This document shows positions 1 to 64,000 of a stretch of DNA of 64,000 nucleotides, piece after piece (within the stretch, counting starts at the first letter, position 1; each line of letters begins with the position of its first letter). The position numbers and the translations under genes are program-made. The notes under the pieces were generated by a model. It was not told the DNA's origin. It made no database searches and saw nothing but the letters and a program-made list of their open reading frames with translations. Source of the DNA: Candidatus Magasanikiibacteriota bacterium (GTDB lineage Bacteria > Patescibacteriota > Patescibacteriia > Magasanikbacterales > UBA922). The stretch spans positions 83,234-147,233 of the forward strand of contig JBAYVA010000002.1 in the NCBI GenBank assembly GCA_041674805.1, given 5' to 3'.

Positions 1-305
1 CTGAAAGTTCTGAAAAAATAAGAACACGTGTCGAACGTGCTCGTGAAATACAAAACAAAAGATTTGCTGATAGTTCTTATACCACAAACAGTGAAATGAA
101 AAATAAAGATATTAAAAATTTTTGTAAATTAAATGAAGCATCTATTGAATTACTCAGACAAGCAGTCAGCCATATGAATTTATCAGCCCGCAGTTATCAC
201 CGCATTTTAAAATTAGCCAGAACGATTGCTGATTTGGCAGGTGTAGAATATATCGCCACCGAGCATATTGCTGAGGCTTTGCAATATAGAGCGAAGGTAG
301 AGTGA
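1..305 (+). CDS. C-terminal fragment of a YifB/ComM-family Mg-chelatase-like AAA ATPase (5' truncated by the window edge)
   Basis: The translation ends in ...SARSYHRILKLARTIADLAGVEYIATEHIAEALQYR, which is the conserved C-terminal tail of ComM/YifB proteins. The reading frame runs open to the window start. Confidence 0.6.
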   Translation, partial: ESSEKIRTRVERAREIQNKRFADSSYTTNSEMKNKDIKNFCKLNEASIELLRQAVSHMNLSARSYHRILKLARTIADLAGVEYIATEHIAEALQYRAKVE

Positions 306-329
306 GAGATTTAACAAAAATTTTTATGT

Positions 330-1604
330 TTAAATTTTTTTAAAAAAATCTATAAAAATATACCAAGAATATTTCACCAAACTCGGTACATTGTGTAATT
401 TCAAAATCAAAGAGGATAGACCCTTTCCTTTTTCTTTACTATCACAAAATTGAAACAAAAAGCCTTCTTTTTCTTTGGCAATTATCTTATACATTTGTCT
501 AAAGGTACGATTTGTTTTCATTCTATCCCAAACAAATCTATAAAAAACTTGTTTTTTATAATAAGTAATTATATTATGATAATTATTCATATTTTTTAAA
601 AAACTAGCAAAAACTTTATCATCACTCTTATCAAAATAATCTACTAATAACTTAGCAGATTCAATACCTGAAATAATAGAACCTTTGATACCATCTGCAG
701 CAAAAGCTCCACAAAAACCAGCTGCATCACCTATCAATAAAATTTGTGATTTATAAATATTTTTAAGAGGTCCTCCAATTGGTATCTTACTACCATAAAC
801 ACCATAAGACGCATCAACAGAATTATCTATATTTATAATATTTTTTTTCAAAAGTACTTGTATAAATTTTTTTAACAATTCTTTGGCATTTTTATTCTCT
901 TTCATTTTTTTGGCAAGACCAATACGAAAAGCTTTTTTATCATCTATTATAGTAGAAGATAGCCAACCACCATAACCAAGTGAAAAATCACCAAACCAAA
1001 AATGATAAATTGTCTCTTCTGGATTTGGCCCTAATAAAATATTACCAAAATAAACTTCTTCTATACCAAATAGAAATTTTTTATTTTTTTCTAAAGAATT
1101 TTGTAAAGCAACCTTCGAGCTACCACCATCAGCTCCTATCAAAAATTTTGTTTTTACATTTATTTTATTACCTTTTTGCAAAAAATTGACTGTCATTTTT
1201 TTATTTTCTTCATCGATTTTACTATTATCTATATAAATAGTTTCTGTCCACAAAGTAACATTTTCTGATAAATTATTAGCCATTTCTTGTATCAATTTTT
1301 TTGTATCTGTTTGATAAATCCAAGGATCTTCCTTACTAGAAAAAAAATGTTCTTCAAAATCAGTAGTAACAACACCTATTGTTGTTATTTTATTAGTAAT
1401 ATAATTATCTATTTCAAAAAAACTATCAAATATTTGTCTAGTATGTTCTGTTATCAAACCTGTAGATTCTACAGTAAAACCAACTGATGGTTTAGCTTCT
1501 ACTATCAAAACTTTTATCTTAGAATCTTTAGGTAAATTACGAACAAAAGATAAACCAGAAAAGCTAGCTCCAACTACGACGATATCAAAATATAAATCAT
1601 TCAT
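330..1604 (-). CDS. FAD-dependent oxidoreductase of the geranylgeranyl-reductase family
   Basis: It has the N-terminal dinucleotide-binding motif DIVVVGASFSGLSF, a second GADGGSS motif and the LIGDAAG motif typical of FAD-dependent reductases. Length is 424 aa. Confidence 0.6.
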   Translation of the reverse strand: MNDLYFDIVVVGASFSGLSFVRNLPKDSKIKVLIVEAKPSVGFTVESTGLITEHTRQIFDSFFEIDNYITNKITTIGVVTTDFEEHFFSSKEDPWIYQTDTKKLIQEMANNLSENVTLWTETIYIDNSKIDEENKKMTVNFLQKGNKINVKTKFLIGADGGSSKVALQNSLEKNKKFLFGIEEVYFGNILLGPNPEETIYHFWFGDFSLGYGGWLSSTIIDDKKAFRIGLAKKMKENKNAKELLKKFIQVLLKKNIINIDNSVDASYGVYGSKIPIGGPLKNIYKSQILLIGDAAGFCGAFAADGIKGSIISGIESAKLLVDYFDKSDDKVFASFLKNMNNYHNIITYYKKQVFYRFVWDRMKTNRTFRQMYKIIAKEKEGFLFQFCDSKEKGKGLSSLILKLHNVPSLVKYSWYIFIDFFKKI

Positions 1605-1697
1605 AATTTTAATAATTATTTATATAACAACTAAATTACAGCCAACTAAGCATACCACATTACAAAAAAAAGAAAAGCATATTTATACTTTTCTTTG

Positions 1698-1771
1698 TCG
1701 GAGTGAAAGGACTTGAACCTTCGACCCTCTGGTCCCAAACCAGATGCTCTAGCCAACTGAGCTACACTCCG
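1698..1771 (-). tRNA. tRNA-Pro (anticodon TGG)
   Basis: Folded by hand as a cloverleaf. Acceptor CGGAGTG/CACTCCG, D-arm GCTC..GAGC, anticodon stem TCTGG/CCAGA around loop TTTGGGA, T-arm GGTTCAAGTCC. Confidence 0.8.
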
Positions 1772-1861
1772 TTATAAGTTAAAAGTTCATAAAGTTATAA
1801 AGTTTTTAAAGTTAAAAGTAACTTTTAACTTTATGAACTTTAAAAACTTTCAACTTCTCTG

Positions 1862-1933
1862 TGCCGAGGGGGAGAATTGAACTCCCGACACGAGGATTTT
1901 CAGTCCACTGCTCTACCACTGAGCTACCTCGGC
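1862..1933 (-). tRNA. tRNA-Phe (anticodon GAA)
   Basis: Cloverleaf with acceptor GCCGAGG/CCTCGGC, D-arm GCTCAGTGGTAGAGC, anticodon loop CTGAAAA, T-arm GGTTCAATTCC. Confidence 0.8.
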
Positions 1934-2027
1934 TTTAAAAAACAGTTGACACTTGACTGTTAACAATTAACTTTCAAAATTACATCAATGTTAAATGTCA
2001 CAAGTCAAATGTCAACTGTCGATAGTG

Positions 2028-2100
2028 GACCAGACAGGACTCGAACCTGCCACATCCGCCGTGCAAGGGCGGCGCTCTACCAGATGAGCTACTGGCCCAT
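2028..2100 (-). tRNA. tRNA-Ala (anticodon TGC)
   Basis: Acceptor GGGCCAG carries the G3:U70 alanine identity pair. Anticodon stem CCGCC/GGCGG around loop CTTGCAC; T-arm GGTTCGAGTCC. Confidence 0.8.
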
Positions 2101-2194
2101 TATAATACAGACTTTTATACAACATTTTTAGACGAGAAAATTATATCAATAATACGATTAAAAGTCAATACTTTTAAGACACCTTTCCACAATA

Positions 2195-3892
2195 CTACTT
2201 TAAAAAGCTAATTCCTGAGGTAAATCTTAGTTGCATTTCATCTTTTTGACTTTTACGAAGATCAAAAAATGTCTTATTTGTCAAAGGTTTATTTTGAATA
2301 ATATCAGAAATCCACTGTCCTCCCAACAAGTGTGTCATCATCACATAATTGGCTCCAGCTTCATATAAATCATCCAAATAAGTATTATGATAAAGATTAC
2401 CAATAATAATAACTTTTTTATTTATTTTTCTAATGTGTTTGAACAAAATGATTTGATCATCAGGATTAGGTATTGTACAAACTATCATTTCTGCTTTTTC
2501 CAAAGGCAAACTTTCCAAAAATTCTATATCACTAACATCCCCAAAAAATGCCGGAATATGTCTATTTTTCAAAACTTTTACTGCTTCAGGATTATAATCC
2601 ACTACCGCATATTTCATATTTTTTTCAGCAAAACCTTCACACACTTTCCAACCAATACGATGATAACCAAAAACCCAATTAGTAAAAATTTCTTCATTTT
2701 TTTCTATTTGTTTGTGCTTATCATGTCCGAACAAATTGAAGACTGGACGCAAAAATTCAAAAATCTTCTCACTATAAGTAATAAGATAAGAAGATACAAT
2801 AATAGTTGTCAAAGCGACAATAGTAAAAATTTCTAATTCTTTGCCAACCACATGTCCCAAATTTCTTCCAACAATCAAAAGCACAAAACCAAATTCACTG
2901 ACCTGAGCCGCTGTCACACCAGCCAAAAAACTATTTCTTCTTGTGAATTTTTGTGAACGAAAAGCCCAATACAAAACAAAAGGATTACCAATCAAAATAA
3001 ATAAAGATAAAATCAAACCATTTATCCAAATTCCATCCAAATTAGTAAGTGACATTTCACTACCCAAAATAATAAAAAATATCACAATAAAAAAATCACG
3101 CAAAGGTTTGATACGACTAGAAATTTCTGATTGAAAAGGCGAAGAACCAAGAGTAAGACCAGCTACTATAGCACCAATTTCCAAAGAAAAACCCAACCAA
3201 TATAACAAACTAGAAATACCAAAACACCAAGTCAAAGTAAAAATAAAAAGAAATTCACCAGACTTCGCCACACTTTGTAAAATTTTTGGAATAATATATC
3301 TCGCTGTCAGTCCAACAAATCCCAACAAAATAAATATCTTACCAACTAATTCTCCTACTTCTACCCAAATATTATTTCCTTGACCTAATGATGTCACCAT
3401 CATCATAATAAAAATAGCCACAATATCTTGTACTACCATGAGACCAATAGTATATCTACCATAAACACTTTCAGTGTCTTTTTTGTCTGCCAATAATTTT
3501 ACAATAATAATAGTACTAGAGAAAGTCAAAGCCAAAGCCAAATAAATAGCTGACGATGCTGAAAATTTCATGGCAAGAAGTATCAAAAAGCCAAGAGAAG
3601 CTGTAAATATTACTTGGGCCATACCTGTAATGACCGCAACTTTACCAATACTCTTGATATGTTGAATATTGAGACTTAAACCTACCACAAACAAAAGCAA
3701 CACAACACCAAATTCAGCCAAAGCATCAAAAGTATGTCCACCTTCTTGCAACAAATTCAAAAACATCGGACCAGCAATAATGCCAGCAATCAGATAAGAA
3801 ATTAAAAGTGGTTGTTTTAACAAACGCAATACAAAAGCTACAGAAACAGTAATACCAAGCAAAGCAGAAATTTGAAGAAAAATATTATCCAT
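2195..3892 (-). CDS. CPA2-family monovalent cation:proton antiporter (KefB-like) with a C-terminal RCK/TrkA-N domain
   Basis: 565 aa with about 12 predicted TM helices, consistent with a Na_H exchanger fold. The C-terminal part has a Rossmann-like RCK segment (KYAVVDYNPEAVKVL...IIIGNLY). Confidence 0.65.
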   Translation of the reverse strand: MDNIFLQISALLGITVSVAFVLRLLKQPLLISYLIAGIIAGPMFLNLLQEGGHTFDALAEFGVVLLLFVVGLSLNIQHIKSIGKVAVITGMAQVIFTASLGFLILLAMKFSASSAIYLALALTFSSTIIIVKLLADKKDTESVYGRYTIGLMVVQDIVAIFIMMMVTSLGQGNNIWVEVGELVGKIFILLGFVGLTARYIIPKILQSVAKSGEFLFIFTLTWCFGISSLLYWLGFSLEIGAIVAGLTLGSSPFQSEISSRIKPLRDFFIVIFFIILGSEMSLTNLDGIWINGLILSLFILIGNPFVLYWAFRSQKFTRRNSFLAGVTAAQVSEFGFVLLIVGRNLGHVVGKELEIFTIVALTTIIVSSYLITYSEKIFEFLRPVFNLFGHDKHKQIEKNEEIFTNWVFGYHRIGWKVCEGFAEKNMKYAVVDYNPEAVKVLKNRHIPAFFGDVSDIEFLESLPLEKAEMIVCTIPNPDDQIILFKHIRKINKKVIIIGNLYHNTYLDDLYEAGANYVMMTHLLGGQWISDIIQNKPLTNKTFFDLRKSQKDEMQLRFTSGISFLK

Positions 3893-3953
3893 GTTTTTTT
3901 ATTATTTGTTTATAAACATATTATAACAAATTTTTAATTTTTTTTCTACAATT

Positions 3954-6900
3954 TTATTTAGAAATAAATTTTTTAATCAATTTTTTTATTTTTGAAAAAA
4001 TATTTTCTCCATTACTTTTCAAAAAAAGTCCAAACAAAATAGCAGTAAAACCACCAGCTGTAGCTGTTAAATATTTTTCAACAATATCCGCGTTGTCTTG
4101 CTCTTTGGCTTTTTCTTTTTTTGTTACCAAATCTTCACTAACACCTGTTTTAATAATATCATTTTGATCACGTGGCAACAATTGATATTCTGTTTTTGTT
4201 TGATGAAGTAGTCCAGTAATACTTACTAAATTACCTTCTTCAAATATATCTTTTTTTATACCAGCTCCTCTCTTAAAATATACTTTTATTTCCTCAGTTC
4301 CATCGTCTACATACATATAAGAACTTTTTATTTCTGTAATTTCACCACTTACCAAAATAAGACTACCTTCATATTGTTCCCCCACATCTTCTAATTCCAA
4401 GACTCTACCAATTGGTAATTCACTATGTCCCAATTTTTTTATATCATTTTTTTCTTTTAATTTTATTCTAGTTTCACCAGAAGTTTCTGTAATTTCTCCC
4501 ATAACTTCTATTTTGTCTCCCCTTTTTAAATCTGGAAAATCTTTACTAAACATATAAATTTGTACACCAGCATTTTCAGAAACTATATAAAAAATTTGTG
4601 TACCCATTATACCTGGTTCTACTGCTACTGTACCTGTCACACTAATCATATCACCCAAATCTTCATCACGTATTTTTTCTAAACTAGTGTTTATAACTGC
4701 TTTCACTGAATTACTCTTACTTTTTACTATTTTAACGGATTTTACTTCTGTTATTTCTTCTACAAAATTTACCTCACCAGGGCTAATAATTTTATTCCAA
4801 ATCCAGTTACCTTCACTATTACGAACATAAGAGGCTCCTTCTATTACATCATCAAATCTTACTTCCATTATAATAGTTCCATCAGGATACAAAAGACGCA
4901 CAGAATCACTAGTGTTATTCAAAGCCAACTTTGTATCTTGGCGACCAAAGACTTTATATTCTTTAGCTTTTATCAAAGTATTAGCTCCTACAGTATAAGC
5001 TTTTGATCCACCTTCTTCATCATCAATTTTTAAACCCGAAATATCAACATCTTCTTCTGTAGGATTGTGAATTTCAATAAATTCAGTAGTATCTGAACCT
5101 ACTGGATTTGGCAAAATCTCTGAAATGTACAAAACAGATATATCACTTGTTCCAGCATAACCACCCACAAAATCTTGAGACAATTTTACACTTAAAACAA
5201 CATCCTTTTTACTTTCATTACTACCATCACTTACTGTCAAAGATACAGTATAAACTCCTTGTTGCAAAAATTTATGTTCTACACTCGCGCCATCTTCATC
5301 AGTCCCATCAGCAAAATCCCAATGAAATTTTAAATCTTTTCCTTCTGGACTAACAGTATCAGAAGCATCAAATTTCACCCATTCATTTACAGCTACTTCG
5401 GTATCTACATCAAGTGCAATAATTGGTGCTGCACTTTTACCTTCTACTATGTTTTTGCTTCCAGCAGTAATTTTACTACTCCATACCCAAGTAGCATCAT
5501 CTTGCCTCACATAACTAAAAGAATCACTAGCACTACCAGGATAACTTACACTATTTACGATTGCCCCATTTGGAGAAAATAATTTTACTTCATCTCCTCC
5601 TGTATTATTTAGAGCTATTTGTGTCATAGTTCTTTTGAAAACAATGAATTCATTTGCTTTCAATACACCTTGTTTTATTGTATATTTTTTCTTACTAGAA
5701 TCAGATAATTGCCAATCTTTCAAATCAATAGTTTCTGTACCTTTATTCCAAATTTCAATAAACTCATCATCACTATCACTACCTGGAGGATTTGGATAAA
5801 TTTCATTCAAAACTATGTTTGTTTGCAAAGAAAAAATTTCTTGTTTTTCCAAATCTTCAGCTTTTAAAGATAAAACATTTTTTTGTCCCCTAGTAATAGT
5901 ATCTGTAATTATAAAATCATAATAATCATTATCAGCATCTTGTCCATCTGTTTTTCTTATCAACGAATATGGATCACTTGCCACAGCAGCATTATCATAA
6001 GTATTACCATCATCCCAATTGCCATAAGTAACTTTATCTATTTCTTTTTTACTAGGATCTAATAATAACAAAATATCACCAGCATTATTGAGACTTCCTT
6101 TTGGTTCCTCAATTACAAAAAAACCTTTAGGCAAAATAGTCCCTGTCAAAATCGTAATTGTTTCACTACCATCTTCCAAAGACCAATCATTTAAATCAAT
6201 AATTTCTGAAGTGTTGTTATATATTTCTACGAATTCTTTTTCTCCATCACTAGGATCAGAAACCAACTCGTTTATGACCAAATCTCGTGCATTATAATTT
6301 TTTGTTGTTACTTCAGAACTAGAAGACGAACCTCCACCAGAACTAGAAACTGGAATATTTTTAATAATATTGACTTCACCTGGCGTTGGTTCTGTGGTAA
6401 TAGAAAAATCATTTTTATTATTTCCCGTGTTTTGACCATCCACGATTCTCGCCACAGAATAAGGATCACTGTGTGCAGGAGCGTTGTCTGAAATATCTTC
6501 ATCAAAAAAATCTATCCAATCACCAAAACGCACTGTGTCTATCAAATTACCAGAATTATCATACAAAAAAATACCATCACCATCATTGTTCAATTTACTA
6601 GACAAAATATTTACTCGCAAAAAACTTTTTGTTTCCAAAATATTATCCAAAACCAAAATTTTTTTTGTGCTACTACTACTTTTGTCACCTTCGTGCACTT
6701 CCCAATCTTTCAAATCAATAGTAGAGGTAGAATTATTATATATTTCTACCCATTCATTTTCACCAGCCACAGGATCACTTACAAATTCATTAATAACTAT
6801 TTCATAATTAGGAATAGTATTTGTCGTGGTAGTAGTACTTTCAAAATTTTCTACTATACTAAAGTTAAAAATGTCACTTGCAAAATCATTTTTATCATCT

Positions 6901-7697
6901 ATAACTTTTAATTCAAGACTAAAGTTGCCAATATCAGAAAAAATATATGAAAAAAAAGAACTAGTTGATAAAAGTATATTATCAAACAACCAATTATACT
7001 CTACTATTTGGCCATCACTATCACTAGAAGTACTACCATCAAAATCTACAGCTTTTGATTTTTGAAAAATGTTTCCACTTGTAACAATTTTGGCAACAGG
7101 TTTTTGATTTTGAATATCATTATTATCTAAAGACCAATAATTTTTTTGTCCTACCGAATTATTGTCTGGATGTTCTTGCCAATTATCAATATTATTTATT
7201 GGCTGAAATACATCCATTCTTTCCAAAGAATGATTATTTTGGATGGCTTTATAAACAAAATTTTCTATGAAACTATCATCTTTTTTTAAACCTATTTCTT
7301 CTCCACCCTTGTTCAAAGTTGTCCAAGAACTGTCCAAAATTAAAGAAGAAAAATTTGGATATCTCTCAAAAAAATTCAAATCATTTTGAGTAATTACAGC
7401 GTATCCTTTTGGAGCTAAAATAAAAGTTTGAAACAAACTTTTTTCACTAATATTTAAACTATGATTAGTATCTGCTTCCCAAAATTTCCAGCCAGTCAAA
7501 TCCATACTTTCATCACCTTTGTTATAAATTTCTATCCACTGAAAACCACTTTCAGCACAACCAGTAGGACAAATTTCTGTAATCACCACATCATTATCAG
7601 AACCAAAAACAAAATTTTTAAATAAAAAAACACTCAATATAAGTGCTAAAAAAAACAAACTAAATTTTCTTAATTTAATAAAAAAAATTTTAATCAT
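3954..7697 (-). CDS. Giant extracellular protein (1247 aa) with N-terminal signal/TM, about five lamin-tail-domain (LTD) repeats, a PKD domain, tandem C-terminal OB-fold-like domains, and a C-terminal TM anchor with a basic tail
   Basis: LTD-type repeats: NEFVSDPVAGENEWVEIYNNSTSTIDLKDW, VINELVSDPSDGEKEFVEIYN, LNEIYPNPPGSDSDDEFIEIWN, ISEILPNPVGSDTTEFIEIHN. A PKD-like segment: KFDASDTVSPEGKDLKFHWDFADGTDEDG...YTVSLTVSDGS. The C-terminus has an OB-like pair (VTGTVAVEPGIMGTQIFYIVSENAGVQIY and SLILVSGEITEIKSS) followed by FTAILFGLFL and KKLIKKFISK. Confidence 0.7.
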   Translation of the reverse strand: MIKIFFIKLRKFSLFFLALILSVFLFKNFVFGSDNDVVITEICPTGCAESGFQWIEIYNKGDESMDLTGWKFWEADTNHSLNISEKSLFQTFILAPKGYAVITQNDLNFFERYPNFSSLILDSSWTTLNKGGEEIGLKKDDSFIENFVYKAIQNNHSLERMDVFQPINNIDNWQEHPDNNSVGQKNYWSLDNNDIQNQKPVAKIVTSGNIFQKSKAVDFDGSTSSDSDGQIVEYNWLFDNILLSTSSFFSYIFSDIGNFSLELKVIDDKNDFASDIFNFSIVENFESTTTTTNTIPNYEIVINEFVSDPVAGENEWVEIYNNSTSTIDLKDWEVHEGDKSSSSTKKILVLDNILETKSFLRVNILSSKLNNDGDGIFLYDNSGNLIDTVRFGDWIDFFDEDISDNAPAHSDPYSVARIVDGQNTGNNKNDFSITTEPTPGEVNIIKNIPVSSSGGGSSSSSEVTTKNYNARDLVINELVSDPSDGEKEFVEIYNNTSEIIDLNDWSLEDGSETITILTGTILPKGFFVIEEPKGSLNNAGDILLLLDPSKKEIDKVTYGNWDDGNTYDNAAVASDPYSLIRKTDGQDADNDYYDFIITDTITRGQKNVLSLKAEDLEKQEIFSLQTNIVLNEIYPNPPGSDSDDEFIEIWNKGTETIDLKDWQLSDSSKKKYTIKQGVLKANEFIVFKRTMTQIALNNTGGDEVKLFSPNGAIVNSVSYPGSASDSFSYVRQDDATWVWSSKITAGSKNIVEGKSAAPIIALDVDTEVAVNEWVKFDASDTVSPEGKDLKFHWDFADGTDEDGASVEHKFLQQGVYTVSLTVSDGSNESKKDVVLSVKLSQDFVGGYAGTSDISVLYISEILPNPVGSDTTEFIEIHNPTEEDVDISGLKIDDEEGGSKAYTVGANTLIKAKEYKVFGRQDTKLALNNTSDSVRLLYPDGTIIMEVRFDDVIEGASYVRNSEGNWIWNKIISPGEVNFVEEITEVKSVKIVKSKSNSVKAVINTSLEKIRDEDLGDMISVTGTVAVEPGIMGTQIFYIVSENAGVQIYMFSKDFPDLKRGDKIEVMGEITETSGETRIKLKEKNDIKKLGHSELPIGRVLELEDVGEQYEGSLILVSGEITEIKSSYMYVDDGTEEIKVYFKRGAGIKKDIFEEGNLVSITGLLHQTKTEYQLLPRDQNDIIKTGVSEDLVTKKEKAKEQDNADIVEKYLTATAGGFTAILFGLFLKSNGENIFSKIKKLIKKFISK

Positions 7698-7823
7698 ATT
7701 CCCCCCTTAAAAGATTAGATTATAAAAACAAAAATATTATAACATAAAATTTTAAAAAATAAAAAGCCGTTTGACAACTTTGTGGACAAAGATCTATACT
7801 TACTAAAATAAAAAGAAAAAAAT

Positions 7824-8126
7824 ATGAAATACAATAAACTTATTCGTGATAAAATCCCAGAAAATTTAAATAAAAAAAACGTAAAATACAAAATTCATAT
7901 TGCCGACGAAAAAGAATATGAAGAAAAATTACGAGAAAAACTCGGTGAAGAAATGCAAGAATTTTTAAAAAATTCCAATGTAGAAGAATTAGCCGATATC
8001 TTGGAGGTAATATACGCTCTTTGCACTTTTTATAAGATAGACAGAAAAGACTTAGAAAAAACAAGAAAAGAAAAATTCGAAAAAAAGGGAGGTTTTAATG
8101 ATAAAATTATTTTAGAAGAAAGTTAA
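7824..8126 (+). CDS. Small MazG-like nucleoside-triphosphate pyrophosphohydrolase (house-cleaning NTP-PPase family)
   Basis: 100 aa. It has the KLIRDKIPE start and an EExxE/ELADILE acidic helix pair typical of stand-alone MazG/HisE-like pyrophosphohydrolases. A TTGACA-18-TATACT promoter lies upstream at about 7773-7802. Confidence 0.55.
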   Translation: MKYNKLIRDKIPENLNKKNVKYKIHIADEKEYEEKLREKLGEEMQEFLKNSNVEELADILEVIYALCTFYKIDRKDLEKTRKEKFEKKGGFNDKIILEES

Positions 8127-8129
8127 AAA

Positions 8130-8168
8130 AATAAAAATACTCTTAGTTTAACAAGAGTATTTTTATTT
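8130..8168. terminator. Bidirectional intrinsic terminator between convergent genes
   Basis: Hairpin AATACTCTT-(loop)-AAGAGTATT flanked by an A-run upstream and a T-run downstream. Confidence 0.6.
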
Positions 8169-8187
8169 AAATAACTAATAACTATAA

Positions 8188-9591
8188 TTATTTTCTAACG
8201 TAAGAAAGTGGATTAACAAATTTTCCATTTACACGAATTTCAAAGTGAGTGTGAGGTCCAGTAGAACGACCTGTAGATCCCATCAAGGCAATCGTTTGTC
8301 CTTGTGTCACATAGTCACCAACTTCTACAAATAATTTTGAGTTATGCCCATATAAAGATACTACACCATTACCATGATCAATTTTGATATAACAACCATA
8401 TCCACCATTATAACCACATTGTGAAGTAATTACAGTACCAGCTTTGGTTGCATAAATGGCTGTACCAATAGGGCCTGCAACATCCAAGCCAGTGTGTTTC
8501 AACCCATAATATTGGGTAACAATCTTAGCAGCAGTTGGCCACAAATAACCAGAACCAGCAGGAGCTTCTACTGAAGAAGGTAAAGCAACTACATTATTAT
8601 AAGAAGCAGGCCTTGTCGCTACATAAGTTGGTTTTTTAATTTCTTCCACTTTTTTGCCACCAGGAACGATAAGCAGTTCCCCTATCACAATATCAGCACC
8701 ACCCTCTTCCAATTTATTAAATTTTATAATTTCATCAGAATTCGCACCATAAACTTTGGCAATTTTGGAAATAGTATCATTTTTAACTACTTTGTGTGTC
8801 ACACCATCAGTTGGTAAAATAATCAAAGTTTGATTTGGTTTAATAGTAGACCTTGCAGTTAAATTGTTTGCCCATAAAATTGTATTTACACTAATACCAA
8901 AACGACTTGCTATTTCTCCTATTACATCCCCAGACTGTACAACATATTCCAAAATTTCACTTCTATTAGTTTTTACAATTTGTGAACCATTCGAATTTTG
9001 ATTTGCCAACTCTGAACCAGGAATAATTGTTGGTTTAGTTACTGCACTACCACCGACAGTGACACTTACCAAATCTTCTAATTTATTACTTTTATTTAAA
9101 ACTTCTTTGCTATTTTCTACAGAAATACTACCATCTTTCCAATTCAAATTACTTTTATCACTGTTATTTGTGTTTATATTGTTTACAAGTATTTCTTCTT
9201 CATAAAAGTCTTGATCACTAGTGTCGATAATTTTATATAGCAAAGAATTTCTACCAGAAATTTCACCAAATTCTTTGGTATATAATTTAGTATGGGGATA
9301 CATAATAACAAAAAATATTATAAACAAAAAAATCTGAAGAACACCTCTTCTACCAAAAATTTCTATTTTACTTTCTTGTCTAAATAATTTTAATTTATTT
9401 AAATTTTTTTTACTATAAAAAAGGGCTTTAAACAATACAAACCCCAAAGTTCTTTTATAAATATTATTAACAAATAACAAAAATTTCCAAAAAAAAGATA
9501 TCCCGAAAAAAGTAAACCTTTTTAAATATATCAAAGACTTAAGTAAATATAATATAAATTTGTAAAATTTTTGATTCATAGGTATGTCCAA
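8188..9591 (-). CDS. M23-family (LytM-type) peptidoglycan endopeptidase with two LysM domains and an N-terminal TM segment
   Basis: C-terminal HxxxD...HxH M23 signature (GLDVAGPIGTAIYA...GPHTHFEIRVNGKFVNP). Two LysM-like segments (YVVQSGDVIGEIASRFGISVNTILWANNL and HKVVKNDTISKIAKVYGANSDEII). The true start may be downstream of the first ATG. Confidence 0.75.
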   Translation of the reverse strand: MDIPMNQKFYKFILYLLKSLIYLKRFTFFGISFFWKFLLFVNNIYKRTLGFVLFKALFYSKKNLNKLKLFRQESKIEIFGRRGVLQIFLFIIFFVIMYPHTKLYTKEFGEISGRNSLLYKIIDTSDQDFYEEEILVNNINTNNSDKSNLNWKDGSISVENSKEVLNKSNKLEDLVSVTVGGSAVTKPTIIPGSELANQNSNGSQIVKTNRSEILEYVVQSGDVIGEIASRFGISVNTILWANNLTARSTIKPNQTLIILPTDGVTHKVVKNDTISKIAKVYGANSDEIIKFNKLEEGGADIVIGELLIVPGGKKVEEIKKPTYVATRPASYNNVVALPSSVEAPAGSGYLWPTAAKIVTQYYGLKHTGLDVAGPIGTAIYATKAGTVITSQCGYNGGYGCYIKIDHGNGVVSLYGHNSKLFVEVGDYVTQGQTIALMGSTGRSTGPHTHFEIRVNGKFVNPLSYVRK

Positions 9592-9701
9592 TTATAACTC
9601 AAAATAGACTTTTTTTCAATTCTAAACAATTTTTTAATCAAAAACAAAAAACTATTGAATTTTATAATAATCTATGCTATTATAATTTCACACAAAATAA
9701 T

Positions 9702-9776
9702 GGTACCGTAGCCAAGCGGTAAGGCAGGGGTCTGCAAAACCTCTATTCGTGAGTTCGATTCTCGCCGGTACCTCCA
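9702..9776 (+). tRNA. tRNA-Cys (anticodon GCA), with CCA encoded
   Basis: Acceptor GGTACCG/CGGTACC, anticodon loop CTGCAAA, T-arm GAGTTCGATTCTC, 3' TCCA. Confidence 0.8.
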
Positions 9777-9789
9777 TAATTATACAAAA

Positions 9790-9816
9790 AAACAGCTTAC
9801 CTAAGCTGTTTTTTAT
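9790..9816. terminator. Intrinsic terminator hairpin (usable on both strands)
   Basis: AACAGCTTACCTAAGCTGTTTTTT. Confidence 0.55.
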
Positions 9817-9824
9817 AATTTTTT

Positions 9825-10373
9825 TTATTTGTAAAAAATTTCCATTTTTACTCTTTTTACACCAAAATTTACAGCTTCATTTCTAGTTGGCATCCAAATA
9901 TCACCACGTCCGTAACCATATCTAGCATTCATTCTATCTCTTACTACGAAGATTTTGTCAACATAAAGATCTGGAAAACGTACTTTTGTTCCTAAAGGTA
10001 AAAAGTTAGCAGCAATTGTATTTTGTTCGCCAAACTTTTCATAGTTTTCACACAAATTATACTTATAATCTGCAGGAATACAAGGTGTGCTATCAGTTTG
10101 TCCAACATCACTTGAATAAGCTGTCATCACAGCCATTACAATTTTTCTAGGTTCAGCATCTTCAATATCAGGAAAAGAAGCTACTTCTTCCTCAGTTTCT
10201 TCTGCTTGAGCTACGTTATTTTTGAAAAAATCGCTAATTTTAGCAAAAAAGTCTCCTTTTGCTTCTACAACTTCTGGTTGTAAGGTATTAAACAAAACAG
10301 AGAAGACAACTATCAAAGATAAACTACCCTTAAAAAGGTGTTTATTTAGCTCTTTTTTTAATGTTTTTTTCAT
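9825..10373 (-). CDS. Secreted 3D-domain (RlpA/MltA-like double-psi beta-barrel) cell-wall protein
   Basis: N-terminal signal/TM. The C-terminal segment IFVVRDRMNARYGYGRGDIWMPTRNEAVNFGV resembles the 3D domain, with three conserved Asp. Confidence 0.5.
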   Translation of the reverse strand: MKKTLKKELNKHLFKGSLSLIVVFSVLFNTLQPEVVEAKGDFFAKISDFFKNNVAQAEETEEEVASFPDIEDAEPRKIVMAVMTAYSSDVGQTDSTPCIPADYKYNLCENYEKFGEQNTIAANFLPLGTKVRFPDLYVDKIFVVRDRMNARYGYGRGDIWMPTRNEAVNFGVKRVKMEIFYK

Positions 10374-10528
10374 ATTTGTGTTTGTTTTTGGCTTATTTAA
10401 GCCTTTTTTGTCAGTTAAATAAATTATAAATTAATTACGATTGTTTAATTTAACGACGGCTTATTGTACCATAAATTAGCCTTTTTGTCAATATTTTGAT
10501 AGAATAGAAATAACTAATTATTTCTTTT

Positions 10529-13363
10529 ATGCCGATACAAAAAAGGTCTTATGGTTACCTAAATAATCACAAAAAAAACAAAAATAACCCAAACTCCGAA
10601 CTAAAAAAGAAAATCAAAAAAATTATTTTATTAAGTACTTTGTTTTTATCTGTTTTCACGATACTTTTTGTGACAATTTTAACAGCTTGGATTAGTAAAG
10701 ACTTACCAGATCCAAACAAACTAACTGATAGAAAAATTGCCCAAAGTACCAAAATTTATGATAGAACAGGACAACACTTACTCTATGAAATTTTTGCTGA
10801 TGAAAAACGTACCCTTATTGAATTTGAACAACTACCAAAAGATTTGATAAATGGTGTAGTTGCTACTGAAGATACCAAATTTTATGAACACAGTGGTATT
10901 AGACCTTTATCTATCTTTCGTTCTATCATTGCAGGTATTTTTACCAAACAACGCATTGGCAGTGGTGCCTCTACTCTTACTCAACAACTAGTCAAAAATG
11001 CTATTTTAACTAATGAAAGATCTGTCTTACGTAAAATAAAAGAAGCAGTCATGACAATAAGATTGGAACAAAAATATACCAAAGAACAAATATTAAAAAT
11101 TTATTTCAATGAAATACCTTATGGCTCTACCAATTACGGTGTAGAATCAGCTGCCCAAAGTTATTTTGGTAAAAAAACTAGTGAATTAACACTGGCTGAA
11201 TCAGCTACTTTGGCAGGTATTCCCAAAGCCCCTTCCAAATATATAAATGACAATGAAGCTTTGAAACAAAGACGTGATTTCGTTTTACGCAGAATGTACG
11301 AAGAAGGATATATTACCGAAGAACAAAAAAATCAAGCTCAAGCTGAAGAACTAAAAATTAAAAAAACTTTTCATAAGATGGAAGCCCCTCATTTTGTTGA
11401 ATATGTACACGAGCAGTTGGCTGCCAAATATGGAGAAACAACTCTTGATACAGAAGGTCTAAAAGTCATAACTACTCTTGACTGGGACAAACAACAAATT
11501 GCTGAAAAAATAATGGAAGAAGAATCTGAACAAATATTAAAAGATGCTGGCGCCAACAACACATCTTTGGTAGCAATTGATCCCAAAACAGGACAACTGT
11601 TGGCTATGTTAGGTTCTCGTAATTATTATGATGACACTATAAAAGGTCAATTCAATGTAGCAACTTTGGGAACAAGACAGCCAGGTTCTTCTTTTAAACC
11701 TATTATTTATGCTGCCGCTTTTGAAAAAGGCTATACTCCCGATACTATTTTATTTGATACATTAACAAATTTTGCTGTTTCAGGACAACCTTATATTCCC
11801 AAAAATTATGATTTGAAAGAAAGAGGTCCTGTCACTATCAGACAAGCTCTGCAAGGATCTTTAAATATACCAGCTGTTAAAGCAATGTATCTTGTCGGTG
11901 AAAAAAATGCTGAAACATTCTCCAAAAAACTTGGTTACACTACTATTAAAGATGGACAAGCTGGTCTATCATTAGTCTTGGGTGGTGGAGCTGTAAAACT
12001 ATTGGAGCATACTAATACTTTTGCCACCTTTGCTAACAAAGGTTACAAAAATGAAATAGTTACTATTTTGAAAGTAGAAGATGCCAATGGCAAAATATTG
12101 GAAGAATGGAAAAACAAAAAAGGAGAAAAAGTAATAGAAGAAGATACCGCCAATAATATTTCTAATATTTTGAGTGATGACGCTGCTCGTGCTTATATGT
12201 TTGGGGCTGGAGGAATTTTGACTTTACCTGGTAGACCAGTAGCTGCCAAAACAGGTACTACCAACAACTACGTAGATTCTTGGACTATGGGCTATACACC
12301 TTCTTTGGCTACAGGTGTCTGGGCAGGAAACACTAATAATTCACCAATGAAAGCTGGTTATGGTGGTAGTATGGTAGCTGCCAAAATTTGGAACAGTTTT
12401 ATGAAACAGGCTTTACAAAACACTGCTGTAGAAAATTTTCCACCACTACCAAAAAATACAGCTGAAAAACCTGTGCTAAAAGGATCAGAAGGAGGAAAAG
12501 TTACTTTAAAAATAGACAAAGCCACAGGAAAATTAGCTTCTACTTCTACACCTGAATATTTGATTGAAGAAAAAACATATATACAAGCTCATTCCATATT
12601 ACATTATGTAAAAAAAGATGATCCACGCGGTGAAGCTCCAGAAAATCCTAGTGACGATCCACAATATCTTGGTTGGGAAAAAGGCATAGAAGATTGGATA
12701 AATAAAAATAAAGAAGCCAATCCTGAATGGAATTTTAGTTTTGAAGAACCACCAACAGAATATGATGATGCCCATAGTTTGGAATTATTACCAAGTATTG
12801 AAATTGTATATCCTGCAAATGACGGAAAAATAAATACCCGACAATTGGATACAGATATTCGTGTTAGTGCACCAAGAGGTATTGCCAAAGTAACTTATCA
12901 ATTAGATGGCGTTTATGTTGGTGTTGTAAATTTACATCCTTTCAATCTTCACTATTACATGGAAGAACAAGATTCTGGGGAACATACTCTAAAAATAACA
13001 GCTGAAGATGATATAGGAAACCGCATGGAAAAAGAAATAAAATTTATTTTGGAAACTTCCGAAGTAAAAGCTACTGTAACATTTTTAGAAAATTATAATA
13101 TCATTAAAAAAGAAAATTTTCCAAAAACAATTACTTTGAAACCTATCAAATTAAATGAAATAAAAAGTGTATCATTATATTATGAAAATAATGGACAAAA
13201 AAATTTGATAGAAACTATAAACACTTTTGATAATTTAATTAATAATCAAATATTTATTAGTTGGAAAAGTTCCCCACAAATTGGTAAATACAAATTATTA
13301 GCAGAAACAATTGATAATAATAATGAAAAATCAATTTCAACATTAGAAATAGAAATACAATAA
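10529..13363 (+). CDS. mrcA: Bifunctional class A penicillin-binding protein 1A (glycosyltransferase plus transpeptidase) with a long C-terminal extension
   Basis: GT51 motifs EDTKFYEHSGI and RIGSGASTLTQQ. Transpeptidase motifs SSFKP, SLN and KTGTT. N-terminal TM anchor. 944 aa. Confidence 0.85.
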   Translation: MPIQKRSYGYLNNHKKNKNNPNSELKKKIKKIILLSTLFLSVFTILFVTILTAWISKDLPDPNKLTDRKIAQSTKIYDRTGQHLLYEIFADEKRTLIEFEQLPKDLINGVVATEDTKFYEHSGIRPLSIFRSIIAGIFTKQRIGSGASTLTQQLVKNAILTNERSVLRKIKEAVMTIRLEQKYTKEQILKIYFNEIPYGSTNYGVESAAQSYFGKKTSELTLAESATLAGIPKAPSKYINDNEALKQRRDFVLRRMYEEGYITEEQKNQAQAEELKIKKTFHKMEAPHFVEYVHEQLAAKYGETTLDTEGLKVITTLDWDKQQIAEKIMEEESEQILKDAGANNTSLVAIDPKTGQLLAMLGSRNYYDDTIKGQFNVATLGTRQPGSSFKPIIYAAAFEKGYTPDTILFDTLTNFAVSGQPYIPKNYDLKERGPVTIRQALQGSLNIPAVKAMYLVGEKNAETFSKKLGYTTIKDGQAGLSLVLGGGAVKLLEHTNTFATFANKGYKNEIVTILKVEDANGKILEEWKNKKGEKVIEEDTANNISNILSDDAARAYMFGAGGILTLPGRPVAAKTGTTNNYVDSWTMGYTPSLATGVWAGNTNNSPMKAGYGGSMVAAKIWNSFMKQALQNTAVENFPPLPKNTAEKPVLKGSEGGKVTLKIDKATGKLASTSTPEYLIEEKTYIQAHSILHYVKKDDPRGEAPENPSDDPQYLGWEKGIEDWINKNKEANPEWNFSFEEPPTEYDDAHSLELLPSIEIVYPANDGKINTRQLDTDIRVSAPRGIAKVTYQLDGVYVGVVNLHPFNLHYYMEEQDSGEHTLKITAEDDIGNRMEKEIKFILETSEVKATVTFLENYNIIKKENFPKTITLKPIKLNEIKSVSLYYENNGQKNLIETINTFDNLINNQIFISWKSSPQIGKYKLLAETIDNNNEKSISTLEIEIQ

Positions 13364-13371
13364 AAAAATAA

Positions 13372-13395
13372 AATCACCTTTTAGGTGATTTTTTT
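13372..13395 (+). terminator. Intrinsic terminator after PBP1A
   Basis: AATCACC-TTTTA-GGTGATT followed by a T-run. Confidence 0.6.
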
Positions 13396-13468
13396 GTAGA
13401 AAAAATTATTTAGAATTTTAAAAACCAATAAATAATTAATTAAAATGAACAATAATAAAATAGTTTTA

Positions 13469-13909
13469 TTAGAATATAAGTTTGTAAGTAAAACCTTCAT
13501 TCCATTGAGGGTTATTCCATTTCATAAAACCTACTTTTTCACACAGTTTTTGCATAGGATAGTTTTCAAAAGATGTTTCAGTAACAATCCCTATAGCTCC
13601 TCTATTTTTTGAATGTTCAATACATTTATCAATCAAACATTGTCCCATTCCAAATTTTTGAAACATTGAATCAACTAGTATCTCGCGAATAAAAAAGAAA
13701 TTATCTTCCCACCAATCTCTATCAATAGAACAAAAAGCCACAAATTTATCATTTTTTTTAGCCAATAAATATAAACTATCTTTTAGAACAAAATTTTTCT
13801 TGAGTAATTTAATTGTGCTTTTATCAAATATATAATTAAAAGATTTTTTACCCTCTAAAAGTTCAATTTCTTTTTCATTCTTTATTTCAGAAATAATAAT
13901 ATCATCCAT
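13469..13909 (-). CDS. GNAT-family N-acetyltransferase
   Basis: 146 aa with a central acetyl-CoA-binding-like core (IREILVDSMFQKFGMGQCLIDKCIEHSK). Confidence 0.5.
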   Translation of the reverse strand: MDDIIISEIKNEKEIELLEGKKSFNYIFDKSTIKLLKKNFVLKDSLYLLAKKNDKFVAFCSIDRDWWEDNFFFIREILVDSMFQKFGMGQCLIDKCIEHSKNRGAIGIVTETSFENYPMQKLCEKVGFMKWNNPQWNEGFTYKLIF

Positions 13910-14122
13910 AAAATAAAAATAATTTTATTTAATTTTCAAATATAATATTGAATTTTAGATGATGTAATCTTTTTTATTACTTTGGAAAATAATTTTTTCT
14001 AGTTTTTAGCAAATTGAATTTAATTACAAGATAATTAATCATTTCAAATCTAAAAAAAATATCAACTAAATTATTATAAACAAAACAAAAAACAAATTAA
14101 TAATTTTATTTTATAAATAAAA

Positions 14123-15250
14123 TTATTTTTTAATAGGCATAACGATATACAAGTAATTGTCTTTTTCTTTTGGTCTAAAAATACAAGGAGCATCAGCACT
14201 ATTTACACCAAATTCAATGTTTTCACCTTCCATGTGTGCTAAACCATCCAACACATAGCTGTGGTTTAATAAAATGGAATTTTCTTCACCAATTACTTCA
14301 GCATCAACTTCAGAAGTATGTTCTCCAGCTTGAGTACTGGAAGAAGAAACTCCTACATTTTTTTTGCTTGGACTAAGCTCAAAAGAAACAGCATTGATAC
14401 CACCTGACGTAAACAAACTCGCTGCTTTGATTTTGTTGACCATAACACTTAGCGGAAAAGCAGCTGTTGTTTTAAAATTGTTTGGAATAATTTGTGTATA
14501 ATCTGGATAACGGCCTTCAATCAAACGACTAGTCATTTCAAAATTTCCATAACGAATAGCTATTTGATTATCACTTACCCAAACACGAACAATATCTTCA
14601 CCGCCATGACTTTTGGCAATTGTCAAAAGACGATTTATTTCATAAGCTACGCGTGCTGGTACAATACAGTGCACATTTTGAATTTCACCTTGTTTAATTT
14701 TTATTTTAGCTTCTGCCAAACGATAAGAATCTGTTGCTGCTAATACTAATCCATCATATTTTTCTGAAAAAAATGAAAAATAAATACCTGAAAATTCTGG
14801 TCTTACTTCGTTTTTGGAAACAGCTATAATAACTTTGCCAATAGCTTCTTTCAAATCATCAACTTGAACAACATAAGAATTTTTTTCTTCCACTTCTGGT
14901 AAAATTGGATAATCTTCATCTGTTGATCCTTTGATTTTAGTGCTAGAATTACCTGAAGTTATGATTAATTCATTGCCTTTTTGGTCTATTTCTACTTGTT
15001 CGCTTGTCAATAACTTAACATAATCTGCCAAAGTTTTTGCTGGAACTGTAAAATTTCCAGTAGTTTCTACTTTGGCTCTAATTTGTGTTTTTACTGCAAT
15101 TTCTAAGTTAGTACTGCTAATTTCAATACCTGAATCATTGGCTTTGATAAGTACGTTACTCAAAATTGGTAAGTTTGTATGTTTACTAGCTAAGGAACTC
15201 ACAAGACTCAAGGAATATTCTAAGTTTTCTTTTGTACATGTGAATTTCAT
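14123..15250 (-). CDS. dnaN: DNA polymerase III beta sliding clamp
   Basis: 375 aa. N-terminus MKFTCTKENL...LPILSNVLIKA is typical of DnaN, and the gene is immediately downstream of dnaA. Confidence 0.85.
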   Translation of the reverse strand: MKFTCTKENLEYSLSLVSSLASKHTNLPILSNVLIKANDSGIEISSTNLEIAVKTQIRAKVETTGNFTVPAKTLADYVKLLTSEQVEIDQKGNELIITSGNSSTKIKGSTDEDYPILPEVEEKNSYVVQVDDLKEAIGKVIIAVSKNEVRPEFSGIYFSFFSEKYDGLVLAATDSYRLAEAKIKIKQGEIQNVHCIVPARVAYEINRLLTIAKSHGGEDIVRVWVSDNQIAIRYGNFEMTSRLIEGRYPDYTQIIPNNFKTTAAFPLSVMVNKIKAASLFTSGGINAVSFELSPSKKNVGVSSSSTQAGEHTSEVDAEVIGEENSILLNHSYVLDGLAHMEGENIEFGVNSADAPCIFRPKEKDNYLYIVMPIKK

Positions 15251-15764
15251 ATGTTTGTTGTTTTATTAGTATATATATATTTATATAACTAGTAATATAT
15301 AATAAGGCCTGTGTGTAAAGTGCGAAAGTCGTTTTTTTGTTTTGGTTGACTTATTTTTTTGTGTGGACTTCTGCGCTTAAACTGTGTTTTTAAATGTGGT
15401 ATTTCTGGTGATAACTTTTTTTTAATTTTTTTCCTGTTGATGAACTGTTGATTTGTGGATAGATTATGAACAGTCTTTTTTTAGTTATCAACTTTTTTGT
15501 TATCGAGAATTTTTTTTGTGAATTGTTTGTTATTAACTTTTTTTAAATATTATTTTTAAAGGAATAATTTTTATTAGTTTTTGTTTGTCTTGTCAGAACT
15601 CTTAGTTTGGAGTTGATAGAATGAATCTAATAAAAATATAATTTTTTGTTTGCTAATAAAACTTCTCTGTTTTTTTGTTGAGAAATTTTTCAAAAATTAT
15701 AATGATTTACAATTTTTGAAAAATCCCTCATCTTTTTTTTAAAAAGATTTTTGGGATTATTTTT
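15251..15764. promoter_or_regulatory. dnaA-dnaN intergenic region, oriC part: DnaA-box-like sites plus an AT-rich unwinding element
   Basis: TGTGGATAG at 15454-15462 and TGTGGACTT near 15362. An extremely AT-rich tract runs 15530-15600. No ORFs. Confidence 0.5.
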
Positions 15765-17150
15765 TTAAACAGCGTTGGAATATAATCTTTGTTTTATCAT
15801 TTCCAAATCTTGTTTGAGCTTTAAGTCGTTGTCTATACTTTGTAATATTTTACTGTGTGCATGCATAGCTGTAGTATGATCTCTACCACCTAGTTCATCA
15901 CCTATATTTGGATAAGAAAGTTTCAACTCTTCTCTTAGCAAATACATGATAATTTGACGTGGAAAAGCTAATTTTTTTTCACGACTTTTGCCGAGTACAT
16001 CATCGATAGAGATATCAAAATAACCAGCTACGACATTTATTATTTCACGAGGAGTTAAAGAACGTTTCATACTTTGTTCTTCAAAACTAGATAATACTTG
16101 TTTAATAGTTTCTTCAGTTGCTTCAATATTTTTTAGTTCGTGATAAGCAATAATTTTGTTGAGAGCGCCTTCTAATTCACGAATATTATTTTTAACATTT
16201 GTCGCAATAAATTGGATAAGTTTTCCTTCAATTTTGAAATCTTTTTCCTGAGCTTTTCTTTGTAGAATAGCTAAACGAGTTTCTAAGTCAGGAGGAGAAA
16301 TATCAGCAATCATACCCCATTCAAATCTACTGCGTAAGCGATCTTCTAAAGCAGGTATGGCTTTTGGTGGTCTATCACTTGTTAAAACAACTTGTTTACC
16401 TTGTTGGTGTAATTCGTTGAAAGTGTGAAAAAATTCTTCTTGTGTTTGTTCTTTGCCACCAATAAATTGAATATCATCAATCAAAAGTAAATCAACATTT
16501 CTATATCTATCTTTGAATTCTTTGGCTCTACCTTCTTTTACAGAAGAAACAAATTCATTGGTAAATTTTTCAGAACTAACGTATAAAATTTTTGTTTGAG
16601 GATTGGCCTCAAGCATAGTATGGCCAATCGCTTGTATAAGATGAGTTTTTCCCAAACCTACTCCTCCATAAATGAATAAAGGGTTGTAAGAATCTCCAGG
16701 ACGACGAGCTACGGCTTGAGCTGCAGCATGAGCAAGTTCATTACCTTTACCTACGACAAAAGTATCAAAAGTATATTTTGGATTCAAACCAAATTGCTGA
16801 ACCAAAGTATTTTTTCTTTGGTTATTGTATAAAGGGTTTGTAATAGTAGAAATTTGTGGTAACTTCTCTGACATTTTACATTCAGATTCTTTGATATTTT
16901 TTATATTTTCTACTATATAATCTACTTTTTTGATAGGTTTGCCTGTCACTCTTTCTAAGATCTTGATTATTTGAGAGTGATGCTTCTTTTCTAACCAACT
17001 CTTTGTAAAGGAGTTAGGAACACAAATATTCACTAATCCTTCTTCATAATTTGCTATTCCTGTGTTTTTGAACCATGTCGTAAATTGAGCTTTGGATAAA
17101 CTTAGCTCAAATTCGGCCAAAACAGCTTGCCAGATTTCGTGAGTGGTCAT
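15765..17150 (-). CDS. dnaA: Chromosomal replication initiator protein DnaA
   Basis: 461 aa. Walker A GGVGLGKTHL, sensor and box VII motifs, and the C-terminal DNA-binding helix (LSYPNIGDELGGRDHTTAMHA). Confidence 0.9.
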   Translation of the reverse strand: MTTHEIWQAVLAEFELSLSKAQFTTWFKNTGIANYEEGLVNICVPNSFTKSWLEKKHHSQIIKILERVTGKPIKKVDYIVENIKNIKESECKMSEKLPQISTITNPLYNNQRKNTLVQQFGLNPKYTFDTFVVGKGNELAHAAAQAVARRPGDSYNPLFIYGGVGLGKTHLIQAIGHTMLEANPQTKILYVSSEKFTNEFVSSVKEGRAKEFKDRYRNVDLLLIDDIQFIGGKEQTQEEFFHTFNELHQQGKQVVLTSDRPPKAIPALEDRLRSRFEWGMIADISPPDLETRLAILQRKAQEKDFKIEGKLIQFIATNVKNNIRELEGALNKIIAYHELKNIEATEETIKQVLSSFEEQSMKRSLTPREIINVVAGYFDISIDDVLGKSREKKLAFPRQIIMYLLREELKLSYPNIGDELGGRDHTTAMHAHSKILQSIDNDLKLKQDLEMIKQRLYSNAV

Positions 17151-17733
17151 AGATAAAGTCTTTATTTTTATGTTTTTTCATTTTATCACAGTTTGCTAAT
17201 TTAAAAAATCCTCTAAATTAAGCTAAAAGTGCATAAAGTTGTGGACAACTTGTGGATTCTGTGGATAATTTGGCTAAAATACTTTATATTTTTTATTAAA
17301 AAATTATGAACAGTTTGGAGATTTTTACTTTTTTTATTTTAGAAAAATAGATTTTTTGTTAATAGCGTTTTTTTGCTAATTTTAGTAAAAAATGAATAAA
17401 AATAGTTGATTGCTTTATTATAATAACACATCCTTCACTCGTAGCAAAAACAAAGGTCAGAAATGTTTTTTTACCAATGTTTTTGTCTAAAGGTGGATAA
17501 TTACTACGAAATAATACAATTTATACCCTATTTTTGATTTTATTAGGATTTGTAGATTCATTAATTTTGATTAATGTGGTCAATTTATTAGATTTTTGTG
17601 TTTTTTGAAGTTGAAAATTTTTTTTATGTAAGTTAGTTTTTCTTATTATTGTCTAAGTTTTTATCAATACTTGACAAAACTTTAAATTTTTTGTATTATT
17701 TAGCTACATTATTTAGTTTTGAACTTATAAGTT
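17151..17733. promoter_or_regulatory. oriC / dnaA upstream region with clustered DnaA boxes
   Basis: TGTGGACAA at 17240-17248, TGTGGATTC at 17251-17259, a perfect TGTGGATAA at 17260-17268 and GGTGGATAA at 17492-17500. The region is flanked by divergent rpmH and dnaA. Confidence 0.7.
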
Positions 17734-17913
17734 ATGGCAACAAAAAGAACATATCAGCCAAAAAAACGTAAAAGAGCAAAGACCCATGGTTTTCTAGAAA
17801 GAATGAAAACAAAAGATGGTCGTAAAGTTCTTAAGGCACGTCGTGATAAAGGCAGAAAAAAACTTACAGTAAGTGAAGAAAGAACAGGTAAAAGAACAAG
17901 AAAAACACGTTAA
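17734..17913 (+). CDS. rpmH: Ribosomal protein L34, with a C-terminal extension. It is missing from the ORF track because it is under 60 aa.
   Basis: Translation is [59 protein letters not shown]. The L34 core TYQPKKRKR...HGF...G..VL.RR is conserved and rnpA follows directly. Confidence 0.85.
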
Positions 17914-17978
17914 TTTGTCTGTTTTTAATCTAATAACCATTACTACCTCGTTTTTACGAGGTTTTTGTGTTATAATAT

Positions 17979-18362
17979 TTGTATATGTTAGCCAAAGAAT
18001 TTAGATTAAGAGGTAAAAAAGAATGGGAAGTTTTGTTTGCAGAAGGTAACTTTGCTTCGGCAAATTTTTTGACGGTCAAATTTTGGAAGATAGAAGTAAA
18101 TAAATTTCCTCGTAGAAAGTTTCAAGTATCAGATCTTAAGATAGGCTTTAGTGTTGGTTTAAAAATAAGTAAAAGTGCTGTAAAACGTAATAGTGTTAAA
18201 AGAAAAATGAGTGAAGTTGTGAGATTGTTATTAAAAGACAATAAAATTAAATCAGGTTATTTGATTGGATTCTTGGCTAAAAATAATATTTTAGATGTTG
18301 ATTACTCACAAATAGAAGCAGATATTATTAATTGTCTGAAAAAATCTAAACTATTAATCTAA
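17979..18362 (+). CDS. rnpA: RNase P protein component
   Basis: 127 aa basic protein directly downstream of rpmH, with an RnpA-like fold (KEFRLR...FSVGLKISKSAVKRNSVKR). Confidence 0.75.
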   Translation: MYMLAKEFRLRGKKEWEVLFAEGNFASANFLTVKFWKIEVNKFPRRKFQVSDLKIGFSVGLKISKSAVKRNSVKRKMSEVVRLLLKDNKIKSGYLIGFLAKNNILDVDYSQIEADIINCLKKSKLLI

Positions 18363-18385
18363 AAATTTAGCTTAAAATAGATAAA

Positions 18386-18414
18386 AAATGAACTTACAAA
18401 GTTCATTTTTTTTG
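18386..18414 (+). terminator. Intrinsic terminator after rnpA
   Basis: ATGAAC-TTACAAA-GTTCAT followed by TTTTTTT. Confidence 0.65.
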
Positions 18415-18883
18415 TATTTGTTTGTTTCTTTTGAAAATATTCAAATTTTTTATAAATTTACGAAAAGTTTTGTTTTTTATTTTATTTTTTTATGAGAGAT
18501 AATTAATTTGTATTTGTTAATGTTACTTTTTGTCTTTAATTAGCCAAATATATTTATAGTTTTTTTGTTTTATTTTTTAGTAATTATAATTTTGTTATTT
18601 TTTGCTAAAAATTTGTCATAATTTGTTTTTTAAGAAAAAAATTTTGTAAAAAATTATATTATTTTTTATAGGAACTTAAAAATTTTGTTGTTAATTCAAA
18701 AAAATGGCTAAAATTAGCACAGTTTAAAAAGTAAAAATAATTTTATTTTTACATATTGTTTTAATTTGTTTTTTTTGTTACAGTTAGTTTAAAGTTAGAC
18801 ATATATATTTTGAAAAATATTTTACTAATTTTTAATAAAATATTGTCAAAATTTTACTTTTTATAATTCATAATTTTGGCTTT

Positions 18884-19141
18884 ATGAAGCACAAAATAAC
18901 ATATTTACCACGTATTCCAATTTTGTTTTTGATAAGTCTTTATCAAAAGACATTATCCCCTGATCATGGCTGGTTCAAGAAGTATCATCCTAATGGTTAT
19001 TGTCGTTTTTATCCTACTTGTAGTCAGTATGGTTATGAGGTGATAAAGAAAAAAGGTTTGATCAGAGGTATTCCTCAAACTGCTTGGCGTATTATGCGTT
19101 GCAACCCTTGGTCTAAGGGGGGTGTTGACTTGCCGAAGTAG
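18884..19141 (+). CDS. yidD: Membrane protein insertion efficiency factor YidD
   Basis: 85 aa containing the CRFYPTCSQYG...RCNPWSKGGVD hallmark. Confidence 0.85.
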   Translation: MKHKITYLPRIPILFLISLYQKTLSPDHGWFKKYHPNGYCRFYPTCSQYGYEVIKKKGLIRGIPQTAWRIMRCNPWSKGGVDLPK

Positions 19142-19183
19142 TTTTGTGTTATAATATAGTTATAATTTTTAATTTAAAATAAT

Positions 19184-19543
19184 ATGAATATGGAATCTGG
19201 AGCTAGAAGGAATAGTGATTTTAAATTTTCTAGAGAAGGTAGAAAAGATGATGAGGATCCTTTGGCTGAAATTTTACCTAAAGAAGATAAAACCACAGAT
19301 GTCTTTTTAGCAGGTATGAGCCCTGAGGAATCATCTTTTTTTAGAAATTCACAAATTAAGCAAGCTCATGAGGATGTCTATAAAGCCGCAGCTGTATCAG
19401 AAACAAACCCTAGTGATTCTTTTAACGAACAAGAAACAGAATGGTTTGCACAAGGTGAAAGGCAAGATTTTCAAGAAAAAGATATACCAAGAAAAGAGAA
19501 TCTTGTAAAAAGATTGTTTAAGAGAATGTTTGGTAGTAAATAA
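19184..19543 (+). CDS. Hypothetical acidic protein (119 aa)
   Basis: ORF with a terminator directly downstream (19553-19579). No recognisable motif. Confidence 0.35.
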   Translation: MNMESGARRNSDFKFSREGRKDDEDPLAEILPKEDKTTDVFLAGMSPEESSFFRNSQIKQAHEDVYKAAAVSETNPSDSFNEQETEWFAQGERQDFQEKDIPRKENLVKRLFKRMFGSK

Positions 19544-19592
19544 AAATAATTTAGCAGCCTTTATCTGAGGCTGCTTTTGATAAAATATAATT

Positions 19593-19814
19593 ATGCTTCT
19601 AAACATCAAAGTAATACCAAAATCATCTTTAAACAAGGTTATAAGGCTTTCTGAGAATGAATTGAAGGTGAAGTTGACTTCCCCACCTGTTGATGGCGAA
19701 GCAAATAAAAAATTGATAGAAATACTTAGTAAAGAATTTAATGTTGCTAAATCAAAGATTAGAATTGTGAAAGGTGAGACTGGAAAAAATAAGGTAGTTG
19801 ATATTGAATTTTAA
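19593..19814 (+). CDS. DUF167 / YggU-family (UPF0235) small protein
   Basis: 73 aa with the typical LKVKLTSPPVDGEANKKLIEILSKEFNVAKSKIRIVKGETGKNKVV pattern. Confidence 0.7.
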   Translation: MLLNIKVIPKSSLNKVIRLSENELKVKLTSPPVDGEANKKLIEILSKEFNVAKSKIRIVKGETGKNKVVDIEF

Positions 19815-19871
19815 ATTTAGCAATTTTAAATTTTAAATGGTGTCATTTCAAAATTTTAAAATTTCTAAATT

Positions 19872-19903
19872 AAAAACGTCCTTAGTGATAAGGACGTTTT
19901 TGT
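19872..19903. terminator. Bidirectional terminator between yggU and tig
   Basis: AACGTCCTTA-GTGA-TAAGGACGTT flanked by A and T runs. Confidence 0.65.
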
Positions 19904-19915
19904 TTATCTAAATTT

Positions 19916-21283
19916 TTAATGATTATGACCTGTATGATCTTCGTGATCTTCTTCTGCCATGGCATGTCCGTGAGAATGTTCTTCATGCTTATGTCTTTCA
20001 CCTTCTACTAATTTATCTGCCAAAAAGTTTACAACTTTTTTATTTAATAGCATGTTGTGAATAGAATCAAGTACTTCTGGTTTTTTCAAATTTTCTAGAT
20101 ACTCAGCAGTTTCTTTGTAGTATTCACGTAGATTTTTTACTTCAGCATCTAATTCATCTTTGGAAATAGTTAGACTGTGTGCTAGAGCTACTTCACGAGA
20201 AAGCAATGAAGCTTTGGCTCTATCAGTTGCTTTGTTTCTAAAATCTTCTTGTAATTCTTTTTCATTTTTTTTGATGTCTTGTAAATATTGTTCAATTGTT
20301 ACACCATGTTTTTCTAAATCATGTTGTAATTCATAAAACATTTTTTTGAGTTCAGCTTCTACTAACACTTCTGGAATTTCTTCAAATTTAGTTTCTTTGA
20401 TCAATGTTTCAAACATTTCTATTTCAGCTATTTCATCAGCTTTGTGTTCAGCTTCGTGAGTCAAATTTTCTTTGATTAGGTCTTTTAATTTGTCTAAACT
20501 TTCTTGTCCTAATACTTTGGCAAAAGCATCGTCTGCTTTTGGTATTTCTCTACCAAAAACTTCTTTTACTTTTACTTTGAATTTGCCAGTTTTACCAGCT
20601 AATTGTGCACTATAATAATTTTTTGGAAAAGGTAAATCAAATTCTTTTTCATCACCTTTTTCTAAACCAATCAAAGCATCATTGAAACCAGGGATATGTT
20701 GATGATCTTCTGATAAATAAACATTGTAATCAATAGCCTGTCCACCTTCTACTGGTACTCCATCCAAAAACAAATTCATATCTATAACGATCTTGTCTTC
20801 TTTTGTTGCTTTGCCTTTTTTGATTACTTCTTTTGCTTGCATTTTTAATAAATTATCAATAGTTTCATTTACTGATTGATCATTTACTTCTTTGACTGTT
20901 CTTTTTATTTTGATTGATTCTAATTTTGGTAATTCAACTTTTGGTAACAAAGCTACTTTGGCAGAATAAACTAAATCATTAGCAGGTGCCATTTTTTGAA
21001 TATTGATATCTGGCATGCCAATAGTATTTAATTTTTCAGCTGTTACAGTTTGATAAAAACTGTCTTGGATAATATCTTCCAAAGCTTCTTGCAAAAGTTT
21101 CATTTCACCTACTTCTTGTTTGACCATTTCAAAAGGAGCTTTGCCTTTGCGGAAACCTCTAATAGCTACACGATTTGAAATAGTAGTAGCTGCTTTTTCT
21201 AAATGTTTTTGATAATCTTTTGGACTAACTGTAATAGTAAGTTCAATTTGTGATTTTTCTAATTTTTCTATTTTGTGTTCCAT
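19916..21283 (-). CDS. tig: Trigger factor (ribosome-associated PPIase chaperone) with an unusual His-rich C-terminal tail
   Basis: N-terminal ribosome-binding motif GFRKGKAP and an FKBP-like middle domain. The C-terminus reads HKHEEHSHGHAMAEEDHEDHTGHNH. Confidence 0.85.
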   Translation of the reverse strand: MEHKIEKLEKSQIELTITVSPKDYQKHLEKAATTISNRVAIRGFRKGKAPFEMVKQEVGEMKLLQEALEDIIQDSFYQTVTAEKLNTIGMPDINIQKMAPANDLVYSAKVALLPKVELPKLESIKIKRTVKEVNDQSVNETIDNLLKMQAKEVIKKGKATKEDKIVIDMNLFLDGVPVEGGQAIDYNVYLSEDHQHIPGFNDALIGLEKGDEKEFDLPFPKNYYSAQLAGKTGKFKVKVKEVFGREIPKADDAFAKVLGQESLDKLKDLIKENLTHEAEHKADEIAEIEMFETLIKETKFEEIPEVLVEAELKKMFYELQHDLEKHGVTIEQYLQDIKKNEKELQEDFRNKATDRAKASLLSREVALAHSLTISKDELDAEVKNLREYYKETAEYLENLKKPEVLDSIHNMLLNKKVVNFLADKLVEGERHKHEEHSHGHAMAEEDHEDHTGHNH

Positions 21284-21298
21284 ACTTTATTTTTTAAA

Positions 21299-21337
21299 AC
21301 GCGGAATTACGCGGACTTTTACGCGGATAGACGCGGA
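21299..21337. promoter_or_regulatory. Four direct ACGCGGA repeats (spacings 10/12/10) in the tig leader, between the tig promoter and its start codon
   Basis: The sequence reads ACGCGGAATTACGCGGACTTTTACGCGGATAGACGCGGAAAG. The 20-mer TTACGCGGATAGACGCGGAA recurs at 43447-43466 upstream of thyA. Confidence 0.55.
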
Positions 21338-21381
21338 AAGTGACCAAAATAATGCGTTTATTTTTGATTAAAAAGTGGCTA

Positions 21382-21410
21382 TAATATAGCTTGTTTTGCT
21401 TGAAATGTCA
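21382..21410 (-). promoter_or_regulatory. Sigma70-like promoter for tig (minus strand)
   Basis: On the minus strand: TTGACA - 17 nt - TATATT. Confidence 0.6.
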
Positions 21411-21415
21411 ACTGT

Positions 21416-21459
21416 TGGCAAGCAGAGTAAGCAAAGTAAGCAGAATAGGCATAATAAGT
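21416..21459. repeat. Iteron block of four roughly 9-bp TNTGCYTAY units abutting the -35 of both the tig promoter and the divergent cassette promoter. A second copy lies at 24970-25012 upstream of polA.
   Basis: Read on the minus strand: AACTTATTATGCCTATTCTGCTTACTTTGCTTACTCTGCTTGCC. Compare AACTTATTCTGCCTATTTTGCTTACTTTGCTTATTTTGCTTGC at 24970. Confidence 0.6.
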
Positions 21460-21460
21460 T

Positions 21461-21490
21461 TTTGACGAGGATATTTTTTGGTGTTATTGT
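21461..21490 (+). promoter_or_regulatory. Sigma70-like promoter driving the GC-rich mini-cassette
   Basis: TTGACG - 17/18 nt - TATTGT. Confidence 0.5.
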
Positions 21491-21508
21491 TTGTTGCGGA
21501 GGTGAGAA

Positions 21509-21646
21509 ATGAAAGAATTTCTTGAGACCCTCATCGGCATTCTCGCTTCCCTTTTTTGGGGAGCGGTGTTCGCCGTTTTCCTCTTTGATGAGGAAGCGGC
21601 GGCGACCTTCCTGCGAGGGGAGGTCAAATATGTCACGGGGGTTTGA
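21509..21646 (+). CDS. Small hydrophobic single-TM peptide (45 aa) inside the GC-rich cassette. It is below the ORF-track size cutoff.
   Basis: A GGAGGTGA Shine-Dalgarno lies 6 nt before the ATG. Hand translation gives MKEFLETLIGILASLFWGAVFAVFLFDEEAAATFLRGEVKYVTGV. Local GC is far above the genome background. Confidence 0.45.
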   Translation: MKEFLETLIGILASLFWGAVFAVFLFDEEAAATFLRGEVKYVTGV

Positions 21647-21689
21647 AAAGGAGGGCGGTCCGGGCGTACGTGCGCGGACCAAACTCATA

Positions 21690-21727
21690 AATTAAGACCG
21701 TTTTTCTTTATTGAAAGACGGTTTTTT
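21690..21727 (+). terminator. Intrinsic terminator/attenuator inside the cassette
   Basis: AGACCGT-(loop)-ACGGTTT followed by TTTTTTTT. Confidence 0.5.
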
Positions 21728-21784
21728 TTGACAGTTCATTTTTTTGTAGTAGTTTTTAAATATCTTCCACGGAAGGAGGTGGTT

Positions 21785-21976
21785 GTGGGTGGTGAGAGCC
21801 CCTTTCATACGCTGATCCAGTGTCCAAACTGTAGGCGTTATACGGACTCAAGAGAGTTCGAAACGCTGACAAAAGATGGGGGAGAGTACAAAAAGTGCCC
21901 ATATTGTGGGTGGTCACATCTTGTGTCTATGCCCTCGGCGTACTTTAAGTATAGGAGGGACGATGGAATTAATTAG
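21785..21976 (+). CDS. Zinc-ribbon mini-protein (about 63 aa, GTG start) in the GC-rich cassette
   Basis: An AAGGAGGTG Shine-Dalgarno sits just upstream. The sequence contains CPNCRRY...CPYCGW (CxxC-x25-CxxC). It lies in the same frame as track ORF 21728..21976, whose AT-rich 5' part overlaps the terminator. Confidence 0.45.
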   Translation: MGGESPFHTLIQCPNCRRYTDSREFETLTKDGGEYKKCPYCGWSHLVSMPSAYFKYRRDDGIN

Positions 21977-22065
21977 GTAAGGGGTGGGGAAGGTGGATGC
22001 GCGCGACTTCTACGAAAGTGGTTGTCGTGCGCGTTCGTTCAAATAAAAAATAAAATTTTAAAATT

Positions 22066-22099
22066 AAAAAAACACTCTCAAATTGAGAGTGTTTTTTAT
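22066..22099. terminator. Bidirectional terminator (3' end of the H+-PPase gene and right edge of the cassette)
   Basis: ACACTCTCA-AAT-TGAGAGTGT with flanking A/T runs. Confidence 0.6.
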
Positions 22100-22119
22100 T
22101 TCAGTTTAAATCAATGCTT

Positions 22120-24108
22120 TTATTTTAACAAACCAATTATGAGCAAAGCCACAATGTTAGCCACTTTGATCATAGGATTGATTGCAGGGCCAGCTGTGTC
22201 CTTGTAAGGGTCACCTACAGTGTCACCAGTGACAGCAGCTTGATGTGCAAAACTTCCTTTACCACCGTGATTGCCTTCTTCAATATATTTTTTTGCATTG
22301 TCCCAAGCACCACCACCAGTAGTCATAGAAATTGCGACGAATAGACCGGTGATAATAGTACCAACAAGCAAACCACCAAGAGCAGCAGCACCCAAGAAAT
22401 AACCAACTAAGATTGGAGCTACAACAGGGATAACTGCTGGTAAAATCATTTGACCAATAGCACCTTTAGTTACTATATCTACTGTTTTGGCATAGTCAGG
22501 TTTGGCTTGACCTTCCATAATACCTTTGATTTCACGGAATTGTCTGCGAACTTCTTCTACTACACTACCAGCTACTTTACCTACTGATTGCATTAGTAAT
22601 GAACCAAATAAGTAAGGAAGCAAACCACCAATAAATAAACCTGTCAAAACTTTTGGATCATCAATTCTAAATACTGTACTGATACCTTCTGCATCAAGTT
22701 TGTGTGTGAAATCTGCAAATAATACTAGAGCAGCTAGAGCAGCTGAAGCGATAGCATAACCTTTGGTAACAGCTTTTGTGGTGTTGCCAACAGCATCTAG
22801 CGGATCTGTAACATTTCTAACATCTTCTCCAAGTTCTGCCATTTCGGCGATACCACCAGCATTGTCAGTGATAGGTCCATAAGCGTCGATTGCTACGACA
22901 ATACCAGTAAGAGAAAGCATAGACATAGCAGCGATAGCTACTCCGTAAAGTCCCATGAAGTGATAAGCTACAAGCATACCGGCGACAATAGCCAATACTG
23001 GCAAAGCAGTTGATTTCATGGATACTGCTAGACCTGTGATGACATTGGTACCATGACCTGTTTCACTAGATTTTGCAATTTGTTTTACAGGAGCATATTT
23101 GGTTGAAGTATAATATTCAGTAATCCAAACCATAGCACCAGTAAGTACGATACCAACTACAGTTGTCCAGAAAACATCAGCAGTAGTCGCATTTAAATCA
23201 GCAGCGTAGTGTCTACTCAAGAAAAAGAAACCAATTATTGAGAAAAGGCCAGACATTATTAGACCTTTGTACAAAGCTCCCATGATGTTGTTCTTTTTGC
23301 CAAGTCTGATGAAGAAACTTCCAAAGATTGAAGCAATAATAGAAATAGCTCCAAGCATAAGAGGAAACATAATACCTGCAGTAGTACCAACAAAAGTAAG
23401 TCCACCAAGTACCATCGCAGCGACAGCTGTTACTGCATAAGTTTCAAACAAGTCAGCAGCCATACCAGCACAGTCACCGACGTTGTCACCGACGTTGTCA
23501 GCAATTACAGCTGGATTACGAGGATCATCTTCTGGAATACCTTTTTCTACTTTTCCAACTAAATCAGCTCCGACGTCAGCAGCTTTGGTAAAAATACCAC
23601 CACCGATACGAGCGAATATTGAGATAAGACTACCACCGAAAGCTAATCCAATAAGAGCATCTAGGTCTTTGGTCAATAAATAAAAACCAGCAACTCCCAA
23701 AAGTCCAAGACCAACTACGAGTAAACCAGTAACAGTACCACCTTTGACAGCTACATCTAAAGCAGCTTTTAAACCTTTTTTGGCAGCTTCAGTAGTACGA
23801 ACATTGGCTTTGACAGATACATTCATACCTACAAAACCAGCAATTCCAGAGAAAAGAGCTCCAACTAGGAAACCTAGTCCAGTCATCCAGCCTAAAGTTA
23901 GTCCAAGAACCAAGAAAACAAGGATAGCTACATAAGAAATAGTCTTATATTGGCGAGCCAAATAAGCTTTGGCACCTTCTTGGATAGCGCGAGCAATATT
24001 TTGCATGCGTTCTGATCCTGTAGGCTGTTTGTTTATCCATTGAATTAAAAAGATACCGTAACCAATCGCCAAAACGGCTGGTCCGATAAGCAGTAGTGTT
24101 GTTAGCAT
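22120..24108 (-). CDS. hppA: Membrane-bound proton/sodium-translocating pyrophosphatase
   Basis: 662 aa with about 16 TM helices. Conserved motifs [19 protein letters not shown] and [21 protein letters not shown]. Confidence 0.9.
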
Positions 24109-24253
24109 ACTCTACTTTATAAATTAAAAATAAATGAATTAATAGGTAGATTATAGGGAAAAAGGGTTGAAAAGTCAAGGGAACTTAGTCAAAAGTCTAT
24201 AAAGTTCGTAAAGTTGAAAGTCGTTTAAAAAACAAAAAATAGTCTTTTTAGGA

Positions 24254-24898
24254 CTATTTTTTAATTTGGATAAGTTTGGCTAGTTGTTTTTGGCTTATTT
24301 TCAATAGATCTTCTAGTTTCGTTTCTTTATTTTTCTGTAAATAATTTTTTACCAGGAAATAGCCTATTACTCTACCTATATATGCAGGTTTGCTTTTGGG
24401 ATTATGAAACCATTTGGCAGGGTTGTAATCTTTTAGCTTAAAAAATCTTTTATTTTTGTTTATCAGGTCTTCAACTTCATTTTTGTTTAATTCAAAATTT
24501 TCGGTTAGGGCGAATTTGGTAATTGTTTTTTCAAAGTTTAGGGCCACGCCGTGCAGTAATATTTCTTCTAATAGTGTCTTAGGAAAGCCAAATTTCTGGT
24601 AAATACTGAGTAAATAAAGATCATTAGAAACAGGGCGTCTGACGTATTGTTTGAGATATTTTTTGAATTTTTTGTGTTTGGTGTCAAAAGTAACAGCTAG
24701 TACATTGTCGTTTATTATTCTGGTTTCCACAGCGCTACCAACACGAGTTCCGTCCTCCATAACTAAAATATCAACATTCTTAGTGTCAAGATATTTGGAA
24801 ATTTGTTTCAATACCAAATCAAACTCTTTTTTTAGTCGGGTGTTATAGGGTTTTAGCAGAGGGTTAGCTTGGAGAATGTGGAGGTGGATGTTTTTCAT
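24254..24898 (-). CDS. Hypothetical basic protein (214 aa)
   Basis: ORF only. No motif I can name. Confidence 0.3.
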   Translation of the reverse strand: MKNIHLHILQANPLLKPYNTRLKKEFDLVLKQISKYLDTKNVDILVMEDGTRVGSAVETRIINDNVLAVTFDTKHKKFKKYLKQYVRRPVSNDLYLLSIYQKFGFPKTLLEEILLHGVALNFEKTITKFALTENFELNKNEVEDLINKNKRFFKLKDYNPAKWFHNPKSKPAYIGRVIGYFLVKNYLQKNKETKLEDLLKISQKQLAKLIQIKK

Positions 24899-25042
24899 AA
24901 ATATATAGATAAAGTAATTAAAGTATATCTCTTTGTCTTTGTCTAGTCAAAAGCTAATAATTTTAAGGTAACTTATTCTGCCTATTTTGCTTACTTTGCT
25001 TATTTTGCTTGCTATGTTACAATATACTGGATAATAAAAATT

Positions 25043-27766
25043 ATGACAGAAACAAAAGAACAAAATTTTAAAAAACTAGTAATAATTGACGGTAACGCCA
25101 TTGTTCACCGTGCTTATCACGCCCTACCACCCATGCGAGTAAAAGATGGTAGTATGGTAAATGTAGTTTATGGTTTTGCGTCTATGTTGCTCAAGATTAT
25201 CAATGATGTGAAGCCAGAATATTTGGCTGTGAGTTTTGATGTGGCAGGTGGTACTTTTCGTGATGAAATTTTTGCTGATTATAAAGCCACACGTGTCAAA
25301 GCGGATCAAGATTTATATGATCAATTTCCTCTTGTTTATGATTTAGTTAATGCTTTCAATATTCCTATTTTTACCAAAGAAGGATTTGAAGCTGATGATG
25401 TTATTGGTACTTTGGCGTTCGATGTTGCAGGGATACGAAATACAAAAAATACAAAATTACGAAATGTAAAATCGTTAATTGTGACAGGAGATAAAGATTT
25501 ATTACAGTTAGTAGATGATAAACATAATATCGAAGTGATGTTGCTTAAAAAAGGCATGTCAGAGTTTGAAAGTTGTAATGAGCAAGGTGTAATAGATAAA
25601 TTTGGTTTTGGTCCAGACATGATAATTTCTTACAAATCTTTGTGTGGCGATGCTTCTGATAATATCCCGGGTGTCAAAGGTATTGGAGATAAAACAGCTA
25701 CAGGTTTGATAATTCAAATAGGTAGTATTGATAAAATTTATGAAGAATTAGAAAATAAGTCTTCTGATATTTATGAAGAATTTAGTTCTTCAGTAATAAA
25801 TAAATTAATTGAACAAAAAGAAAGTGCTTTGATGAGTAAAGACTTGGCTACTATTCGTACTGATGTAGAAGGAATTGATTTTGATTTGGAAAAAGCCAAG
25901 ACACAAGATTTTGATAGAGAAAAAATAGTATCTCTTTTTCAAAAATTTGAATTTTATTCTTTGATAAAAAGATTGCCAGGTTCAGAAAATGTTTTAATAC
26001 AAAAAAACAAAAAAACAAAAAATAAATTACAATTATCAAAAAAAATAATTAGAGTAGATGAAAAAAATGTTGAAGAATTAATAAAAAATATTTTGCAAGA
26101 GAAATATTTTGTAGCCAAAGAAATTATGTTAGATGATAATATTTTTGCTTCTAATAATTTTTCTCTTTTGATTTCTACTTTGAAAGAAAACTATTTTTTT
26201 GAAAATATAAATTCAAAAGTATTCAAAATTTTTGAAAATGAAAAAATATTTTTTGTAGGGCATGATTTGAAAAATCTTATCAAACTTATTCAATTACAAA
26301 AAATTGAAATAAAAAATAAGATTTTTGATACGATGATAGCTTCTTATATTTTGAATTCTAGTACGAGAGCTCATGATATCAAGTCAGTTTGTTTGCGTGA
26401 GCTTGGCAAAGAGATTTTGATTTTGGATGCACAAAAAAGTTTGTTTGGTATAGACCCTAAAAACACTTTGGAAGAAATACAAGCTACTTTGGAAGTATAT
26501 ACTATTTATCGAGAAAAATTGAAAATAGAAAAAAATGAAGATTTGTATTTTGATATAGAAATGCCATTATTGAAAGTACTGGCTGAAATGGAGTTAAATG
26601 GTATTGCGATAGATGTAGATATGTTGAATGATTTGTCACAACAAGTAAATAAGACTTTGGGAAAACTGGAAAAACAAATTTGGGAAGAAGCTGGTGAAGA
26701 ATTTAATGTAGCTTCATCTGTACAGTTGCGTGATATTTTGTTTGATAAAATGGATTTACCTACTCAAGGTATCAAAAAAGGTAAAACTGGTTATTCTACT
26801 GCTGCAGCTGAATTGGAAAAATTGCGAGATTTCCATCCGATTATTTCTTATATAGAGGAATTTCGTGAATTGGAAAAATTGCGTAATACGTATATAGATG
26901 TTTTACCAAATTTACGTAATCAATTGACTAATAGAATTCATACTACTTATAATCAAACAGTAGCTTCCACAGGACGTCTTTCTAGTTCTGATCCAAATCT
27001 GCAAAATATTCCGATTCGTACTGAACTTGGTAAAAAAGTTCGCGAAGTTTTTATAGCTGAAAAAGGTAATGCTTTGATTGCCGCAGATTATTCACAAATC
27101 GAATTGCGTGTGGTGGCTTCACTGGCAAAAGATGAAAGAATGATTGAAATTTTCAAAAATAAACAAGATATTCATACTGCTACAGCGGCTGCTATCAATG
27201 GTGTTGATCTAAAAGATGTAACTAAAGAAATGCGTCGGGCTGCCAAAGAAGTTAATTTTGGAGTTTTGTATGGTATGGGTGCTTTTGGTTTAGCTTCTCG
27301 TACTGGTATTAGTCGTTATGATGCTCAAGAATTTATAGATAAATATTTTGCAAATTTTTCTGGTGTAAAAAAGTATATGGAAAATATTTTGAAACAAGCA
27401 GAAGAAGATGGTTTTGTAGAAACATTGTTTGGGCGTCGTCGTTATATTCCAGAATTACACTCTAATAATTTTCAATTACGTTCTTCAGGTGAAAGAATGG
27501 CAGTAAATATGCCAGTTCAAGGTACTGCAGCAGATATTATGAAACTTGCTATGATTGCAGTTAGTAATAAAATAAATATCAAAAAATATGAAAACAAAGT
27601 AAGATTGTGTTTGCAAGTACACGATGAATTGGTATTAGAAGTTAGTGAAGATTTGAAAGATGAAATTGCTGAATTAGTAAAACACGAAATGGAAAATGTA
27701 ATGAAATTAGAAGTACCTCTTGATGTAGAAGTAAATGTTGGTTATAGTTGGGGACGTCTTAAGTAA
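25043..27766 (+). CDS. polA: DNA polymerase I with a 5'-3' nuclease domain. The 3'-5' exonuclease domain appears to lack catalytic residues.
   Basis: N-terminal FEN-like domain (IIDGNAIVHRAYHA, GVKGIGDKTA). Pol A motifs DYSQIELR, KEVNFGVLYGMG and VHDELVLEV. The Exo I position reads FVAKEIMLDD rather than DxE. Confidence 0.9.
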   Translation: MTETKEQNFKKLVIIDGNAIVHRAYHALPPMRVKDGSMVNVVYGFASMLLKIINDVKPEYLAVSFDVAGGTFRDEIFADYKATRVKADQDLYDQFPLVYDLVNAFNIPIFTKEGFEADDVIGTLAFDVAGIRNTKNTKLRNVKSLIVTGDKDLLQLVDDKHNIEVMLLKKGMSEFESCNEQGVIDKFGFGPDMIISYKSLCGDASDNIPGVKGIGDKTATGLIIQIGSIDKIYEELENKSSDIYEEFSSSVINKLIEQKESALMSKDLATIRTDVEGIDFDLEKAKTQDFDREKIVSLFQKFEFYSLIKRLPGSENVLIQKNKKTKNKLQLSKKIIRVDEKNVEELIKNILQEKYFVAKEIMLDDNIFASNNFSLLISTLKENYFFENINSKVFKIFENEKIFFVGHDLKNLIKLIQLQKIEIKNKIFDTMIASYILNSSTRAHDIKSVCLRELGKEILILDAQKSLFGIDPKNTLEEIQATLEVYTIYREKLKIEKNEDLYFDIEMPLLKVLAEMELNGIAIDVDMLNDLSQQVNKTLGKLEKQIWEEAGEEFNVASSVQLRDILFDKMDLPTQGIKKGKTGYSTAAAELEKLRDFHPIISYIEEFRELEKLRNTYIDVLPNLRNQLTNRIHTTYNQTVASTGRLSSSDPNLQNIPIRTELGKKVREVFIAEKGNALIAADYSQIELRVVASLAKDERMIEIFKNKQDIHTATAAAINGVDLKDVTKEMRRAAKEVNFGVLYGMGAFGLASRTGISRYDAQEFIDKYFANFSGVKKYMENILKQAEEDGFVETLFGRRRYIPELHSNNFQLRSSGERMAVNMPVQGTAADIMKLAMIAVSNKINIKKYENKVRLCLQVHDELVLEVSEDLKDEIAELVKHEMENVMKLEVPLDVEVNVGYSWGRLK

Positions 27767-27861
27767 GCACCTAATCACTTTATCACTTAAATACTTTTTT
27801 ATTTTTAAAATAACCAACCTACGGTCACATCCGGAACATCCGGATTATCTGTATATCAGGA

Positions 27862-28830
27862 TTGTTTATGATTATATTTCTATACGGCAAAGACACTTAC
27901 CGTAGTAAACAACAACTCAAAAAAATGGTTGAGAAGTTCAAAGTTGAACGTGACCCACAGGGCTACAATGTGGTTGATTTGGATTGTGAAAAAGAAGATA
28001 AAAATAATATTTTACAACAAATGCTCACCTCCCCTTTTTTGGCAGAAAAGAAAATGGTGATTTTGAAAAACTTATTGACAACGACAGAACACAAAGATTT
28101 TTTGAAAGAAATAAAAAAAAGAATAGAGGAAAATAATTTTCCAGAAAATAATATTATTGTTTTTTGGGAGAATACTGATATTTTCAAAAATAAAAATTCC
28201 AAAGAATTATCTGAAGTTTTGAAGACAGAAAAATTTGCACAATTTTTTGGAGAATTAAAAGGTTTGGATTTATCAAATTGGATTAAACAAGAAGTTTCTT
28301 TACGTGGTGGAAAAATTGAGGTACCTTCTTTGAATTATTTGTTACAAAACTTTTCTTTGGATATGTGGTCTTTATCAAATTTATTGGATCAATTGTTATC
28401 ATATAATACAGCAATTGATTTAGTGACTACTCAAAAATTTGTAGAAGAAAAAATTGATGATAATATTTTTAATCTCGTAGATGCTATTGTCGCTGGCCAA
28501 AAAAATAAAGCTTTCAAAATGATTCGCAAACAATATGAAAAAGGAGAAGATGCACAGTTTATTTTTGCCATGTTGTTGCGTCAGTTTAGAATTTTGCTTG
28601 AGATGCGTGAAATATATGAGAAACAAGATAGTATTCATAGTAATGATTTAGCAAAGATGCTCGGACTTCATCCTTTTGTAGTTACCAAATCACTCGTTTT
28701 TGTAAAAAGATATACTTTGTCTCATTTGAAAAATATTTATTTAAAATTATTGGAAATGGATACCAAAACAAAAACTGGTCAGGGAGACCAGTCTTTATTG
28801 ATTGATGTTTTGGTGGGAACAACAATGTAA
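27862..28830 (+). CDS. holA: DNA polymerase III delta subunit (clamp-loader subunit)
   Basis: 322 aa. Begins IIFLYGKDTYR... with a HolA-like helical layout. Located directly after polA. Confidence 0.55.
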   Translation: MFMIIFLYGKDTYRSKQQLKKMVEKFKVERDPQGYNVVDLDCEKEDKNNILQQMLTSPFLAEKKMVILKNLLTTTEHKDFLKEIKKRIEENNFPENNIIVFWENTDIFKNKNSKELSEVLKTEKFAQFFGELKGLDLSNWIKQEVSLRGGKIEVPSLNYLLQNFSLDMWSLSNLLDQLLSYNTAIDLVTTQKFVEEKIDDNIFNLVDAIVAGQKNKAFKMIRKQYEKGEDAQFIFAMLLRQFRILLEMREIYEKQDSIHSNDLAKMLGLHPFVVTKSLVFVKRYTLSHLKNIYLKLLEMDTKTKTGQGDQSLLIDVLVGTTM

Positions 28831-28857
28831 TCTTGATTAGAACTACATAAACTAACA

Positions 28858-28889
28858 AAATAAGGAAAAGGTAATTCCTTATTTTTTTT
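28858..28889. terminator. Bidirectional terminator between convergent holA and the GGDEF gene
   Basis: TAAGGAA-AAGGTAA-TTCCTTA followed by TTTTTTTT. Confidence 0.6.
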
Positions 28890-29883
28890 CTACTAATTTT
28901 TCATAACACTCTAGAGCATGTCCTACTATTTCTTTTTCTGATTTATCTTTTAGTACTTCTTGCATAGGACGCATGACCTGTCTTATGTAAGAAAGTTTTT
29001 CTTTTTCTCCTTCTTCAAAATAAGTTTCTGTTTCTTCTGATGAAATTATTCTATCAGCTGAAGATGTATCATCTTTATCTTCTAAAAGATTCTTTGTTCT
29101 GATTAGTTTAGAAATTTCTCCTGCTTTGTCAGCCTCTTCACGCTTGTTTTTGAACAAATCTTTTTCACTTACCATTTCTGGAGCAACTACAGTATAGCCA
29201 ACACTTATAGTTTGTTTGTTTCCATCAGGTCTTTCACTGTTTTGTTCAATATTGGTTACCATTCTGGCTAAAACATTTTTTACATCAGTAACTTTGTCTT
29301 GTGGCATTGTCAAAAACATACCATATTCATCTCCACTGAATCTGATCCCTACGTCTCCTTTGGCTAGTGAAAGAGTAGCTTCCAAATTTTTGGCAACTGT
29401 TTTAAGTAACTCGTCTCCTCTTTCGTGGGTGAATGAATCATTTATTTTTTTAAAATTATCCAAATCAAAAGTCACAAAGACAATAACATTGTTACTACCT
29501 TGTATTTCAGTCATTTTTCTTTTAAATTCCTGTTGGGCACCATATCGGCTAAATAACTCTGGAGTCAAATTTTCTTGACCTTCTTTTATGGTACTTTCTG
29601 TTAGTTTTTTTAATTCAGTTAAAGACGCTGTTAGAGCTTTGTCTTGAAATTCTGGAGAAATTTCTACAGTTTCACCCTTTTTAGATTTTCTTGTTTTTTC
29701 ACCAGCAATCAATCTTTTGTAGTTTTTGGCAAACCAGTTGCGTAATTCTTCTTGATTTTGTTTAGTAAGATCTTTTTCATCAATAGTGTTGAAGTAATTA
29801 TCTAAAGCTTCATTTATACCTTTATTTGTTATAGTTTCGTCACCAAACAATATCTCTCTAGATTGGGGTGTTGTTTCACTCAT
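28879..29883 (-). CDS. GGDEF-domain protein (diguanylate-cyclase fold) with a degenerate SGDEY active-site motif and an uncharacterised N-terminal domain
   Basis: The cyclase core reads IVFVTFDLDNFKKINDSFTHERGDELLKTVA...GDVGIRFSGDEYGMFL, where the canonical sequence is RxGGDEF. Confidence 0.7.
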   Translation of the reverse strand: MSETTPQSREILFGDETITNKGINEALDNYFNTIDEKDLTKQNQEELRNWFAKNYKRLIAGEKTRKSKKGETVEISPEFQDKALTASLTELKKLTESTIKEGQENLTPELFSRYGAQQEFKRKMTEIQGSNNVIVFVTFDLDNFKKINDSFTHERGDELLKTVAKNLEATLSLAKGDVGIRFSGDEYGMFLTMPQDKVTDVKNVLARMVTNIEQNSERPDGNKQTISVGYTVVAPEMVSEKDLFKNKREEADKAGEISKLIRTKNLLEDKDDTSSADRIISSEETETYFEEGEKEKLSYIRQVMRPMQEVLKDKSEKEIVGHALECYEKLVEKK

Positions 29884-29904
29884 ATAAGTATCTTTTAAAA
29901 AATA

Positions 29905-29940
29905 AAAATCCTGACTTATTATAGTCAGGATTTATTTTAT
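29905..29940. terminator. Intrinsic terminator hairpin
   Basis: AATCCTGACT-TATTATA-GTCAGGATT followed by a T-run. Confidence 0.6.
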
Positions 29941-29948
29941 ATGTTATT

Positions 29949-30287
29949 TTATTTTTTTGCAACTTTTTTTGTGATTTTCTTTTTAGTCGCAGGTTTTTTT
30001 GCTTTAGCTTTTGCTGGAACTACAGTTTTTTGGTCAATTTTCAATTTTGAAGCAAGTCTAGATAAGTAACGAGAAGCTGTATTTGCTTTCAAAACACCTT
30101 TTTTTACAGCTTTGTCTAGTGTTTTTTGAGCTAAGCGAATTTTTTCACTTACTTCTTTTTCACCAGATAAAACGGCTTTGCGAGCTGTTTTCAAAGCATC
30201 TTTGTAAGCTTTTTTGAAAACTTTGTTTTCTACTTCACGTTTTTTTGCTTGACGCAATGCTTTTTTAGCATTTTCTAGTATAGGCAT
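29949..30287 (-). CDS. rpsT: Ribosomal protein S20 with a Lys/Ala-rich C-terminal tail
   Basis: MPILENAKKALRQAKKR...NKVFKKAYKDALK core, followed by AKAKAKKPATKKKITKKVAKK. Confidence 0.75.
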   Translation of the reverse strand: MPILENAKKALRQAKKREVENKVFKKAYKDALKTARKAVLSGEKEVSEKIRLAQKTLDKAVKKGVLKANTASRYLSRLASKLKIDQKTVVPAKAKAKKPATKKKITKKVAKK

Positions 30288-30438
30288 AATTTTTTGTAAA
30301 TTTTTTTAGTTAAAATTATATTGTTTGATACATTTTTAGGGAGAACTTTCCTAAATATTGTTTGTATCATTGAGAGCGTGATTAGTATATGTTATTTGTC
30401 TGTTTTTGTCAAGAGTTAGCTCAAAAGTAGACTAACTA

Positions 30439-31917
30439 CTAAATAGTTTTACTGATATAATAGTCTACTGGTGCAAAGTCATCTGTTAAAACTGGCATAG
30501 ATTCTTCTATTTTGCCAATCCATAAGTGTGTTAGATATTTTTGAATTTCTTCATCAGTAGACTCTAGTTTTATTTTTTTGTCGGACTTTAGAGCTACTAG
30601 AATTATATTTTGAACTTCTTTGTCATTGTGTGAATTTCTTACAGGAAATAGATAGACTTGAGGAAAAACATTTTGGTAAGTAGCATATTCTGCACGTAGA
30701 AATTTACCTTGTTCGCCGTTTATAGAAGAAATGATATTCAAAATTACAATACCTTCATCATTTAAAATATTATATTTTTTTTGTACAGCTTCTTTGGTGG
30801 TCAATTGGTAAGGAATAGAAAAATGTGAACTAAAAGCATCTCCAAAAATAACATCGTATTTTTTGTTTGTTTTATTTAAATAAACGCGTCCATCTTCATG
30901 ATAAATTTTCAAATTTGGATTTTCTTTTAAATTGAAATATTGTTTGGCAAGTTCTGTGACTTGTGGATCTATTTCAACTACGTCTATTTTAGCTTCTGGA
31001 TATTTTGATAAAAAATCTTTTGGATAAGAGTAACCAGCACCTCCGAGCATTAGTGTTTCTTTGAAATCGGGCTTGAAGTGTCTTGCTAAGTGATAATACT
31101 TAGTATATTCATAAACTAGTTCCTCACTGTTTAAAAACATTGCGGAACTATGTTCATTGTTGATAGAGAGTGTCCGTTTATTTCCAGCTTGATTATCAGA
31201 AATCCAAACGCGGTTGTAAGAGGTATCTGTATCTAAGAAGAGTCTTTTTTGATTGTTGTTATTAGAAGTGAGAGACAAAGTAGACAGATTCAAAAATATA
31301 ATTATAAAAATTGTTAATTTTGTTTTTATTAAATTTTTTGATGAAAGTATAATAGAGATTATGATAAGAGATAAAGACAAAATCATTAATAATTTATTAG
31401 TACCAAAATGTGGAATCAAATAAAATCCTGAAAAAAATGTTCCAAAAATACTACCAGCTGTTGAAATAGCATATAAATTTCCTATGGTGACTCCAGAACT
31501 ATTTAAATTATTAAGTTTTAGTTTGGCTGCATAGGGAGAAACAATACCGAGTAACAGACTTGGAGGTAAAAACAGAATCAAAGAAGCAATTACGGCTGAA
31601 GTTTTGACATCTTTTATATTATTTTGTAAAAAAATTAAGAGAATATCTTTTTGAAAAATAGTTAGACCTATAAAAAGAGCTGCTAATAAAATAATTATGG
31701 ATAAAGTATTTATATTTGGTTTTTTGTCAGCTAGTTTGCCTCCAAGATAATAGCCAAGACTAAGACTTCCTAGTATGATGCCGATGAGACTTGTCCAAAC
31801 AAAAATTGAGGTACCAAAATATGGTCCTAATATTCTAGAGCCAACAAGTTCAAAAATCATAACAATTGCACCACATGCAAAGATAGCAATTTCCAAATTA
31901 TATTTAGTTAGTTTCAT
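30439..31917 (-). CDS. Fused multi-TM domain plus spermidine-synthase-like aminopropyltransferase
   Basis: The N-terminal half has about 7 TM helices. The C-terminal half has LMLGGAGYSYPKDF...IDVVEIDPQVTELAKQYF...VIFGDAFS, the spermidine synthase motifs. Confidence 0.7.
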   Translation of the reverse strand: MKLTKYNLEIAIFACGAIVMIFELVGSRILGPYFGTSIFVWTSLIGIILGSLSLGYYLGGKLADKKPNINTLSIIILLAALFIGLTIFQKDILLIFLQNNIKDVKTSAVIASLILFLPPSLLLGIVSPYAAKLKLNNLNSSGVTIGNLYAISTAGSIFGTFFSGFYLIPHFGTNKLLMILSLSLIIISIILSSKNLIKTKLTIFIIIFLNLSTLSLTSNNNNQKRLFLDTDTSYNRVWISDNQAGNKRTLSINNEHSSAMFLNSEELVYEYTKYYHLARHFKPDFKETLMLGGAGYSYPKDFLSKYPEAKIDVVEIDPQVTELAKQYFNLKENPNLKIYHEDGRVYLNKTNKKYDVIFGDAFSSHFSIPYQLTTKEAVQKKYNILNDEGIVILNIISSINGEQGKFLRAEYATYQNVFPQVYLFPVRNSHNDKEVQNIILVALKSDKKIKLESTDEEIQKYLTHLWIGKIEESMPVLTDDFAPVDYYISKTI

Positions 31918-32738
31918 TTTGGTTTAATTAGGTTTTTAATAACTTCAAATAAATCCAAGTATTTTTTAATTTCTCCTGTCCAATCATAGTTATTTTCAGG
32001 ATGGATTTGAAATTCAATATAAGTACAAGTACGAAAAACTAATGCTCGTAAAAGTAGTTGATCAAATTCTTTTATGTTTTTACCTAGATTAATTATTGAT
32101 ACATCTAAATTATCATTTGCTAACGCACTAATTAACATATCAGCAATGGGATAATTGGCTGGTCTAAAATATGGTGTCATATCAAGTATAGTAGGAGGAA
32201 GTGTATCAGAAAATAATATTTGACCAGGTCCCCAATCACCATGAACAAGTTGGTTAGGAAGATTATTTTCTTTTAGTAATTCAAAAATATTTTCAAGTTG
32301 TTTTTTTGCTGGTTCAAAATTTGGTAGTGGCAATTCTCCCCAAGCAATTTTGTCAGCAATAGCGAACACGTCTGTTTTTTTATCAAACCAGTCTGGTTTT
32401 TTGATATCTTTTAATTCATTGTGAAATATTTTACTGAGTTCAATAGCTTTTGTATAGTTATCTTTTTTATGTGCACCTTCCAAAAATTCACTAGCAGTCC
32501 AACCTTCAAAAACAAAACAATCATTATTGACTTTTTTATATTTTGGCACGCGGAATTCACTACTTTGGAGATTATTATTTATTTCTGCTAGCCAAGTTGT
32601 TTCGATTGGATTGTCTGTTGGTTTTAGTACAATATTCCCAACACGAAAGCATGTTCCTTGCCCACCATCAAGTAGTTCTGGTTTACCAGAAGTATTAAAA
32701 GCTTGTAGAATATCTTGGGTAGGAACTTTTTCTGGCAT
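31914..32738 (-). CDS. APH/CotS-like phosphotransferase (kinase-fold) protein
   Basis: LVHGDWGPGQILF, the Brenner HGD motif, plus a downstream D. Its start overlaps the downstream gene by 4 nt, an ATGA overlap. Confidence 0.5.
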   Translation of the reverse strand: MPEKVPTQDILQAFNTSGKPELLDGGQGTCFRVGNIVLKPTDNPIETTWLAEINNNLQSSEFRVPKYKKVNNDCFVFEGWTASEFLEGAHKKDNYTKAIELSKIFHNELKDIKKPDWFDKKTDVFAIADKIAWGELPLPNFEPAKKQLENIFELLKENNLPNQLVHGDWGPGQILFSDTLPPTILDMTPYFRPANYPIADMLISALANDNLDVSIINLGKNIKEFDQLLLRALVFRTCTYIEFQIHPENNYDWTGEIKKYLDLFEVIKNLIKPK

Positions 32739-32750
32739 ATTTTAAATTTG

Positions 32751-33683
32751 CTATGTTGTCCAATCTTTACTCTTAATCTTTATTTTTTTCCGTTCAGCTA
32801 ATTTTTTAATTAAAGTGAGTTTTGATATTAGTTCATCAAAATTTTTTGATTGTAACACGGACAATATTATGTCTTTTTTATTTACCTCTAATTCATCGGT
32901 GCCGACAAGATAGATTAATTCCATACATAAATCAAAAAGTATCACATTGTATTCATCAAGTTTTTTTAAACTTTCTGGTTCATCTTTTTGTAATTTTTCT
33001 CTTTCGGTCGGGTTTATTCTTATGTGGTCATATCCGCCGATTATTCCATTACTTGATAATCTAGCTAAAAGTTCTTCACGGTAGAGACTGAAACCTTTTG
33101 CAATGTGTTCATTTTTTTCATCGGTAAAAGTATGTCCATCAAGTTGTGCAAACAATCCTATCAAGTGATTTATTTCGTGAGGTATATTTTCTGATAGATA
33201 TGATTGATTAGTAGTATCTTTAATTATTATGAATGATACAGATTCCGAATCTCTTATTTTTGCAGTTTTTGCTTGGGTCCTCCCATTTTCATTTGGAAAT
33301 AAAATTTGGTAGGCAGTATCTGTCATTACGATAGTATAAATACCAGTACTTAATCTTTTTAATTGGTAACCATTTTCAGGGATTCTTTCTATAACATCTT
33401 GTGGAAATGCTTGTTTTAAAAAGTCTAAGGCCACTAGTTTTCCCTCAACAACACGTTTTTCATATTTTTCTTTATACTTTTCTGTACTTTGTAGATAGAT
33501 TCTTAACATTTTTTTTATATCTTCAGGAAATTCATCTACACTTTTTTCTTCAAAATTTGATCCACCAGACAATTGGTTTATAAAAGATATGTAGGCTTCT
33601 CCTACTTTTCTAGACAACCTTAAATATTCGTCCTCTTTAGAATAATCTCTATGTTCTGAATTAAATTTTATTTGTTCAGACAT
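32751..33683 (-). CDS. Hypothetical protein with an HExxH zinc-metallopeptidase-like motif
   Basis: IPHEINHLIGLFAQLDGH. 310 aa. Same operon orientation as its neighbours. Confidence 0.35.
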   Translation of the reverse strand: MSEQIKFNSEHRDYSKEDEYLRLSRKVGEAYISFINQLSGGSNFEEKSVDEFPEDIKKMLRIYLQSTEKYKEKYEKRVVEGKLVALDFLKQAFPQDVIERIPENGYQLKRLSTGIYTIVMTDTAYQILFPNENGRTQAKTAKIRDSESVSFIIIKDTTNQSYLSENIPHEINHLIGLFAQLDGHTFTDEKNEHIAKGFSLYREELLARLSSNGIIGGYDHIRINPTEREKLQKDEPESLKKLDEYNVILFDLCMELIYLVGTDELEVNKKDIILSVLQSKNFDELISKLTLIKKLAERKKIKIKSKDWTT

Positions 33684-33690
33684 ATTTATT

Positions 33691-34812
33691 TTACTCTATT
33701 TCCATTTTCGGCTTATCCAACAACTCTGGTTCAACACTTTTTTCTCCGCCAGTAATACGAACGACGTCTTTGTCTATTTTGCCAAGCTCTTTGTAAGCGG
33801 TGTTGTAATGATTGACTGTAGTAGTCATGCTAATACCAAGTTTTTTCATGAAGTCTTCATAAGCATTGAGATGTTTGCTAAGTTGCTCAACATTCTTGCG
33901 AATTTCTTTGGCGCCATCTTCTATCTTCATCGCGCGTAAACCTTGCAAAACAGTTTGCAAATAGGCTGCAAAAGTTGTTGGTGAAACGATGACAACTTTT
34001 TTTTCATTGAAAGCATAATCAATAAGATTTCTGGTATTTACTTTAACAGCTCCGACTTCGTTGACTAGCAAATCATAATAAATAGCTTCGGAAGGGATGA
34101 ACATGAAAGCGAATTCAAGCGTCCCCTCTTTTGTTTTGATATATTTACTTGTTTCATCAATTCTTTTTTTCAAATCATTTTTGAAATCTACTTCCAATTT
34201 TTTACGAACGTCTTCATTTTCTTCGTGCAAAAGTCTTTGATAATTATCTAGAGAAAATTTGGCGTCCACAGGGATAGTACCTTCTTTGGTGATGATAAGG
34301 GCGTCCACAATATCACCATCATCGAATTTGTGTTGAAATTCAAAAGAGCCAGGTGGCAACATGTTTTCCATGACAAGTTGCAAACCAGCTTCACCTAAGT
34401 TGCCACGTTGTTTTTGGTGCTTCAAAACTTTTTCCAAATTTGAAAGTTGTTCAGAAAAGCCAATAACTTGTTGATTGGTTTTGTCTAAACTTGTTAGTTT
34501 CTCTGTGATGTCGGCAATCATCTTATTGCTTTGGGTAGATATGCCTTGAATAATTTTGGCATTTTGTCCAAATTGATCTTGAATAGTTCTATTTATATTG
34601 AATTGAGTGTCATTCATGGACTTGTGTGTCTCAGACATTTTTTGATCTAGAGTTTTGTTTAGGTCTTGCATTTGTTGTTGCAAAAGCATAAACATGTTTT
34701 GTTCGCCTTCTTTTGGTTTTTTCAAATCTTGTACTTTTTGATAAAGAAAAAAAATGCCGGCAAGAGTGGCTAAGAGTAATAAAGTTAATATAATAAGAAT
34801 TGCGGTTTGCAT
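33691..34812 (-). CDS. rmuC: DNA recombination protein RmuC. The likely start is at MQTAILII..., 17 codons inside the track ORF 33691..34863.
   Basis: N-terminal TM, coiled-coil, and a C-terminal RmuC core (FAFMFIPSEAIYYDLL, VVIVSPTTFAAYLQTV). Confidence 0.75.
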   Translation of the reverse strand: MQTAILIILTLLLLATLAGIFFLYQKVQDLKKPKEGEQNMFMLLQQQMQDLNKTLDQKMSETHKSMNDTQFNINRTIQDQFGQNAKIIQGISTQSNKMIADITEKLTSLDKTNQQVIGFSEQLSNLEKVLKHQKQRGNLGEAGLQLVMENMLPPGSFEFQHKFDDGDIVDALIITKEGTIPVDAKFSLDNYQRLLHEENEDVRKKLEVDFKNDLKKRIDETSKYIKTKEGTLEFAFMFIPSEAIYYDLLVNEVGAVKVNTRNLIDYAFNEKKVVIVSPTTFAAYLQTVLQGLRAMKIEDGAKEIRKNVEQLSKHLNAYEDFMKKLGISMTTTVNHYNTAYKELGKIDKDVVRITGGEKSVEPELLDKPKMEIE

Positions 34813-35006
34813 AAATAAAGTATTATTGAGGTATATTATTTGCGAAGTAAATAGACAACACACAATAGTAAACAGATTTTGTTATATTCTATTTACTCTG
34901 GTCTTTTTACTATTTACAGCAGTTGTTTACTTGCTTTTACTAAAAAAAAAGGTTACAATGGCTAACGCAATTATACCAAAGATACCAATAATAACAGATA
35001 ACATAT

Positions 35007-35243
35007 TTAAAATAGTTTAACTATTGCTAAAGTAGCAATTAATGCCCAAAAAACGTTTAATACTGTTGTTGGATAATCTTTTTTTGTACTAGAGTAGTAA
35101 ACTAAAGCTAAGGCACCAGTAACATTCATCGATTGGTATAAAAAAGAATTAGAATTGGTAATTTCAAAACTGGTCAAAGCAAAAGCTACAAGGATTATAA
35201 TGGCACCGTACCATCCAATTAGGTTGTGTAAAAGTCTGTGCAT
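35007..35243 (-). CDS. Small two-TM membrane protein (78 aa)
   Basis: ORF with two hydrophobic helices. Similar in feel to the CBU_0592 small-membrane-protein family. Confidence 0.35.
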   Translation of the reverse strand: MHRLLHNLIGWYGAIIILVAFALTSFEITNSNSFLYQSMNVTGALALVYYSSTKKDYPTTVLNVFWALIATLAIVKLF

Positions 35244-35335
35244 AAGTTGATTTATTCACAGCTATTATAACATTTTTGTTTTTAATTGTATAGAATACTC
35301 TACTATTTTATAAAAAATATACACAGATTCTCATT

Positions 35336-35349
35336 TAGTTCAGTGGATA
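35336..35349 (+). repeat. 14-nt direct duplicate of the tRNA-Arg D-arm (TAGTTCAGTGGATA), 27 nt upstream of tRNA-Arg. Possible tRNA remnant or att-associated duplication.
   Basis: Exact match to positions 35376-35389 inside the tRNA. Confidence 0.5.
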
Positions 35350-35368
35350 CCTGCCCGCCCTTACTTAT

Positions 35369-35440
35369 GCCCCTGTAGTTCAGTGGATAGAACAAGACAC
35401 TCCTAACGTCTAGACACATGTTCGATTCATGTCAGGGGCA
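35369..35440 (+). tRNA. tRNA-Arg (anticodon CCT)
   Basis: Acceptor GCCCCTG/CAGGGGC, D-arm GTTC..GAAC, anticodon loop CTCCTAA, T-arm ACATGTTCGATTCATGT. Confidence 0.75.
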
Positions 35441-35982
35441 CAGGCAATGGCAGACGAGAAACAATACACTGCTAACGTTTAGGTATATATTGTGTTTATA
35501 TAGTTTATAATATGTATATTTGTATACATTTGTGTATACAAATATAAACAATTGTAACTATTTTTTTTAGTAAAACATAATGTTTGCAATAATATTGTAA
35601 ATGAAATTCTTCCACAGATGGCTGTGGATTATTTTTTTAATTTGGATTTCTCCTTTAGTTTTCATTTTTATCTTTCTTATAAAATAGATTAAGCTTTTTA
35701 TGTAAGCAAAGTGAATAAGTTTAAATTTTTTTTATTAGTCTGAATTAGCGATCCAACTGTTGCCTCTTTTCCGATTTCAGTGTAACTTCAGAGTAGCTTA
35801 TTATAAAATATAAAAAAATAGAAATTTGATCTATAAATTCATTAGGACTATCTATAATTTGTATAAAGATGCGAAAAAAATAAAACGAACTATTAGATGA
35901 ATCTTTTAAGAATTTTGAAAGTTTATATATAATATGTATATACAAATTATGGATGTATACAATATACTATACAAACGCAAAC

Positions 35983-36008
35983 AAAAAACGCCAGTAAAAG
36001 GCGTTTTT
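35983..36008. terminator. Terminator hairpin at the 3' end of the integrase gene
   Basis: AAACGCC-AGTAAAA-GGCGTTT with flanking A/T runs. Confidence 0.6.
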
Positions 36009-36043
36009 TGTTATGTTTCACGTGTAACATTATATATTTTGTT

Positions 36044-36889
36044 TCATGTTTCACATGAAACTTGATCCAAATGGCTGAAAATATTGAGTGTTTGTACAGG
36101 CTTACTTGTTTTGTATTTTTTGGTAGTACGAATATTTTTATGGCCAAGTATTTTTTGAAGTTGTTTTTCATCGATTCCCCTTTCAAGCATTTCTTTACTA
36201 AAGCTGTGTCGTAAAGATTGAAAAGTTATTTTTTTAGTTATTTTGGCACGTTTTAGGGCTTCTGTGAAAGCTTTTTCAACAGATCTGATACTTAGTTGTT
36301 TATTTTGTGGGTTTATAAAAACAAAATCATTCATTTTTTTGAAAGCGACAAATCTTTTCAATTCATTTTTTATTGTCTGAGGTAATATAGTTTCTCTATT
36401 TTCTTTAGTTGATTTGTTGTTTAGGGTAATAATGTTGTTTTCAAATTGTAAATTTTTGACTTTTATATCTATAATCTCACTTATTTTTAATCCTGAACCA
36501 TAAGATAATAAAAAAATGAGACAATGTTTTTGATTTTTGGTATTTTCTATTATTTTCTCAAATTGTTTTTTGTTCAAAGTATTTATCTTGTTTGTATTTG
36601 TTTTAAAAAAAATTATAGACACTGTTTGTTTTTTGAAATTTTTGTAATAAAATGACAAAATGTTTAAAATTAAATTTTTTGTTTGATTTGATTTTTTTTG
36701 TTGAGTTTTCAAAAATAGTTTTATTGATGTATTTTCGTCAGATATTTTTTTTTTATTTAAAAAAAATAAATATTTTTCTAAATAAAAAAGGTAGGATTTA
36801 ATAGTTGTTGGCTTATAGTTTTTTTGTAGTAAATCAGTTTTTATTTTTGATAAAATATTTTTTTCTGAAATTTTTTTTTGTTTTTTCAT
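36044..36889 (-). CDS. Tyrosine site-specific recombinase/integrase (XerC/D-like phage-integrase family)
   Basis: C-terminal catalytic region FQSLRHSFSKEMLERGIDEKQLQKILGHKNIRTTKKY, following the R...H-x-x-R...H...Y pattern. It is adjacent to a tRNA gene. Confidence 0.75.
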   Translation of the reverse strand: MKKQKKISEKNILSKIKTDLLQKNYKPTTIKSYLFYLEKYLFFLNKKKISDENTSIKLFLKTQQKKSNQTKNLILNILSFYYKNFKKQTVSIIFFKTNTNKINTLNKKQFEKIIENTKNQKHCLIFLLSYGSGLKISEIIDIKVKNLQFENNIITLNNKSTKENRETILPQTIKNELKRFVAFKKMNDFVFINPQNKQLSIRSVEKAFTEALKRAKITKKITFQSLRHSFSKEMLERGIDEKQLQKILGHKNIRTTKKYKTSKPVQTLNIFSHLDQVSCET

Positions 36890-37034
36890 ATAAATTTATT
36901 ATAACATAAGTTCGTATAATATACAATATATAGTTATTAACAATAACTATATTGCTATTTCTATAAGATATGGTACGAAAAGCTTTTGTGGTGTATAATA
37001 TTAGTACTTATGAAAAATTATATACAAAAGCGTT

Positions 37035-37862
37035 ATGCAAAAACAATTGAAATCTTTTGATGGTACTCAAATAAATTATGATATTGTAAGAGTGAAGAAT
37101 TCAGAAAAGTTTTTAATTTTTTTACACGGCGTCGGTAGTGATCTTACCTCTTGGCACAAAGAAACAGTACCTTTCCATAAAAAAGGCTATTCAACTTTGG
37201 TGTTAGACATGAGGGGGCATGGTAAGTCTGATAGACCAGAGACACCACAAGATTATGATTTGAACAATTTTGCCAAAGACGTTTTTCTTATTATTAAACA
37301 TGAGAATATTGAAAAATTTGTTTTTGTAGGGCATTGTTTTGGGGCAATGGTATCTATGATGTTCCATAAAATGTATCCCAAATTGGCAAAATCTTATATT
37401 TTAGTTGATTCTACTTACAAAGCACCAAGATCACTCAGGCTTATTTTTCATAAAAATTTGTTTTTTGTAAAATTACTTAATTATTTTTTGATTAGAAGTG
37501 TTGATAATAAGAAAATTTTTGGTCACAATAATTTTGATAAATACGTGGGAACAGGGGACTGGAACATACAAAGAATTTTTGCTGATATTACTCATACCAG
37601 TTTCAAATCTTGGATTTTTACTTATCAAAATGTCGCAAAGTTTGATGCTATAGACATAATGAAAAAAATAAAACAAAGAGTATTGATTGTAGAGGGTGGC
37701 AGAGATAGTGTAATAAGTGTTTTGCAGGCCAAAAAAATGCATAGTTTAATCCAAAATTCTGAATTGTCAATTGTACCTGAGGCTAATCATATTATTATTC
37801 TCAATAATCCAAAAGAACTTGAAGTGGAAATTTATAAATTTTTGAAATCATTGAATTTTTAG
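37035..37862 (+). CDS. Alpha/beta-fold hydrolase whose nucleophile elbow reads GHCFG (Cys in place of Ser)
   Basis: IFLHGVGSD...VFVGHCFGAMV...ANH. 275 aa. Confidence 0.6.
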   Translation: MQKQLKSFDGTQINYDIVRVKNSEKFLIFLHGVGSDLTSWHKETVPFHKKGYSTLVLDMRGHGKSDRPETPQDYDLNNFAKDVFLIIKHENIEKFVFVGHCFGAMVSMMFHKMYPKLAKSYILVDSTYKAPRSLRLIFHKNLFFVKLLNYFLIRSVDNKKIFGHNNFDKYVGTGDWNIQRIFADITHTSFKSWIFTYQNVAKFDAIDIMKKIKQRVLIVEGGRDSVISVLQAKKMHSLIQNSELSIVPEANHIIILNNPKELEVEIYKFLKSLNF

Positions 37863-37888
37863 ATTTATAATATTATATAAAATAGTTT

Positions 37889-38455
37889 ATGAACAAAAAA
37901 ATAAAATCCTTACTTATTGGTGGTAATTTGTGGTATTTAGGTGAGGGCATGTTTGGTCCTTTGTTAGCTGTTTTTACTGAAAAAATTGGTGGTGATGTTC
38001 TTGATATAAGTTATGCTTGGTCGATTTATCTTTTAGTTATGGGTTTGCTAACAATGTTTGTTGGTAAGTTTTCTGATAAATCTGATAAAGCAAAAATAAT
38101 GGTATTTGGTTATGCTTTGAATGCTTTTTTTACCTTTGCTTATTTGTTTGTAGATTCATCTTTGAAACTTTTCGTTGTGCAGGCTGGTTTGGGTATATCA
38201 GCTTCTTTGGCTGCTCCAACTTGGTATTCATTGTATGCTAAGTATGAAGATAAAAATAAAGATGGTATGGAATGGGGTTTGGCAAGTGGTAGTTCGAATA
38301 TTATTACAGGTATTGCAATTTTAATTGGAGGTATTATTTTGAAATTTTATTCTTTTAATATTTTATTTTGTGTAATGGGTACTTTGCAGGTTGTGGCTAC
38401 TATTTATCAATTCCAAATTTTGAAAAAAAAGAAATTATTATTTTTTAAAAGATAG
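37889..38455 (+). CDS. Six-TM membrane protein resembling half of an MFS transporter, possibly a gene fragment
   Basis: 188 aa with about 6 TM helices and no partner half nearby. Confidence 0.35.
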   Translation: MNKKIKSLLIGGNLWYLGEGMFGPLLAVFTEKIGGDVLDISYAWSIYLLVMGLLTMFVGKFSDKSDKAKIMVFGYALNAFFTFAYLFVDSSLKLFVVQAGLGISASLAAPTWYSLYAKYEDKNKDGMEWGLASGSSNIITGIAILIGGIILKFYSFNILFCVMGTLQVVATIYQFQILKKKKLLFFKR

Positions 38456-38458
38456 TTT

Positions 38459-38815
38459 ATGTTTAAGAAATTGACTCCTGAAGAAGAACAAATAATTTTG
38501 AACAAAGGCACTGAGGCTCCTTTTTCGGGTGAATATTATTTGAATAATGATAAAGGTGTTTATACTTGTAAACGTTGTGGTACTAAACTTTATAAATCAG
38601 AGGACAAATTTGATTCTGGTTGTGGTTGGCCGAGTTTTGATGATGAAATTGAAGGTAGTATAAAAAGATTGGTGGATAGTGATGGTTTGCGTACAGAAAT
38701 TCAATGTGCTAATTGCGGGGCACATCTTGGTCATGTTTTTGCTGGTGAAGGTATGACTCCAAAAAATATTAGGCATTGTGTAAATTCTTTGTCTTTGTTA
38801 TTTGAAAAGGACTAG
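38459..38815 (+). CDS. msrB: Peptide-methionine (R)-S-oxide reductase
   Basis: CKRCGTKLY...CGWPSF...RTEIQCANCGAHLGHVF, the SelR/MsrB zinc and catalytic Cys motifs. Confidence 0.85.
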   Translation: MFKKLTPEEEQIILNKGTEAPFSGEYYLNNDKGVYTCKRCGTKLYKSEDKFDSGCGWPSFDDEIEGSIKRLVDSDGLRTEIQCANCGAHLGHVFAGEGMTPKNIRHCVNSLSLLFEKD

Positions 38816-38978
38816 TAATCTAGATGGTCATTTTATTATTTCAATTTTATCTCTTCGTTATTGTAAAATAAGATAGATATAAGGAGATAAAATGGAGATG
38901 ATTAAATTATCTCTATCTTATATCTGTTTTATCTCAATTTTTTGCTCGAGTCTTTAGTAAATAAAACACAAATTATAT

Positions 38979-39476
38979 ATGAACATTCTAAAAAAAATGA
39001 ACAAGGCATATTTCGCTGGTGGTTGTTTTTGGGGAGTGCAATATTATTTTGATAAGCTCCCGGGCGTTGTCAAAACAACAGTTGGTTATATGGGTGGAGA
39101 AAAACAAGAACCAACTTACCAAGAAGTTTGTGCTCATACGACTGGTCATTTGGAAGCTTTGGAAGTTGTATTTGATTCTGACAAAATAGATTTTGAAAAA
39201 GTATGTAAATATTTTTTTGAAATTCATGATCCAACTCAAAAAAATGGACAAGGACCTGATATTGGAGAACAATATTTGTCAGCTGTATTTTGTGTAGATG
39301 ATGAACAAAGAAATATTACAAAAAAATTGATTCTTATTTTGAAAGAAAAGGGGCTTGATATTTTTACTAAAATTTTACCAGCTGGAGAATTTTGGGAAGC
39401 AGAAAATTATCACCAAAAGTATTATGAAAAAAATGGACATGAACCTTATTGTCATTTTTATACTAAGCGTTTTTAG
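38979..39476 (+). CDS. msrA: Peptide-methionine (S)-S-oxide reductase
   Basis: The AYFAGGCFWGVQ active-site motif near the N-terminus. Confidence 0.85.
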   Translation: MNILKKMNKAYFAGGCFWGVQYYFDKLPGVVKTTVGYMGGEKQEPTYQEVCAHTTGHLEALEVVFDSDKIDFEKVCKYFFEIHDPTQKNGQGPDIGEQYLSAVFCVDDEQRNITKKLILILKEKGLDIFTKILPAGEFWEAENYHQKYYEKNGHEPYCHFYTKRF

Positions 39477-39539
39477 AGGATTGATTCAAATATTCGGATA
39501 ATTCAAATAACAGATATAATAAATTATTAATTTTAACTT

Positions 39540-40022
39540 ATGAAAATAGATTTCAAAAAACTAACAATATCTATTGTTGGTACACAACTTGCAGGTGTCT
39601 TAGGTTCGGTTTTTAATTTTGTTTCTATACCTACTTGGTATACAACTTTGAATAAACCAAGTTTCAATCCACCAAATTGGGTATTTGGACCTGTTTGGAC
39701 AATTTTGTTTTTGATGATGGGAGTTGCTGTTTATTTGGTCTGGACCAAAAAGACAATTTTTCATCAAAAAAAGAAAAAAGAAGCTTTGCAAATTTATTTA
39801 TTGCAACTTTTGTTAAATGTTTTGTGGAGTGCTTTGTTTTTTGGAATTTTGAATCCAGGTTTGGCTTTTGCTGAAATAATTGTTTTGTGGTTAGCTATTG
39901 TAATAACTATTTTCAAATTTAATAAATTTTCTACATTGGCTGCATGGTTGTTGGTACCTTATTTATTGTGGGTGAGTTTTGCTAGTATTCTGAATTTTTC
40001 GATTTGGATTTTGAATTTTTGA
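39540..40022 (+). CDS. tspO: TspO/MBR-family tryptophan-rich sensory protein
   Basis: Five-TM protein with WYTTLNKPSFNPPNWVFGPVWTILFLMMGVA. Confidence 0.8.
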   Translation: MKIDFKKLTISIVGTQLAGVLGSVFNFVSIPTWYTTLNKPSFNPPNWVFGPVWTILFLMMGVAVYLVWTKKTIFHQKKKKEALQIYLLQLLLNVLWSALFFGILNPGLAFAEIIVLWLAIVITIFKFNKFSTLAAWLLVPYLLWVSFASILNFSIWILNF

Positions 40023-40079
40023 TTTTTGACAAAATCATATTTTGTTGATAATATGTTTTTACTTTATTTGAAGTAAAAA

Positions 40080-40153
40080 GGGCCTTTAGCTCAGCTGGCT
40101 AGAGCGCTTCCATGGCATGGAAGAGGTCATGGGTTCAAGTCCCATAAGGTCCA
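40080..40153 (+). tRNA. tRNA-Ala (anticodon GGC)
   Basis: Acceptor GGGCCTT with the G3:U70 pair, D-arm GCTCAGCTGGCTAGAGC, anticodon stem CTTCC/GGAAG around loop ATGGCAT, T-arm GGGTTCAAGTCCC. Confidence 0.75.
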
Positions 40154-40170
40154 CAATTAAATAAAGCAAA

Positions 40171-40244
40171 GGGCCGTTTCCCGATTCATCGGGAGGCTAG
40201 AGTGCCCGGACGGGAGGTCGCTGGTTCGAATCCAGTAAGGTCCA
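40171..40244 (+). other. Aberrant tRNA-like element. It shares the acceptor 5' end (GGGCCGT) and the T-arm/3' end (GGTTCGAATCCAGTAAGGTCCA) with the adjacent tRNA-Ala, but the core does not fold into a canonical D/anticodon cloverleaf. It may be a pseudo-tRNA or an att remnant.
   Basis: Hand folding fails to produce a 7-nt anticodon loop. The 3' 24 nt are nearly identical to those of tRNA-Ala(GGC). Confidence 0.45.
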
Positions 40245-40318
40245 CAAAAAAACTTTCTATTTTATAGAGAGTTTTTTGTTTTTTGATTACATGTTATACT
40301 ATAAAAATAATATAATAA

Positions 40319-41185
40319 TTGAAATATATGCGACCACAAAATTTTAAAACAAAAATATTTCTTGATAGTGGTAATCCAGTTGAAACCAGAGAAGCAATTA
40401 AACTTCTTGGTTTTCTTGATGGACAAACTACCAATCCAAGTCTTATTGCCAAAAATCCAGAATTGCAAGCCAAAATTTTTGCAGGAGAAAAATTAACTTC
40501 TGAAGAAGTAAATGCTTTTTATAAAAGTGTAATAGAAGAAATTCGTGCTTTGATTCCAGAAGGTTCTATTTCTATAGAAGTCTATGCAGACAAAGAAACC
40601 AGTTTAGAAAAAATTTTGATACAAGCAAGAGAAATGAATAGTTGGATAAAAAATGCTCATATTAAGTTGCCTATTACAAAAACAGGTTTGGAAGCTGAAA
40701 AAATTTTAGTTGAAGAAAATATCAAAGTGAATATGACTCTTTGTTTTTCACAAGAGCAAGCAGCGGCTGTATATAATATGAGTAATGGCGCAAAAAAAGG
40801 GGATGTATTTGTTTCTCCTTTTATTGGTAGACTTGATGATAAGGGACAAAATGGTATGAGTTTGATTGCTAATATCCAAAAAATGTACGAAAAAGGGGAT
40901 GGACATGTTGAATTGTTGGCGGCTAGTGTCAGAACTTATGAACATTTTATGGCGTGTTTGGCTTTGAAAGTAGATATTATTACAGCTCCTTTAAAAATTT
41001 TGGAAGAATGGTGGAAAAGAGATTTGGAGTTACCTCAAACAGATTTTGTGTATAACAAAAAAGATTTAGTAAATTTGGATTTTGAGAATGTAGATTTATC
41101 AAAAGCTGAATATAATATTCAACATGAATTGACAAATATTGGTTTGGAAAAATTTGTAAGTGATTGGAAGACATTGATTACATAG
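40319..41185 (+). CDS. tal: Transaldolase / fructose-6-phosphate-aldolase family (class I aldolase TIM barrel)
   Basis: DSGNPVETREA...GQTTNPSLIAK, a TalB/Fsa-type motif. 288 aa. Confidence 0.7.
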   Translation: MKYMRPQNFKTKIFLDSGNPVETREAIKLLGFLDGQTTNPSLIAKNPELQAKIFAGEKLTSEEVNAFYKSVIEEIRALIPEGSISIEVYADKETSLEKILIQAREMNSWIKNAHIKLPITKTGLEAEKILVEENIKVNMTLCFSQEQAAAVYNMSNGAKKGDVFVSPFIGRLDDKGQNGMSLIANIQKMYEKGDGHVELLAASVRTYEHFMACLALKVDIITAPLKILEEWWKRDLELPQTDFVYNKKDLVNLDFENVDLSKAEYNIQHELTNIGLEKFVSDWKTLIT

Positions 41186-41288
41186 ATTCAAAAAATATTA
41201 AACTAATAAAAAAACAGGTTTTGAAACCTGTTTTTTGTTTAAAACATTGACAAAAAAATCCTTTTCATATATAATCTTAACCATCAAT

Positions 41289-41361
41289 GCGGATGTCGTA
41301 TAATGGCTTATTATCTCGGCCTTCCAAGCCGATGACGCCGGTTCGATTCCGGTCATCCGCT
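41289..41361 (+). tRNA. tRNA-Gly (anticodon TCC)
   Basis: Acceptor GCGGATG/CATCCGC, anticodon stem TCGGC/GCCGA around loop CTTCCAA, T-arm CCGGTTCGATTCCGG. Confidence 0.75.
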
Positions 41362-41449
41362 CTAAAGGCTTTGACCTTAAAATTTACACAGTGTGGTTAG
41401 TTAAAACGTTTAGTAGGAAGAATAAATATATCGTAGTATTCAAACATAT

Positions 41450-41523
41450 CGCGGGATAGAGCAGTCAGGCAGCTCGTCGGGCTCATAACCCGAAGGTCGT
41501 CGGTTCAAATCCGACTCCCGCAA
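41450..41523 (+). tRNA. Initiator tRNA-fMet (anticodon CAT)
   Basis: C1:A72 mismatch at the acceptor end and three G-C pairs in the anticodon stem (TCGGG/CCCGA), with loop CTCATAA. Both are bacterial initiator hallmarks. Confidence 0.75.
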
Positions 41524-41574
41524 CAAAGGTATTTACATTTTTTGTAAATATGTTAAAATGAATTTCGCAAAAAT

Positions 41575-41647
41575 GCGGTAGTAGTTCAGTTGGTAGAACG
41601 CTTCCTTGCCAAGGAAGAGGTCGCCGGTTCGAATCCGGTCTGCCGCT
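41575..41647 (+). tRNA. tRNA-Gly (anticodon GCC)
   Basis: Acceptor GCGGTAG/CTGCCGC, D-arm GTTCAGTTGGTAGAAC, anticodon stem CTTCC/GGAAG around loop TTGCCAA. Confidence 0.8.
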
Positions 41648-41652
41648 CTTAT

Positions 41653-41680
41653 AGACACCAATTATATTGGTGTTTTTTTA
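41653..41680 (+). terminator. Terminator after the tRNA cluster
   Basis: ACACCAAT-TATA-TTGGTGT followed by TTTTTTT. Confidence 0.6.
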
Positions 41681-41955
41681 TCTTTAAAATGTTCAAAATA
41701 AAAATATACACAGGTTTTGGGGATAACAATAGACTTTTTTTGTTTTTTTGTGTATAATAGTTTTATTGTTGAGTTGAATACAATTTAACAATATTGAAGT
41801 AGCAATACTTCAAACAAGGGTTATAATTTATTTTAGCCCTCACTGTATGGCCACAGAAACTCCTCTTTTTTCGGGGGGTTTTTGTTTTGCTCAAGTTCAC
41901 TTGCGATAGTCTTTTAATTCTGTTAAAATTCAATTATATATTTTAACTTTTTATT

Positions 41956-42438
41956 ATGCCTATTGAATCACGTAAAGATTTTATTTCTTGGGATGAGTGT
42001 TTTATGCGCATTGCTCACGTTATTGCTTTGCGTTCTAAGGATCCTTCTACGCAGGTGGGTGCTGTAATTGCTGATAGGGATAATGTGGTTATTGGTCTTG
42101 GTTATAATGGTTTTCCAAGGGGTATTGAAAGTGATAAATTACCTTGGGATAGAGAAGGTGAAAAATTATCTGATACCAAGTATGCCTATGTTTGTCATGC
42201 TGAAGAAAATGCAATATATAATTCAAGTAAACAGCCAAAAGATTGTAAAATTTATTGCTCTCTTTTCCCTTGTAATGAATGTGCTAAGACAATTGTCCAA
42301 AATGGAATTACAGAAATAGTTTATGAGAGTGACAAATATCATGATGATGATATTTTTGTAGCCTCACGTCGTATCTTGGATGCGGCTGGTGTAGTTTGTC
42401 GACAATTTATTTCAGAAGAAACAAAAAATAAAGAATAA
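41956..42438 (+). CDS. dCMP deaminase (ComEB-type cytidine/deoxycytidylate deaminase)
   Basis: CHAEENAI...PCNECAKTI zinc-binding motifs. 160 aa. Confidence 0.8.
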   Translation: MPIESRKDFISWDECFMRIAHVIALRSKDPSTQVGAVIADRDNVVIGLGYNGFPRGIESDKLPWDREGEKLSDTKYAYVCHAEENAIYNSSKQPKDCKIYCSLFPCNECAKTIVQNGITEIVYESDKYHDDDIFVASRRILDAAGVVCRQFISEETKNKE

Positions 42439-42443
42439 AAAAT

Positions 42444-43007
42444 ATGTCAAATAAAATAATTTTAGGTTTTGTTGGTGATTTGGCTTCTGGTAAGGGAACC
42501 TTGGCTAAATATTTACAAGAAAAGTATAATTGTAATACTTACAGATTTTCTAATATGCTTCGTGATGTTTTAGATAGAATCTATGTAGAAAAAAATCGTG
42601 AAAATATGCAACTCGTTTCAAAAGTATTGCGCGAAAATTTTGGGCAAGATGTGATGAGCAATGTCATTGCCAAAGATGTGGTTGGTGACAAAAATGAACT
42701 TGTTGTGGTAGATGGTATTAGACGTCCAACTGACATCACTTATTTACAAAATTTAGAAGGTTTTCATCTAATATATATTACAGCTGACGTCAAAACTCGT
42801 TGGCAAAGAATGGTGAATCGTCAAGAAAATCCTGATGAAAAAGACAAAACGTTTGAACAATTTTTACTTGATGAACAAGCAGAAGCAGATATGCTGATAA
42901 AAGAGCTTGGTAGTAAAGCTGAAAAAACAATAAATAATGATGGTACAATCGAAGAACTTTATAACAAAATAGAAAATATTTTAGAAAGTTATGGACATAA
43001 AAATTAA
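42444..43007 (+). CDS. P-loop nucleotide kinase (dNMP-kinase-like)
   Basis: Walker A GDLASGKGT and a DGIRRP NMP-kinase-like motif. It sits between the dCMP deaminase and dUTPase genes and overlaps dut by 17 nt. Confidence 0.5.
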   Translation: MSNKIILGFVGDLASGKGTLAKYLQEKYNCNTYRFSNMLRDVLDRIYVEKNRENMQLVSKVLRENFGQDVMSNVIAKDVVGDKNELVVVDGIRRPTDITYLQNLEGFHLIYITADVKTRWQRMVNRQENPDEKDKTFEQFLLDEQAEADMLIKELGSKAEKTINNDGTIEELYNKIENILESYGHKN

Positions 43008-43425
43008 ACGCATAGACAAAAGTTTACCTTTACCAGAATACAAAACACAAGGCTCTATTGCTTTTGATATGTATTCTCGCGAAGAAATGAAAATTGCGCC
43101 AAAATCTTTGGCACTTTTACCAAGTAATTTCATTATCAAAACTCCAGAAAGTCACGGACTTATTTTGTCAGCTAGATCTAGTCTTGCTAAGAAAAAAGGT
43201 TTGATGCTCGCCAATGGTGTTGGTACAATTGATAGGGATTATTGTGGTGAAAATGATGAAATATTATTGTCAGTTTATAATTTTACAGATGCAGAAGTAA
43301 TTGTAGAAAAAGGTGAGCGTATCGCCCAAGGTATGTTTATGCGTATTGATAGTGGTAATTTTGTAGAAGTAGAAAAAATGGAAGAAAATGATAGGGGGGG
43401 GTTTGGGAGTACAGGTTCGTTTTAA
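42991..43425 (+). CDS. dut: dUTP diphosphatase
   Basis: GSIAFDMYS, ARSSLAKKKG, GTIDRDYCGE and the C-terminal GGFGSTG are the dUTPase motifs. Confidence 0.8.
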   Translation: MDIKIKRIDKSLPLPEYKTQGSIAFDMYSREEMKIAPKSLALLPSNFIIKTPESHGLILSARSSLAKKKGLMLANGVGTIDRDYCGENDEILLSVYNFTDAEVIVEKGERIAQGMFMRIDSGNFVEVEKMEENDRGGFGSTGSF

Positions 43426-43446
43426 TGCAGATTAGTATTGATATTT

Positions 43447-43466
43447 ACGCGGATAGACGCGGAATT
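43447..43466. promoter_or_regulatory. TTACGCGGATAGACGCGGAA operator-like element in the thyA promoter, the second copy of the tig-leader motif
   Basis: Exact 20-nt identity with 21319-21338. It overlaps the TTGATA -35-like hexamer at 43440-43445. Confidence 0.5.
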
Positions 43467-43479
43467 AATTTTATAAAAT

Positions 43480-44352
43480 ATGAAAGCATACTTGGATATT
43501 GTTAAAAAAATATTAGATAGTGGAATAGAAAAAACAGATAGAACAGGTACTGGTACTATTTCTATACCTGGCATCATGTTTGAACATGAAATGAGCAAAG
43601 GTTTTCCATTACTTACCACAAAAAAAATGCCTTTCAAAATTTTGGCTGTGGAGTTGGAATTTTTTATCAAAGGTCTTACTGACAAACAATGGTTGATTGA
43701 TAGAAACTGTCATATTTGGGATGAATGGGCAAATCCTGAAAAAGCTCCTTATGGACATGACGAAGCTAGCAAAAAAAGAATGGCAGAAGAAAGAGATTTG
43801 GGGCCAGTTTATGGTTTCCAATGGCGTCATTTTGGTGCACCTTATTATAATTATGATAGTGATTATACAGAACAAGGTTTTGATCAGCTGAAATATGTAG
43901 TTGATAATTTGAAAAATAAACCAGACGATAGAAGAATGGTTGTAAGCGCCTGGAATCCTGCAATGGCTTCTAAAATGGCTCTCCCTCCATGTCACTATGC
44001 TTTTCAAGTTACGGTTACTGATGGTAAATTAAATCTTATGTGGAACCAAAGATCTGTGGACACTATGCTAGGGCTTCCTTTTAATATCGCTAGTTATGCT
44101 TTGTTATTACATCTTTTGGCAAAAGAATCCAATTTGGGTGAGGGTAAGCTCGTTGGTTTCCTTGGTGACACTCATATTTACAAAAATCATATAGAAGGTG
44201 CAGAAGAACAACTTAGTCGTGATTCAAATAAATATCAATTACCAAAATTGGAAACAGAAAATTTCACTTCTATTTTTGACTGGAAAGCTGAAGATACCAA
44301 AGTCGTTGGTTACGAAAGTTTTGATAGAATAAAATTTGATATTGCTGTTTAA
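43480..44352 (+). CDS. thyA: Thymidylate synthase (ThyA type)
   Basis: TDRTGTGT and LPPCH (the active-site Cys) plus WNQRS-type motifs. 290 aa. Confidence 0.9.
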   Translation: MKAYLDIVKKILDSGIEKTDRTGTGTISIPGIMFEHEMSKGFPLLTTKKMPFKILAVELEFFIKGLTDKQWLIDRNCHIWDEWANPEKAPYGHDEASKKRMAEERDLGPVYGFQWRHFGAPYYNYDSDYTEQGFDQLKYVVDNLKNKPDDRRMVVSAWNPAMASKMALPPCHYAFQVTVTDGKLNLMWNQRSVDTMLGLPFNIASYALLLHLLAKESNLGEGKLVGFLGDTHIYKNHIEGAEEQLSRDSNKYQLPKLETENFTSIFDWKAEDTKVVGYESFDRIKFDIAV

Positions 44353-44363
44353 TTTAAAAATAT

Positions 44364-44834
44364 ATGCTTTCACTTATCGCCGCTATTTCAGAAAATAATT
44401 GCATTGGAAAAAACAATGCTTTGCCTTGGAATATCAAAGAAGACATGAAACATTTCAAAGAAATTACTAGTGGAAATATTGTTCTTATGGGACGTAATAC
44501 TTGGGAATCAATTCCCGAAAGATTTCGTCCACTGCCAAATAGAAAAAATATTGTGATTACTCGCGATGAAAATTATTTGTTGCCAGAAAATGTAGAAAAA
44601 TATTTTAGTATTGAAGAAGCTCTTGAAAAATACAAAAATGAAAATGTTTTTATCATTGGTGGAGCAAGTATTTATAAACAAACAATTGATATTGCTGATA
44701 AACTATATATTACCGAAGTTCACAAGACATTTGATGGAGATGTTTTTTTCCCAGAAATAAATAAAAATATTTGGAAAGAAGTTGGGCGTGAAGATTTTGG
44801 TGAATTTAGTTTTGTTGAGTACTCTCATAAATAA
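44364..44834 (+). CDS. folA: Dihydrofolate reductase
   Basis: IAAISENNCIGKNNALPW...LMGRNTWESIP...IIGGASIY. Confidence 0.85.
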   Translation: MLSLIAAISENNCIGKNNALPWNIKEDMKHFKEITSGNIVLMGRNTWESIPERFRPLPNRKNIVITRDENYLLPENVEKYFSIEEALEKYKNENVFIIGGASIYKQTIDIADKLYITEVHKTFDGDVFFPEINKNIWKEVGREDFGEFSFVEYSHK

Positions 44835-44887
44835 ATTGAGATAAAATAGAGATACAATTGAGATAATTTTTTTAAATAAAATAATTT

Positions 44888-45475
44888 ATGAAAAATGGAT
44901 TATTCATAGTTTTACACGGAATAAATAATTTGGGCAAAACTACTCAAGCCAAAATGTTGGTTGAAAAATTGCAAGCAGAAGGACATAAAGCAGAATATAT
45001 GAAATATCCTGTTTATGATTTGGAACCATCTGGTGTAATTTTGAATAATTATTTACGTGAGGGAAACAAATTTAGTCTGACTCCTCGTGAAATTCAAACA
45101 ATTTACGCTCTCAATCGTACACAATATGAATCAACTTTGAAAGAAAAGTTAGAAAGTGGTATAAATATTATTGCCGAAGATTACACTGGCACGGGAATTT
45201 GTTGGGGGATTGGTGCTGGAGTGGATGAAGAATATTTGAAATTAATAAATTCACATTTATTAAAAGAAGATTTAGATTTTCTTTTTGATGGTAAACGTTT
45301 TACAGAAAGTACAGAAAAAAATCATAAGCATGAAACAGATGAAGAACTTTTGGAAAAAGTGAGACAAACACATTTGAGAATAGGTGAAGAATTTGGTTGG
45401 AAAAAAATAAATGCTAATTTAACAATTCTAGAAATTCATGCTATACTATGGGAAGAAATAAAAAAATTAATTTAA
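44888..45475 (+). CDS. tmk: Thymidylate kinase
   Basis: FIVLHGINNLGKTTQ P-loop. The DYTGTGI region replaces the usual DRY motif. Confidence 0.7.
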   Translation: MKNGLFIVLHGINNLGKTTQAKMLVEKLQAEGHKAEYMKYPVYDLEPSGVILNNYLREGNKFSLTPREIQTIYALNRTQYESTLKEKLESGINIIAEDYTGTGICWGIGAGVDEEYLKLINSHLLKEDLDFLFDGKRFTESTEKNHKHETDEELLEKVRQTHLRIGEEFGWKKINANLTILEIHAILWEEIKKLI

Positions 45476-45484
45476 AATAATTTT

Positions 45485-46264
45485 ATGTTGCCTTCCATTA
45501 GTAAATTTTTTGTGAAATCTAGCAAAATTTATTTGTCTGTTTTTACAAAAATGTGGCCATATTTTATAATTTTGGCTGTTTTTTCATTTGTTATTTTATT
45601 GAAAGATATATCAAATGTTGTTTTAGTTGATTTAATAAAAAATGTATATTTGAGAACTTCATTGATAGGTCTCGCTGCTTTTATTTTTTCTTTGTTAAGT
45701 TTTTCTTTGTCTATTTCTATAGTACGTTTTTTTTCAGCTTTTGTTACAAACAGTATTTTGCCAAAATTTTTTTCTAATTTAAAAGAATCTTTTTTTATAG
45801 CTTGGAAACATGTGGGGTTAGTTTTGATTTTTATGATACCTACAATTTTGATTTATTCTATTTTCATAGCTAGTTTAGCAGGAGTATTGTCTTTTGGGCA
45901 GATGATTATCTCTAATTTTGTTTTGTTGTTTTTATTACTCTTAGTTGTTTTGTGGTTTGTAGTATTAGGACAAGCTGTTGCTTTGGAAAATGCTGGAAGT
46001 TTTGCTTCAATAAAAAATTCTATTTTTTTGGTAAAAGGTAGAGTGTTTGAATCTTTTTTATTGACTGCTCTTCCTTTACTTTTGGTAAGTATTGTTTTCA
46101 ATTTAATATTTGATAGTATATTAACTATATTTTTATCTACAGATAGTTGGTTTTATTCATTATTGCTTCTTTTTGCTGTTATTTGTATTTTTTCTTTTAG
46201 TTTATTATTGACTACTTTGTTATATTTTGAACTAAAAAATAATAAAAATATTGAAAATGTTTAG
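45485..46264 (+). CDS. Hypothetical polytopic membrane protein (259 aa)
   Basis: ORF with about 6 hydrophobic helices. A terminator follows at 46284-46316. Confidence 0.4.
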   Translation: MLPSISKFFVKSSKIYLSVFTKMWPYFIILAVFSFVILLKDISNVVLVDLIKNVYLRTSLIGLAAFIFSLLSFSLSISIVRFFSAFVTNSILPKFFSNLKESFFIAWKHVGLVLIFMIPTILIYSIFIASLAGVLSFGQMIISNFVLLFLLLLVVLWFVVLGQAVALENAGSFASIKNSIFLVKGRVFESFLLTALPLLLVSIVFNLIFDSILTIFLSTDSWFYSLLLLFAVICIFSFSLLLTTLLYFELKNNKNIENV

Positions 46265-46460
46265 ATTTATTTTTTATTTTCAAGAGACCTCCAAAATTTG
46301 GGGGTCTTTTCTTTTGTCTTTTCTCGTGTTACAATCAAGTTATGGATGTCTAACTTTGACTTTTTTTAGAGTCATCCTATAGACGTGCTATTAAGTTATT
46401 TTAAAAAAGATCCCTCTCCTTCGACTCCTTCGTCGCTCAGGATCGGGATGACAAAAACAT

Positions 46461-48002
46461 ATGAAACAATACGTCCCAATTATTGGCATGGAAGTGCATG
46501 TTGAATTAAAAACAAAGTCAAAAATGTTTTGTTCTTGCTCAAACAATCCTAATATTGATACACCAAATAAAAACATTTGTGAAATTTGTCTTGCTCATCC
46601 AGGAACTTTGCCAGTTCCAAACAAAAAAGCGATAGAATGGACTGTTTTAGTTGGAAAAGCGCTAAATTGTCATATTTTGGAATTTTCCAAGTTTGATCGT
46701 AAGCATTATTTTTATCCAGATTTACCAAAGGGTTACCAGATTTCTCAGTATGAAGAGCCTATTGCTGAACATGGATTTGTTGATTTGGATTTTATAGGAG
46801 AAAATCCTATTCGTGATACTGCTAAGATTGGTATTACTCGTGCTCATCTTGAAGAAGATACTGCTAGACTAAATCATGGTGAAGATGGAAGTACTCTTGT
46901 CGATTTCAATCGTTCTGGGGTGCCTTTAGTTGAAATTGTGACTGATCCAGATTTCAAGTCAGCTCTTGAAGCTAAGACTTATTGTCAAGAATTACGCAAC
47001 ATTGTGCGTTATTTGGGGGTGAGTGACGCTGATATGGAAAAAGGTCAAATGCGTTGTGAAGCCAATATTTCTGTCCAAGAAGTTGGTAGTTTTGAAATAG
47101 TTGACGGTGTGGTAAAACCTTTGAACGGTACAAAATTAAATAACAAAGTAGAGTTGAAAAACCTGAATTCTTTCAAAGCTGTTGAGCGTGGTATTGATTT
47201 TGAAATCAAAAGGCAAACAGCCATGATAGAAAAAGGTGAAACTTGGGTACAGCAGACTCGTGGTTGGGATGACAGCAAACAAGAAACTGTGATGCAACGT
47301 ACCAAAGAAAATGCAGCAGATTATCGTTATTTTCCAGATCCAGATATTCCACCTTTTCATCCTCTCAAAATTGCCGGAAATATTTCTTTGCCAGAGTTAC
47401 CAGCTCAAAAGAGATTGCGTTTTCGTGAAGAATATTTTCTTTCTTTTTCTGATGCTAAGATTTTAACAGACAGCAAAGAACTATCTTATTTTACTGAAGC
47501 TGTGATGAGTGACCTTGTTGAGTGGTTGGATTCTATGCCAGAATCAGAGAACAAAGCCGAAAATGTTCCACAAAAAATTAGTCGTTTAGCTGGCAGTTGG
47601 ATTACTACCAAACTTTTGGGAATTCTCAAAGAAAAAAATATGGATATCACTGATGTCAAATTTTCTCCTGAGAATTTTGCTGAACTTATTGCCCTTATTT
47701 ATAATAACAAAGTAAACGCTACCAATGCTTACAAAATTTTGCTTATTATGGTTGGTCTTGGTGTAGACAAAGATCCAACACATATTTTGGAAGAAAAAGG
47801 TTGGGGACAGGTTTCTGACAGTGGTCAAATTGAAAGTCTTGTTGATGATGTGATTGCTAATTATCCAGACCAAGTTGCTCAAGTCAAAGCCGGCAAAGAA
47901 ACTGTTATCAAATTTTTGATTGGTATGGTGATGAAAGCAAGTGAAGGAAGTGCTGATGTGAAAGTGGTGGAGGAAATTTTGAAAAACAAATTGTCATCAT
48001 AA
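46461..48002 (+). CDS. gatB: Asp/Glu-tRNA amidotransferase subunit B
   Basis: IGMEVHVELKTKSKMFCSC N-terminal motif and a C-terminal GatB/YqeY domain. 513 aa. Confidence 0.85.
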   Translation: MKQYVPIIGMEVHVELKTKSKMFCSCSNNPNIDTPNKNICEICLAHPGTLPVPNKKAIEWTVLVGKALNCHILEFSKFDRKHYFYPDLPKGYQISQYEEPIAEHGFVDLDFIGENPIRDTAKIGITRAHLEEDTARLNHGEDGSTLVDFNRSGVPLVEIVTDPDFKSALEAKTYCQELRNIVRYLGVSDADMEKGQMRCEANISVQEVGSFEIVDGVVKPLNGTKLNNKVELKNLNSFKAVERGIDFEIKRQTAMIEKGETWVQQTRGWDDSKQETVMQRTKENAADYRYFPDPDIPPFHPLKIAGNISLPELPAQKRLRFREEYFLSFSDAKILTDSKELSYFTEAVMSDLVEWLDSMPESENKAENVPQKISRLAGSWITTKLLGILKEKNMDITDVKFSPENFAELIALIYNNKVNATNAYKILLIMVGLGVDKDPTHILEEKGWGQVSDSGQIESLVDDVIANYPDQVAQVKAGKETVIKFLIGMVMKASEGSADVKVVEEILKNKLSS

Positions 48003-48020
48003 TTTTTTGATTTTAAAAAA

Positions 48021-48047
48021 AGCTATCAATATTTGATAGCTTTTTTA
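48021..48047. terminator. Bidirectional terminator between convergent gatB and the PRTase-deaminase gene
   Basis: AGCTATCAA-TAT-TTGATAGCT followed by TTTTTT. Confidence 0.65.
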
Positions 48048-48065
48048 TTTTATTATTATCAATTT

Positions 48066-49232
48066 TTAGGCAAAAGAAAGTCCTGGTTCCAACATCATTT
48101 CTTCATTTTCTATTTTTGTTTTTTGAAAAATATTTTGGTTGGCATAAAATTTTTCATTGGTTGCCATTAGTCTAATGTTTTTACCATTTTCTACTAAATA
48201 CTGAATACCGTTACCACAAATTTTGTTGTCAGCTACATCTTTTTGACCAATGATAACCCATTTTAGTTGTGGCATATCAGATATAAGATGTGAGCATGGT
48301 GTATATTTGCCATTACGATAGGTGCATGGTTCCATTGTACAATAAAGCATGTATTCGTGTTCTTCCCAATCAGGAGTATTATTTTTTAGCATAGACAAAG
48401 CATCTTGTTCAGCATGAACATGTCCACGTCTGTATCCCCAAGCAGAAATTTCGAAAGTTTCAGAATCTACCAATGTGGCTCCTACGCCATAGCCGTGTCT
48501 AGATTTATTTGAAACATCTTCAGCTAATCGTTCAGTGATAGTATAAAATCTACGGTTTACGTCAGCCCAAAAAACATCTTTGAAACGACTAGACATACTA
48601 CAAATTACTTTATTATTTTCTATATAAGTATCAAAAAGGTAGGAATAATCATATTTTTCAAAAATATCATTTTTTTGTCTATAATTACTTTTATCATTTA
48701 CACAATAAATGCCTGTAATTTTTGTATCTGAGCTTATTGACTCAACTGCTTTTACCATATTTACAATAGTTCCTCCAGTTGAAGCCATACAGTCTACAAT
48801 AGCAATTTTTTTATTTTTTAGAGCTTTACTCATATACATTGTACGTTCGTAATAGCCTGTTTGTTGTGAAAAATCAACACATTCTATATCATAATGAAAT
48901 GTTTTGGCAATAATCAAAGGAAGTCGTAATTGTGCAGCGATCAAAGTAGCAATGCCTATACCATCAGATTCTATAGACAGTATAACTTCGGTATCTTTTG
49001 GTATCATTTCTGCTAAATATTTTGCCAAAGTGTTATAAATTCCTTGATTAGCTAGAGTAAAACCTTTGAAAGGATATATAAAATATTGATAATTAGAAAC
49101 AGTACCACCTTTACTATCAGTTGTACGTATTTGTGCTTCACGAAATAAATTCATAGCATCACCTACATCTTTTTTTATGGCTATTATTTCTTGATATGTT
49201 TGTTGAAGTTCTTTTTCAAGAAGATTTAACAT
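48066..49232 (-). CDS. Two-domain fusion: N-terminal type-I phosphoribosyltransferase domain plus C-terminal RibD-type (riboflavin-pathway-like) cytidine-deaminase-fold domain
   Basis: PRPP-binding loop KIAIVDCMASTGGTIV. Deaminase zinc motifs HVHAEQDAL and TMEPCTYRNGKYTPC. The long spacer between the two Cys matches the RibD pattern EPC-x8/9-PC, not the PCxxC of dCMP deaminase or TadA. Confidence 0.6.
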   Translation of the reverse strand: MLNLLEKELQQTYQEIIAIKKDVGDAMNLFREAQIRTTDSKGGTVSNYQYFIYPFKGFTLANQGIYNTLAKYLAEMIPKDTEVILSIESDGIGIATLIAAQLRLPLIIAKTFHYDIECVDFSQQTGYYERTMYMSKALKNKKIAIVDCMASTGGTIVNMVKAVESISSDTKITGIYCVNDKSNYRQKNDIFEKYDYSYLFDTYIENNKVICSMSSRFKDVFWADVNRRFYTITERLAEDVSNKSRHGYGVGATLVDSETFEISAWGYRRGHVHAEQDALSMLKNNTPDWEEHEYMLYCTMEPCTYRNGKYTPCSHLISDMPQLKWVIIGQKDVADNKICGNGIQYLVENGKNIRLMATNEKFYANQNIFQKTKIENEEMMLEPGLSFA

Positions 49233-49276
49233 ATTATATAAAATTAGTCACACCAAAGTGGTATGTAGTAAATAAA

Positions 49277-49300
49277 AAATCATCCGTATTAGGATGATTT
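49277..49300 (-). terminator. Terminator of the SanA-like gene
   Basis: ATCATCC-GTATTA-GGATGAT with a T-run on the minus strand. Confidence 0.55.
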
Positions 49301-49438
49301 TATTGTATATATAAAGAAATGAACACTAGCGGATAGCTGGATTTGACTGTTTCTAAATTGTTGTATTGAAGTTATATTCATACCTTACTAATAATAGCAT
49401 GTTTTGAAATAAACAACAATCATAAATTGTGTATATTT

Positions 49439-50089
49439 TTATTCTATATTTATTTTATCTCCCAAAAACTTTGGTTGAATATCAAATAATAAATCAAGCA
49501 TCATTTTGAGTCGTGCGAAGCTTTCCCTGATTTGTATTTTTGTATTAGCATAAGATTTTACATTACGAGCATTGTATCCTATAGCGTCTATACCTTTTTT
49601 GTTGGCAATATATATGGCACGTTCATTGTGGAATTTTTGTGAGATGATAGTAATATTCTCTTGTCCAAATATTTCTTTGCTTCGGACGACTGAGTCTAGA
49701 GTTCGAAAGCCAGCATAATCGAGGAAGATGCTCGAAGTCGGCACGCCAGCTTCTATCAAATCATTTTGAATAGTTGTTGGTTCATTGTATTTCTTTGTGC
49801 TGTTGTCTCCACTTACTAAAATAAAATCAATTTTGTTAGCTTCAAAAAGTTTTTTGGCAGCTGTAATTCTATAAGCATAATAAGCATTTATTCTGCCATC
49901 TTTCAAATATTTACTTGTGCCGAGTAATAATCCGACTTTGTTGTGAGGAATATTTTCTATTGAATCATAAATTTTTTCGTCAGTGTTTTTTTCTATTATT
50001 TTGTTGGTGATAATAATAGATGAAGAAAGAAAAATAAAACTCAAGAAAAAAATTAGTAAAAGTTTTAAGAATATTTTTTTCATAATCAA
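49439..50089 (-). CDS. DUF218 (SanA/YdcF/ElyC-family) envelope protein
   Basis: N-terminal TM, then DFILVSGDNSTKKYNEPTTIQNDL...ITIISQKFHNERAIYIANK, the DUF218 core. Confidence 0.65.
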   Translation of the reverse strand: MIMKKIFLKLLLIFFLSFIFLSSSIIITNKIIEKNTDEKIYDSIENIPHNKVGLLLGTSKYLKDGRINAYYAYRITAAKKLFEANKIDFILVSGDNSTKKYNEPTTIQNDLIEAGVPTSSIFLDYAGFRTLDSVVRSKEIFGQENITIISQKFHNERAIYIANKKGIDAIGYNARNVKSYANTKIQIRESFARLKMMLDLLFDIQPKFLGDKINIE

Positions 50090-50643
50090 AACTTCTCCGT
50101 AATATGCAAATGTTTTCTAATTTTATTTTTCCAAGTTTCAAAACTTTCTACCAAAGTTATCAATCCCAACATCACCATGATGAATACTACTGGCTGAGTA
50201 GAATATTGAGGCAGATTAAAAATGCTAAAATTTTGTAAAAATAATTTTAATAATTGCCAGATAATCATTGAGACTAGAGTTGCTAACAAAAATTTAATTA
50301 CGAAAAAATCAAAGTTGAGAAAATTCTGTATGAACTTGCCATCCATTTTTTTTAACCAATTAATATATTTTTGGGAGACAGGATGTTTTTTTGTGTATAG
50401 TAAAAATAATTTGATTATGAAAATAATGATTCCAGAAATAAGAATAGTCAACATAATATCGAAGACTACATGCCACCAAGTAGGGTATTCTTTTCTGATA
50501 GTATTAACCAAAGGTGTGTCCATTAGTTTTAAGCCCGCTGGCAAGGTGAGGGTGGCATAGAGGAAGACAATAGCCGTGACTCTCTGTATCCAGAGCAATA
50601 TTTTGCTGTGTGTTTTTTGGTTTGGATAGTATGTTTTGTTCAT
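50086..50643 (-). CDS. Hypothetical 5-TM membrane protein, translationally coupled to the DUF218 gene by an ATGA overlap
   Basis: ORF with hydrophobic helices and a 4-nt overlap with the downstream gene. Confidence 0.4.
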   Translation of the reverse strand: MNKTYYPNQKTHSKILLWIQRVTAIVFLYATLTLPAGLKLMDTPLVNTIRKEYPTWWHVVFDIMLTILISGIIIFIIKLFLLYTKKHPVSQKYINWLKKMDGKFIQNFLNFDFFVIKFLLATLVSMIIWQLLKLFLQNFSIFNLPQYSTQPVVFIMVMLGLITLVESFETWKNKIRKHLHITEKF

Positions 50644-50866
50644 AGTTTATAGACTTTACAAAGGTTCAATGTTATGTTATTTTAACATATGCGGAAGATA
50701 TTGACAAAAGTAGCAAAATGTGCTACACTACTCCGTTTATTACACATATATAAAAAGGCTTTATTTAGCCGATTAATTCATAATTTACAAATGGTTGTGA
50801 TTTCCATAAACCATTATAATGTGTAGTCATTTTAATTTATACATATTAAGTCTAATATATTCGTCT

Positions 50867-53788
50867 ATGAAAAAGAACTTTTTCGCTAAACTAGGCCATT
50901 TTTTCCTGGTTTCAGCTGTTTTATTCAATGGTTTTGGTGTAGCCTTTGTGAAGGCTGATGTTGTAGAAGTTTTGGGTATGTCTCCAAATACAGCAACTTT
51001 GTCTGAGGGTGACATTAACCCTATTTCTTTAGTAACAATTTCTAATTCATCTACTAGTACTATAAATCTAACATTTACTATGTCAGGTGAAGCTGTTAGA
51101 AGTATAGATGGTAGTGGTGATTATGAATTGTTTGTTGGGGAAGGTTCTCCATTTGTAGTTGTTGATACAAACTTAATAAGTGTGCCTGCAAATGATTCTG
51201 TCATCTTTCCTATAAATATTATAAATGACACAGTATCAGAAAATGCAGAATCTTTTGGTTTGACATTTGAAACAGCTAGTTATGATGATGAAAATAGAAC
51301 ACCTGTAGAAGGTTTTAGTTCTCGTGGTGCTATAAATTTTACTATCAATGATAATGATATTACACCTCCTACTTTTGATACTATTGTCCCTAGTCCATTT
51401 TCAAGAAATGAAAGTGATAATTTTGGTGGTATTGCTACTTTTATAAATAATGCTAGTACAACTTTAGATTTTCATTTTGAAATTAGTGGAACAGCTTCTA
51501 CATCTGATTATATAATTGAAACAACTAGTCGTAGTATAAATGAAAATGGAGATGTTATGGCGGTGCCTAATAGTGTGGATTTAGAAAATGGTATAATTAG
51601 TGGGGTTACAGGAAATGAAAAAAGAAGATTTAATTTTAAACCAGTAGAGGACACAGAAGTAGAAATTGATGAAACAGTTATTATTACATTGAAATATGCT
51701 ACTGATATTGAACAAAGAGTTTATGATTTTGCAGATATTTCTTACACTACTATTATTAAAGATAATGATACTGCATCCACTACTACCACAGCTAACGTCA
51801 CATTTTCTTTTTCAACTTCTACTATTAATGAAAATTCTGGTAATGTAAATGTTGCTAATGTTATTAATAATGAAAATCAAGATGTATCTGTGAAATTTAC
51901 ATTTTCTGGCACAGCAGTATATGGCACAGACTATACTTTGAGATCAGGAACTGGTACTTCTATTTTTGGTAATGGTACAGAAGCAGTACTTTTGATAGGT
52001 ATTAATAGTAGTAGTAGTTTTCCTTTGACTCTGAATACAGTTGATAGTGATAAAACTGTTGAAATTACTCTTACACAAGTAAATTTTGCGGATAATTCAA
52101 CAACAACATCTTTCACTGCAGGAAATGTTACAACACATACACTTACTATCAAAAATGTTCCTACATCAGGTGAAAATAATATTCCAACAATAAAAACACC
52201 GATAGCCACACAATATATAGATCTTTATGTTACTTCTACATTAACTATTAATAATGAAATATTAAAGAATTTATTTTTTGATTTAGATACTAATGATAGA
52301 GTTGGTATTAGTTTGACTAATAATACAGATGCTACTGTTGTAACAACAACATCAGACATAGAATTTTCTAGTTTAGTATTAACAGGTTTAAAAGTTGGAA
52401 CAAGTACTATTGAACTTACTGGTGATGATCATCGTGGTGGTATTGTTACCTCAACTTTCGATGTAATCGTTACTGATTCTACTCCTGTTGAGGGAAATAA
52501 TGCTCCAACATCAACTGTAATAGATGATAAAACATTGGAGGTTGGTCAGACTTTTGATATTATTCCTAGTGTTATTTTTGAAGATGTAGAAGATAGTGAT
52601 GATAAGTTAACTTATGGTGTAGAAATTAGTGCTGGTTCTGTTGTTTCTGTAACAACAACAAATTTTACAAATTCTTGGGCATATACTTTTACTGCTGAAA
52701 GTGTAGGTACTTCTACAATTACTCTTAGTGCAACTGATTTGGGTGGTCTTAGTACAAGTACATCATTTAAGGTAACTGTCACAGAAGATGTAACACCTAT
52801 ATTAATAAAAGAAATAGTTAATCAAACTTTAAAAGTAGGTGAAAGTGTAGTTTTGAACTTAAATGATTATTTTTCAGATCCAAACGAAGATGTCTTGTCT
52901 TTTTTAACAAGTATTAACGTTCCAAATTTAATTACTACAACACTTAATACTGAAACAAATAAATTAACAATTACTGGTGTAGCTATAGGTACAACTCTTA
53001 TGAGTGTTACTGCCTCTGATAGTCAACATAGTGTTTATGATATATTTAATGTCACAGTAAAAGAAAATAATGAAGGTAATACTGATAACAATACCGGTTC
53101 AAGTAACGGCGGTGGTAGTTTATTACCAAACACAGCTCCTCAAGCTTCTATGGTTGTTGGTCAAGAAGTAACTATCGAAGTAAACAAAGAAATTACTTTT
53201 GATGCTAGTAGTAGTGTAGATAAAGAAGGAAACATTAGATTTTATTTCTGGAACTTTGGTGACGGAAGTGATGAAGTATATTACACTGTCCCAACAGTCA
53301 AATATACTTATACTAAAATAGGTAATTACACTTTGAATATCAAAGTAAAAGATGCTTACGGTGCTGAGAGTAGTGCGCAAGTAAAGGTAAAAGTTGTAGC
53401 TGGCAAAGCTTCTACAAATACGGGAACTCCAAATACTAATACTGAAAGTGGAACTAAAACTGAAACTGAAACTACAACTTCTACTTCAACAACTGATACC
53501 CCAACTCCTGTAGAAGAAACTGGAAGTACTGGTAGTACAAATAATAATACTAACAATAACACTTCTGCTAATAATACTGAAGAAGAAGCAATAACAACTG
53601 AGGAAGAAAATACTTCTATAGAAGAAGAGACTACTTCTGAAAATACTGAAGAAGAAATTACTGAAGAAGTACCTGCTGAAACAACAGAAGAATTACCAAC
53701 TTGGATCAAGATCATCTTTGGCAGTGGTGCTCTAGCTGCTATTGCTGGCGCTGGACTTGCTATCAATAGAGTGAGAAAAAATGTGTAA
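50867..53788 (+). CDS. Giant surface protein A (about 973 aa from the MKKNFF start): signal peptide, Ig/cadherin-like beta-sandwich repeats, PKD domain, Thr/Glu-rich acidic stalk, and a C-terminal ELPTW plus TM plus RVRKN anchor
   Basis: Signal peptide MKKNFFAKLGHFFLVSAVLFNGFGVAFVKA. PKD segment ITFDASSSVDKEGNIRFYFWNFGDGSDEVYYTVPTVKYTYTKIGNYTLNIKVKDAYGAES. C-terminus EELPTWIKIIFGSGALAAIAGAGLAINRVRKNV. The track ORF starts 16 codons earlier at a non-conserved ATG. Confidence 0.7.
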   Translation: MKKNFFAKLGHFFLVSAVLFNGFGVAFVKADVVEVLGMSPNTATLSEGDINPISLVTISNSSTSTINLTFTMSGEAVRSIDGSGDYELFVGEGSPFVVVDTNLISVPANDSVIFPINIINDTVSENAESFGLTFETASYDDENRTPVEGFSSRGAINFTINDNDITPPTFDTIVPSPFSRNESDNFGGIATFINNASTTLDFHFEISGTASTSDYIIETTSRSINENGDVMAVPNSVDLENGIISGVTGNEKRRFNFKPVEDTEVEIDETVIITLKYATDIEQRVYDFADISYTTIIKDNDTASTTTTANVTFSFSTSTINENSGNVNVANVINNENQDVSVKFTFSGTAVYGTDYTLRSGTGTSIFGNGTEAVLLIGINSSSSFPLTLNTVDSDKTVEITLTQVNFADNSTTTSFTAGNVTTHTLTIKNVPTSGENNIPTIKTPIATQYIDLYVTSTLTINNEILKNLFFDLDTNDRVGISLTNNTDATVVTTTSDIEFSSLVLTGLKVGTSTIELTGDDHRGGIVTSTFDVIVTDSTPVEGNNAPTSTVIDDKTLEVGQTFDIIPSVIFEDVEDSDDKLTYGVEISAGSVVSVTTTNFTNSWAYTFTAESVGTSTITLSATDLGGLSTSTSFKVTVTEDVTPILIKEIVNQTLKVGESVVLNLNDYFSDPNEDVLSFLTSINVPNLITTTLNTETNKLTITGVAIGTTLMSVTASDSQHSVYDIFNVTVKENNEGNTDNNTGSSNGGGSLLPNTAPQASMVVGQEVTIEVNKEITFDASSSVDKEGNIRFYFWNFGDGSDEVYYTVPTVKYTYTKIGNYTLNIKVKDAYGAESSAQVKVKVVAGKASTNTGTPNTNTESGTKTETETTTSTSTTDTPTPVEETGSTGSTNNNTNNNTSANNTEEEAITTEEENTSIEEETTSENTEEEITEEVPAETTEELPTWIKIIFGSGALAAIAGAGLAINRVRKNV

Positions 53789-54158
53789 GATTGTTTGATA
53801 ATATAAAAAATAAAGAAGCTATTCATATATATTGAGTAGCTTCTTTTTTTATGAAGTTTTGATTGTTCACACATAGACTTTACAAGATATAAAGATTATG
53901 TTAATTTAATATATGTAGGATGTTGACAAAAATAGTATGGTATGTTGTTAATTTCTCTCATATTTAGATACATTCAAAGGCTTTATTTGGCCAATTAGTA
54001 ATTCAAAATGGTCGTGACCATTCACATAAACCATTGTAATATATAGTCAGTTTACTCATACTTAAAAAGTATGATAAATTTATCTATTAATTCATACTAA
54101 TTGAGTATGATATATTTAACTTATTAATTCAAAATTACCAAGTTTAATATATTTACTT

Positions 54159-57100
54159 ATGAAAAATAATTTTTTTGCTAAACTGGGAAACTTTTTTCTG
54201 GTTTCGGCTGTATTGTTCAATGGTTTTGGGGTAGGTTTGGTAAGTGCAGAATATGCAGAAGTTGTCTCTCCCACATTCTCTTTACTTGTTGATAATGTAA
54301 AAGAAGGAAATTTAGGAGAAACAACTACTTATAATGTTGGTGTAAAATATAATGGTCCAGTTTTGGTCTCTGATTATACTGTGGAAGTAATATTTTATAG
54401 TGTTTTAAATGATACTTTTGCTGAATATGGTGTTGATTATGAGGTACCTAATTCTGTGCCTAATTTGGAAGATTCTTCGTATTTTCTTACTTTTACGCCA
54501 GCAACACAAAATGATGAATTGTTTGTTCCTGTAACTGTTATGGGTAACGATACTATTAATAGTTTTAATGTTTTATTCAAATACATTATTTTTACTATAA
54601 AAGGTATTAATATCGACCAACCTGACCAGCTGTTTGGTTTGAGTATTGAAGATGATGATGTTCCTACTATTATTGAACCAATATTTACTCCCGCTACTTC
54701 TGTTGTCTATGAAGGTGTTGCTACAGGAGCTAATGTTACTAAGTTGGTAAACAATAATAATACTGATTTAATTTATACTATTGAACTTACTGGTGATGCT
54801 TTACTCGAACAAGAATTTGGATTGTCTGTTATTGATGAACAAAATATCTCTACACCAATCATGAGTAATTTTTTCAATCTTTCTGTACCAAGAAATTCTA
54901 GTTCTACTTTTTCTGTTCGTACAAATGGTATTTATGATAATTCGTCTTTTGATAATGTTGCAAAACAGACAATTTGGACTGTAACAAATGCGTTTGATGA
55001 GAGTATCTTTATTGATTATGATTTATCTTTAAGTAATATCAACTTTACTTTGGATATAAAAGATGAGGAAAATGATGTAGGTTTTATAAATCCAGCTTCA
55101 TCTGTTGCAGAAGGAATTTCATTGAATGACTCTAATTCATCACTTGTATACAACAATGGTACTGACAATGATGTGTCTTTGACATTTGAACTTTCGGGTA
55201 CGGCATCTTCTTTAACGGATTATACTGTAAGAACAAATGAATTGAGTTCAGGTTCTACTTGGGTAGTACCAAAAAATTCTATTAAATCTTTTCCTGTAGA
55301 TATCTTGAATGTAACTGGTGAAAAAAATTTAGTGTTTACAATTACAAAAATAGATTTATTAAATGACAATGGTACCATTAAAAATGGAAATATTACACCT
55401 ATTTTACCGAATGCACAGACACACACTTTGACAATTCTGGATAATGTTGTACCGCCTGTAAATCATGCACCTGTTGCAATTATGCAACCAATACTTTTGG
55501 GTAATGTTAATGTTGGTTCAAACTCAACCCCTGTTTCATTTTCAACCACTTTTTCAGATCCTGATTCAGATGTACTTACATATAGTGTAGAACTTTCAAA
55601 TCCTGTAATTGCAACATCTCAAATAACAGCAGGTGAGTTGGTACTTACAGGAACAAGTGTCGGTACAACAACAGTAACAATGATGGCTACAGATCCTGAT
55701 GGCTTGAGTGCTAGTACCACGTTTAGTTTGACTGTCGTAGAAAATAATAATGGTGGTGGAAATAATTCTCCAACAGTAAATATTCCAATAGCCACACAAT
55801 ATATTGATCTCTATACTACTTCCACATTAACTATTAATAATGCAATATTGCAGAATTTATTTTCTGATGCTGATGTTAATGACATAGTTGGTATTAGTTT
55901 GACTAATAATACAGATGCTACTGTTGTGACAACAACACCAGGCATAGAATTTTCTAGTTTAATGTTGACAGGTTTGAAAGTCGGTGCAAGTGTTATTGAA
56001 CTTACGGGAGATGATACACATGGTGGTATTGTTACCTCTACTTTTGCGGTAATCGTTAGTGACTCTACTCCTATAGAAGGAAATAATGCTCCTACATTAT
56101 CAACTACAACAGTATTTGTAGATAACGAAATTTCTTTGCAAGAAACATTTGGATCAAATCTTCATCTTTATTTCGAAGATGTTGATGCGGGTGATACATT
56201 AACTTTTTCAGCTACTACAACTGATGCTTCTATAGTGACAAGTGGAATTGACGCATTGGGTCAAATAACACTGACACCACATAATTATGGTACAGTTCAA
56301 GTAATTGTTACTGCCACAGATAATCAAGGTGCTAGTGTCTCTGATGCATTTTCTTTGAAAGTAAATACTCCACCAGAATTAACAGTAAATACTTTAGGAA
56401 ATAAACAAATTGATTTGAAAGTATCATCTAGTTTGTTAATAGATAGTAATACAATTCGTGGTGTTTTTACAGATAGAGATGGAGAAATACTTACTATTTC
56501 TGTAAGTGATAATAGTGATAATACTGTTGTAACAACTACTCTTGGAGAAGATGATTCTCTCACTTTACTTGGTTTAAAAGTGGGAACAAGTACGATTGAA
56601 ATCACTGCTGACGATGGTTATGAAATTACCTCTACTACATTTCTTGTTACGGTTGTAAATTCTACATCTGAAGAAACAGGGAATAATGGTGGCAACTCTG
56701 GCAGTTCAAGTGGATCTAGTGGCGGTGGTGGTTCTGCTCTTCTTTCTAATACAGCTCCTCAAGCTGCTATAACTAATGGTCAAGAAGTAACTGTGGAAGT
56801 AAACAAAGAAATTACTTTTGATGCTAGTCAAAGTACTGACAAAGAAAATAATATTAGATTTTACTTCTGGAACTTTGGTGATGATAGTGATGAAGTATAT
56901 TACACGGTACCAACAGTCAAACATACTTATACTAAAATAAGTAATTACACTTTGATAAGCAAAGTACGTGATGCTTACGGTGCTGAGAGTATTGCTGAAG
57001 TAAAAGTAAAAGTTGTAGCTGCTAAAGGTTCTACAAATACGGGAACTACAAATAATACTTCAAATACTAATACAGAAAGTGAAACTAAAAATGAAACTAC

Positions 57101-57431
57101 AATTCCAAAAACTGATACAACTACATCTGTAAAAGAAACTGGAAGTACTGGTACTACTACAAATACTAATAACAATAATTCTTCTAACAATACTGAAGAA
57201 GAAACAGTTATTGAAGAAGAAATTATAGAAGAAAGTACAATTGAGGAAGAAGATACTTCTTCTGAAGAAGAGTTTATTTTTGAAAATATCAAAGAAGAAA
57301 GTATTAAAGAAACACCAGTTGGAGAAGTAGAAGAACTACCAACTTGGATAAAAATCATCTTTGGTAGTGGTGCTTTAGCTGCTGTAGCTGGCGCTGGTCT
57401 TGCTATTAATAAAGTGAGAAAGAATATATAA
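54159..57431 (+). CDS. Giant surface protein B (1090 aa), tandem paralog of protein A with the same signal peptide, repeat modules, PKD domain, acidic stalk and ELPTW-TM-basic C-terminus
   Basis: MKNNFFAKLGNFFLVSAVLFNGFGVGLVSA. A repeated module is nearly identical to one in protein A (NIPIATQYIDLYTTSTLTINNAILQNLF...GISLTNNTDATVVTTT...LTGLKVG..IELTGDD). C-terminus EELPTWIKIIFGSGALAAVAGAGLAINKVRKNI. Confidence 0.7.
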   Translation: MKNNFFAKLGNFFLVSAVLFNGFGVGLVSAEYAEVVSPTFSLLVDNVKEGNLGETTTYNVGVKYNGPVLVSDYTVEVIFYSVLNDTFAEYGVDYEVPNSVPNLEDSSYFLTFTPATQNDELFVPVTVMGNDTINSFNVLFKYIIFTIKGINIDQPDQLFGLSIEDDDVPTIIEPIFTPATSVVYEGVATGANVTKLVNNNNTDLIYTIELTGDALLEQEFGLSVIDEQNISTPIMSNFFNLSVPRNSSSTFSVRTNGIYDNSSFDNVAKQTIWTVTNAFDESIFIDYDLSLSNINFTLDIKDEENDVGFINPASSVAEGISLNDSNSSLVYNNGTDNDVSLTFELSGTASSLTDYTVRTNELSSGSTWVVPKNSIKSFPVDILNVTGEKNLVFTITKIDLLNDNGTIKNGNITPILPNAQTHTLTILDNVVPPVNHAPVAIMQPILLGNVNVGSNSTPVSFSTTFSDPDSDVLTYSVELSNPVIATSQITAGELVLTGTSVGTTTVTMMATDPDGLSASTTFSLTVVENNNGGGNNSPTVNIPIATQYIDLYTTSTLTINNAILQNLFSDADVNDIVGISLTNNTDATVVTTTPGIEFSSLMLTGLKVGASVIELTGDDTHGGIVTSTFAVIVSDSTPIEGNNAPTLSTTTVFVDNEISLQETFGSNLHLYFEDVDAGDTLTFSATTTDASIVTSGIDALGQITLTPHNYGTVQVIVTATDNQGASVSDAFSLKVNTPPELTVNTLGNKQIDLKVSSSLLIDSNTIRGVFTDRDGEILTISVSDNSDNTVVTTTLGEDDSLTLLGLKVGTSTIEITADDGYEITSTTFLVTVVNSTSEETGNNGGNSGSSSGSSGGGGSALLSNTAPQAAITNGQEVTVEVNKEITFDASQSTDKENNIRFYFWNFGDDSDEVYYTVPTVKHTYTKISNYTLISKVRDAYGAESIAEVKVKVVAAKGSTNTGTTNNTSNTNTESETKNETTIPKTDTTTSVKETGSTGTTTNTNNNNSSNNTEEETVIEEEIIEESTIEEEDTSSEEEFIFENIKEESIKETPVGEVEELPTWIKIIFGSGALAAVAGAGLAINKVRKNI

Positions 57432-57452
57432 TTTCTTAATTGTGAAATTAAA

Positions 57453-57485
57453 AAACACTGTCCGTGATAGGACAGTGTTTTTGTT
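57453..57485. terminator. Bidirectional terminator between surface protein B and miaA
   Basis: ACACTGTCC-GTGATA-GGACAGTGT followed by TTTTT. Confidence 0.65.
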
Positions 57486-57494
57486 TTCTTAATT

Positions 57495-58445
57495 TTAATC
57501 TTTTAAAAATTTTGCTATCAATTTTTCTGCTTCATCTCTATTTTCTAGCCAGTTGATTCTTTGGTCACGCTTGAACCAAGTCATTTGTTTTTTGGCAAAA
57601 TGTTTGGTCTCTCTTTTCAGTTTTTTGATAGCATCTTCCAGGCTTTCTTTTCCTTCTAAATGATCACGAAATTGACGATAACCAATACCACTCATACTTG
57701 GTAAGTCCCAGCTGTATTTTTGTTTTTGTAGTTTTTTTATTTCTTCCAAAATTCCTTCTTGTATCATTTTGTCAACGCGATCCTCTATTCTTTGGTGAAT
57801 AATTTCTTTTTCTGCTTTGAGGCCAATTTGTAAAATATCAAAAAGTTGTTCGCCCATTTTTTGTTGAGTAGAAAATGGTTCACCGCTGAGGATACTGACT
57901 TCTAGAGCTCGGATAATTCTTCTTTTGTTGTTGATATCAATTATTTCGGCAGAAATAGGATCTACTTGTTTTAACCATTCGACTAGATCTTCAATACTTT
58001 TTTCTTCGAAACTTCTTCTTAGTTTTTTGTTGGGAGCAATTCTTGGCATCTTATAATTATCAACTAGTGATTGTATATACATACCAGTACCACCGACCAC
58101 AAAAGGAATTTTATTTTTCATGTGGATCATCTTGGCATACTTGATGGCTTGGTCGTGAAATTCGGCGGCAGTGAAATATTTGCCAGGATCAAGGAAATCT
58201 ACCAAATAATGTGGAACATCATCAACATAATAATTTTTTTTGAAACCCTCGCGTTTCCATTGACCGAGAGGTTTGGCTGTGCCTATGTCCATTTTTTTAT
58301 AAAGTTGTCTTGAATCTGCTGAAATTATTTCTCCTCCAAATTTTTTGGCCAAATGCAAACTCCAATCAGTTTTGCCACTGGCGGTAGGTCCCAAGATGAC
58401 AATTAGTTTGGGAAGTTGTGTGTTTTCTGTATGTTTGTTGGACAC
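57495..58445 (-). CDS. miaA: tRNA dimethylallyltransferase
   Basis: P-loop ILGPTASGKT and ISADSRQLYKKMDIGTAKP. Confidence 0.85.
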   Translation of the reverse strand: MSNKHTENTQLPKLIVILGPTASGKTDWSLHLAKKFGGEIISADSRQLYKKMDIGTAKPLGQWKREGFKKNYYVDDVPHYLVDFLDPGKYFTAAEFHDQAIKYAKMIHMKNKIPFVVGGTGMYIQSLVDNYKMPRIAPNKKLRRSFEEKSIEDLVEWLKQVDPISAEIIDINNKRRIIRALEVSILSGEPFSTQQKMGEQLFDILQIGLKAEKEIIHQRIEDRVDKMIQEGILEEIKKLQKQKYSWDLPSMSGIGYRQFRDHLEGKESLEDAIKKLKRETKHFAKKQMTWFKRDQRINWLENRDEAEKLIAKFLKD

Positions 58446-58473
58446 AAGATTGTAAGTTATTTATATATTGTTA

Positions 58474-59814
58474 TTATAGCATTTTCCCCCATAAAATCCA
58501 GTGTCCTGCTTCGGTGATGATTACTTTTACTATTTTACCAATCAAAGATTTGTCTCCTGGAAAATTGATGCGTTTCATTTCGCGAGAGTTGCCACCGCAC
58601 ATTCCGTTTTTGAAAGTGTCCACCAAGACAGATACTTCTTTGTTTAAGTATAATTGATTTTTGCGTAAAACGATATCTTCCATCAAATGTTGTAATTTAA
58701 ACCAACGTTTTTTCTTTTCATCTTGAGTAATATTGTCTGTGAAAGCTTTGTCAGCTGTCGTGCCAGAACGAGTAGAATATTTGGCAGTATAAGATATATC
58801 AAAATCACATTCTTGATAAAGTGAAATAGTTTCAGCAAAATCTTCGTCTGTCTCATCACAAAAACCAACAATAATATCTGTACCAATTGCAATGTCTGGT
58901 TTTTTTTCTCTGATTTTCTTTATTTTTTCTAAATACAATTCACGAGTGTGCTTGCGATTCATTTTTTTCAAAATCTTGCTACTGCCAGATTGCACTGGTA
59001 AATGTATAAAATTCAATTGTTTTGGCAGTGTCAAAGCATCAATTACTTCATCGTCCATGTGAATCGGATGTGGTGCTGTCCAGTGAATACGTTCTAGCCC
59101 CTCAATTTGATTTAGTTCCCATAGCAATTTGGCAAAATCATTTTGTGTATAAGGATTATTTGAACTGAATTTGTCGTCTTCTTTGGCAAGCCAATGATTG
59201 ACTATTTGTCCCAAGAGTGTGATTTCTAGACAGCCATAGTTTACTAGAGATTTTACTTCATCAAGAATATCTTTGAGTGGTCTGTTTACTTCCATACCTC
59301 GAGCATAAGGTACGACACAATAGGTACAGAACTGGTTACAACCTGTCTGAATGGTCACAAAAGCCTGGAATTTACTTTTGACGTGTGGTTTGACACTTAG
59401 ATAATCAAGTTCTAAATCTATTGGTCTAAGCTCTGGATTGAGTTCTGAGAGCCACTTTGGCATCATAATCACATCTTTAGTCGGGAAAAATAGATCTACG
59501 CCTTTCAATCTTTTGCGTAATGTGCCATCTTTGTCACGTCCTGGCATACAGCCTGTCACTGCGACGATTAAGTTTGGTTTAGTTTCTTTTAACTTTGCAA
59601 ATTCATGAGAAAAACTATAGATACGATCTTCAGCCGATTCGCGAATAGAGCAACTGTTCATGAGTATCACGTCAGCTTCTTCTGGCTTATCTGTTGATAT
59701 CATATTCATGGACTCAAAAATAGATTCAATACGCTCTGAATCATTTTTGTTCATTTGGCAACCGAATGTTATAATATGATAGTGGAATTTTTTGTTTTCT
59801 TGATGGTCTTTCAT
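58474..59814 (-). CDS. miaB: tRNA-i6A37 methylthiotransferase (radical-SAM MTTase)
   Basis: N-terminal MTTase Cys triad (FGCQMN...NSC...TGC) and the radical-SAM CNQFCTYC motif, plus a TRAM domain. Located adjacent to miaA. Confidence 0.8.
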   Translation of the reverse strand: MKDHQENKKFHYHIITFGCQMNKNDSERIESIFESMNMISTDKPEEADVILMNSCSIRESAEDRIYSFSHEFAKLKETKPNLIVAVTGCMPGRDKDGTLRKRLKGVDLFFPTKDVIMMPKWLSELNPELRPIDLELDYLSVKPHVKSKFQAFVTIQTGCNQFCTYCVVPYARGMEVNRPLKDILDEVKSLVNYGCLEITLLGQIVNHWLAKEDDKFSSNNPYTQNDFAKLLWELNQIEGLERIHWTAPHPIHMDDEVIDALTLPKQLNFIHLPVQSGSSKILKKMNRKHTRELYLEKIKKIREKKPDIAIGTDIIVGFCDETDEDFAETISLYQECDFDISYTAKYSTRSGTTADKAFTDNITQDEKKKRWFKLQHLMEDIVLRKNQLYLNKEVSVLVDTFKNGMCGGNSREMKRINFPGDKSLIGKIVKVIITEAGHWILWGKML

Positions 59815-59962
59815 AAAATTTTAACATTTATAACTTACAATAAGGAATGGGGAACGGGGAATGAGGAATGTTTATTAAAAAAATGATTAGTATAAATTCT
59901 TGTTAAGATTAGTGTTACAATTATAATGATTTTTTCAAAAAATGCAAGAGTTAGCAAAAAAT

Positions 59963-59995
59963 TGACATTGACAAAACGCGTTTTTTGTGCTATAA
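59963..59995 (+). promoter_or_regulatory. Near-consensus sigma70 promoter
   Basis: TTGACA - 17 nt - TATAAT upstream of the 60030 ORF. Confidence 0.55.
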
Positions 59996-60029
59996 TAAGT
60001 ACATAAATTAATATTTTTAATATAAAAAT

Positions 60030-60329
60030 ATGGAATCAGAAAGAAAAATACCTTTAGGTCATTCTGAATATAACATGCCTGCTGTTGGAATTTCTATGGG
60101 TAACTCAAGTAAAAAACCTGAATTTGTTAATACTAAAGTTGCAAGATCTTACGCTGAAAAAGTTCCTTCTCGTGATATACAAAAATCTCCATTAGAATCA
60201 TTAGAAACACAAACTATAAAACAAAAATCAGAAACACAAACTACAAAACAAAGAATTGAGGATCTTCGTAGTAGAATTTTGAAAACAAGAAGAGATTCAA
60301 ATACTCCCTCATCACTTTCAAAAGATTAA
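60030..60329 (+). CDS. Hypothetical charged protein (99 aa)
   Basis: ORF downstream of a strong promoter. Confidence 0.35.
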   Translation: MESERKIPLGHSEYNMPAVGISMGNSSKKPEFVNTKVARSYAEKVPSRDIQKSPLESLETQTIKQKSETQTTKQRIEDLRSRILKTRRDSNTPSSLSKD

Positions 60330-60365
60330 AAACAATATTTATCATCTTTATTTAATTCAAAATAT

Positions 60366-61412
60366 ATGAATTCAAGATCTCCAGAAGAGCGACATCCTCA
60401 AAAGGGTATAGAGGATTTTACAGGTTCTGGTTCTAATGTGAAAAAAGAATCTAACGTTGTGTCTGTTACTGAACAATTAGCTCAAAAGAAACGTGAAAAA
60501 TTTCTTGCAGGTTTTGCAGTTGGAAACAAGAGACAGATAAAAGATATGATAGCAAATAGAAAATCTGCTCCGGATAATGGTGGGTTGTCTGTTACTGAAC
60601 AATTAGCTCAAAAGAAAGGTGAAATTATTGAATCTAAAAAAGAATCAGAATTAAAATCAGATATTGATACTACAAAACCTATGAGAGATCGTAGTTTTTT
60701 GGCTGAAGCTAGATCAGCTGAAAGAAGAAGAGAAGAATATGTGGCTACAGGCAAAAGAAAACAACAAGAACAAGAAGAGGAAAAACTTGATTTAGAAGTT
60801 GCTTATAAAAATTTGGCTTCTGCTGTTGTTAAAGATGCTACAAAATTAGAGGAATATTTGGATAATGATGTTTTGAATAGACAATATTTTGCTAAAGATG
60901 GAGATATTCGTAGTGATAAAATTGCAGAAGTAAGATCTGGTTTTGTGGATAATGGAAAAGTTTCTGGAGATAAAATAGTTGTAAGAAATATAGATGAAGA
61001 AGCATTTTTGAGAGATTATAAAGAAACTGGAGTAATAAAACATTTTGAAGAAGAAAAAACACACACACCAGAAGAAACTGGAGTAATAAAACATTTTGAA
61101 GAAGAAAAAATAAAAACACCAGAAGAATTAAAAAGTGAATGTATCGTTATTATCAAAGAATTAAAAACTAATTATGGTGTAAATGTAAATGAAGATGGTA
61201 CTATTCCTGCTGGTTTCTTAGGAATGAATAGAAAAAAAGTTTTGAAGCTTGAAGAAACAGTTCCTATTTTTTCTGCAACAACTAAAGAGCTCGTTGATTT
61301 GAATACACAAATATATGCTGCATCTCACAATACTAATAATGTGCGTGTAAGTAGTAATGTTAAAAGAAATAATACTCCAAGAACAGGAGGCAATGTCTTG
61401 ACAGGTAATTAA
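60366..61412 (+). CDS. Hypothetical K/E-rich protein (348 aa) with two sets of internal tandem repeats
   Basis: LSVTEQLAQKK(R/G)E appears twice, and ETGVIKHFEEEK(T/I)(H/K)TPEE appears twice. These correspond to approximately 40-bp DNA direct repeats at about 60461/60585 and 61021/61076. Confidence 0.45.
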   Translation: MNSRSPEERHPQKGIEDFTGSGSNVKKESNVVSVTEQLAQKKREKFLAGFAVGNKRQIKDMIANRKSAPDNGGLSVTEQLAQKKGEIIESKKESELKSDIDTTKPMRDRSFLAEARSAERRREEYVATGKRKQQEQEEEKLDLEVAYKNLASAVVKDATKLEEYLDNDVLNRQYFAKDGDIRSDKIAEVRSGFVDNGKVSGDKIVVRNIDEEAFLRDYKETGVIKHFEEEKTHTPEETGVIKHFEEEKIKTPEELKSECIVIIKELKTNYGVNVNEDGTIPAGFLGMNRKKVLKLEETVPIFSATTKELVDLNTQIYAASHNTNNVRVSSNVKRNNTPRTGGNVLTGN

Positions 61413-61423
61413 TAATATTTTTT

Positions 61424-61630
61424 ATGGAAGATAACACACAAAAAACAAATCCAATTCCTGATTATACAAACATGACAGAACAAGAAAGAATGGACGCCGC
61501 TATGAAACAAGCTGGTATGGCTCCAGGTGATATTGGTAAGATGGTTGCCAAAAATATGGCTACCAATATGGCCAAGAGTACTGCTAAGAATTGGATTAGA
61601 ACTTTGCTTCATAGTATTTTTAAGTTTTAA
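61424..61630 (+). CDS. Hypothetical small protein (68 aa)
   Basis: ORF followed by a terminator at 61648-61679. Confidence 0.3.
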   Translation: MEDNTQKTNPIPDYTNMTEQERMDAAMKQAGMAPGDIGKMVAKNMATNMAKSTAKNWIRTLLHSIFKF

Positions 61631-61863
61631 ACATTTTTTTGTTGAAAGTGCTCCTTAGTTTTTAAGGAGTATTTTTTTGACATTGCAATAACACAAATAC
61701 TCACGAATATTCACAAATATTTTTTTTGGTTAGTTCTATTATCTCCATTTTATCTCTATTTATTATTAGATTTTATTAAAATATAAAAATATTCCGCCCA
61801 AGGCTGATCAGTCTTCGCTGAAAAAGTATTAAAACACTCTCGTTAAGTAAGTATTTCAAAATT

Positions 61864-62622
61864 ATGCTCGTTCGTCTCCAAAAACACATCGCAGATTTAG
61901 GAATTTGTTCTCGTCGTAAGGCTGAAGAACTTATTTTGGCTAAAAAAGTAAAAGTAAATGGAAAATTAATTACAGAAATGGGTGTAAAAGTGGATCCAGA
62001 AAAAGATAAAGTTGAAATCATAACAGACAAAAAAACAAAAACATTTGTAAAAAGAACTTTTGATAGTCCTGTTAATAATAATGGCAAAGTTTATATTATT
62101 TTGAACAAACCTGTTGGTTACATTACAAGTGCTTCTAGTGAACAAGGTGAATCAGTGTTGGATCTTTTGACTTCACAAAACTGTGTAATGAAAGGTGGAG
62201 AAGTGAAGGCTAGAGTTTATCCTGTTGGTCGTTTAGACAAAGATTCTGAAGGATTAGTACTTTTGACTAACGATGGTGATTTGACGAATGAACTTACTCA
62301 TCCTCGTTATGAACACGAAAAAGAATATGAAATTACTATTGATGGTTTTCTTACCAAAGATGCTGTGAAGATATTGACCAAGGGTATGCAAATAGGTGAT
62401 GATTATGTAAATGGTATACAGCTTGTGAAAGAATTCAAAAAAGGACGTACTTCTATTATTACAGCAATTTTAACAGAAGGTAAAAACAGACAAATTAGAA
62501 AGATGTTTGGTAGTATTGGTTACCGTGTAATGACCTTACGTCGTAGCCGTATAAATAAATTGAAATTGGGTGTATTGCCTGTGGGAAAGTGGAAATATAT
62601 AACTAAAGATAAAATTGTTTAA
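61864..62622 (+). CDS. rluB: rRNA pseudouridine synthase (RsuA/RluB family) with an N-terminal S4 domain
   Basis: S4 region GICSRRKAEELILAKKVKVNGK and catalytic VGRLDKDSEGLVLLTNDGDL. Confidence 0.8.
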   Translation: MLVRLQKHIADLGICSRRKAEELILAKKVKVNGKLITEMGVKVDPEKDKVEIITDKKTKTFVKRTFDSPVNNNGKVYIILNKPVGYITSASSEQGESVLDLLTSQNCVMKGGEVKARVYPVGRLDKDSEGLVLLTNDGDLTNELTHPRYEHEKEYEITIDGFLTKDAVKILTKGMQIGDDYVNGIQLVKEFKKGRTSIITAILTEGKNRQIRKMFGSIGYRVMTLRRSRINKLKLGVLPVGKWKYITKDKIV

Positions 62623-62694
62623 ATCATTTTTACTGGAGTATTTTAGATTTTGGTTTAGTATGATATACTAAAAGTATAATATTAATTTTTTTAT

Positions 62695-63756
62695 ATGATA
62701 AAAGGTACAGCAAATTTTAGTAAAATGAGATCAATATTTTTTTTCGGTCTTATTGGTATTTTGACTTTAGGAGTATTATATCTTTTTGCTCCATTTTTTT
62801 ATCCTATATTTTGGGCAGCCGTGCTCGCAGTAATTTTTTATCCACTTTATAAATGGTTTTTAAAATTATTTAAAAAAGAAGGAATAAGTGCTGGTGTTTC
62901 GGCAAGTATTGTTTTTTTGATGTTGATTTCGGTAGTTAGTATTTTATCTTTTTTATTGGTTAACCAATCAATATCTCTATATAATGATGTCTCAAGTAGT
63001 GGTGTGTTCCAAAATTCAACTAATAATTTTTCTTCTTGGCTAGAAAAAACTCCTTTGTCACCATATTTTACAGAACTAAAAAATAATTGGACTTCATATA
63101 TTAATGATTTCACTAAGAATCTTAGTGTTTGGATTGTTAATTTTGTAAAGGATGGTACTACTGTTTCTATAATATTTGTATTCAAAATTTTTATAATGTT
63201 TTATACTTTATATTATTTTTTTAAAGATGGTAAAAGATTATTGATTTGGTTAGAAAAAATATCACCTTTGGGGAATAAATATGAAGTAAGTCTTTATGAT
63301 AGATTCACTTCTACGGTGAGGGCTACTTTAAAAAGTACTTTATTTGTCGGTACTATACAAGGTACTTTGGGTGGTTTTATATTTTGGTTGACAGGTATAA
63401 AAGGAGCTTTTGTTTGGGGTGTAATCATGGTTATTATTGCTATTATACCTGCTGTGGGACCTTCTCTTGTCCTTGGAATTGCTGCTATTATAATGCTTGT
63501 GGTTGGAAATATTTGGCAAGCTATAGTTTTGGCTATTGCTACTGTAGTTATTAGTTTTGTTGATAATCTTATTCGTCCTGCTTTTATTGGCAAAGATATT
63601 CAAATGCATCCTTTATTAGTTTTCTTTAGTATTTTGGGTGGTTTGGCTTTGTTTGGGGCTTCTGGTTTTGTTATAGGTCCTGTGATTGCAGCTCTTTATC
63701 TTTCTGTTATTGCTATTTATGAAAGTTATTATAAGAAAGAGTTGAAAGATAATTAG
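62695..63756 (+). CDS. AI-2E-family (PerM/YdiK-like) transporter
   Basis: 8-TM protein with the typical AI-2E layout (FYPIFWAAVLAVIFYPLY...). 353 aa. Confidence 0.7.
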   Translation: MIKGTANFSKMRSIFFFGLIGILTLGVLYLFAPFFYPIFWAAVLAVIFYPLYKWFLKLFKKEGISAGVSASIVFLMLISVVSILSFLLVNQSISLYNDVSSSGVFQNSTNNFSSWLEKTPLSPYFTELKNNWTSYINDFTKNLSVWIVNFVKDGTTVSIIFVFKIFIMFYTLYYFFKDGKRLLIWLEKISPLGNKYEVSLYDRFTSTVRATLKSTLFVGTIQGTLGGFIFWLTGIKGAFVWGVIMVIIAIIPAVGPSLVLGIAAIIMLVVGNIWQAIVLAIATVVISFVDNLIRPAFIGKDIQMHPLLVFFSILGGLALFGASGFVIGPVIAALYLSVIAIYESYYKKELKDN

Positions 63757-63952
63757 TAAAGTAAAAAATAATAATATAAATAAAACGTTTTATTAAATAA
63801 TAGAACGTTTTTAATTACAAATTTCTAATGTCAAAACTTTTTGTAATTAATAATTTGAAATTGATTTGATATTTGGATTTTTTAATTTGAAGTTTGTTTC
63901 TTAGTAAGAAAATTTATATATTAAAAAATAGACTTAGTAGTCTATTTTTTGT

Positions 63953-64000
63953 ACCGCGGGCGGGACTTGAACCCGCACGACATTGCTGCCAAGGGATTTT
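63953..64000 (-). tRNA. Partial tRNA (3' portion; T-arm and acceptor 3' strand), truncated by the window end. Identity undetermined.
   Basis: Minus strand reads ...GCGGGTTCAAGTCCCGCCCGCGGTACA, a T-stem/loop with an acceptor arm. Confidence 0.5.

Follow-up and report, generated by a model that had tools for sequence, protein, structure and literature searches.

The DNA analysed here, a 64-kb stretch (the window), belongs to Candidatus Magasanikbacteria, a tiny groundwater organism and a CPR bacterium, as an earlier reading of the sequence alone (the sequence-only reading) had supposed. The locus consists of two adjacent genes for large surface proteins, A and B, and a gene for a small membrane protein, the partner.

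50086 to 50643, minus strand: gene for the partner, a 185-residue four-helix membrane protein (open reading frame, hydropathy)
50644 to 50866, no strand assigned: divergent intergenic region separating gene A from the partner gene; both strands carry promoter-like sites
50867 to 53788, plus strand: gene A, encoding a 973-residue type I surface protein
50867 to 50956, plus strand: signal peptide of A, MKKNFFAKLGHFFLVSAVLFNGFGVAFVKA (hydropathy; conserved across the family)
52169 to 52511, plus strand: Ig/cadherin-like module of A, common to B (NIPTIKTPIATQYIDLY...VIVTDSTP)
53129 to 53392, plus strand: PKD domain of A, residues 755-842 (PKD_4, ColH PKD domains)
53411 to 53692, plus strand: Thr/Glu/Asn-rich low-complexity stalk of A (composition)
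53693 to 53788, plus strand: tail of A, LPTWIKIIFGSGALAAIAGAGLAINRVRKNV, including the stop codon
53812 to 53846, plus strand: terminator-like hairpin 3' of gene A
53873 to 53915, plus strand: second copy, ahead of gene B, of the element upstream of gene A (79% identity with 50649-50691)
54159 to 57431, plus strand: gene B, encoding a 1090-residue type I surface protein, paralogue of A
55755 to 56096, plus strand: second copy of the Ig/cadherin-like module, in B
56748 to 57011, plus strand: PKD domain of B, residues 864-951 (PKD_4)
57030 to 57335, plus strand: Thr/Glu/Asn-rich stalk of B (composition)
57336 to 57431, plus strand: tail of B, LPTWIKIIFGSGALAAVAGAGLAINKVRKNI, including the stop codon
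57451 to 57482, plus strand: terminator-like hairpin 3' of gene B

Gene B ends at 57431, as previously read, but the start given for the pair, 50645, is not a gene start and lies at the first base of the upstream intergenic region. The first ATG of gene A is at 50819 (989 residues); public gene calls and the more distant homologues favour the start at 50867 (MKKNFF, 973 residues). Signal peptide, cadherin/Ig-like beta-sandwich modules, a single PKD domain, stalk and tail are present in both proteins. By hydropathy, both contain exactly two hydrophobic segments, the predicted signal peptide and a single C-terminal helix, and with ends reading NRVRKNV or NKVRKNI they have the layout of type I membrane-anchored proteins. 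The window also encodes a large surface protein at 3954..7697, which has a hydrophobic stretch and a Lys-rich C-terminus unrelated in sequence to the tail.

The PKD domain and the Thr/Glu-rich stalk reported from sequence were both confirmed. Pfam PKD_4 matches residues 755-842 of A (E 4.8e-16) and 864-951 of B (E 6.2e-13), the PKD models (PF18911 / PF00801) score 59 bits in A and 49 bits in B against a gathering cut-off of 27 bits, and the PDB sequence matches of this part are ColH PKD domains. The stalk is 33% Thr in A and 25% in B, 24% and 25% Glu, respectively, and 14% Asn. An AlphaFold model of A residues 437-851 contains four all-beta modules (pLDDT 65; 75-88 in the middle modules). When this model was compared to the PDB with Foldseek, protocadherins, SraP, an RTX adhesin and the S-layer proteins SbsB and EA1 were matched (E 1e-10 to 1e-13). 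Judged from the model, the ectodomain modules are of the tandem cadherin/Ig-like adhesin or S-layer type and may serve adhesion. An adhesin- or S-layer-like ectodomain had been expected, and the cadherin/Ig-like chain and PKD domain found by Pfam and Foldseek agree with it.

A and B align at 53% identity over 444 residues by BLASTP (E 1e-110), with a weaker N-terminal match besides, and their signal peptides are nearly identical. The common module is 85% identical in DNA (52169-52468 versus 55755-56054). The element at 50649-50691 is repeated ahead of gene B, which shows that the promoter region was included in the duplication. Both C-termini read LPTWIKIIFGSGALAA[IV]AGAGLAIN[RK]VRKN[VI], also written EELPTWIKIIFGSGALAA[I/V]AGAGLAIN[R/K]VRKN[V/I], exactly as first quoted; open reading frames, BLASTP and C-termini all support tandem paralogues with a common tail. 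Of the 31 tail codons, 8 differ synonymously and 3 non-synonymously between A and B; recent gene conversion alone does not account for the identity of the two tails.

In A and B, the tail motif reads E-L-P-T-W-I-K. Translated in six frames, the window contains PTW five times, and only three occurrences precede a membrane-helix-like stretch: those in the two tails and in the adjacent 185-residue protein. The tail is the best-conserved segment of the surface-protein family, above the folded PKD domain (mean pairwise identity: tail 0.79, PKD 0.64, signal peptide 0.46, stalk 0.35, preceding module 0.31). Across 20 distinct tails, no change is seen at P, W, I, FGS, A, GAG, N or the second R; the G following FGS is S in one of them, and variable positions swap I, L and V only. 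The helix is rich in small residues (Gly, Ser, Ala), 12 of its 22 positions are invariant, and the conserved positions lie on all faces (conservation moment 0.14 versus a shuffle mean of 1.0). LPTW varies more than the helix and basic end: some orthologues have MPTW, and the most distant member (P0039) has APEW. The P of PTW lies 30 codons ahead of the stop in 22/22 metagenome loci and most family proteins, and 31 codons ahead in P0034 and P0037. Tails differ by 8-15 synonymous codons with the protein sequence kept, and in these alignments purifying selection on the tail is visible. Variation among tails is too small for a covariation test.

A profile of the tail was searched against 1.84 billion representative proteins and recovered 18 proteins (clusters), all with the PKD-stalk-tail cassette. 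The tail-bearing genes at 22 JGI metagenome loci and 2 GTDB genome loci all belong to the same protein family. These genes number one or two per genome or locus, the two being adjacent, and the family is limited to Magasanikbacteria-type lineages. Across the sequences searched, the tail is confined to a single protein family and does not mark a substrate set.

The partner, which the sequence-only reading had missed, has its gene next to the tail-bearing one at all assessable loci. Adjacency holds in at least 10 distinct lineages with differing wider neighbourhoods, and among loci whose contig reaches far enough, none had a tail gene without the partner. In one locus (L038), the partner gene lies downstream on the same strand as the tail gene instead of upstream and divergent. 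The earlier reading had reasoned that a tail found on these two proteins alone, with no candidate processing enzyme, would more likely be a plain membrane anchor. The tail does occur in this family alone, yet a candidate partner exists in the adjacent four-helix protein.

Hydropathy and the positive-inside rule predict that both termini of the partner face inward. E-Y-P-T-W stands at the outer start of its helix 2, so that E-x-P-T-W is common to partner and tail. The most conserved parts are the outer loops and outer helix ends (LTLP, TPLV, EYPTW, D62, P.Y..QPV), which by the predicted topology would lie at the same level as LPTW of the tail. The invariant polar residues Glu52, Tyr53, Thr55, Asp62, Tyr147 and Gln150 also cluster on the outer side. 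The partner alignment contains no Cys and no invariant outer Ser or His; His57 is Ala in the L038 partner, and Asp111 is replaced by Glu or Leu, with no second invariant intramembrane Asp. No relative scored above threshold in Pfam, NCBIfam or the PDB (sequence), and an AlphaFold model of moderate confidence (pLDDT 76, built with 13 sequences) gave no fold match to any known structure. Weak, sub-threshold and inconsistent matches to an oligosaccharide repeat-unit polymerase model were seen for 4 of 13 partners. In some relatives, the tail/partner pair lies beside a polysaccharide cluster with Wzx-like, GT2 and Wzy_C genes; no such cluster surrounds the pair in the window's neighbourhood.

We compared the tail to known sorting systems. 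It had been described as a tripartite motif-helix-basic tail of no named class, and this description holds. When A, B and the isolated tail were scanned with NCBIfam (E up to 10), no sorting-signal model reached cut-off and no LPXTG model was listed; the top match of the tail was GVDTG_CTERM, at 16 bits versus a 29-bit cut-off and over the helix only. No LPXTG, NPQTN, LAXTG or LPNTA pentapeptide precedes the helix (position 4 is W, not T, and position 5 is I, not G), no PEP or PGF motif or model match was found in the tail, and L-P-T-W occupies the place of a GlyGly. Besides the A and B ends, the window contains no C-terminal LPXTG-like or PEP/PGF-like tail. Pfam domains of sortases (PF04203), exosortases and rhomboids are absent from the window plus 10 kb on each side (~84 kb of contig), and such domains are absent from every related neighbourhood. 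As a sorting signal, the tail has the tripartite, conserved layout but occurs in one family only, and its LPTW is less conserved than its helix and basic end.

The wall-anchored LPXTG adhesins of Gram-positive bacteria, which are handled by sortase A, share with A and B a signal peptide, tandem Ig/cadherin-like modules, a low-complexity stalk and a motif-helix-basic end, and the ligand-binding region of one of them, SraP, is a fold match of the A modules. However, the motif here is [LMA]P[TE]W, the helix is nearly invariant, only one family carries the tail, and the tail is paired with a four-helix protein unrelated to sortases, no sortase gene having been found in the ~84 kb or the related neighbourhoods. 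The PEP-CTERM/exosortase, PGF-CTERM/archaeosortase and GlyGly-CTERM/rhombosortase systems likewise combine a motif-helix-basic C-terminus with a co-occurring, often adjacent, polytopic membrane protein. The partner differs from those proteins in having 4 helices rather than 6-8 or more, in lacking Cys/Arg/His or Ser/His active-site residues, and in showing no detectable sequence or fold similarity to them; in addition, the signature motif here is less conserved than the helix.

Taken together, the A and B tails and the partner have the look of a docking pair and not of a sorting signal of the classical sortase type. We put at about even the chance that the tail is a retained anchor docking into the adjacent four-helix partner, judging from sequence. 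We favour docking because conservation spans the helix and basic end and not the motif alone, because the partner gene stays beside the tail gene through changes of gene order, because the partner lacks Cys and any invariant outer Ser or His, and because no classical sorting enzyme is nearby. Against docking, substrates of intramembrane proteases also typically have helices rich in Gly, Ser and Ala.

In the docking model, A and B would be exported via Sec as type I membrane proteins of the Ca. Magasanikbacteria cell. The ectodomain would be a chain of Calx-beta/cadherin/Ig-like modules with one PKD domain, kept off the membrane by the Thr/Glu-rich stalk of ~95 residues, which probably crosses the cell wall. 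The C-terminal tail would stay uncut as an anchor helix with a short basic cytoplasmic end. Constraint all round the small-residue helix suggests burial among other helices, and the helix may pack on the 185-residue partner and possibly also on further copies of the tail. At the outer membrane surface, the tail's cap, [LM]-P-T-W, would then lie beside that of partner helix 2, E-Y-P-T-W. The conserved Lys/Arg two residues past the tail Trp may form a salt bridge with the partner's invariant Asp62. Anchor and partner would make up a fixed base, with outer modules swapped between strains and, here, the surface-protein gene duplicated.

Four-helix proteins that hold single-pass Ig-domain proteins include the tetraspanin CD81 with CD19 and uroplakin Ia/Ib with II/IIIa, and DAP12-receptor complexes are charge-paired membrane assemblies. 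The likeness is one of functional analogy only: a small four-helix protein with a type I protein bearing an Ig-like ectodomain, and a possible intramembrane basic-acidic pair. Among CPR bacteria, Vampirococcus lugosii has a reduced genome and giant surface proteins that are large, membrane-located, carry PKD and adhesion-type domains and were proposed to act in host contact (PMC8080830). A and B resemble these as large multi-domain PKD/Ig-type membrane proteins of a CPR bacterium, but that report describes no conserved C-terminal tail or dedicated four-helix partner.

We think it unlikely that the tail is instead cut off as a sorting signal, with the partner as its dedicated processing enzyme of a new kind, analogous to exosortase or rhombosortase but unrelated in sequence. 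Systems of those two kinds first came to light through a C-terminal motif-helix-basic tail strictly co-occurring with an adjacent polytopic membrane protein, and by the same logic the tail-partner linkage, perfect in co-occurrence and adjacency even after rearrangement, fits a processing enzyme equally well. The tripartite layout, the small, helix-destabilising residues that fill the tail helix, and the clustering of partner Glu52, Tyr53, Thr55, Asp62, Tyr147 and Gln150 where LPTW would sit all agree with such an enzyme, as does the likeness of the Thr/Glu stalk to the wall-spanning regions that precede LPXTG signals. The enzyme's cleavage site would be LPTW or close by, and the cut protein would be set free or passed on to wall or lipid, an event we hold to be improbable. 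No catalytic set of a known sorting enzyme or intramembrane protease is invariant in the partner (no Cys, His57 to Ala, Asp111 to Glu or Leu), which has no fold or sequence similarity to any enzyme. Moreover, one would not expect a discarded propeptide to be conserved above all other parts of the protein, its cytoplasmic NR.R[KR] end included, and the supposed motif is itself variable (LPTW, MPTW, APEW). We accordingly grade as doubtful a previously unknown, lineage-specific CPR sorting/processing system made of the [LM]PTW-helix-NRxR[KR] tail and the orphan four-helix protein. There is also little likelihood that, in such a system, the partner recognises the tail in the membrane and then cleaves or covalently attaches it with a fold unrelated to exosortase/rhombosortase.

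It seems improbable, too, that the tail merely anchors the C-terminus in the membrane in the ordinary way, without binding any particular protein, and that the four-helix gene is linked for another reason, such as co-regulation from the shared divergent promoter, relay of surface signals, or glycosylation or export of the Thr-rich stalk. The topology itself, with signal peptide, single C-terminal helix and basic residues on the inside, is standard for type I proteins, and the surface protein at 3954..7697 likewise ends in a hydrophobic stretch and Lys-rich residues of unrelated sequence. However, a lipid-exposed helix should keep hydrophobicity only, and the tail helix is invariant at 12 of 22 positions on all faces and more conserved than a folded PKD domain. 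The polysaccharide clusters beside the pair in some relatives and the weak polymerase matches of 4/13 partners would suit a linkage of this kind, but the cluster is absent near the window pair and the matches are inconsistent and below cut-off. An ordinary anchor also leaves the common E-x-P-T-W cap unexplained.

Finally, a divergent signal read by a classical enzyme (sortase, exosortase/archaeosortase or rhombosortase) whose gene lies elsewhere in the genome, as the sequence-only reading had proposed for a whole class of substrates, is very improbable: the layout is tripartite, peptidoglycan is made (nearby genes encode a class A PBP, an FtsW/RodA-family protein and an M23 peptidase) and the enzyme scan of the source genome covered ~84 kb only, but the tail sits on a single family and not a substrate set, carries no LPXTG, PEP, PGF or GlyGly motif, reaches no NCBIfam sorting model at cut-off, has no similar C-terminus beside it in the window, and has no such enzyme in the ~84 kb or in any related neighbourhood.

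A life attached to other cells is the usual picture for CPR bacteria, and to our knowledge little has been described of how their envelope holds large surface proteins. What is new here is the constant linkage of a tail-bearing surface-protein gene to the gene of an orphan four-helix membrane protein. The range known so far is narrow, with 18 clusters out of 1.84 billion representative proteins, making the general impact moderate. The locus offers a concrete, testable two-gene unit, with a conserved base of anchor helix and four-helix protein and exchangeable outer modules. Should the small protein be an enzyme, protein-sorting machinery would gain a new class. A complex of the two proteins, if it forms, would be a simple bacterial counterpart of the eukaryotic assemblies of four-helix proteins with single-pass receptors, and a handle for finding the host-contact proteins of Magasanikbacteria.

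The two open reading frames described in the sequence-only reading are present in the window DNA, and their C-termini match the form quoted there, EELPTWIKIIFGSGALAA[IV]AGAGLAIN[RK]VRKN[VI]. That reading recognized the tandem pair but missed an adjacent gene, directly upstream of gene A and divergently transcribed, for a 185-aa membrane protein that we call the partner.

50086..50643 (-), partner, 185-aa open reading frame
50867..53788, gene A, surface protein of 973 aa
54159..57431, gene B, surface protein of 1090 aa

An in-frame ATG at 50819 would lengthen the gene A product by 16 residues; public gene calls and distant homologues favour the start at MKKNFF. When A and B were compared by BLASTP, the C-terminal 444 residues were 53% identical (E 1e-110), against ~27% identity outside this region. 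The DNA upstream of the two genes also matches (50649-50691 with 53873-53915 and 50832-50971 with 54124-54263), indicating that the duplication took in the upstream region. Each gene is followed by a terminator-like hairpin. By hydropathy, each protein has only two hydrophobic segments, the signal peptide and the C-terminal helix. The PKD domain claimed for each protein is confirmed by Pfam, one copy apiece (59 bits in A and 49 bits in B, cut-off 27 bits), besides weak Calx-beta, He_PIG and Big_9 signals. The stalk between PKD domain and tail is 33% Thr in A and 25% in B, with 24-25% Glu and 14% Asn.

To determine how widely the tail occurs, a 40-position profile built from seven tails was searched against 1.84 billion representative proteins. 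It matched the C-terminus of 18 proteins (E <= 2.7e-8), and the next matches were only three weak ones to internal repeats. All 18 end in a common cassette of Ig-like module, PKD domain, low-complexity stalk and tail, while their N-terminal modules diverge widely. In JGI metagenomes, the patterns PTWI[KR]I[IL]F and [VI]AGAG[IL]A[IV]N recovered 22 loci, every one from the same family, and a stricter search through 185,579 species genomes returned two orthologous loci only. Within the window, no other open reading frame in six frames ends in an LPXTG-, PEP- or PGF-like motif plus helix. Since all of these searches returned a single family, the tail does not behave as a portable signal. On the sequences searched, it is restricted to one protein family, whose members occur singly or as two adjacent genes in a genome, and is not common to unrelated substrates. 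The proposed search for further tail bearers and profile scan thus found only this family, and the idea that the tail marks a class of substrates is not borne out. The view that the motif lies outside the named classes holds, as no NCBIfam model passes its cut-off; the nearest candidate, GVDTG_CTERM, reached only 16 bits against a cut-off of 29 bits and matched the helix only. By tail motif and model match, A and B fall outside the LPXTG, PEP-CTERM, PGF-CTERM and GlyGly-CTERM systems. Neither tail nor partner is covered by Pfam or NCBIfam.

The partner gene accompanies the tail-bearing gene even where the surroundings have changed. At the locus of P0009, a surface-protein family member from a Magasanikbacteria genome, a 58%-identical partner homologue occupies the same position in an entirely different wider neighbourhood (SpoIID, Wzx-like, GT2, Wzy_C and NUDIX genes there; DUF218/SanA and PRTase-deaminase genes in the window). 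Three other homologues of the 185-aa protein all have a PKD gene alongside; the tail is present at both loci where the 3' end of the surface gene is on the contig, the gene at the third (L015) being cut off. Among the metagenome tail loci that reach far enough upstream, 11 of 11 carry the partner, and the remainder are ended by contig edges. At the loci of the two tail proteins that diverge most, family HMM searches placed a partner homologue upstream and divergent for P0034 (163 bits), and downstream on the same strand for P0039, the most distant member (149 bits). That this linkage survives rearrangement argues that partner and surface gene form a functional unit. The partner family itself was searched by word index only, which missed partners of 40-45% identity that were later found by gene context; its range is therefore probably wider than the one we found.

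The partner has four hydrophobic helices, and positive-inside charges in the hydropathy prediction put both ends in the cytoplasm. Its invariant residues cluster in the outer loops and outer helix ends (LTLP, TPLV, E-Y-P-T-W, Asp62 and P.Y..QPV), with an inner-face cluster of Arg21 and Glu166-Ser167. The E-Y-P-T-W motif directly precedes helix 2, which crosses the membrane from outside inwards, a geometry common to the E-[LM]-P-T-W motif and tail helix of the surface proteins. Across the 64 kb of the window, only three proteins have PTW with a helix after it: A, B and the partner. Fold searches with the partner matched only generic helix bundles. Matches to TIGR04370, which would make it a relative of Wzy-type polymerases, were sub-threshold, occurred in 4 of 13 members only and were taken as compositional. 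We considered whether the partner could be a dedicated sorting enzyme in a new processing system. Such an enzyme would also give the observed gene linkage, and the tail helix, rich in small residues, suits intramembrane cleavage. However, no catalytic set of a sortase, exosortase, rhomboid, or aspartyl or metallo intramembrane protease is conserved in the partner family: it has no Cys, His57 is replaced by Ala at L038 (a related locus with the partner downstream on the same strand), and distant partners carry Glu or Leu instead of Asp111. We regard a new processing system as unlikely.

Among 21 family members, mean pairwise identity is 0.79 in the tail, 0.64 in the PKD domain, 0.46 in the signal peptide, 0.35 in the stalk and 0.31 in the preceding module. 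Comparison of 20 distinct tails shows no variation at P, W, I, F-G-S, A, G-A-G, N and the second R; the G following F-G-S is S in a single tail, and other helix positions swap among I, L and V only. The motif is the softer part, with L replaced by M in some orthologues and LPTW by APEW in P0039. The P of PTW precedes the stop by 30 codons at every one of the 22 metagenome loci and in most family proteins; in P0034 and a further member, P0037, the distance is 31. The tails of A and B differ by eight synonymous and three non-synonymous codon changes, and distant tails by 14-15 synonymous ones. These differences rule out gene conversion as the source of tail identity and indicate that selection on the protein, rather than recent conversion, maintains the tail. 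Conserved positions lie all round the helix (moment 0.14, shuffle mean 1.0), which rules out one-face conservation of the GxxxG dimer type. It is also unlike a lipid-facing anchor. A plain anchor, with its neighbour linked for some other reason, is about as unlikely as a new processing system.

We favour, at about an even chance, a different explanation: the tail would stay in place as an anchor helix and dock into the four-helix partner. This reading draws on the single-family distribution of the tail, a helix and cytoplasmic end more conserved than the motif, constraint on all faces, a partner without catalytic signature, strict gene linkage and the PTW cap common to both proteins. The Lys or Arg at W+2 of the tail may form a salt bridge with partner Asp62. 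Processing by a classical sortase or exosortase encoded elsewhere in the genome, as first proposed, is very unlikely, as no sortase, exosortase/archaeosortase or rhomboid domain was found in the window, 10 kb past each end or the related neighbourhoods. Nothing specific to Magasanikbacteria or CPR emerged from our literature search on sortases and the anchoring of surface proteins.

Residues 437-851 of A were modelled with AlphaFold as four all-beta modules, and the PDB entries closest to this model are cadherins, protocadherins, the SraP adhesin, an RTX-adhesin extender, and the SbsB and EA1 S-layer proteins, in keeping with the adhesin- or S-layer-like protein originally suggested. The closest relatives, 93-95% identical in the flanks, have no DNA matching the gene A ectodomain stretches 50957-52169 and 52511-53126. 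The signal peptide, shared module and PKD-stalk-tail cassette are kept between close relatives, and the chimeric family member P0004 joins an A-like N-terminal part to a B-like C-terminal half. These comparisons indicate that the ectodomain is a module-swapping hot spot in which outer modules are exchanged on a fixed base, as would be expected of a surface protein exposed to hosts or phages.

Two JGI groundwater metagenome contigs, L036 and L028, encode partners ~75% identical to that of the window and identical to each other around EYPTW. Their surface genes differ in ectodomain and tail (NLPTWIKILF...NRVRKNV and GLPTWIRIFF...NRARKAL), suggesting that the entire surface gene undergoes allelic replacement while the partner next to it stays fixed. 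At other loci (L004-L007, L013 and L014; GWD2-type and CG10-type Magasanikbacteria), the pair lies beside a cluster of Polysacc_synt/Wzx-like, GT2, Wzy_C, NUDIX and NTP-transferase genes. Wzy_C proteins include O-oligosaccharyltransferases, so glycosylation of the Thr-rich stalk is a possibility. These polysaccharide-cluster loci also have a Peptidase_C39_2 gene, downstream of the pair by two to three genes; as a processing enzyme it was rejected, being found at GWD2-type loci only and not conserved with the pair.

The CPR assignment was correct: the window DNA is ~90% identical to contigs of Ca. Magasanikbacteria RIFOXYD12_FULL_33_17 and a "Patescibacteria group bacterium". This CPR cell makes peptidoglycan; the window encodes DnaA, DnaN, a class A PBP, an M23/LysM peptidase and further housekeeping proteins. 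The window also contains nine tRNA genes and the following features.

3954..7697 (-), 1247-aa secreted protein, possibly a surface nuclease, that combines five lamin-tail domains, two PKD domains and an OB-fold/ExeM-NucH-like region
14123..19814, origin region with dnaN, dnaA and a cluster of small rnpA- and yidD-like ORFs
28879..29883 (-), GGDEF diguanylate-cyclase domain protein, here in a reduced CPR genome
48066..49232 (-), 388-aa fusion of a phosphoribosyltransferase and a cytidine/deoxycytidylate-deaminase-like domain, also matching an AID/APOBEC-like deaminase model and kept in position in related genomes

The cumulative GC skew minimum near 10-16 kb of the window is consistent with a chromosomal origin there. 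The 1247-aa protein ends in a hydrophobic stretch and Lys-rich end of its own (...GGFTAILFGLFLKSNGEN...KKLIKKFISK) that shows no sequence relationship with the LPTW tail, so this organism may generally anchor proteins in the membrane by their C-termini.

CPR genomes are known for large membrane proteins with PKD domains (PMC8080830). Public annotation names the genes studied here only as "PKD domain-containing protein", "putative Ca2+-binding protein" or "hypothetical protein". The known range of the pair is narrow. It resembles eukaryotic assemblies of four-helix and single-pass Ig proteins by analogy only. Judged from their sequences, A and B are probably C-terminally anchored surface adhesins with a dedicated membrane partner, and would work in like manner to the wall-spanning adhesins of Gram-positive bacteria.

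Follow-up and report, generated by a model that had tools for sequence, protein, structure and literature searches.

The sequence conserved in front of two neighbouring, paralogous surface-protein genes of an uncultivated groundwater Candidatus Magasanikbacteria consists of two layers: the promoter DNA of a back-to-back gene pair and a folded leader RNA. We give a probability of about 0.45 to the reading that the RNA layer is a clade-specific structured 5′ leader acting as a 5′-terminal stabiliser or expression element; the structure of the first leader is supported, and its function is one that we infer. All coordinates refer to the window, the whole 64,000-nucleotide stretch of DNA that was analysed.

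The locus and its divergent promoters

Surface-protein gene 1 (50867..53788, plus strand) encodes 973 residues with a signal peptide, Calx-beta-like and PKD domains, and a C-terminal anchor of the form ELPTW-hydrophobic-RVRKNV. Its intrinsic terminator (53812..53846, plus strand) has a 14-bp stem with an A-run before it and a T-run after it, and is thus possibly bidirectional. Gene 2 (54159..57431, plus strand) is a paralogue of 1090 residues. Both proteins, described in a preliminary account as giant, are large rather than giant, and neither has an NCBIfam match. Divergent to gene 1, the ORF list places a gene for a 185-residue membrane protein (50086..50643, minus strand) that has no Pfam match and whose best NCBIfam match, an oligosaccharide repeat-unit polymerase model, is sub-threshold at 19.5 bits (cut-off 40). 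Protein-guided scans of genome and metagenome collections gave at least eight loci among the matches listed; 21 loci were fetched for the orthologue comparison, and 12 leaders were aligned. The 185-residue gene always adjoins a surface-protein gene in the orthologous loci (L002–L027).

The two upstream regions align at 70.6% over 228 nt (blastn E 4e-20), with a column identity of 78%. Three conserved blocks had been pointed out in them, and all are present far beyond chance: block 1, ATAGACTTTACAA, is confined to two sites in the window (50649 and 53873), as are block 2, AAAGGCTTTATTTRGCC (50754 and 53976), and block 3, CATAAACCATTRTAATRTRTAGTCA (50805 and 54025), where zero occurrences are expected by chance. 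The third block as first written is not an exact match to copy 2, which reads GTGACCATTCACATAAACC, with two extra bases. A TTGACA box precedes both paralogues, at 50701–50706 and 53923–53928. The accompanying claim that the coding sequences have diverged more than the leaders is true of the first ~1.2 kb, which have no detectable DNA similarity and 27% amino acid identity, but not of the middle and 3′ parts, whose similarity exceeds that of the leaders (84.8% over 343 nt and 78.8% over 693 nt by blastn). The surface genes are mosaic, with a constant 5′ end and 3′ half and an N-terminal 1.2 kb that is unalignable between paralogues and between strains.

The predicted gene 1 promoter, TTGACA-17-(TG)C-TACACT (50701..50729, plus strand), has a predicted start site at about 50735–50737. 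The 185-residue gene has a predicted promoter of its own, TTGTCA-17-TGT-TAAAAT (50679..50707, minus strand), whose −35 box overlaps the plus-strand TTGACA. Each has ten of twelve consensus matches and a TG extension. The TG-n-TAAAAT element is kept even in orthologues with 57–61% protein identity, and TTGACA-17-TAnnnT of the surface gene in all orthologues, distant ones included. The region thus has two −35/−10 pairs on opposite strands, spaced by 16–18 nt and conserved in orthologues, as in a sigma-70-type divergent pair; on these sequence features it is a compact back-to-back promoter pair with overlapping −35 boxes, directing the surface gene rightwards and the 185-residue gene leftwards. 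The likeness to known divergent overlapping promoters lies in the opposite-strand arrangement, the common −35 region TTGACA/TTGTCA and an extended −10 at 17 nt. Nothing about the pair is unusual, and it accounts for part of the conservation. Block 1 (50649..50661, minus strand) lies 6–18 nt before the start codon of the 185-residue gene, in its 5′ UTR, and the neighbouring TTATGTTA..TAACAT block, upstream of the TTGACA box, is the extended −10 of that gene. Because both lie upstream of the −35 box of the surface gene, they are not leader RNA, and the proposal that the blocks form a leader survives for blocks 2 and 3 only. The tandem duplication evidently copied the whole intergenic region, so that block 1 and the TTATGTTA block represent promoter and 5′-UTR DNA of the neighbour gene. 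In front of gene 2, the copied region (53862..53915, neither strand assigned) holds block 1 and a relic of the start of the 185-residue gene, TTGTTCAC in place of TTGTTCAT. A 39-nt core within this copy is invariant in five strains, though no 185-residue gene follows it.

A three-way junction in the leader of gene 1

The 5′ UTRs, taken at first as ~200 nt in both cases, are predicted at about 131 nt for gene 1 and about 205 nt for gene 2. A three-way-junction module is predicted in leader 1 at 50739..50827 (plus strand) by minimum-free-energy (MFE) folding of the single sequence and by RNAalifold on eight leaders, in agreement with pair counts and constraint. Helix P1 pairs 50739–50749 with 50816–50827 and has one bulged A; P2 (50757–50760 with 50767–50770) corresponds to block 2, and P3 (50790–50796 with 50809–50815) takes up part of block 3. 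The helices are AU-rich and moderately stable, at −20 kcal/mol for 96 nt. Directly 3′ of P1 lies a single-stranded block, CAUUUUAAUUYAUAC (50828..50844, plus strand), invariant except for Y across all type-1 lineages, that is, those with the leader type found here before gene 1. A proximal 35-nt unit that ends at the start codon (50832..50866, plus strand) carries a conserved UAAUAUA 8 nt before the AUG and has no Shine–Dalgarno (SD) sequence. In both leaders, neither the MFE nor the centroid fold pairs the start region with the module. P1 begins about 4 nt after the predicted start site of the gene 1 transcript, where the start is taken from promoter consensus only, as 7 nt past the −10 hexamer. 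Every type-1 lineage has 9 nt between the −10 box and P1, which starts 10 nt after the hexamer, though the sequence of those nine nucleotides differs.

Three lines of evidence support the structure. First, the same predicted fold recurs in four deep type-1 lineages and is stabler than chance there, with z-scores of −3.3 (leader 1 here), −3.2, −3.6 and −2.1. Second, its pairs are conserved. They are kept at 91.1% on a sequence-only alignment, against 25–40% with the partners slid, and the result is the same on a model-fitted alignment. Changes on both sides affect four pairs (13 cells), and the covariation score is reached by none of 500 shuffles, a signal that comes down to roughly five substitution events because the independent lineages are few (about four of type 1, plus type 2). 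In P3, A-U becomes C-G in L013 and L020, and G-C together with a U.G pair in L025. P2 is broken in L025 (GUCU..AGCC), and P1 is invariant within type 1, its double changes coming only from the comparison of type 1 with type 2, where P1 is weak. The conserved U.G pairs fit a plus-strand RNA rather than a DNA palindrome or a minus-strand RNA. Third, the module is constrained. Among four close strains it varies at two of 93 columns, both unpaired (50771 and 50807); the adjacent gene varies at 23 of 40 four-fold sites (Fisher p 5e-13 for the contrast), and the intergenic parts on either side at 19 of 96 columns (p 1e-4). Variation between these strains is patchy along the intergenic region (13/57, 3/34, 2/93 and 6/39). 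Against the deep lineages the module keeps 62–69% identity and four-fold sites 36–51%, so the leader conservation expected in orthologues is found even where neutral sites are saturated. J1/2, J2/3 and the P3 loop vary in length and sequence in L006, L013 and L025 and are invariant among the close strains.

The module is narrow in its distribution. A covariance-model search of 247 kb (the window and 21 loci) matched only the two leader types, type 1 at 92–119 bits and type 2 at 41–54 bits, with no further copies in the window or the 21 loci. It was found in one subclade of Magasanikbacteria only; in orthologues farther away the leader is ~45 nt long and lacks the module. When viral contigs were scanned with a DNA pattern, the single match, in a giant-virus bin, was put down to chance, and no other part of the module accompanied it. 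Taken together, these comparisons support the view that blocks 2 and 3 act as part of a 5′-leader RNA element that is structured and held by selection; the earlier suggestion of a functional RNA applies to them, with their structure, constraint and some compensatory changes, and not to block 1 and the block adjacent to it.

The same conservation could in principle act at the level of DNA, if the leader held further promoters or operators, such as tandem promoters of the S-layer type; we consider this improbable. Candidates are the −10-like hexamers TATAAT (50815–50820) and TAATAT (50854–50859), the latter implying a very short or leaderless message, and an AATGGTT/AACCATT palindrome as operator. 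In this genome, −10-like hexamers near the ATG and the lack of an SD sequence are seen in many genes; SD sites are found in three of the 42 window genes and are lacking in 39, both surface genes included. UAAUAUA stands 7–9 nt before the ATG in every leader with the module and in some of the orthologues with short leaders, and a further plus-strand promoter-like site, TTTACA-17-TGT-TATTTT, lies upstream at 50655–50683, the copy 2 counterpart of this region being invariant in five strains. Tandem promoters are also known for Lactobacillus slpA genes, which have two (PMC10221546). Against this, a second promoter at 50815–50820 is weak: other lineages do not preserve a −10 there, their hexamers being TGTATT, TGTAAT or TTATGT, and the site has no −35 partner. 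The element that is conserved in every orthologue is the canonical TTGACA-17-TAnnnT promoter. Moreover, the P3 arms stay complementary through double changes and U.G pairs although their spacing ranges from 9 to 17 nt, as one would expect of an RNA hairpin but not of a protein site with fixed geometry.

Relaxed constraint in the leader of gene 2

The TTGACA of copy 2 (53923–53928, plus strand) is absent from the promoter list. The expectation of a TTGACA promoter in front of each paralogue is borne out by the canonical promoter of copy 1, but copy 2 lacks an acceptable −10 at 16–18 nt; its non-canonical candidate, TGG-TATGTT (TGGTATGTT, 53938–53946, plus strand), stands at a 12-nt spacing. If TGGTATATT is the −10, the 5′ tail before the module would be at least 9 nt long. 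The module copy itself (53958..54050, plus strand) is matched by the covariance model at 47.7 bits (E 3.8e-6). On the plus strand it retains P2 (53979–53982 with 53989–53992, with a U.G closing pair) and P3 (54007–54012 with 54030–54035), and an extra inner arm (54017–54022) offers an alternative tetraloop hairpin. The P1 equivalent, which has a mismatch (G x A), is absent from the predicted fold, and the z-score of that fold is −0.9. The rest of the leader (54051..54158) consists of three tandem proximal units on the plus strand, 54051–54085, 54087–54121 and 54124–54158, the first two of which form UCAUACU-loop-AGUAUGA hairpins in the predicted fold. Type-2 modules are 80–85% identical among strains, about the neutral rate given by four-fold sites (62–81%). 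Constraint on the gene 2 copy is thus relaxed. It retains P2 and P3 but has a weak P1 or none, and triplication of the proximal unit has lengthened the leader. Two other strains carry a 118-nt insertion in leader 2, with a G-tract of six versus eight; the insertion has no Rfam match.

Conservation between the paralogues is a weak argument by itself, since the gene 2 copy evolves fast and, in this window, no longer forms a stable P1. One may ask if the leader is a residue of the duplication and a recombination handle, in which the constant promoter–leader–signal-peptide end is exchanged by homologous recombination and the RNA has no function. Even the opening bases of the neighbour gene were carried along by the duplication, the surface genes are mosaic with constant ends, type-2 modules change about as fast as neutral sites, and the synonymous sites of codons 1–24 are almost invariant among close strains, so some of the conservation could reflect recombination that homogenises this handle. 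Yet the variation among close strains is patchy and not tract-like, and the more variable proximal unit in between (6/39) argues against a single recent recombination tract. The stems are kept by compensatory changes in lineages with saturated neutral sites, and fold energies fall below those of shuffles in all four deep type-1 lineages. Orthologue conservation and compensatory changes together argue against a mere residue, at least before gene 1; the preliminary description had tied that outcome to a lack of covariation-supported structure and of conservation in orthologues. We hold this reading to be quite unlikely.

Possible functions and their meaning

The module was set against the known regulatory classes. 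Rfam at gathering thresholds finds nine tRNAs only in the whole window, and a search of 50500–54300 at E<=10 gives two matches at chance level, both lying elsewhere than the module and scoring 20 bits where the cut-offs are 47 and 90; the Rfam scan proposed at the outset therefore returns no riboswitch, thermometer, leader or sRNA family for the module. No terminator-like site and no sequestration of the start region, as in a riboswitch expression platform, were found in either leader. A thermosensor had also been suggested. The module ends 40 nt before the AUG in leader 1 and about 110 nt before it in leader 2, and there is no SD sequence; with the structure clear of the start codon and SD sites hardly used in the genome, a classical thermosensor of the ROSE or fourU type is unlikely. 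A phase-variation or attenuation region (an invertible promoter, a slipped-strand tract, a terminator/antiterminator or a leader peptide) is very improbable. Surface-protein genes are classical targets of such control, and the G-tract of six or eight in the leader 2 insertion of the two other strains counts in its favour, but there are no inverted repeats flanking either promoter and no homopolymer or short tandem tracts around 50644–50866 or 53847–54158, and no terminator-like hairpin lies inside either leader.

Several further candidates were rejected. A leader peptide from the ATG of AATGGTT (ATGGTTGTG) would have 5–12 codons; its frame and stop differ between strains, its start is CTG in L013, and no terminator is coupled to it. 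An N-terminal extension from the in-frame ATG at 50819, annotated by the gene caller in L007 (894 residues), meets stop codons in L006 and L013. Long-range pairing of the 3′ arm of P3 with codons of the signal peptide (AAACCAUU with AAUGGUUU; inverted repeats I8 and I16) was ruled out, as the coding partner reads AATAGTTT in L016 and AATACTTT in L013 and L020 while the leader is unchanged.

A regulatory sensor, riboswitch-like or protein-binding, could tune expression of the surface protein to a signal, either by autoregulation through the surface protein or through a dedicated RNA-binding protein at the repeated UUAAUUYAUA. This motif is present in the block after P1, in the P2–P3 junction (50773–50782) and at the head of the leader 2 repeat units, and three of its six window matches fall in leaders. 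The three-way-junction architecture suits a sensor. So do the unpaired positions, as invariant as the paired ones among close strains (two of 93 variable), the 14-nt single-stranded block after P1 that is invariant in all type-1 lineages, and a second ACCAUU arm in type 2 that creates two mutually exclusive P3 pairings. However, the module has no expression platform and ends well before the AUG, its distribution is very narrow and confined to a single gene family, it has no Rfam match, and J1/2, J2/3 and the P3 loop change between deep lineages, unlike ligand-binding cores. We regard a sensor as rather unlikely. Its boldest form, a three-way-junction leader RNA specific to CPR/Patescibacteria that carries the repeated single-stranded UUAAUUYAUA, binds a protein or small molecule and switches expression of hypervariable surface adhesins, perhaps on contact with a host cell, would be the first example of its kind and is doubtful to a greater degree.

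The stabiliser reading has closer counterparts. The slpA 5′ UTR contains a stem-loop, with a half-life of 15 min (PMC10221546), and the stem-loop in the 5′ UTR of Helicobacter pylori vacA stabilises its mRNA, with a rationale based on RppH and RNase J (PMC4843948). Like these, the present leader is long and combines a strong promoter with a gene for a surface or secreted protein (PMC10221546; PMC4843948), with predicted pairing a few nucleotides from the 5′ end, an accessible start region and strain-level conservation. Its z-scores (−2.1 to −3.6) and retained pairs (91%) show the structure to be stabler than chance and conserved, as expected of a stabiliser. The differences are a three-helix junction instead of a simple hairpin, no sequence similarity, an organism without SD usage, constraint that extends to the loops and the 3′ single-stranded block, and an uncultivated CPR lineage. 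Riboswitches and three-way-junction cis-regulatory leaders in Rfam share the 5′-UTR position, the junction, cross-species conservation and some covariation; here, the Rfam match and expression platform are missing, junction sequences vary by lineage, and the downstream gene is surface adhesin-like rather than one of metabolism or transport.

As a stabiliser, the leader might work as follows. The gene 1 transcript would start with about 3–4 unpaired bases, followed by the AU-rich three-way junction of ~90 nt, the invariant single-stranded UUAAUUYAUA stretch and an unstructured, SD-less start region. A helix at the extreme 5′ end would hinder 5′-end-dependent decay (RppH plus pathways of the RNase J/E/Y type), prolonging the life of the message and leaving the AU-rich start region free. 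An abundant surface protein would in this way be expressed at a high and steady level, as for the slpA and vacA leaders. The module probably arose within one Magasanikbacteria subclade. The near-invariance of loops, junctions and the 3′ single-stranded block in close strains hints at sequence-specific recognition, which a pure stabiliser leaves unexplained.

Mosaic surface-protein loci with constant 5′ ends are known elsewhere, for example the sap genes of Campylobacter fetus. The likeness is in promoter-proximal and signal-peptide sequence common to paralogues or alleles, with the exposed part replaced; in the present locus no inversion system or promoterless cassettes were seen, and each paralogue has its own upstream region. 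The locus illustrates the fate of a compact divergent promoter and its leader in a tandem duplication: both were copied, and the copies later diverged. The practical weight of the element is modest because it is narrow in distribution and its function is putative. Patescibacteria (CPR) cannot be cultured by themselves and rely on contact between their surface and other cells. To our knowledge, almost nothing is known of their gene regulation, and our literature search found no paper on cis-regulatory RNAs native to them. A structured leader that is conserved ahead of rapidly evolving surface-protein genes would rank among the few candidate cis-acting RNAs in Patescibacteria and would offer a handle for expression tools in these organisms.

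Divergent promoters and a duplicated intergenic region

The source is a Candidatus Magasanikbacteria (Patescibacteria/CPR) genome, the gene 1 protein being 100% identical to a database protein so named. The products of the tandem paralogues, surface-protein gene 1 (50867-53788, 973 aa) and gene 2 (54159-57431, 1090 aa), are secreted proteins that carry PKD and Calx-beta-like domains and have in common an almost identical signal peptide and a C-terminal ELPTW-hydrophobic-basic anchor. Both end (53689-53788; 57330-57431) in an acidic Thr/Glu-rich spacer followed by an identical ELPTWIKIIFGSGALAA-AGAGLAIN-VRKN tail, which by its sequence has the layout of an LPXTG-like sorting signal with a non-canonical motif. 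The surface genes are mosaics in which promoter, leader, signal peptide and C-terminal half are constant; the N-terminal ~400 aa are unalignable both between the paralogues (50867-52170 versus 54159-55750) and among close strains (L002, L014, L016), which suggests diversifying selection or cassette-like replacement.

The conserved blocks quoted in the preliminary description are present and occur solely in the two upstream regions, which share 70.6% identity across a 228-nt alignment (E 4e-20). The accompanying claim that the coding sequences diverged more than the leaders holds for the initial ~1.2 kb of coding sequence, where DNA similarity is undetectable, but not for the middle (85% identical) or the 3' part (79%), both above the leaders. 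Likewise, the TTGACA promoter proposed for each paralogue is canonical in copy 1 (TTGACA-17-TG-n-TACACT), but in copy 2 the TTGACA is not followed by an adequate -10 at the required distance.

A 185-aa membrane-protein gene (50086-50643, minus strand) lies left of gene 1 and is its divergent neighbour at every orthologous locus listed (L002-L027). The multi-pass product matches no Pfam family, resembles oligosaccharide repeat-unit polymerases below threshold, and appears in only 13 clusters among 5.8 billion proteins, every source Magasanikbacteria-like; a functional link to the surface proteins is possible. Its strong promoter, predicted by consensus (TTGTCA-17-TGT-TAAAAT, 50707 to 50679, minus strand), has a -35 overlapping the plus-strand TTGACA and a TG-n-TAAAAT that is conserved in even the remotest orthologues. 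Block 1 lies 6-18 nt ahead of the start codon of this gene; at the position of that start codon, which reads TTGTTCAT in copy 1, copy 2 still shows TTGTTCAC. The duplication therefore carried over the entire intergenic region. Neither block 1 nor the TTATGTTA block is leader RNA; both belong to the promoter and 5'-UTR DNA of the 185-aa gene. Part of the original observation is thus ordinary promoter DNA.

Before gene 2, where the 185-aa gene is absent, the duplicated divergent-promoter block (53862-53915) keeps a 39-nt core (TCACACATAGACTTTACAAGATATAAAGATTATGTTAAT) invariant in five strains; this core might serve gene 2 as an additional plus-strand promoter farther upstream (TTTACA-17-TGT-TAATTT) or be the source of a short antisense RNA running into the possibly bidirectional terminator. 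A 172-aa ORF antisense to the gene 1 3' end (53356-53874, minus strand) uses a new ATG beside the start relic, crosses the terminator and is probably spurious. Elsewhere, nine tRNA genes are present, several of them clustered (1698-2098, 9702, 35369, 40080, 41289-41647).

A predicted three-way junction in the leader

The observed conservation holds up, and a part of it reflects an RNA element not previously catalogued; no Rfam family matches the leaders. From the predicted gene 1 transcript start (~50735), leader 1 folds as a three-way junction, in MFE and centroid structure alike, with plus-strand helices P1 (50739-50749 with 50816-50827), P2 (50757-60 with 50767-70) and P3 (50790-96 with 50809-15). 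Homologues of the surface and 185-aa proteins gave access to at least 27 loci for comparison with this ~90-nt module. Distinct leaders of type 1, which precede the first or sole surface gene, represent about four deep lineages (the window with L002, L014 and L016; L006; L013/L020; L025), while those of type 2, which precede the second gene, were obtained from five strains.

RNAalifold on eight type-1 leaders returns the same junction as the single-sequence fold, and all four deep lineages fold alike (z-scores -3.3, -3.2, -3.6 and -2.1). A covariance model built on this structure and searched against 247 kb matches leaders only, type 1 at 92-119 bits and type 2 at 41-54 bits. In a sequence-only MAFFT alignment of 13 distinct modules, standard pairs fill 91.1% of pair cells versus 25-40% with partners slid, and in four pairs (13 cells) both partners have changed, with no shuffle attaining the covariation score; a fitted alignment gives similar values. 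In L013/L020 one P3 pair is C-G instead of A-U; the adjacent pair is G-C instead of A-U in L025, where a U.G adjoins it. This covariation rests on about five independent substitution events. P1 is unchanging within type 1, its double changes coming solely from type 1 versus type 2, where it is weak, and L025 has a disrupted P2.

The conserved U.G pairs are indicative of plus-strand RNA, and the P3 arm spacing, with values between 9 and 17 nt, is a poor fit to a protein operator. That the leader acts as DNA, in the form of tandem promoters, appears improbable. The leaders contain no terminator and no conserved uORF, and the predicted folds of leaders 1 and 2 show no pairing between module and start region. 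The suggested phase-variation control finds no counterpart, invertible repeats and repeat tracts being absent from the window's leaders.

A Shine-Dalgarno-like motif precedes just 3 of the 42 long ORFs in the window, and in many of its ORFs a -10-like hexamer lies near the ATG, which suggests that short or absent leaders are the norm in this genome. One public gene call (L007:4943) takes an ATG within the 3' strand of P1 as the start of gene 1 (50819 in window coordinates), lengthening the protein by 16 residues; this start lacks conservation and probably reflects an annotation error.

Constraint on leader 1 and plasticity of leader 2

Compared with L002, L016 and L015, the window's module is 99%, 98% and 99% identical, versus 81%, 73% and 62% at four-fold sites of the 185-aa gene; against L006, L020 and L025 it retains 62-69%, with four-fold sites saturated at 36-51%. 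Among four close strains, variable columns number 2/93 in the module (both unpaired positions), 13/57 in the divergent-promoter part, 3/34 in the promoter, 6/39 in the proximal unit ending at the start codon and 23/40 at the four-fold sites, so that the module is less variable than four-fold sites (p 5e-13) and non-coding flanks (p 1e-4). Such uneven variation favours selection on the module over one recent recombination tract. The constant gene end may have been homogenised to some degree, since the first 24 codons (signal peptide, 50867-50938) are near-invariant at synonymous sites (2/24 third positions variable versus 23/40 four-fold sites next door); as a full account, duplication or recombination residue seems a poor candidate given the patchy variation. 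The first 60 nt of gene 1 are 97% identical even to L025, where neutral sites are saturated, and the Lys-Lys-x-Phe-Phe codons form a small predicted hairpin just 3' of the AUG.

The leader 2 module (53958-54050) keeps P3 and, with a U.G closing pair, P2; an additional inner ACCAUU arm permits an alternative tetraloop hairpin. In the window its P1 carries a G x A mismatch and is not predicted (z -0.9), and identity among strains is just 80-85%. The 35-nt proximal unit is triplicated (54051-54158), with hairpins in two of the three copies. In two other strains leader 2 holds a 118-nt GC-rich insertion (L001:3062-3180; L014:3608-3728), made up of a CCCGACTYCGCCCAAGGCGG...GTCGGG hairpin followed by a G-tract whose length differs (6 versus 8). 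The insertion is apparently bordered by a TTAAT duplication, matches no Rfam family and recurs nowhere else in the loci compared; it may be a small mobile element with a slippage-prone tract. Strain divergence, weak P1, triplication and insertion together indicate that leader 2 is plastic and its constraint relaxed.

Distribution and candidate function

Five loci whose 185-aa protein is at most 70% identical (L024, L008, L012, L018, L026) have the same promoter and a ~45-nt leader lacking the module, which is therefore restricted to a subclade. The element has a narrow distribution, modest covariation support and a function that is proposed rather than demonstrated.

The loops, the junctions and a single-stranded CAUUUUAAUUYAUA block are near-invariant, and the UUAAUUYAUA motif is repeated; both hint at a sequence-specific partner, so the module might be a sensing or protein-binding element, a role we consider unlikely, if less so than the tandem-promoter and residue readings.

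P1 begins a constant 9 nt past the -10 hexamer in all type-1 lineages, even though those 9 nt differ in sequence, so the gene 1 transcript, from its predicted start, would open with 3-4 free bases followed by the closed three-way junction. Such an arrangement, few free 5' bases and then structure, would be that of the 5'-terminal stabilisers known from slpA leaders (PMC10221546) and the vacA leader (PMC4843948). By this analogy, the likeliest function of the module, at a probability of roughly 0.45 for the picture as a whole, is that of a 5'-terminal stabiliser, whose junction would hinder 5'-end-dependent decay of the surface-protein transcript.
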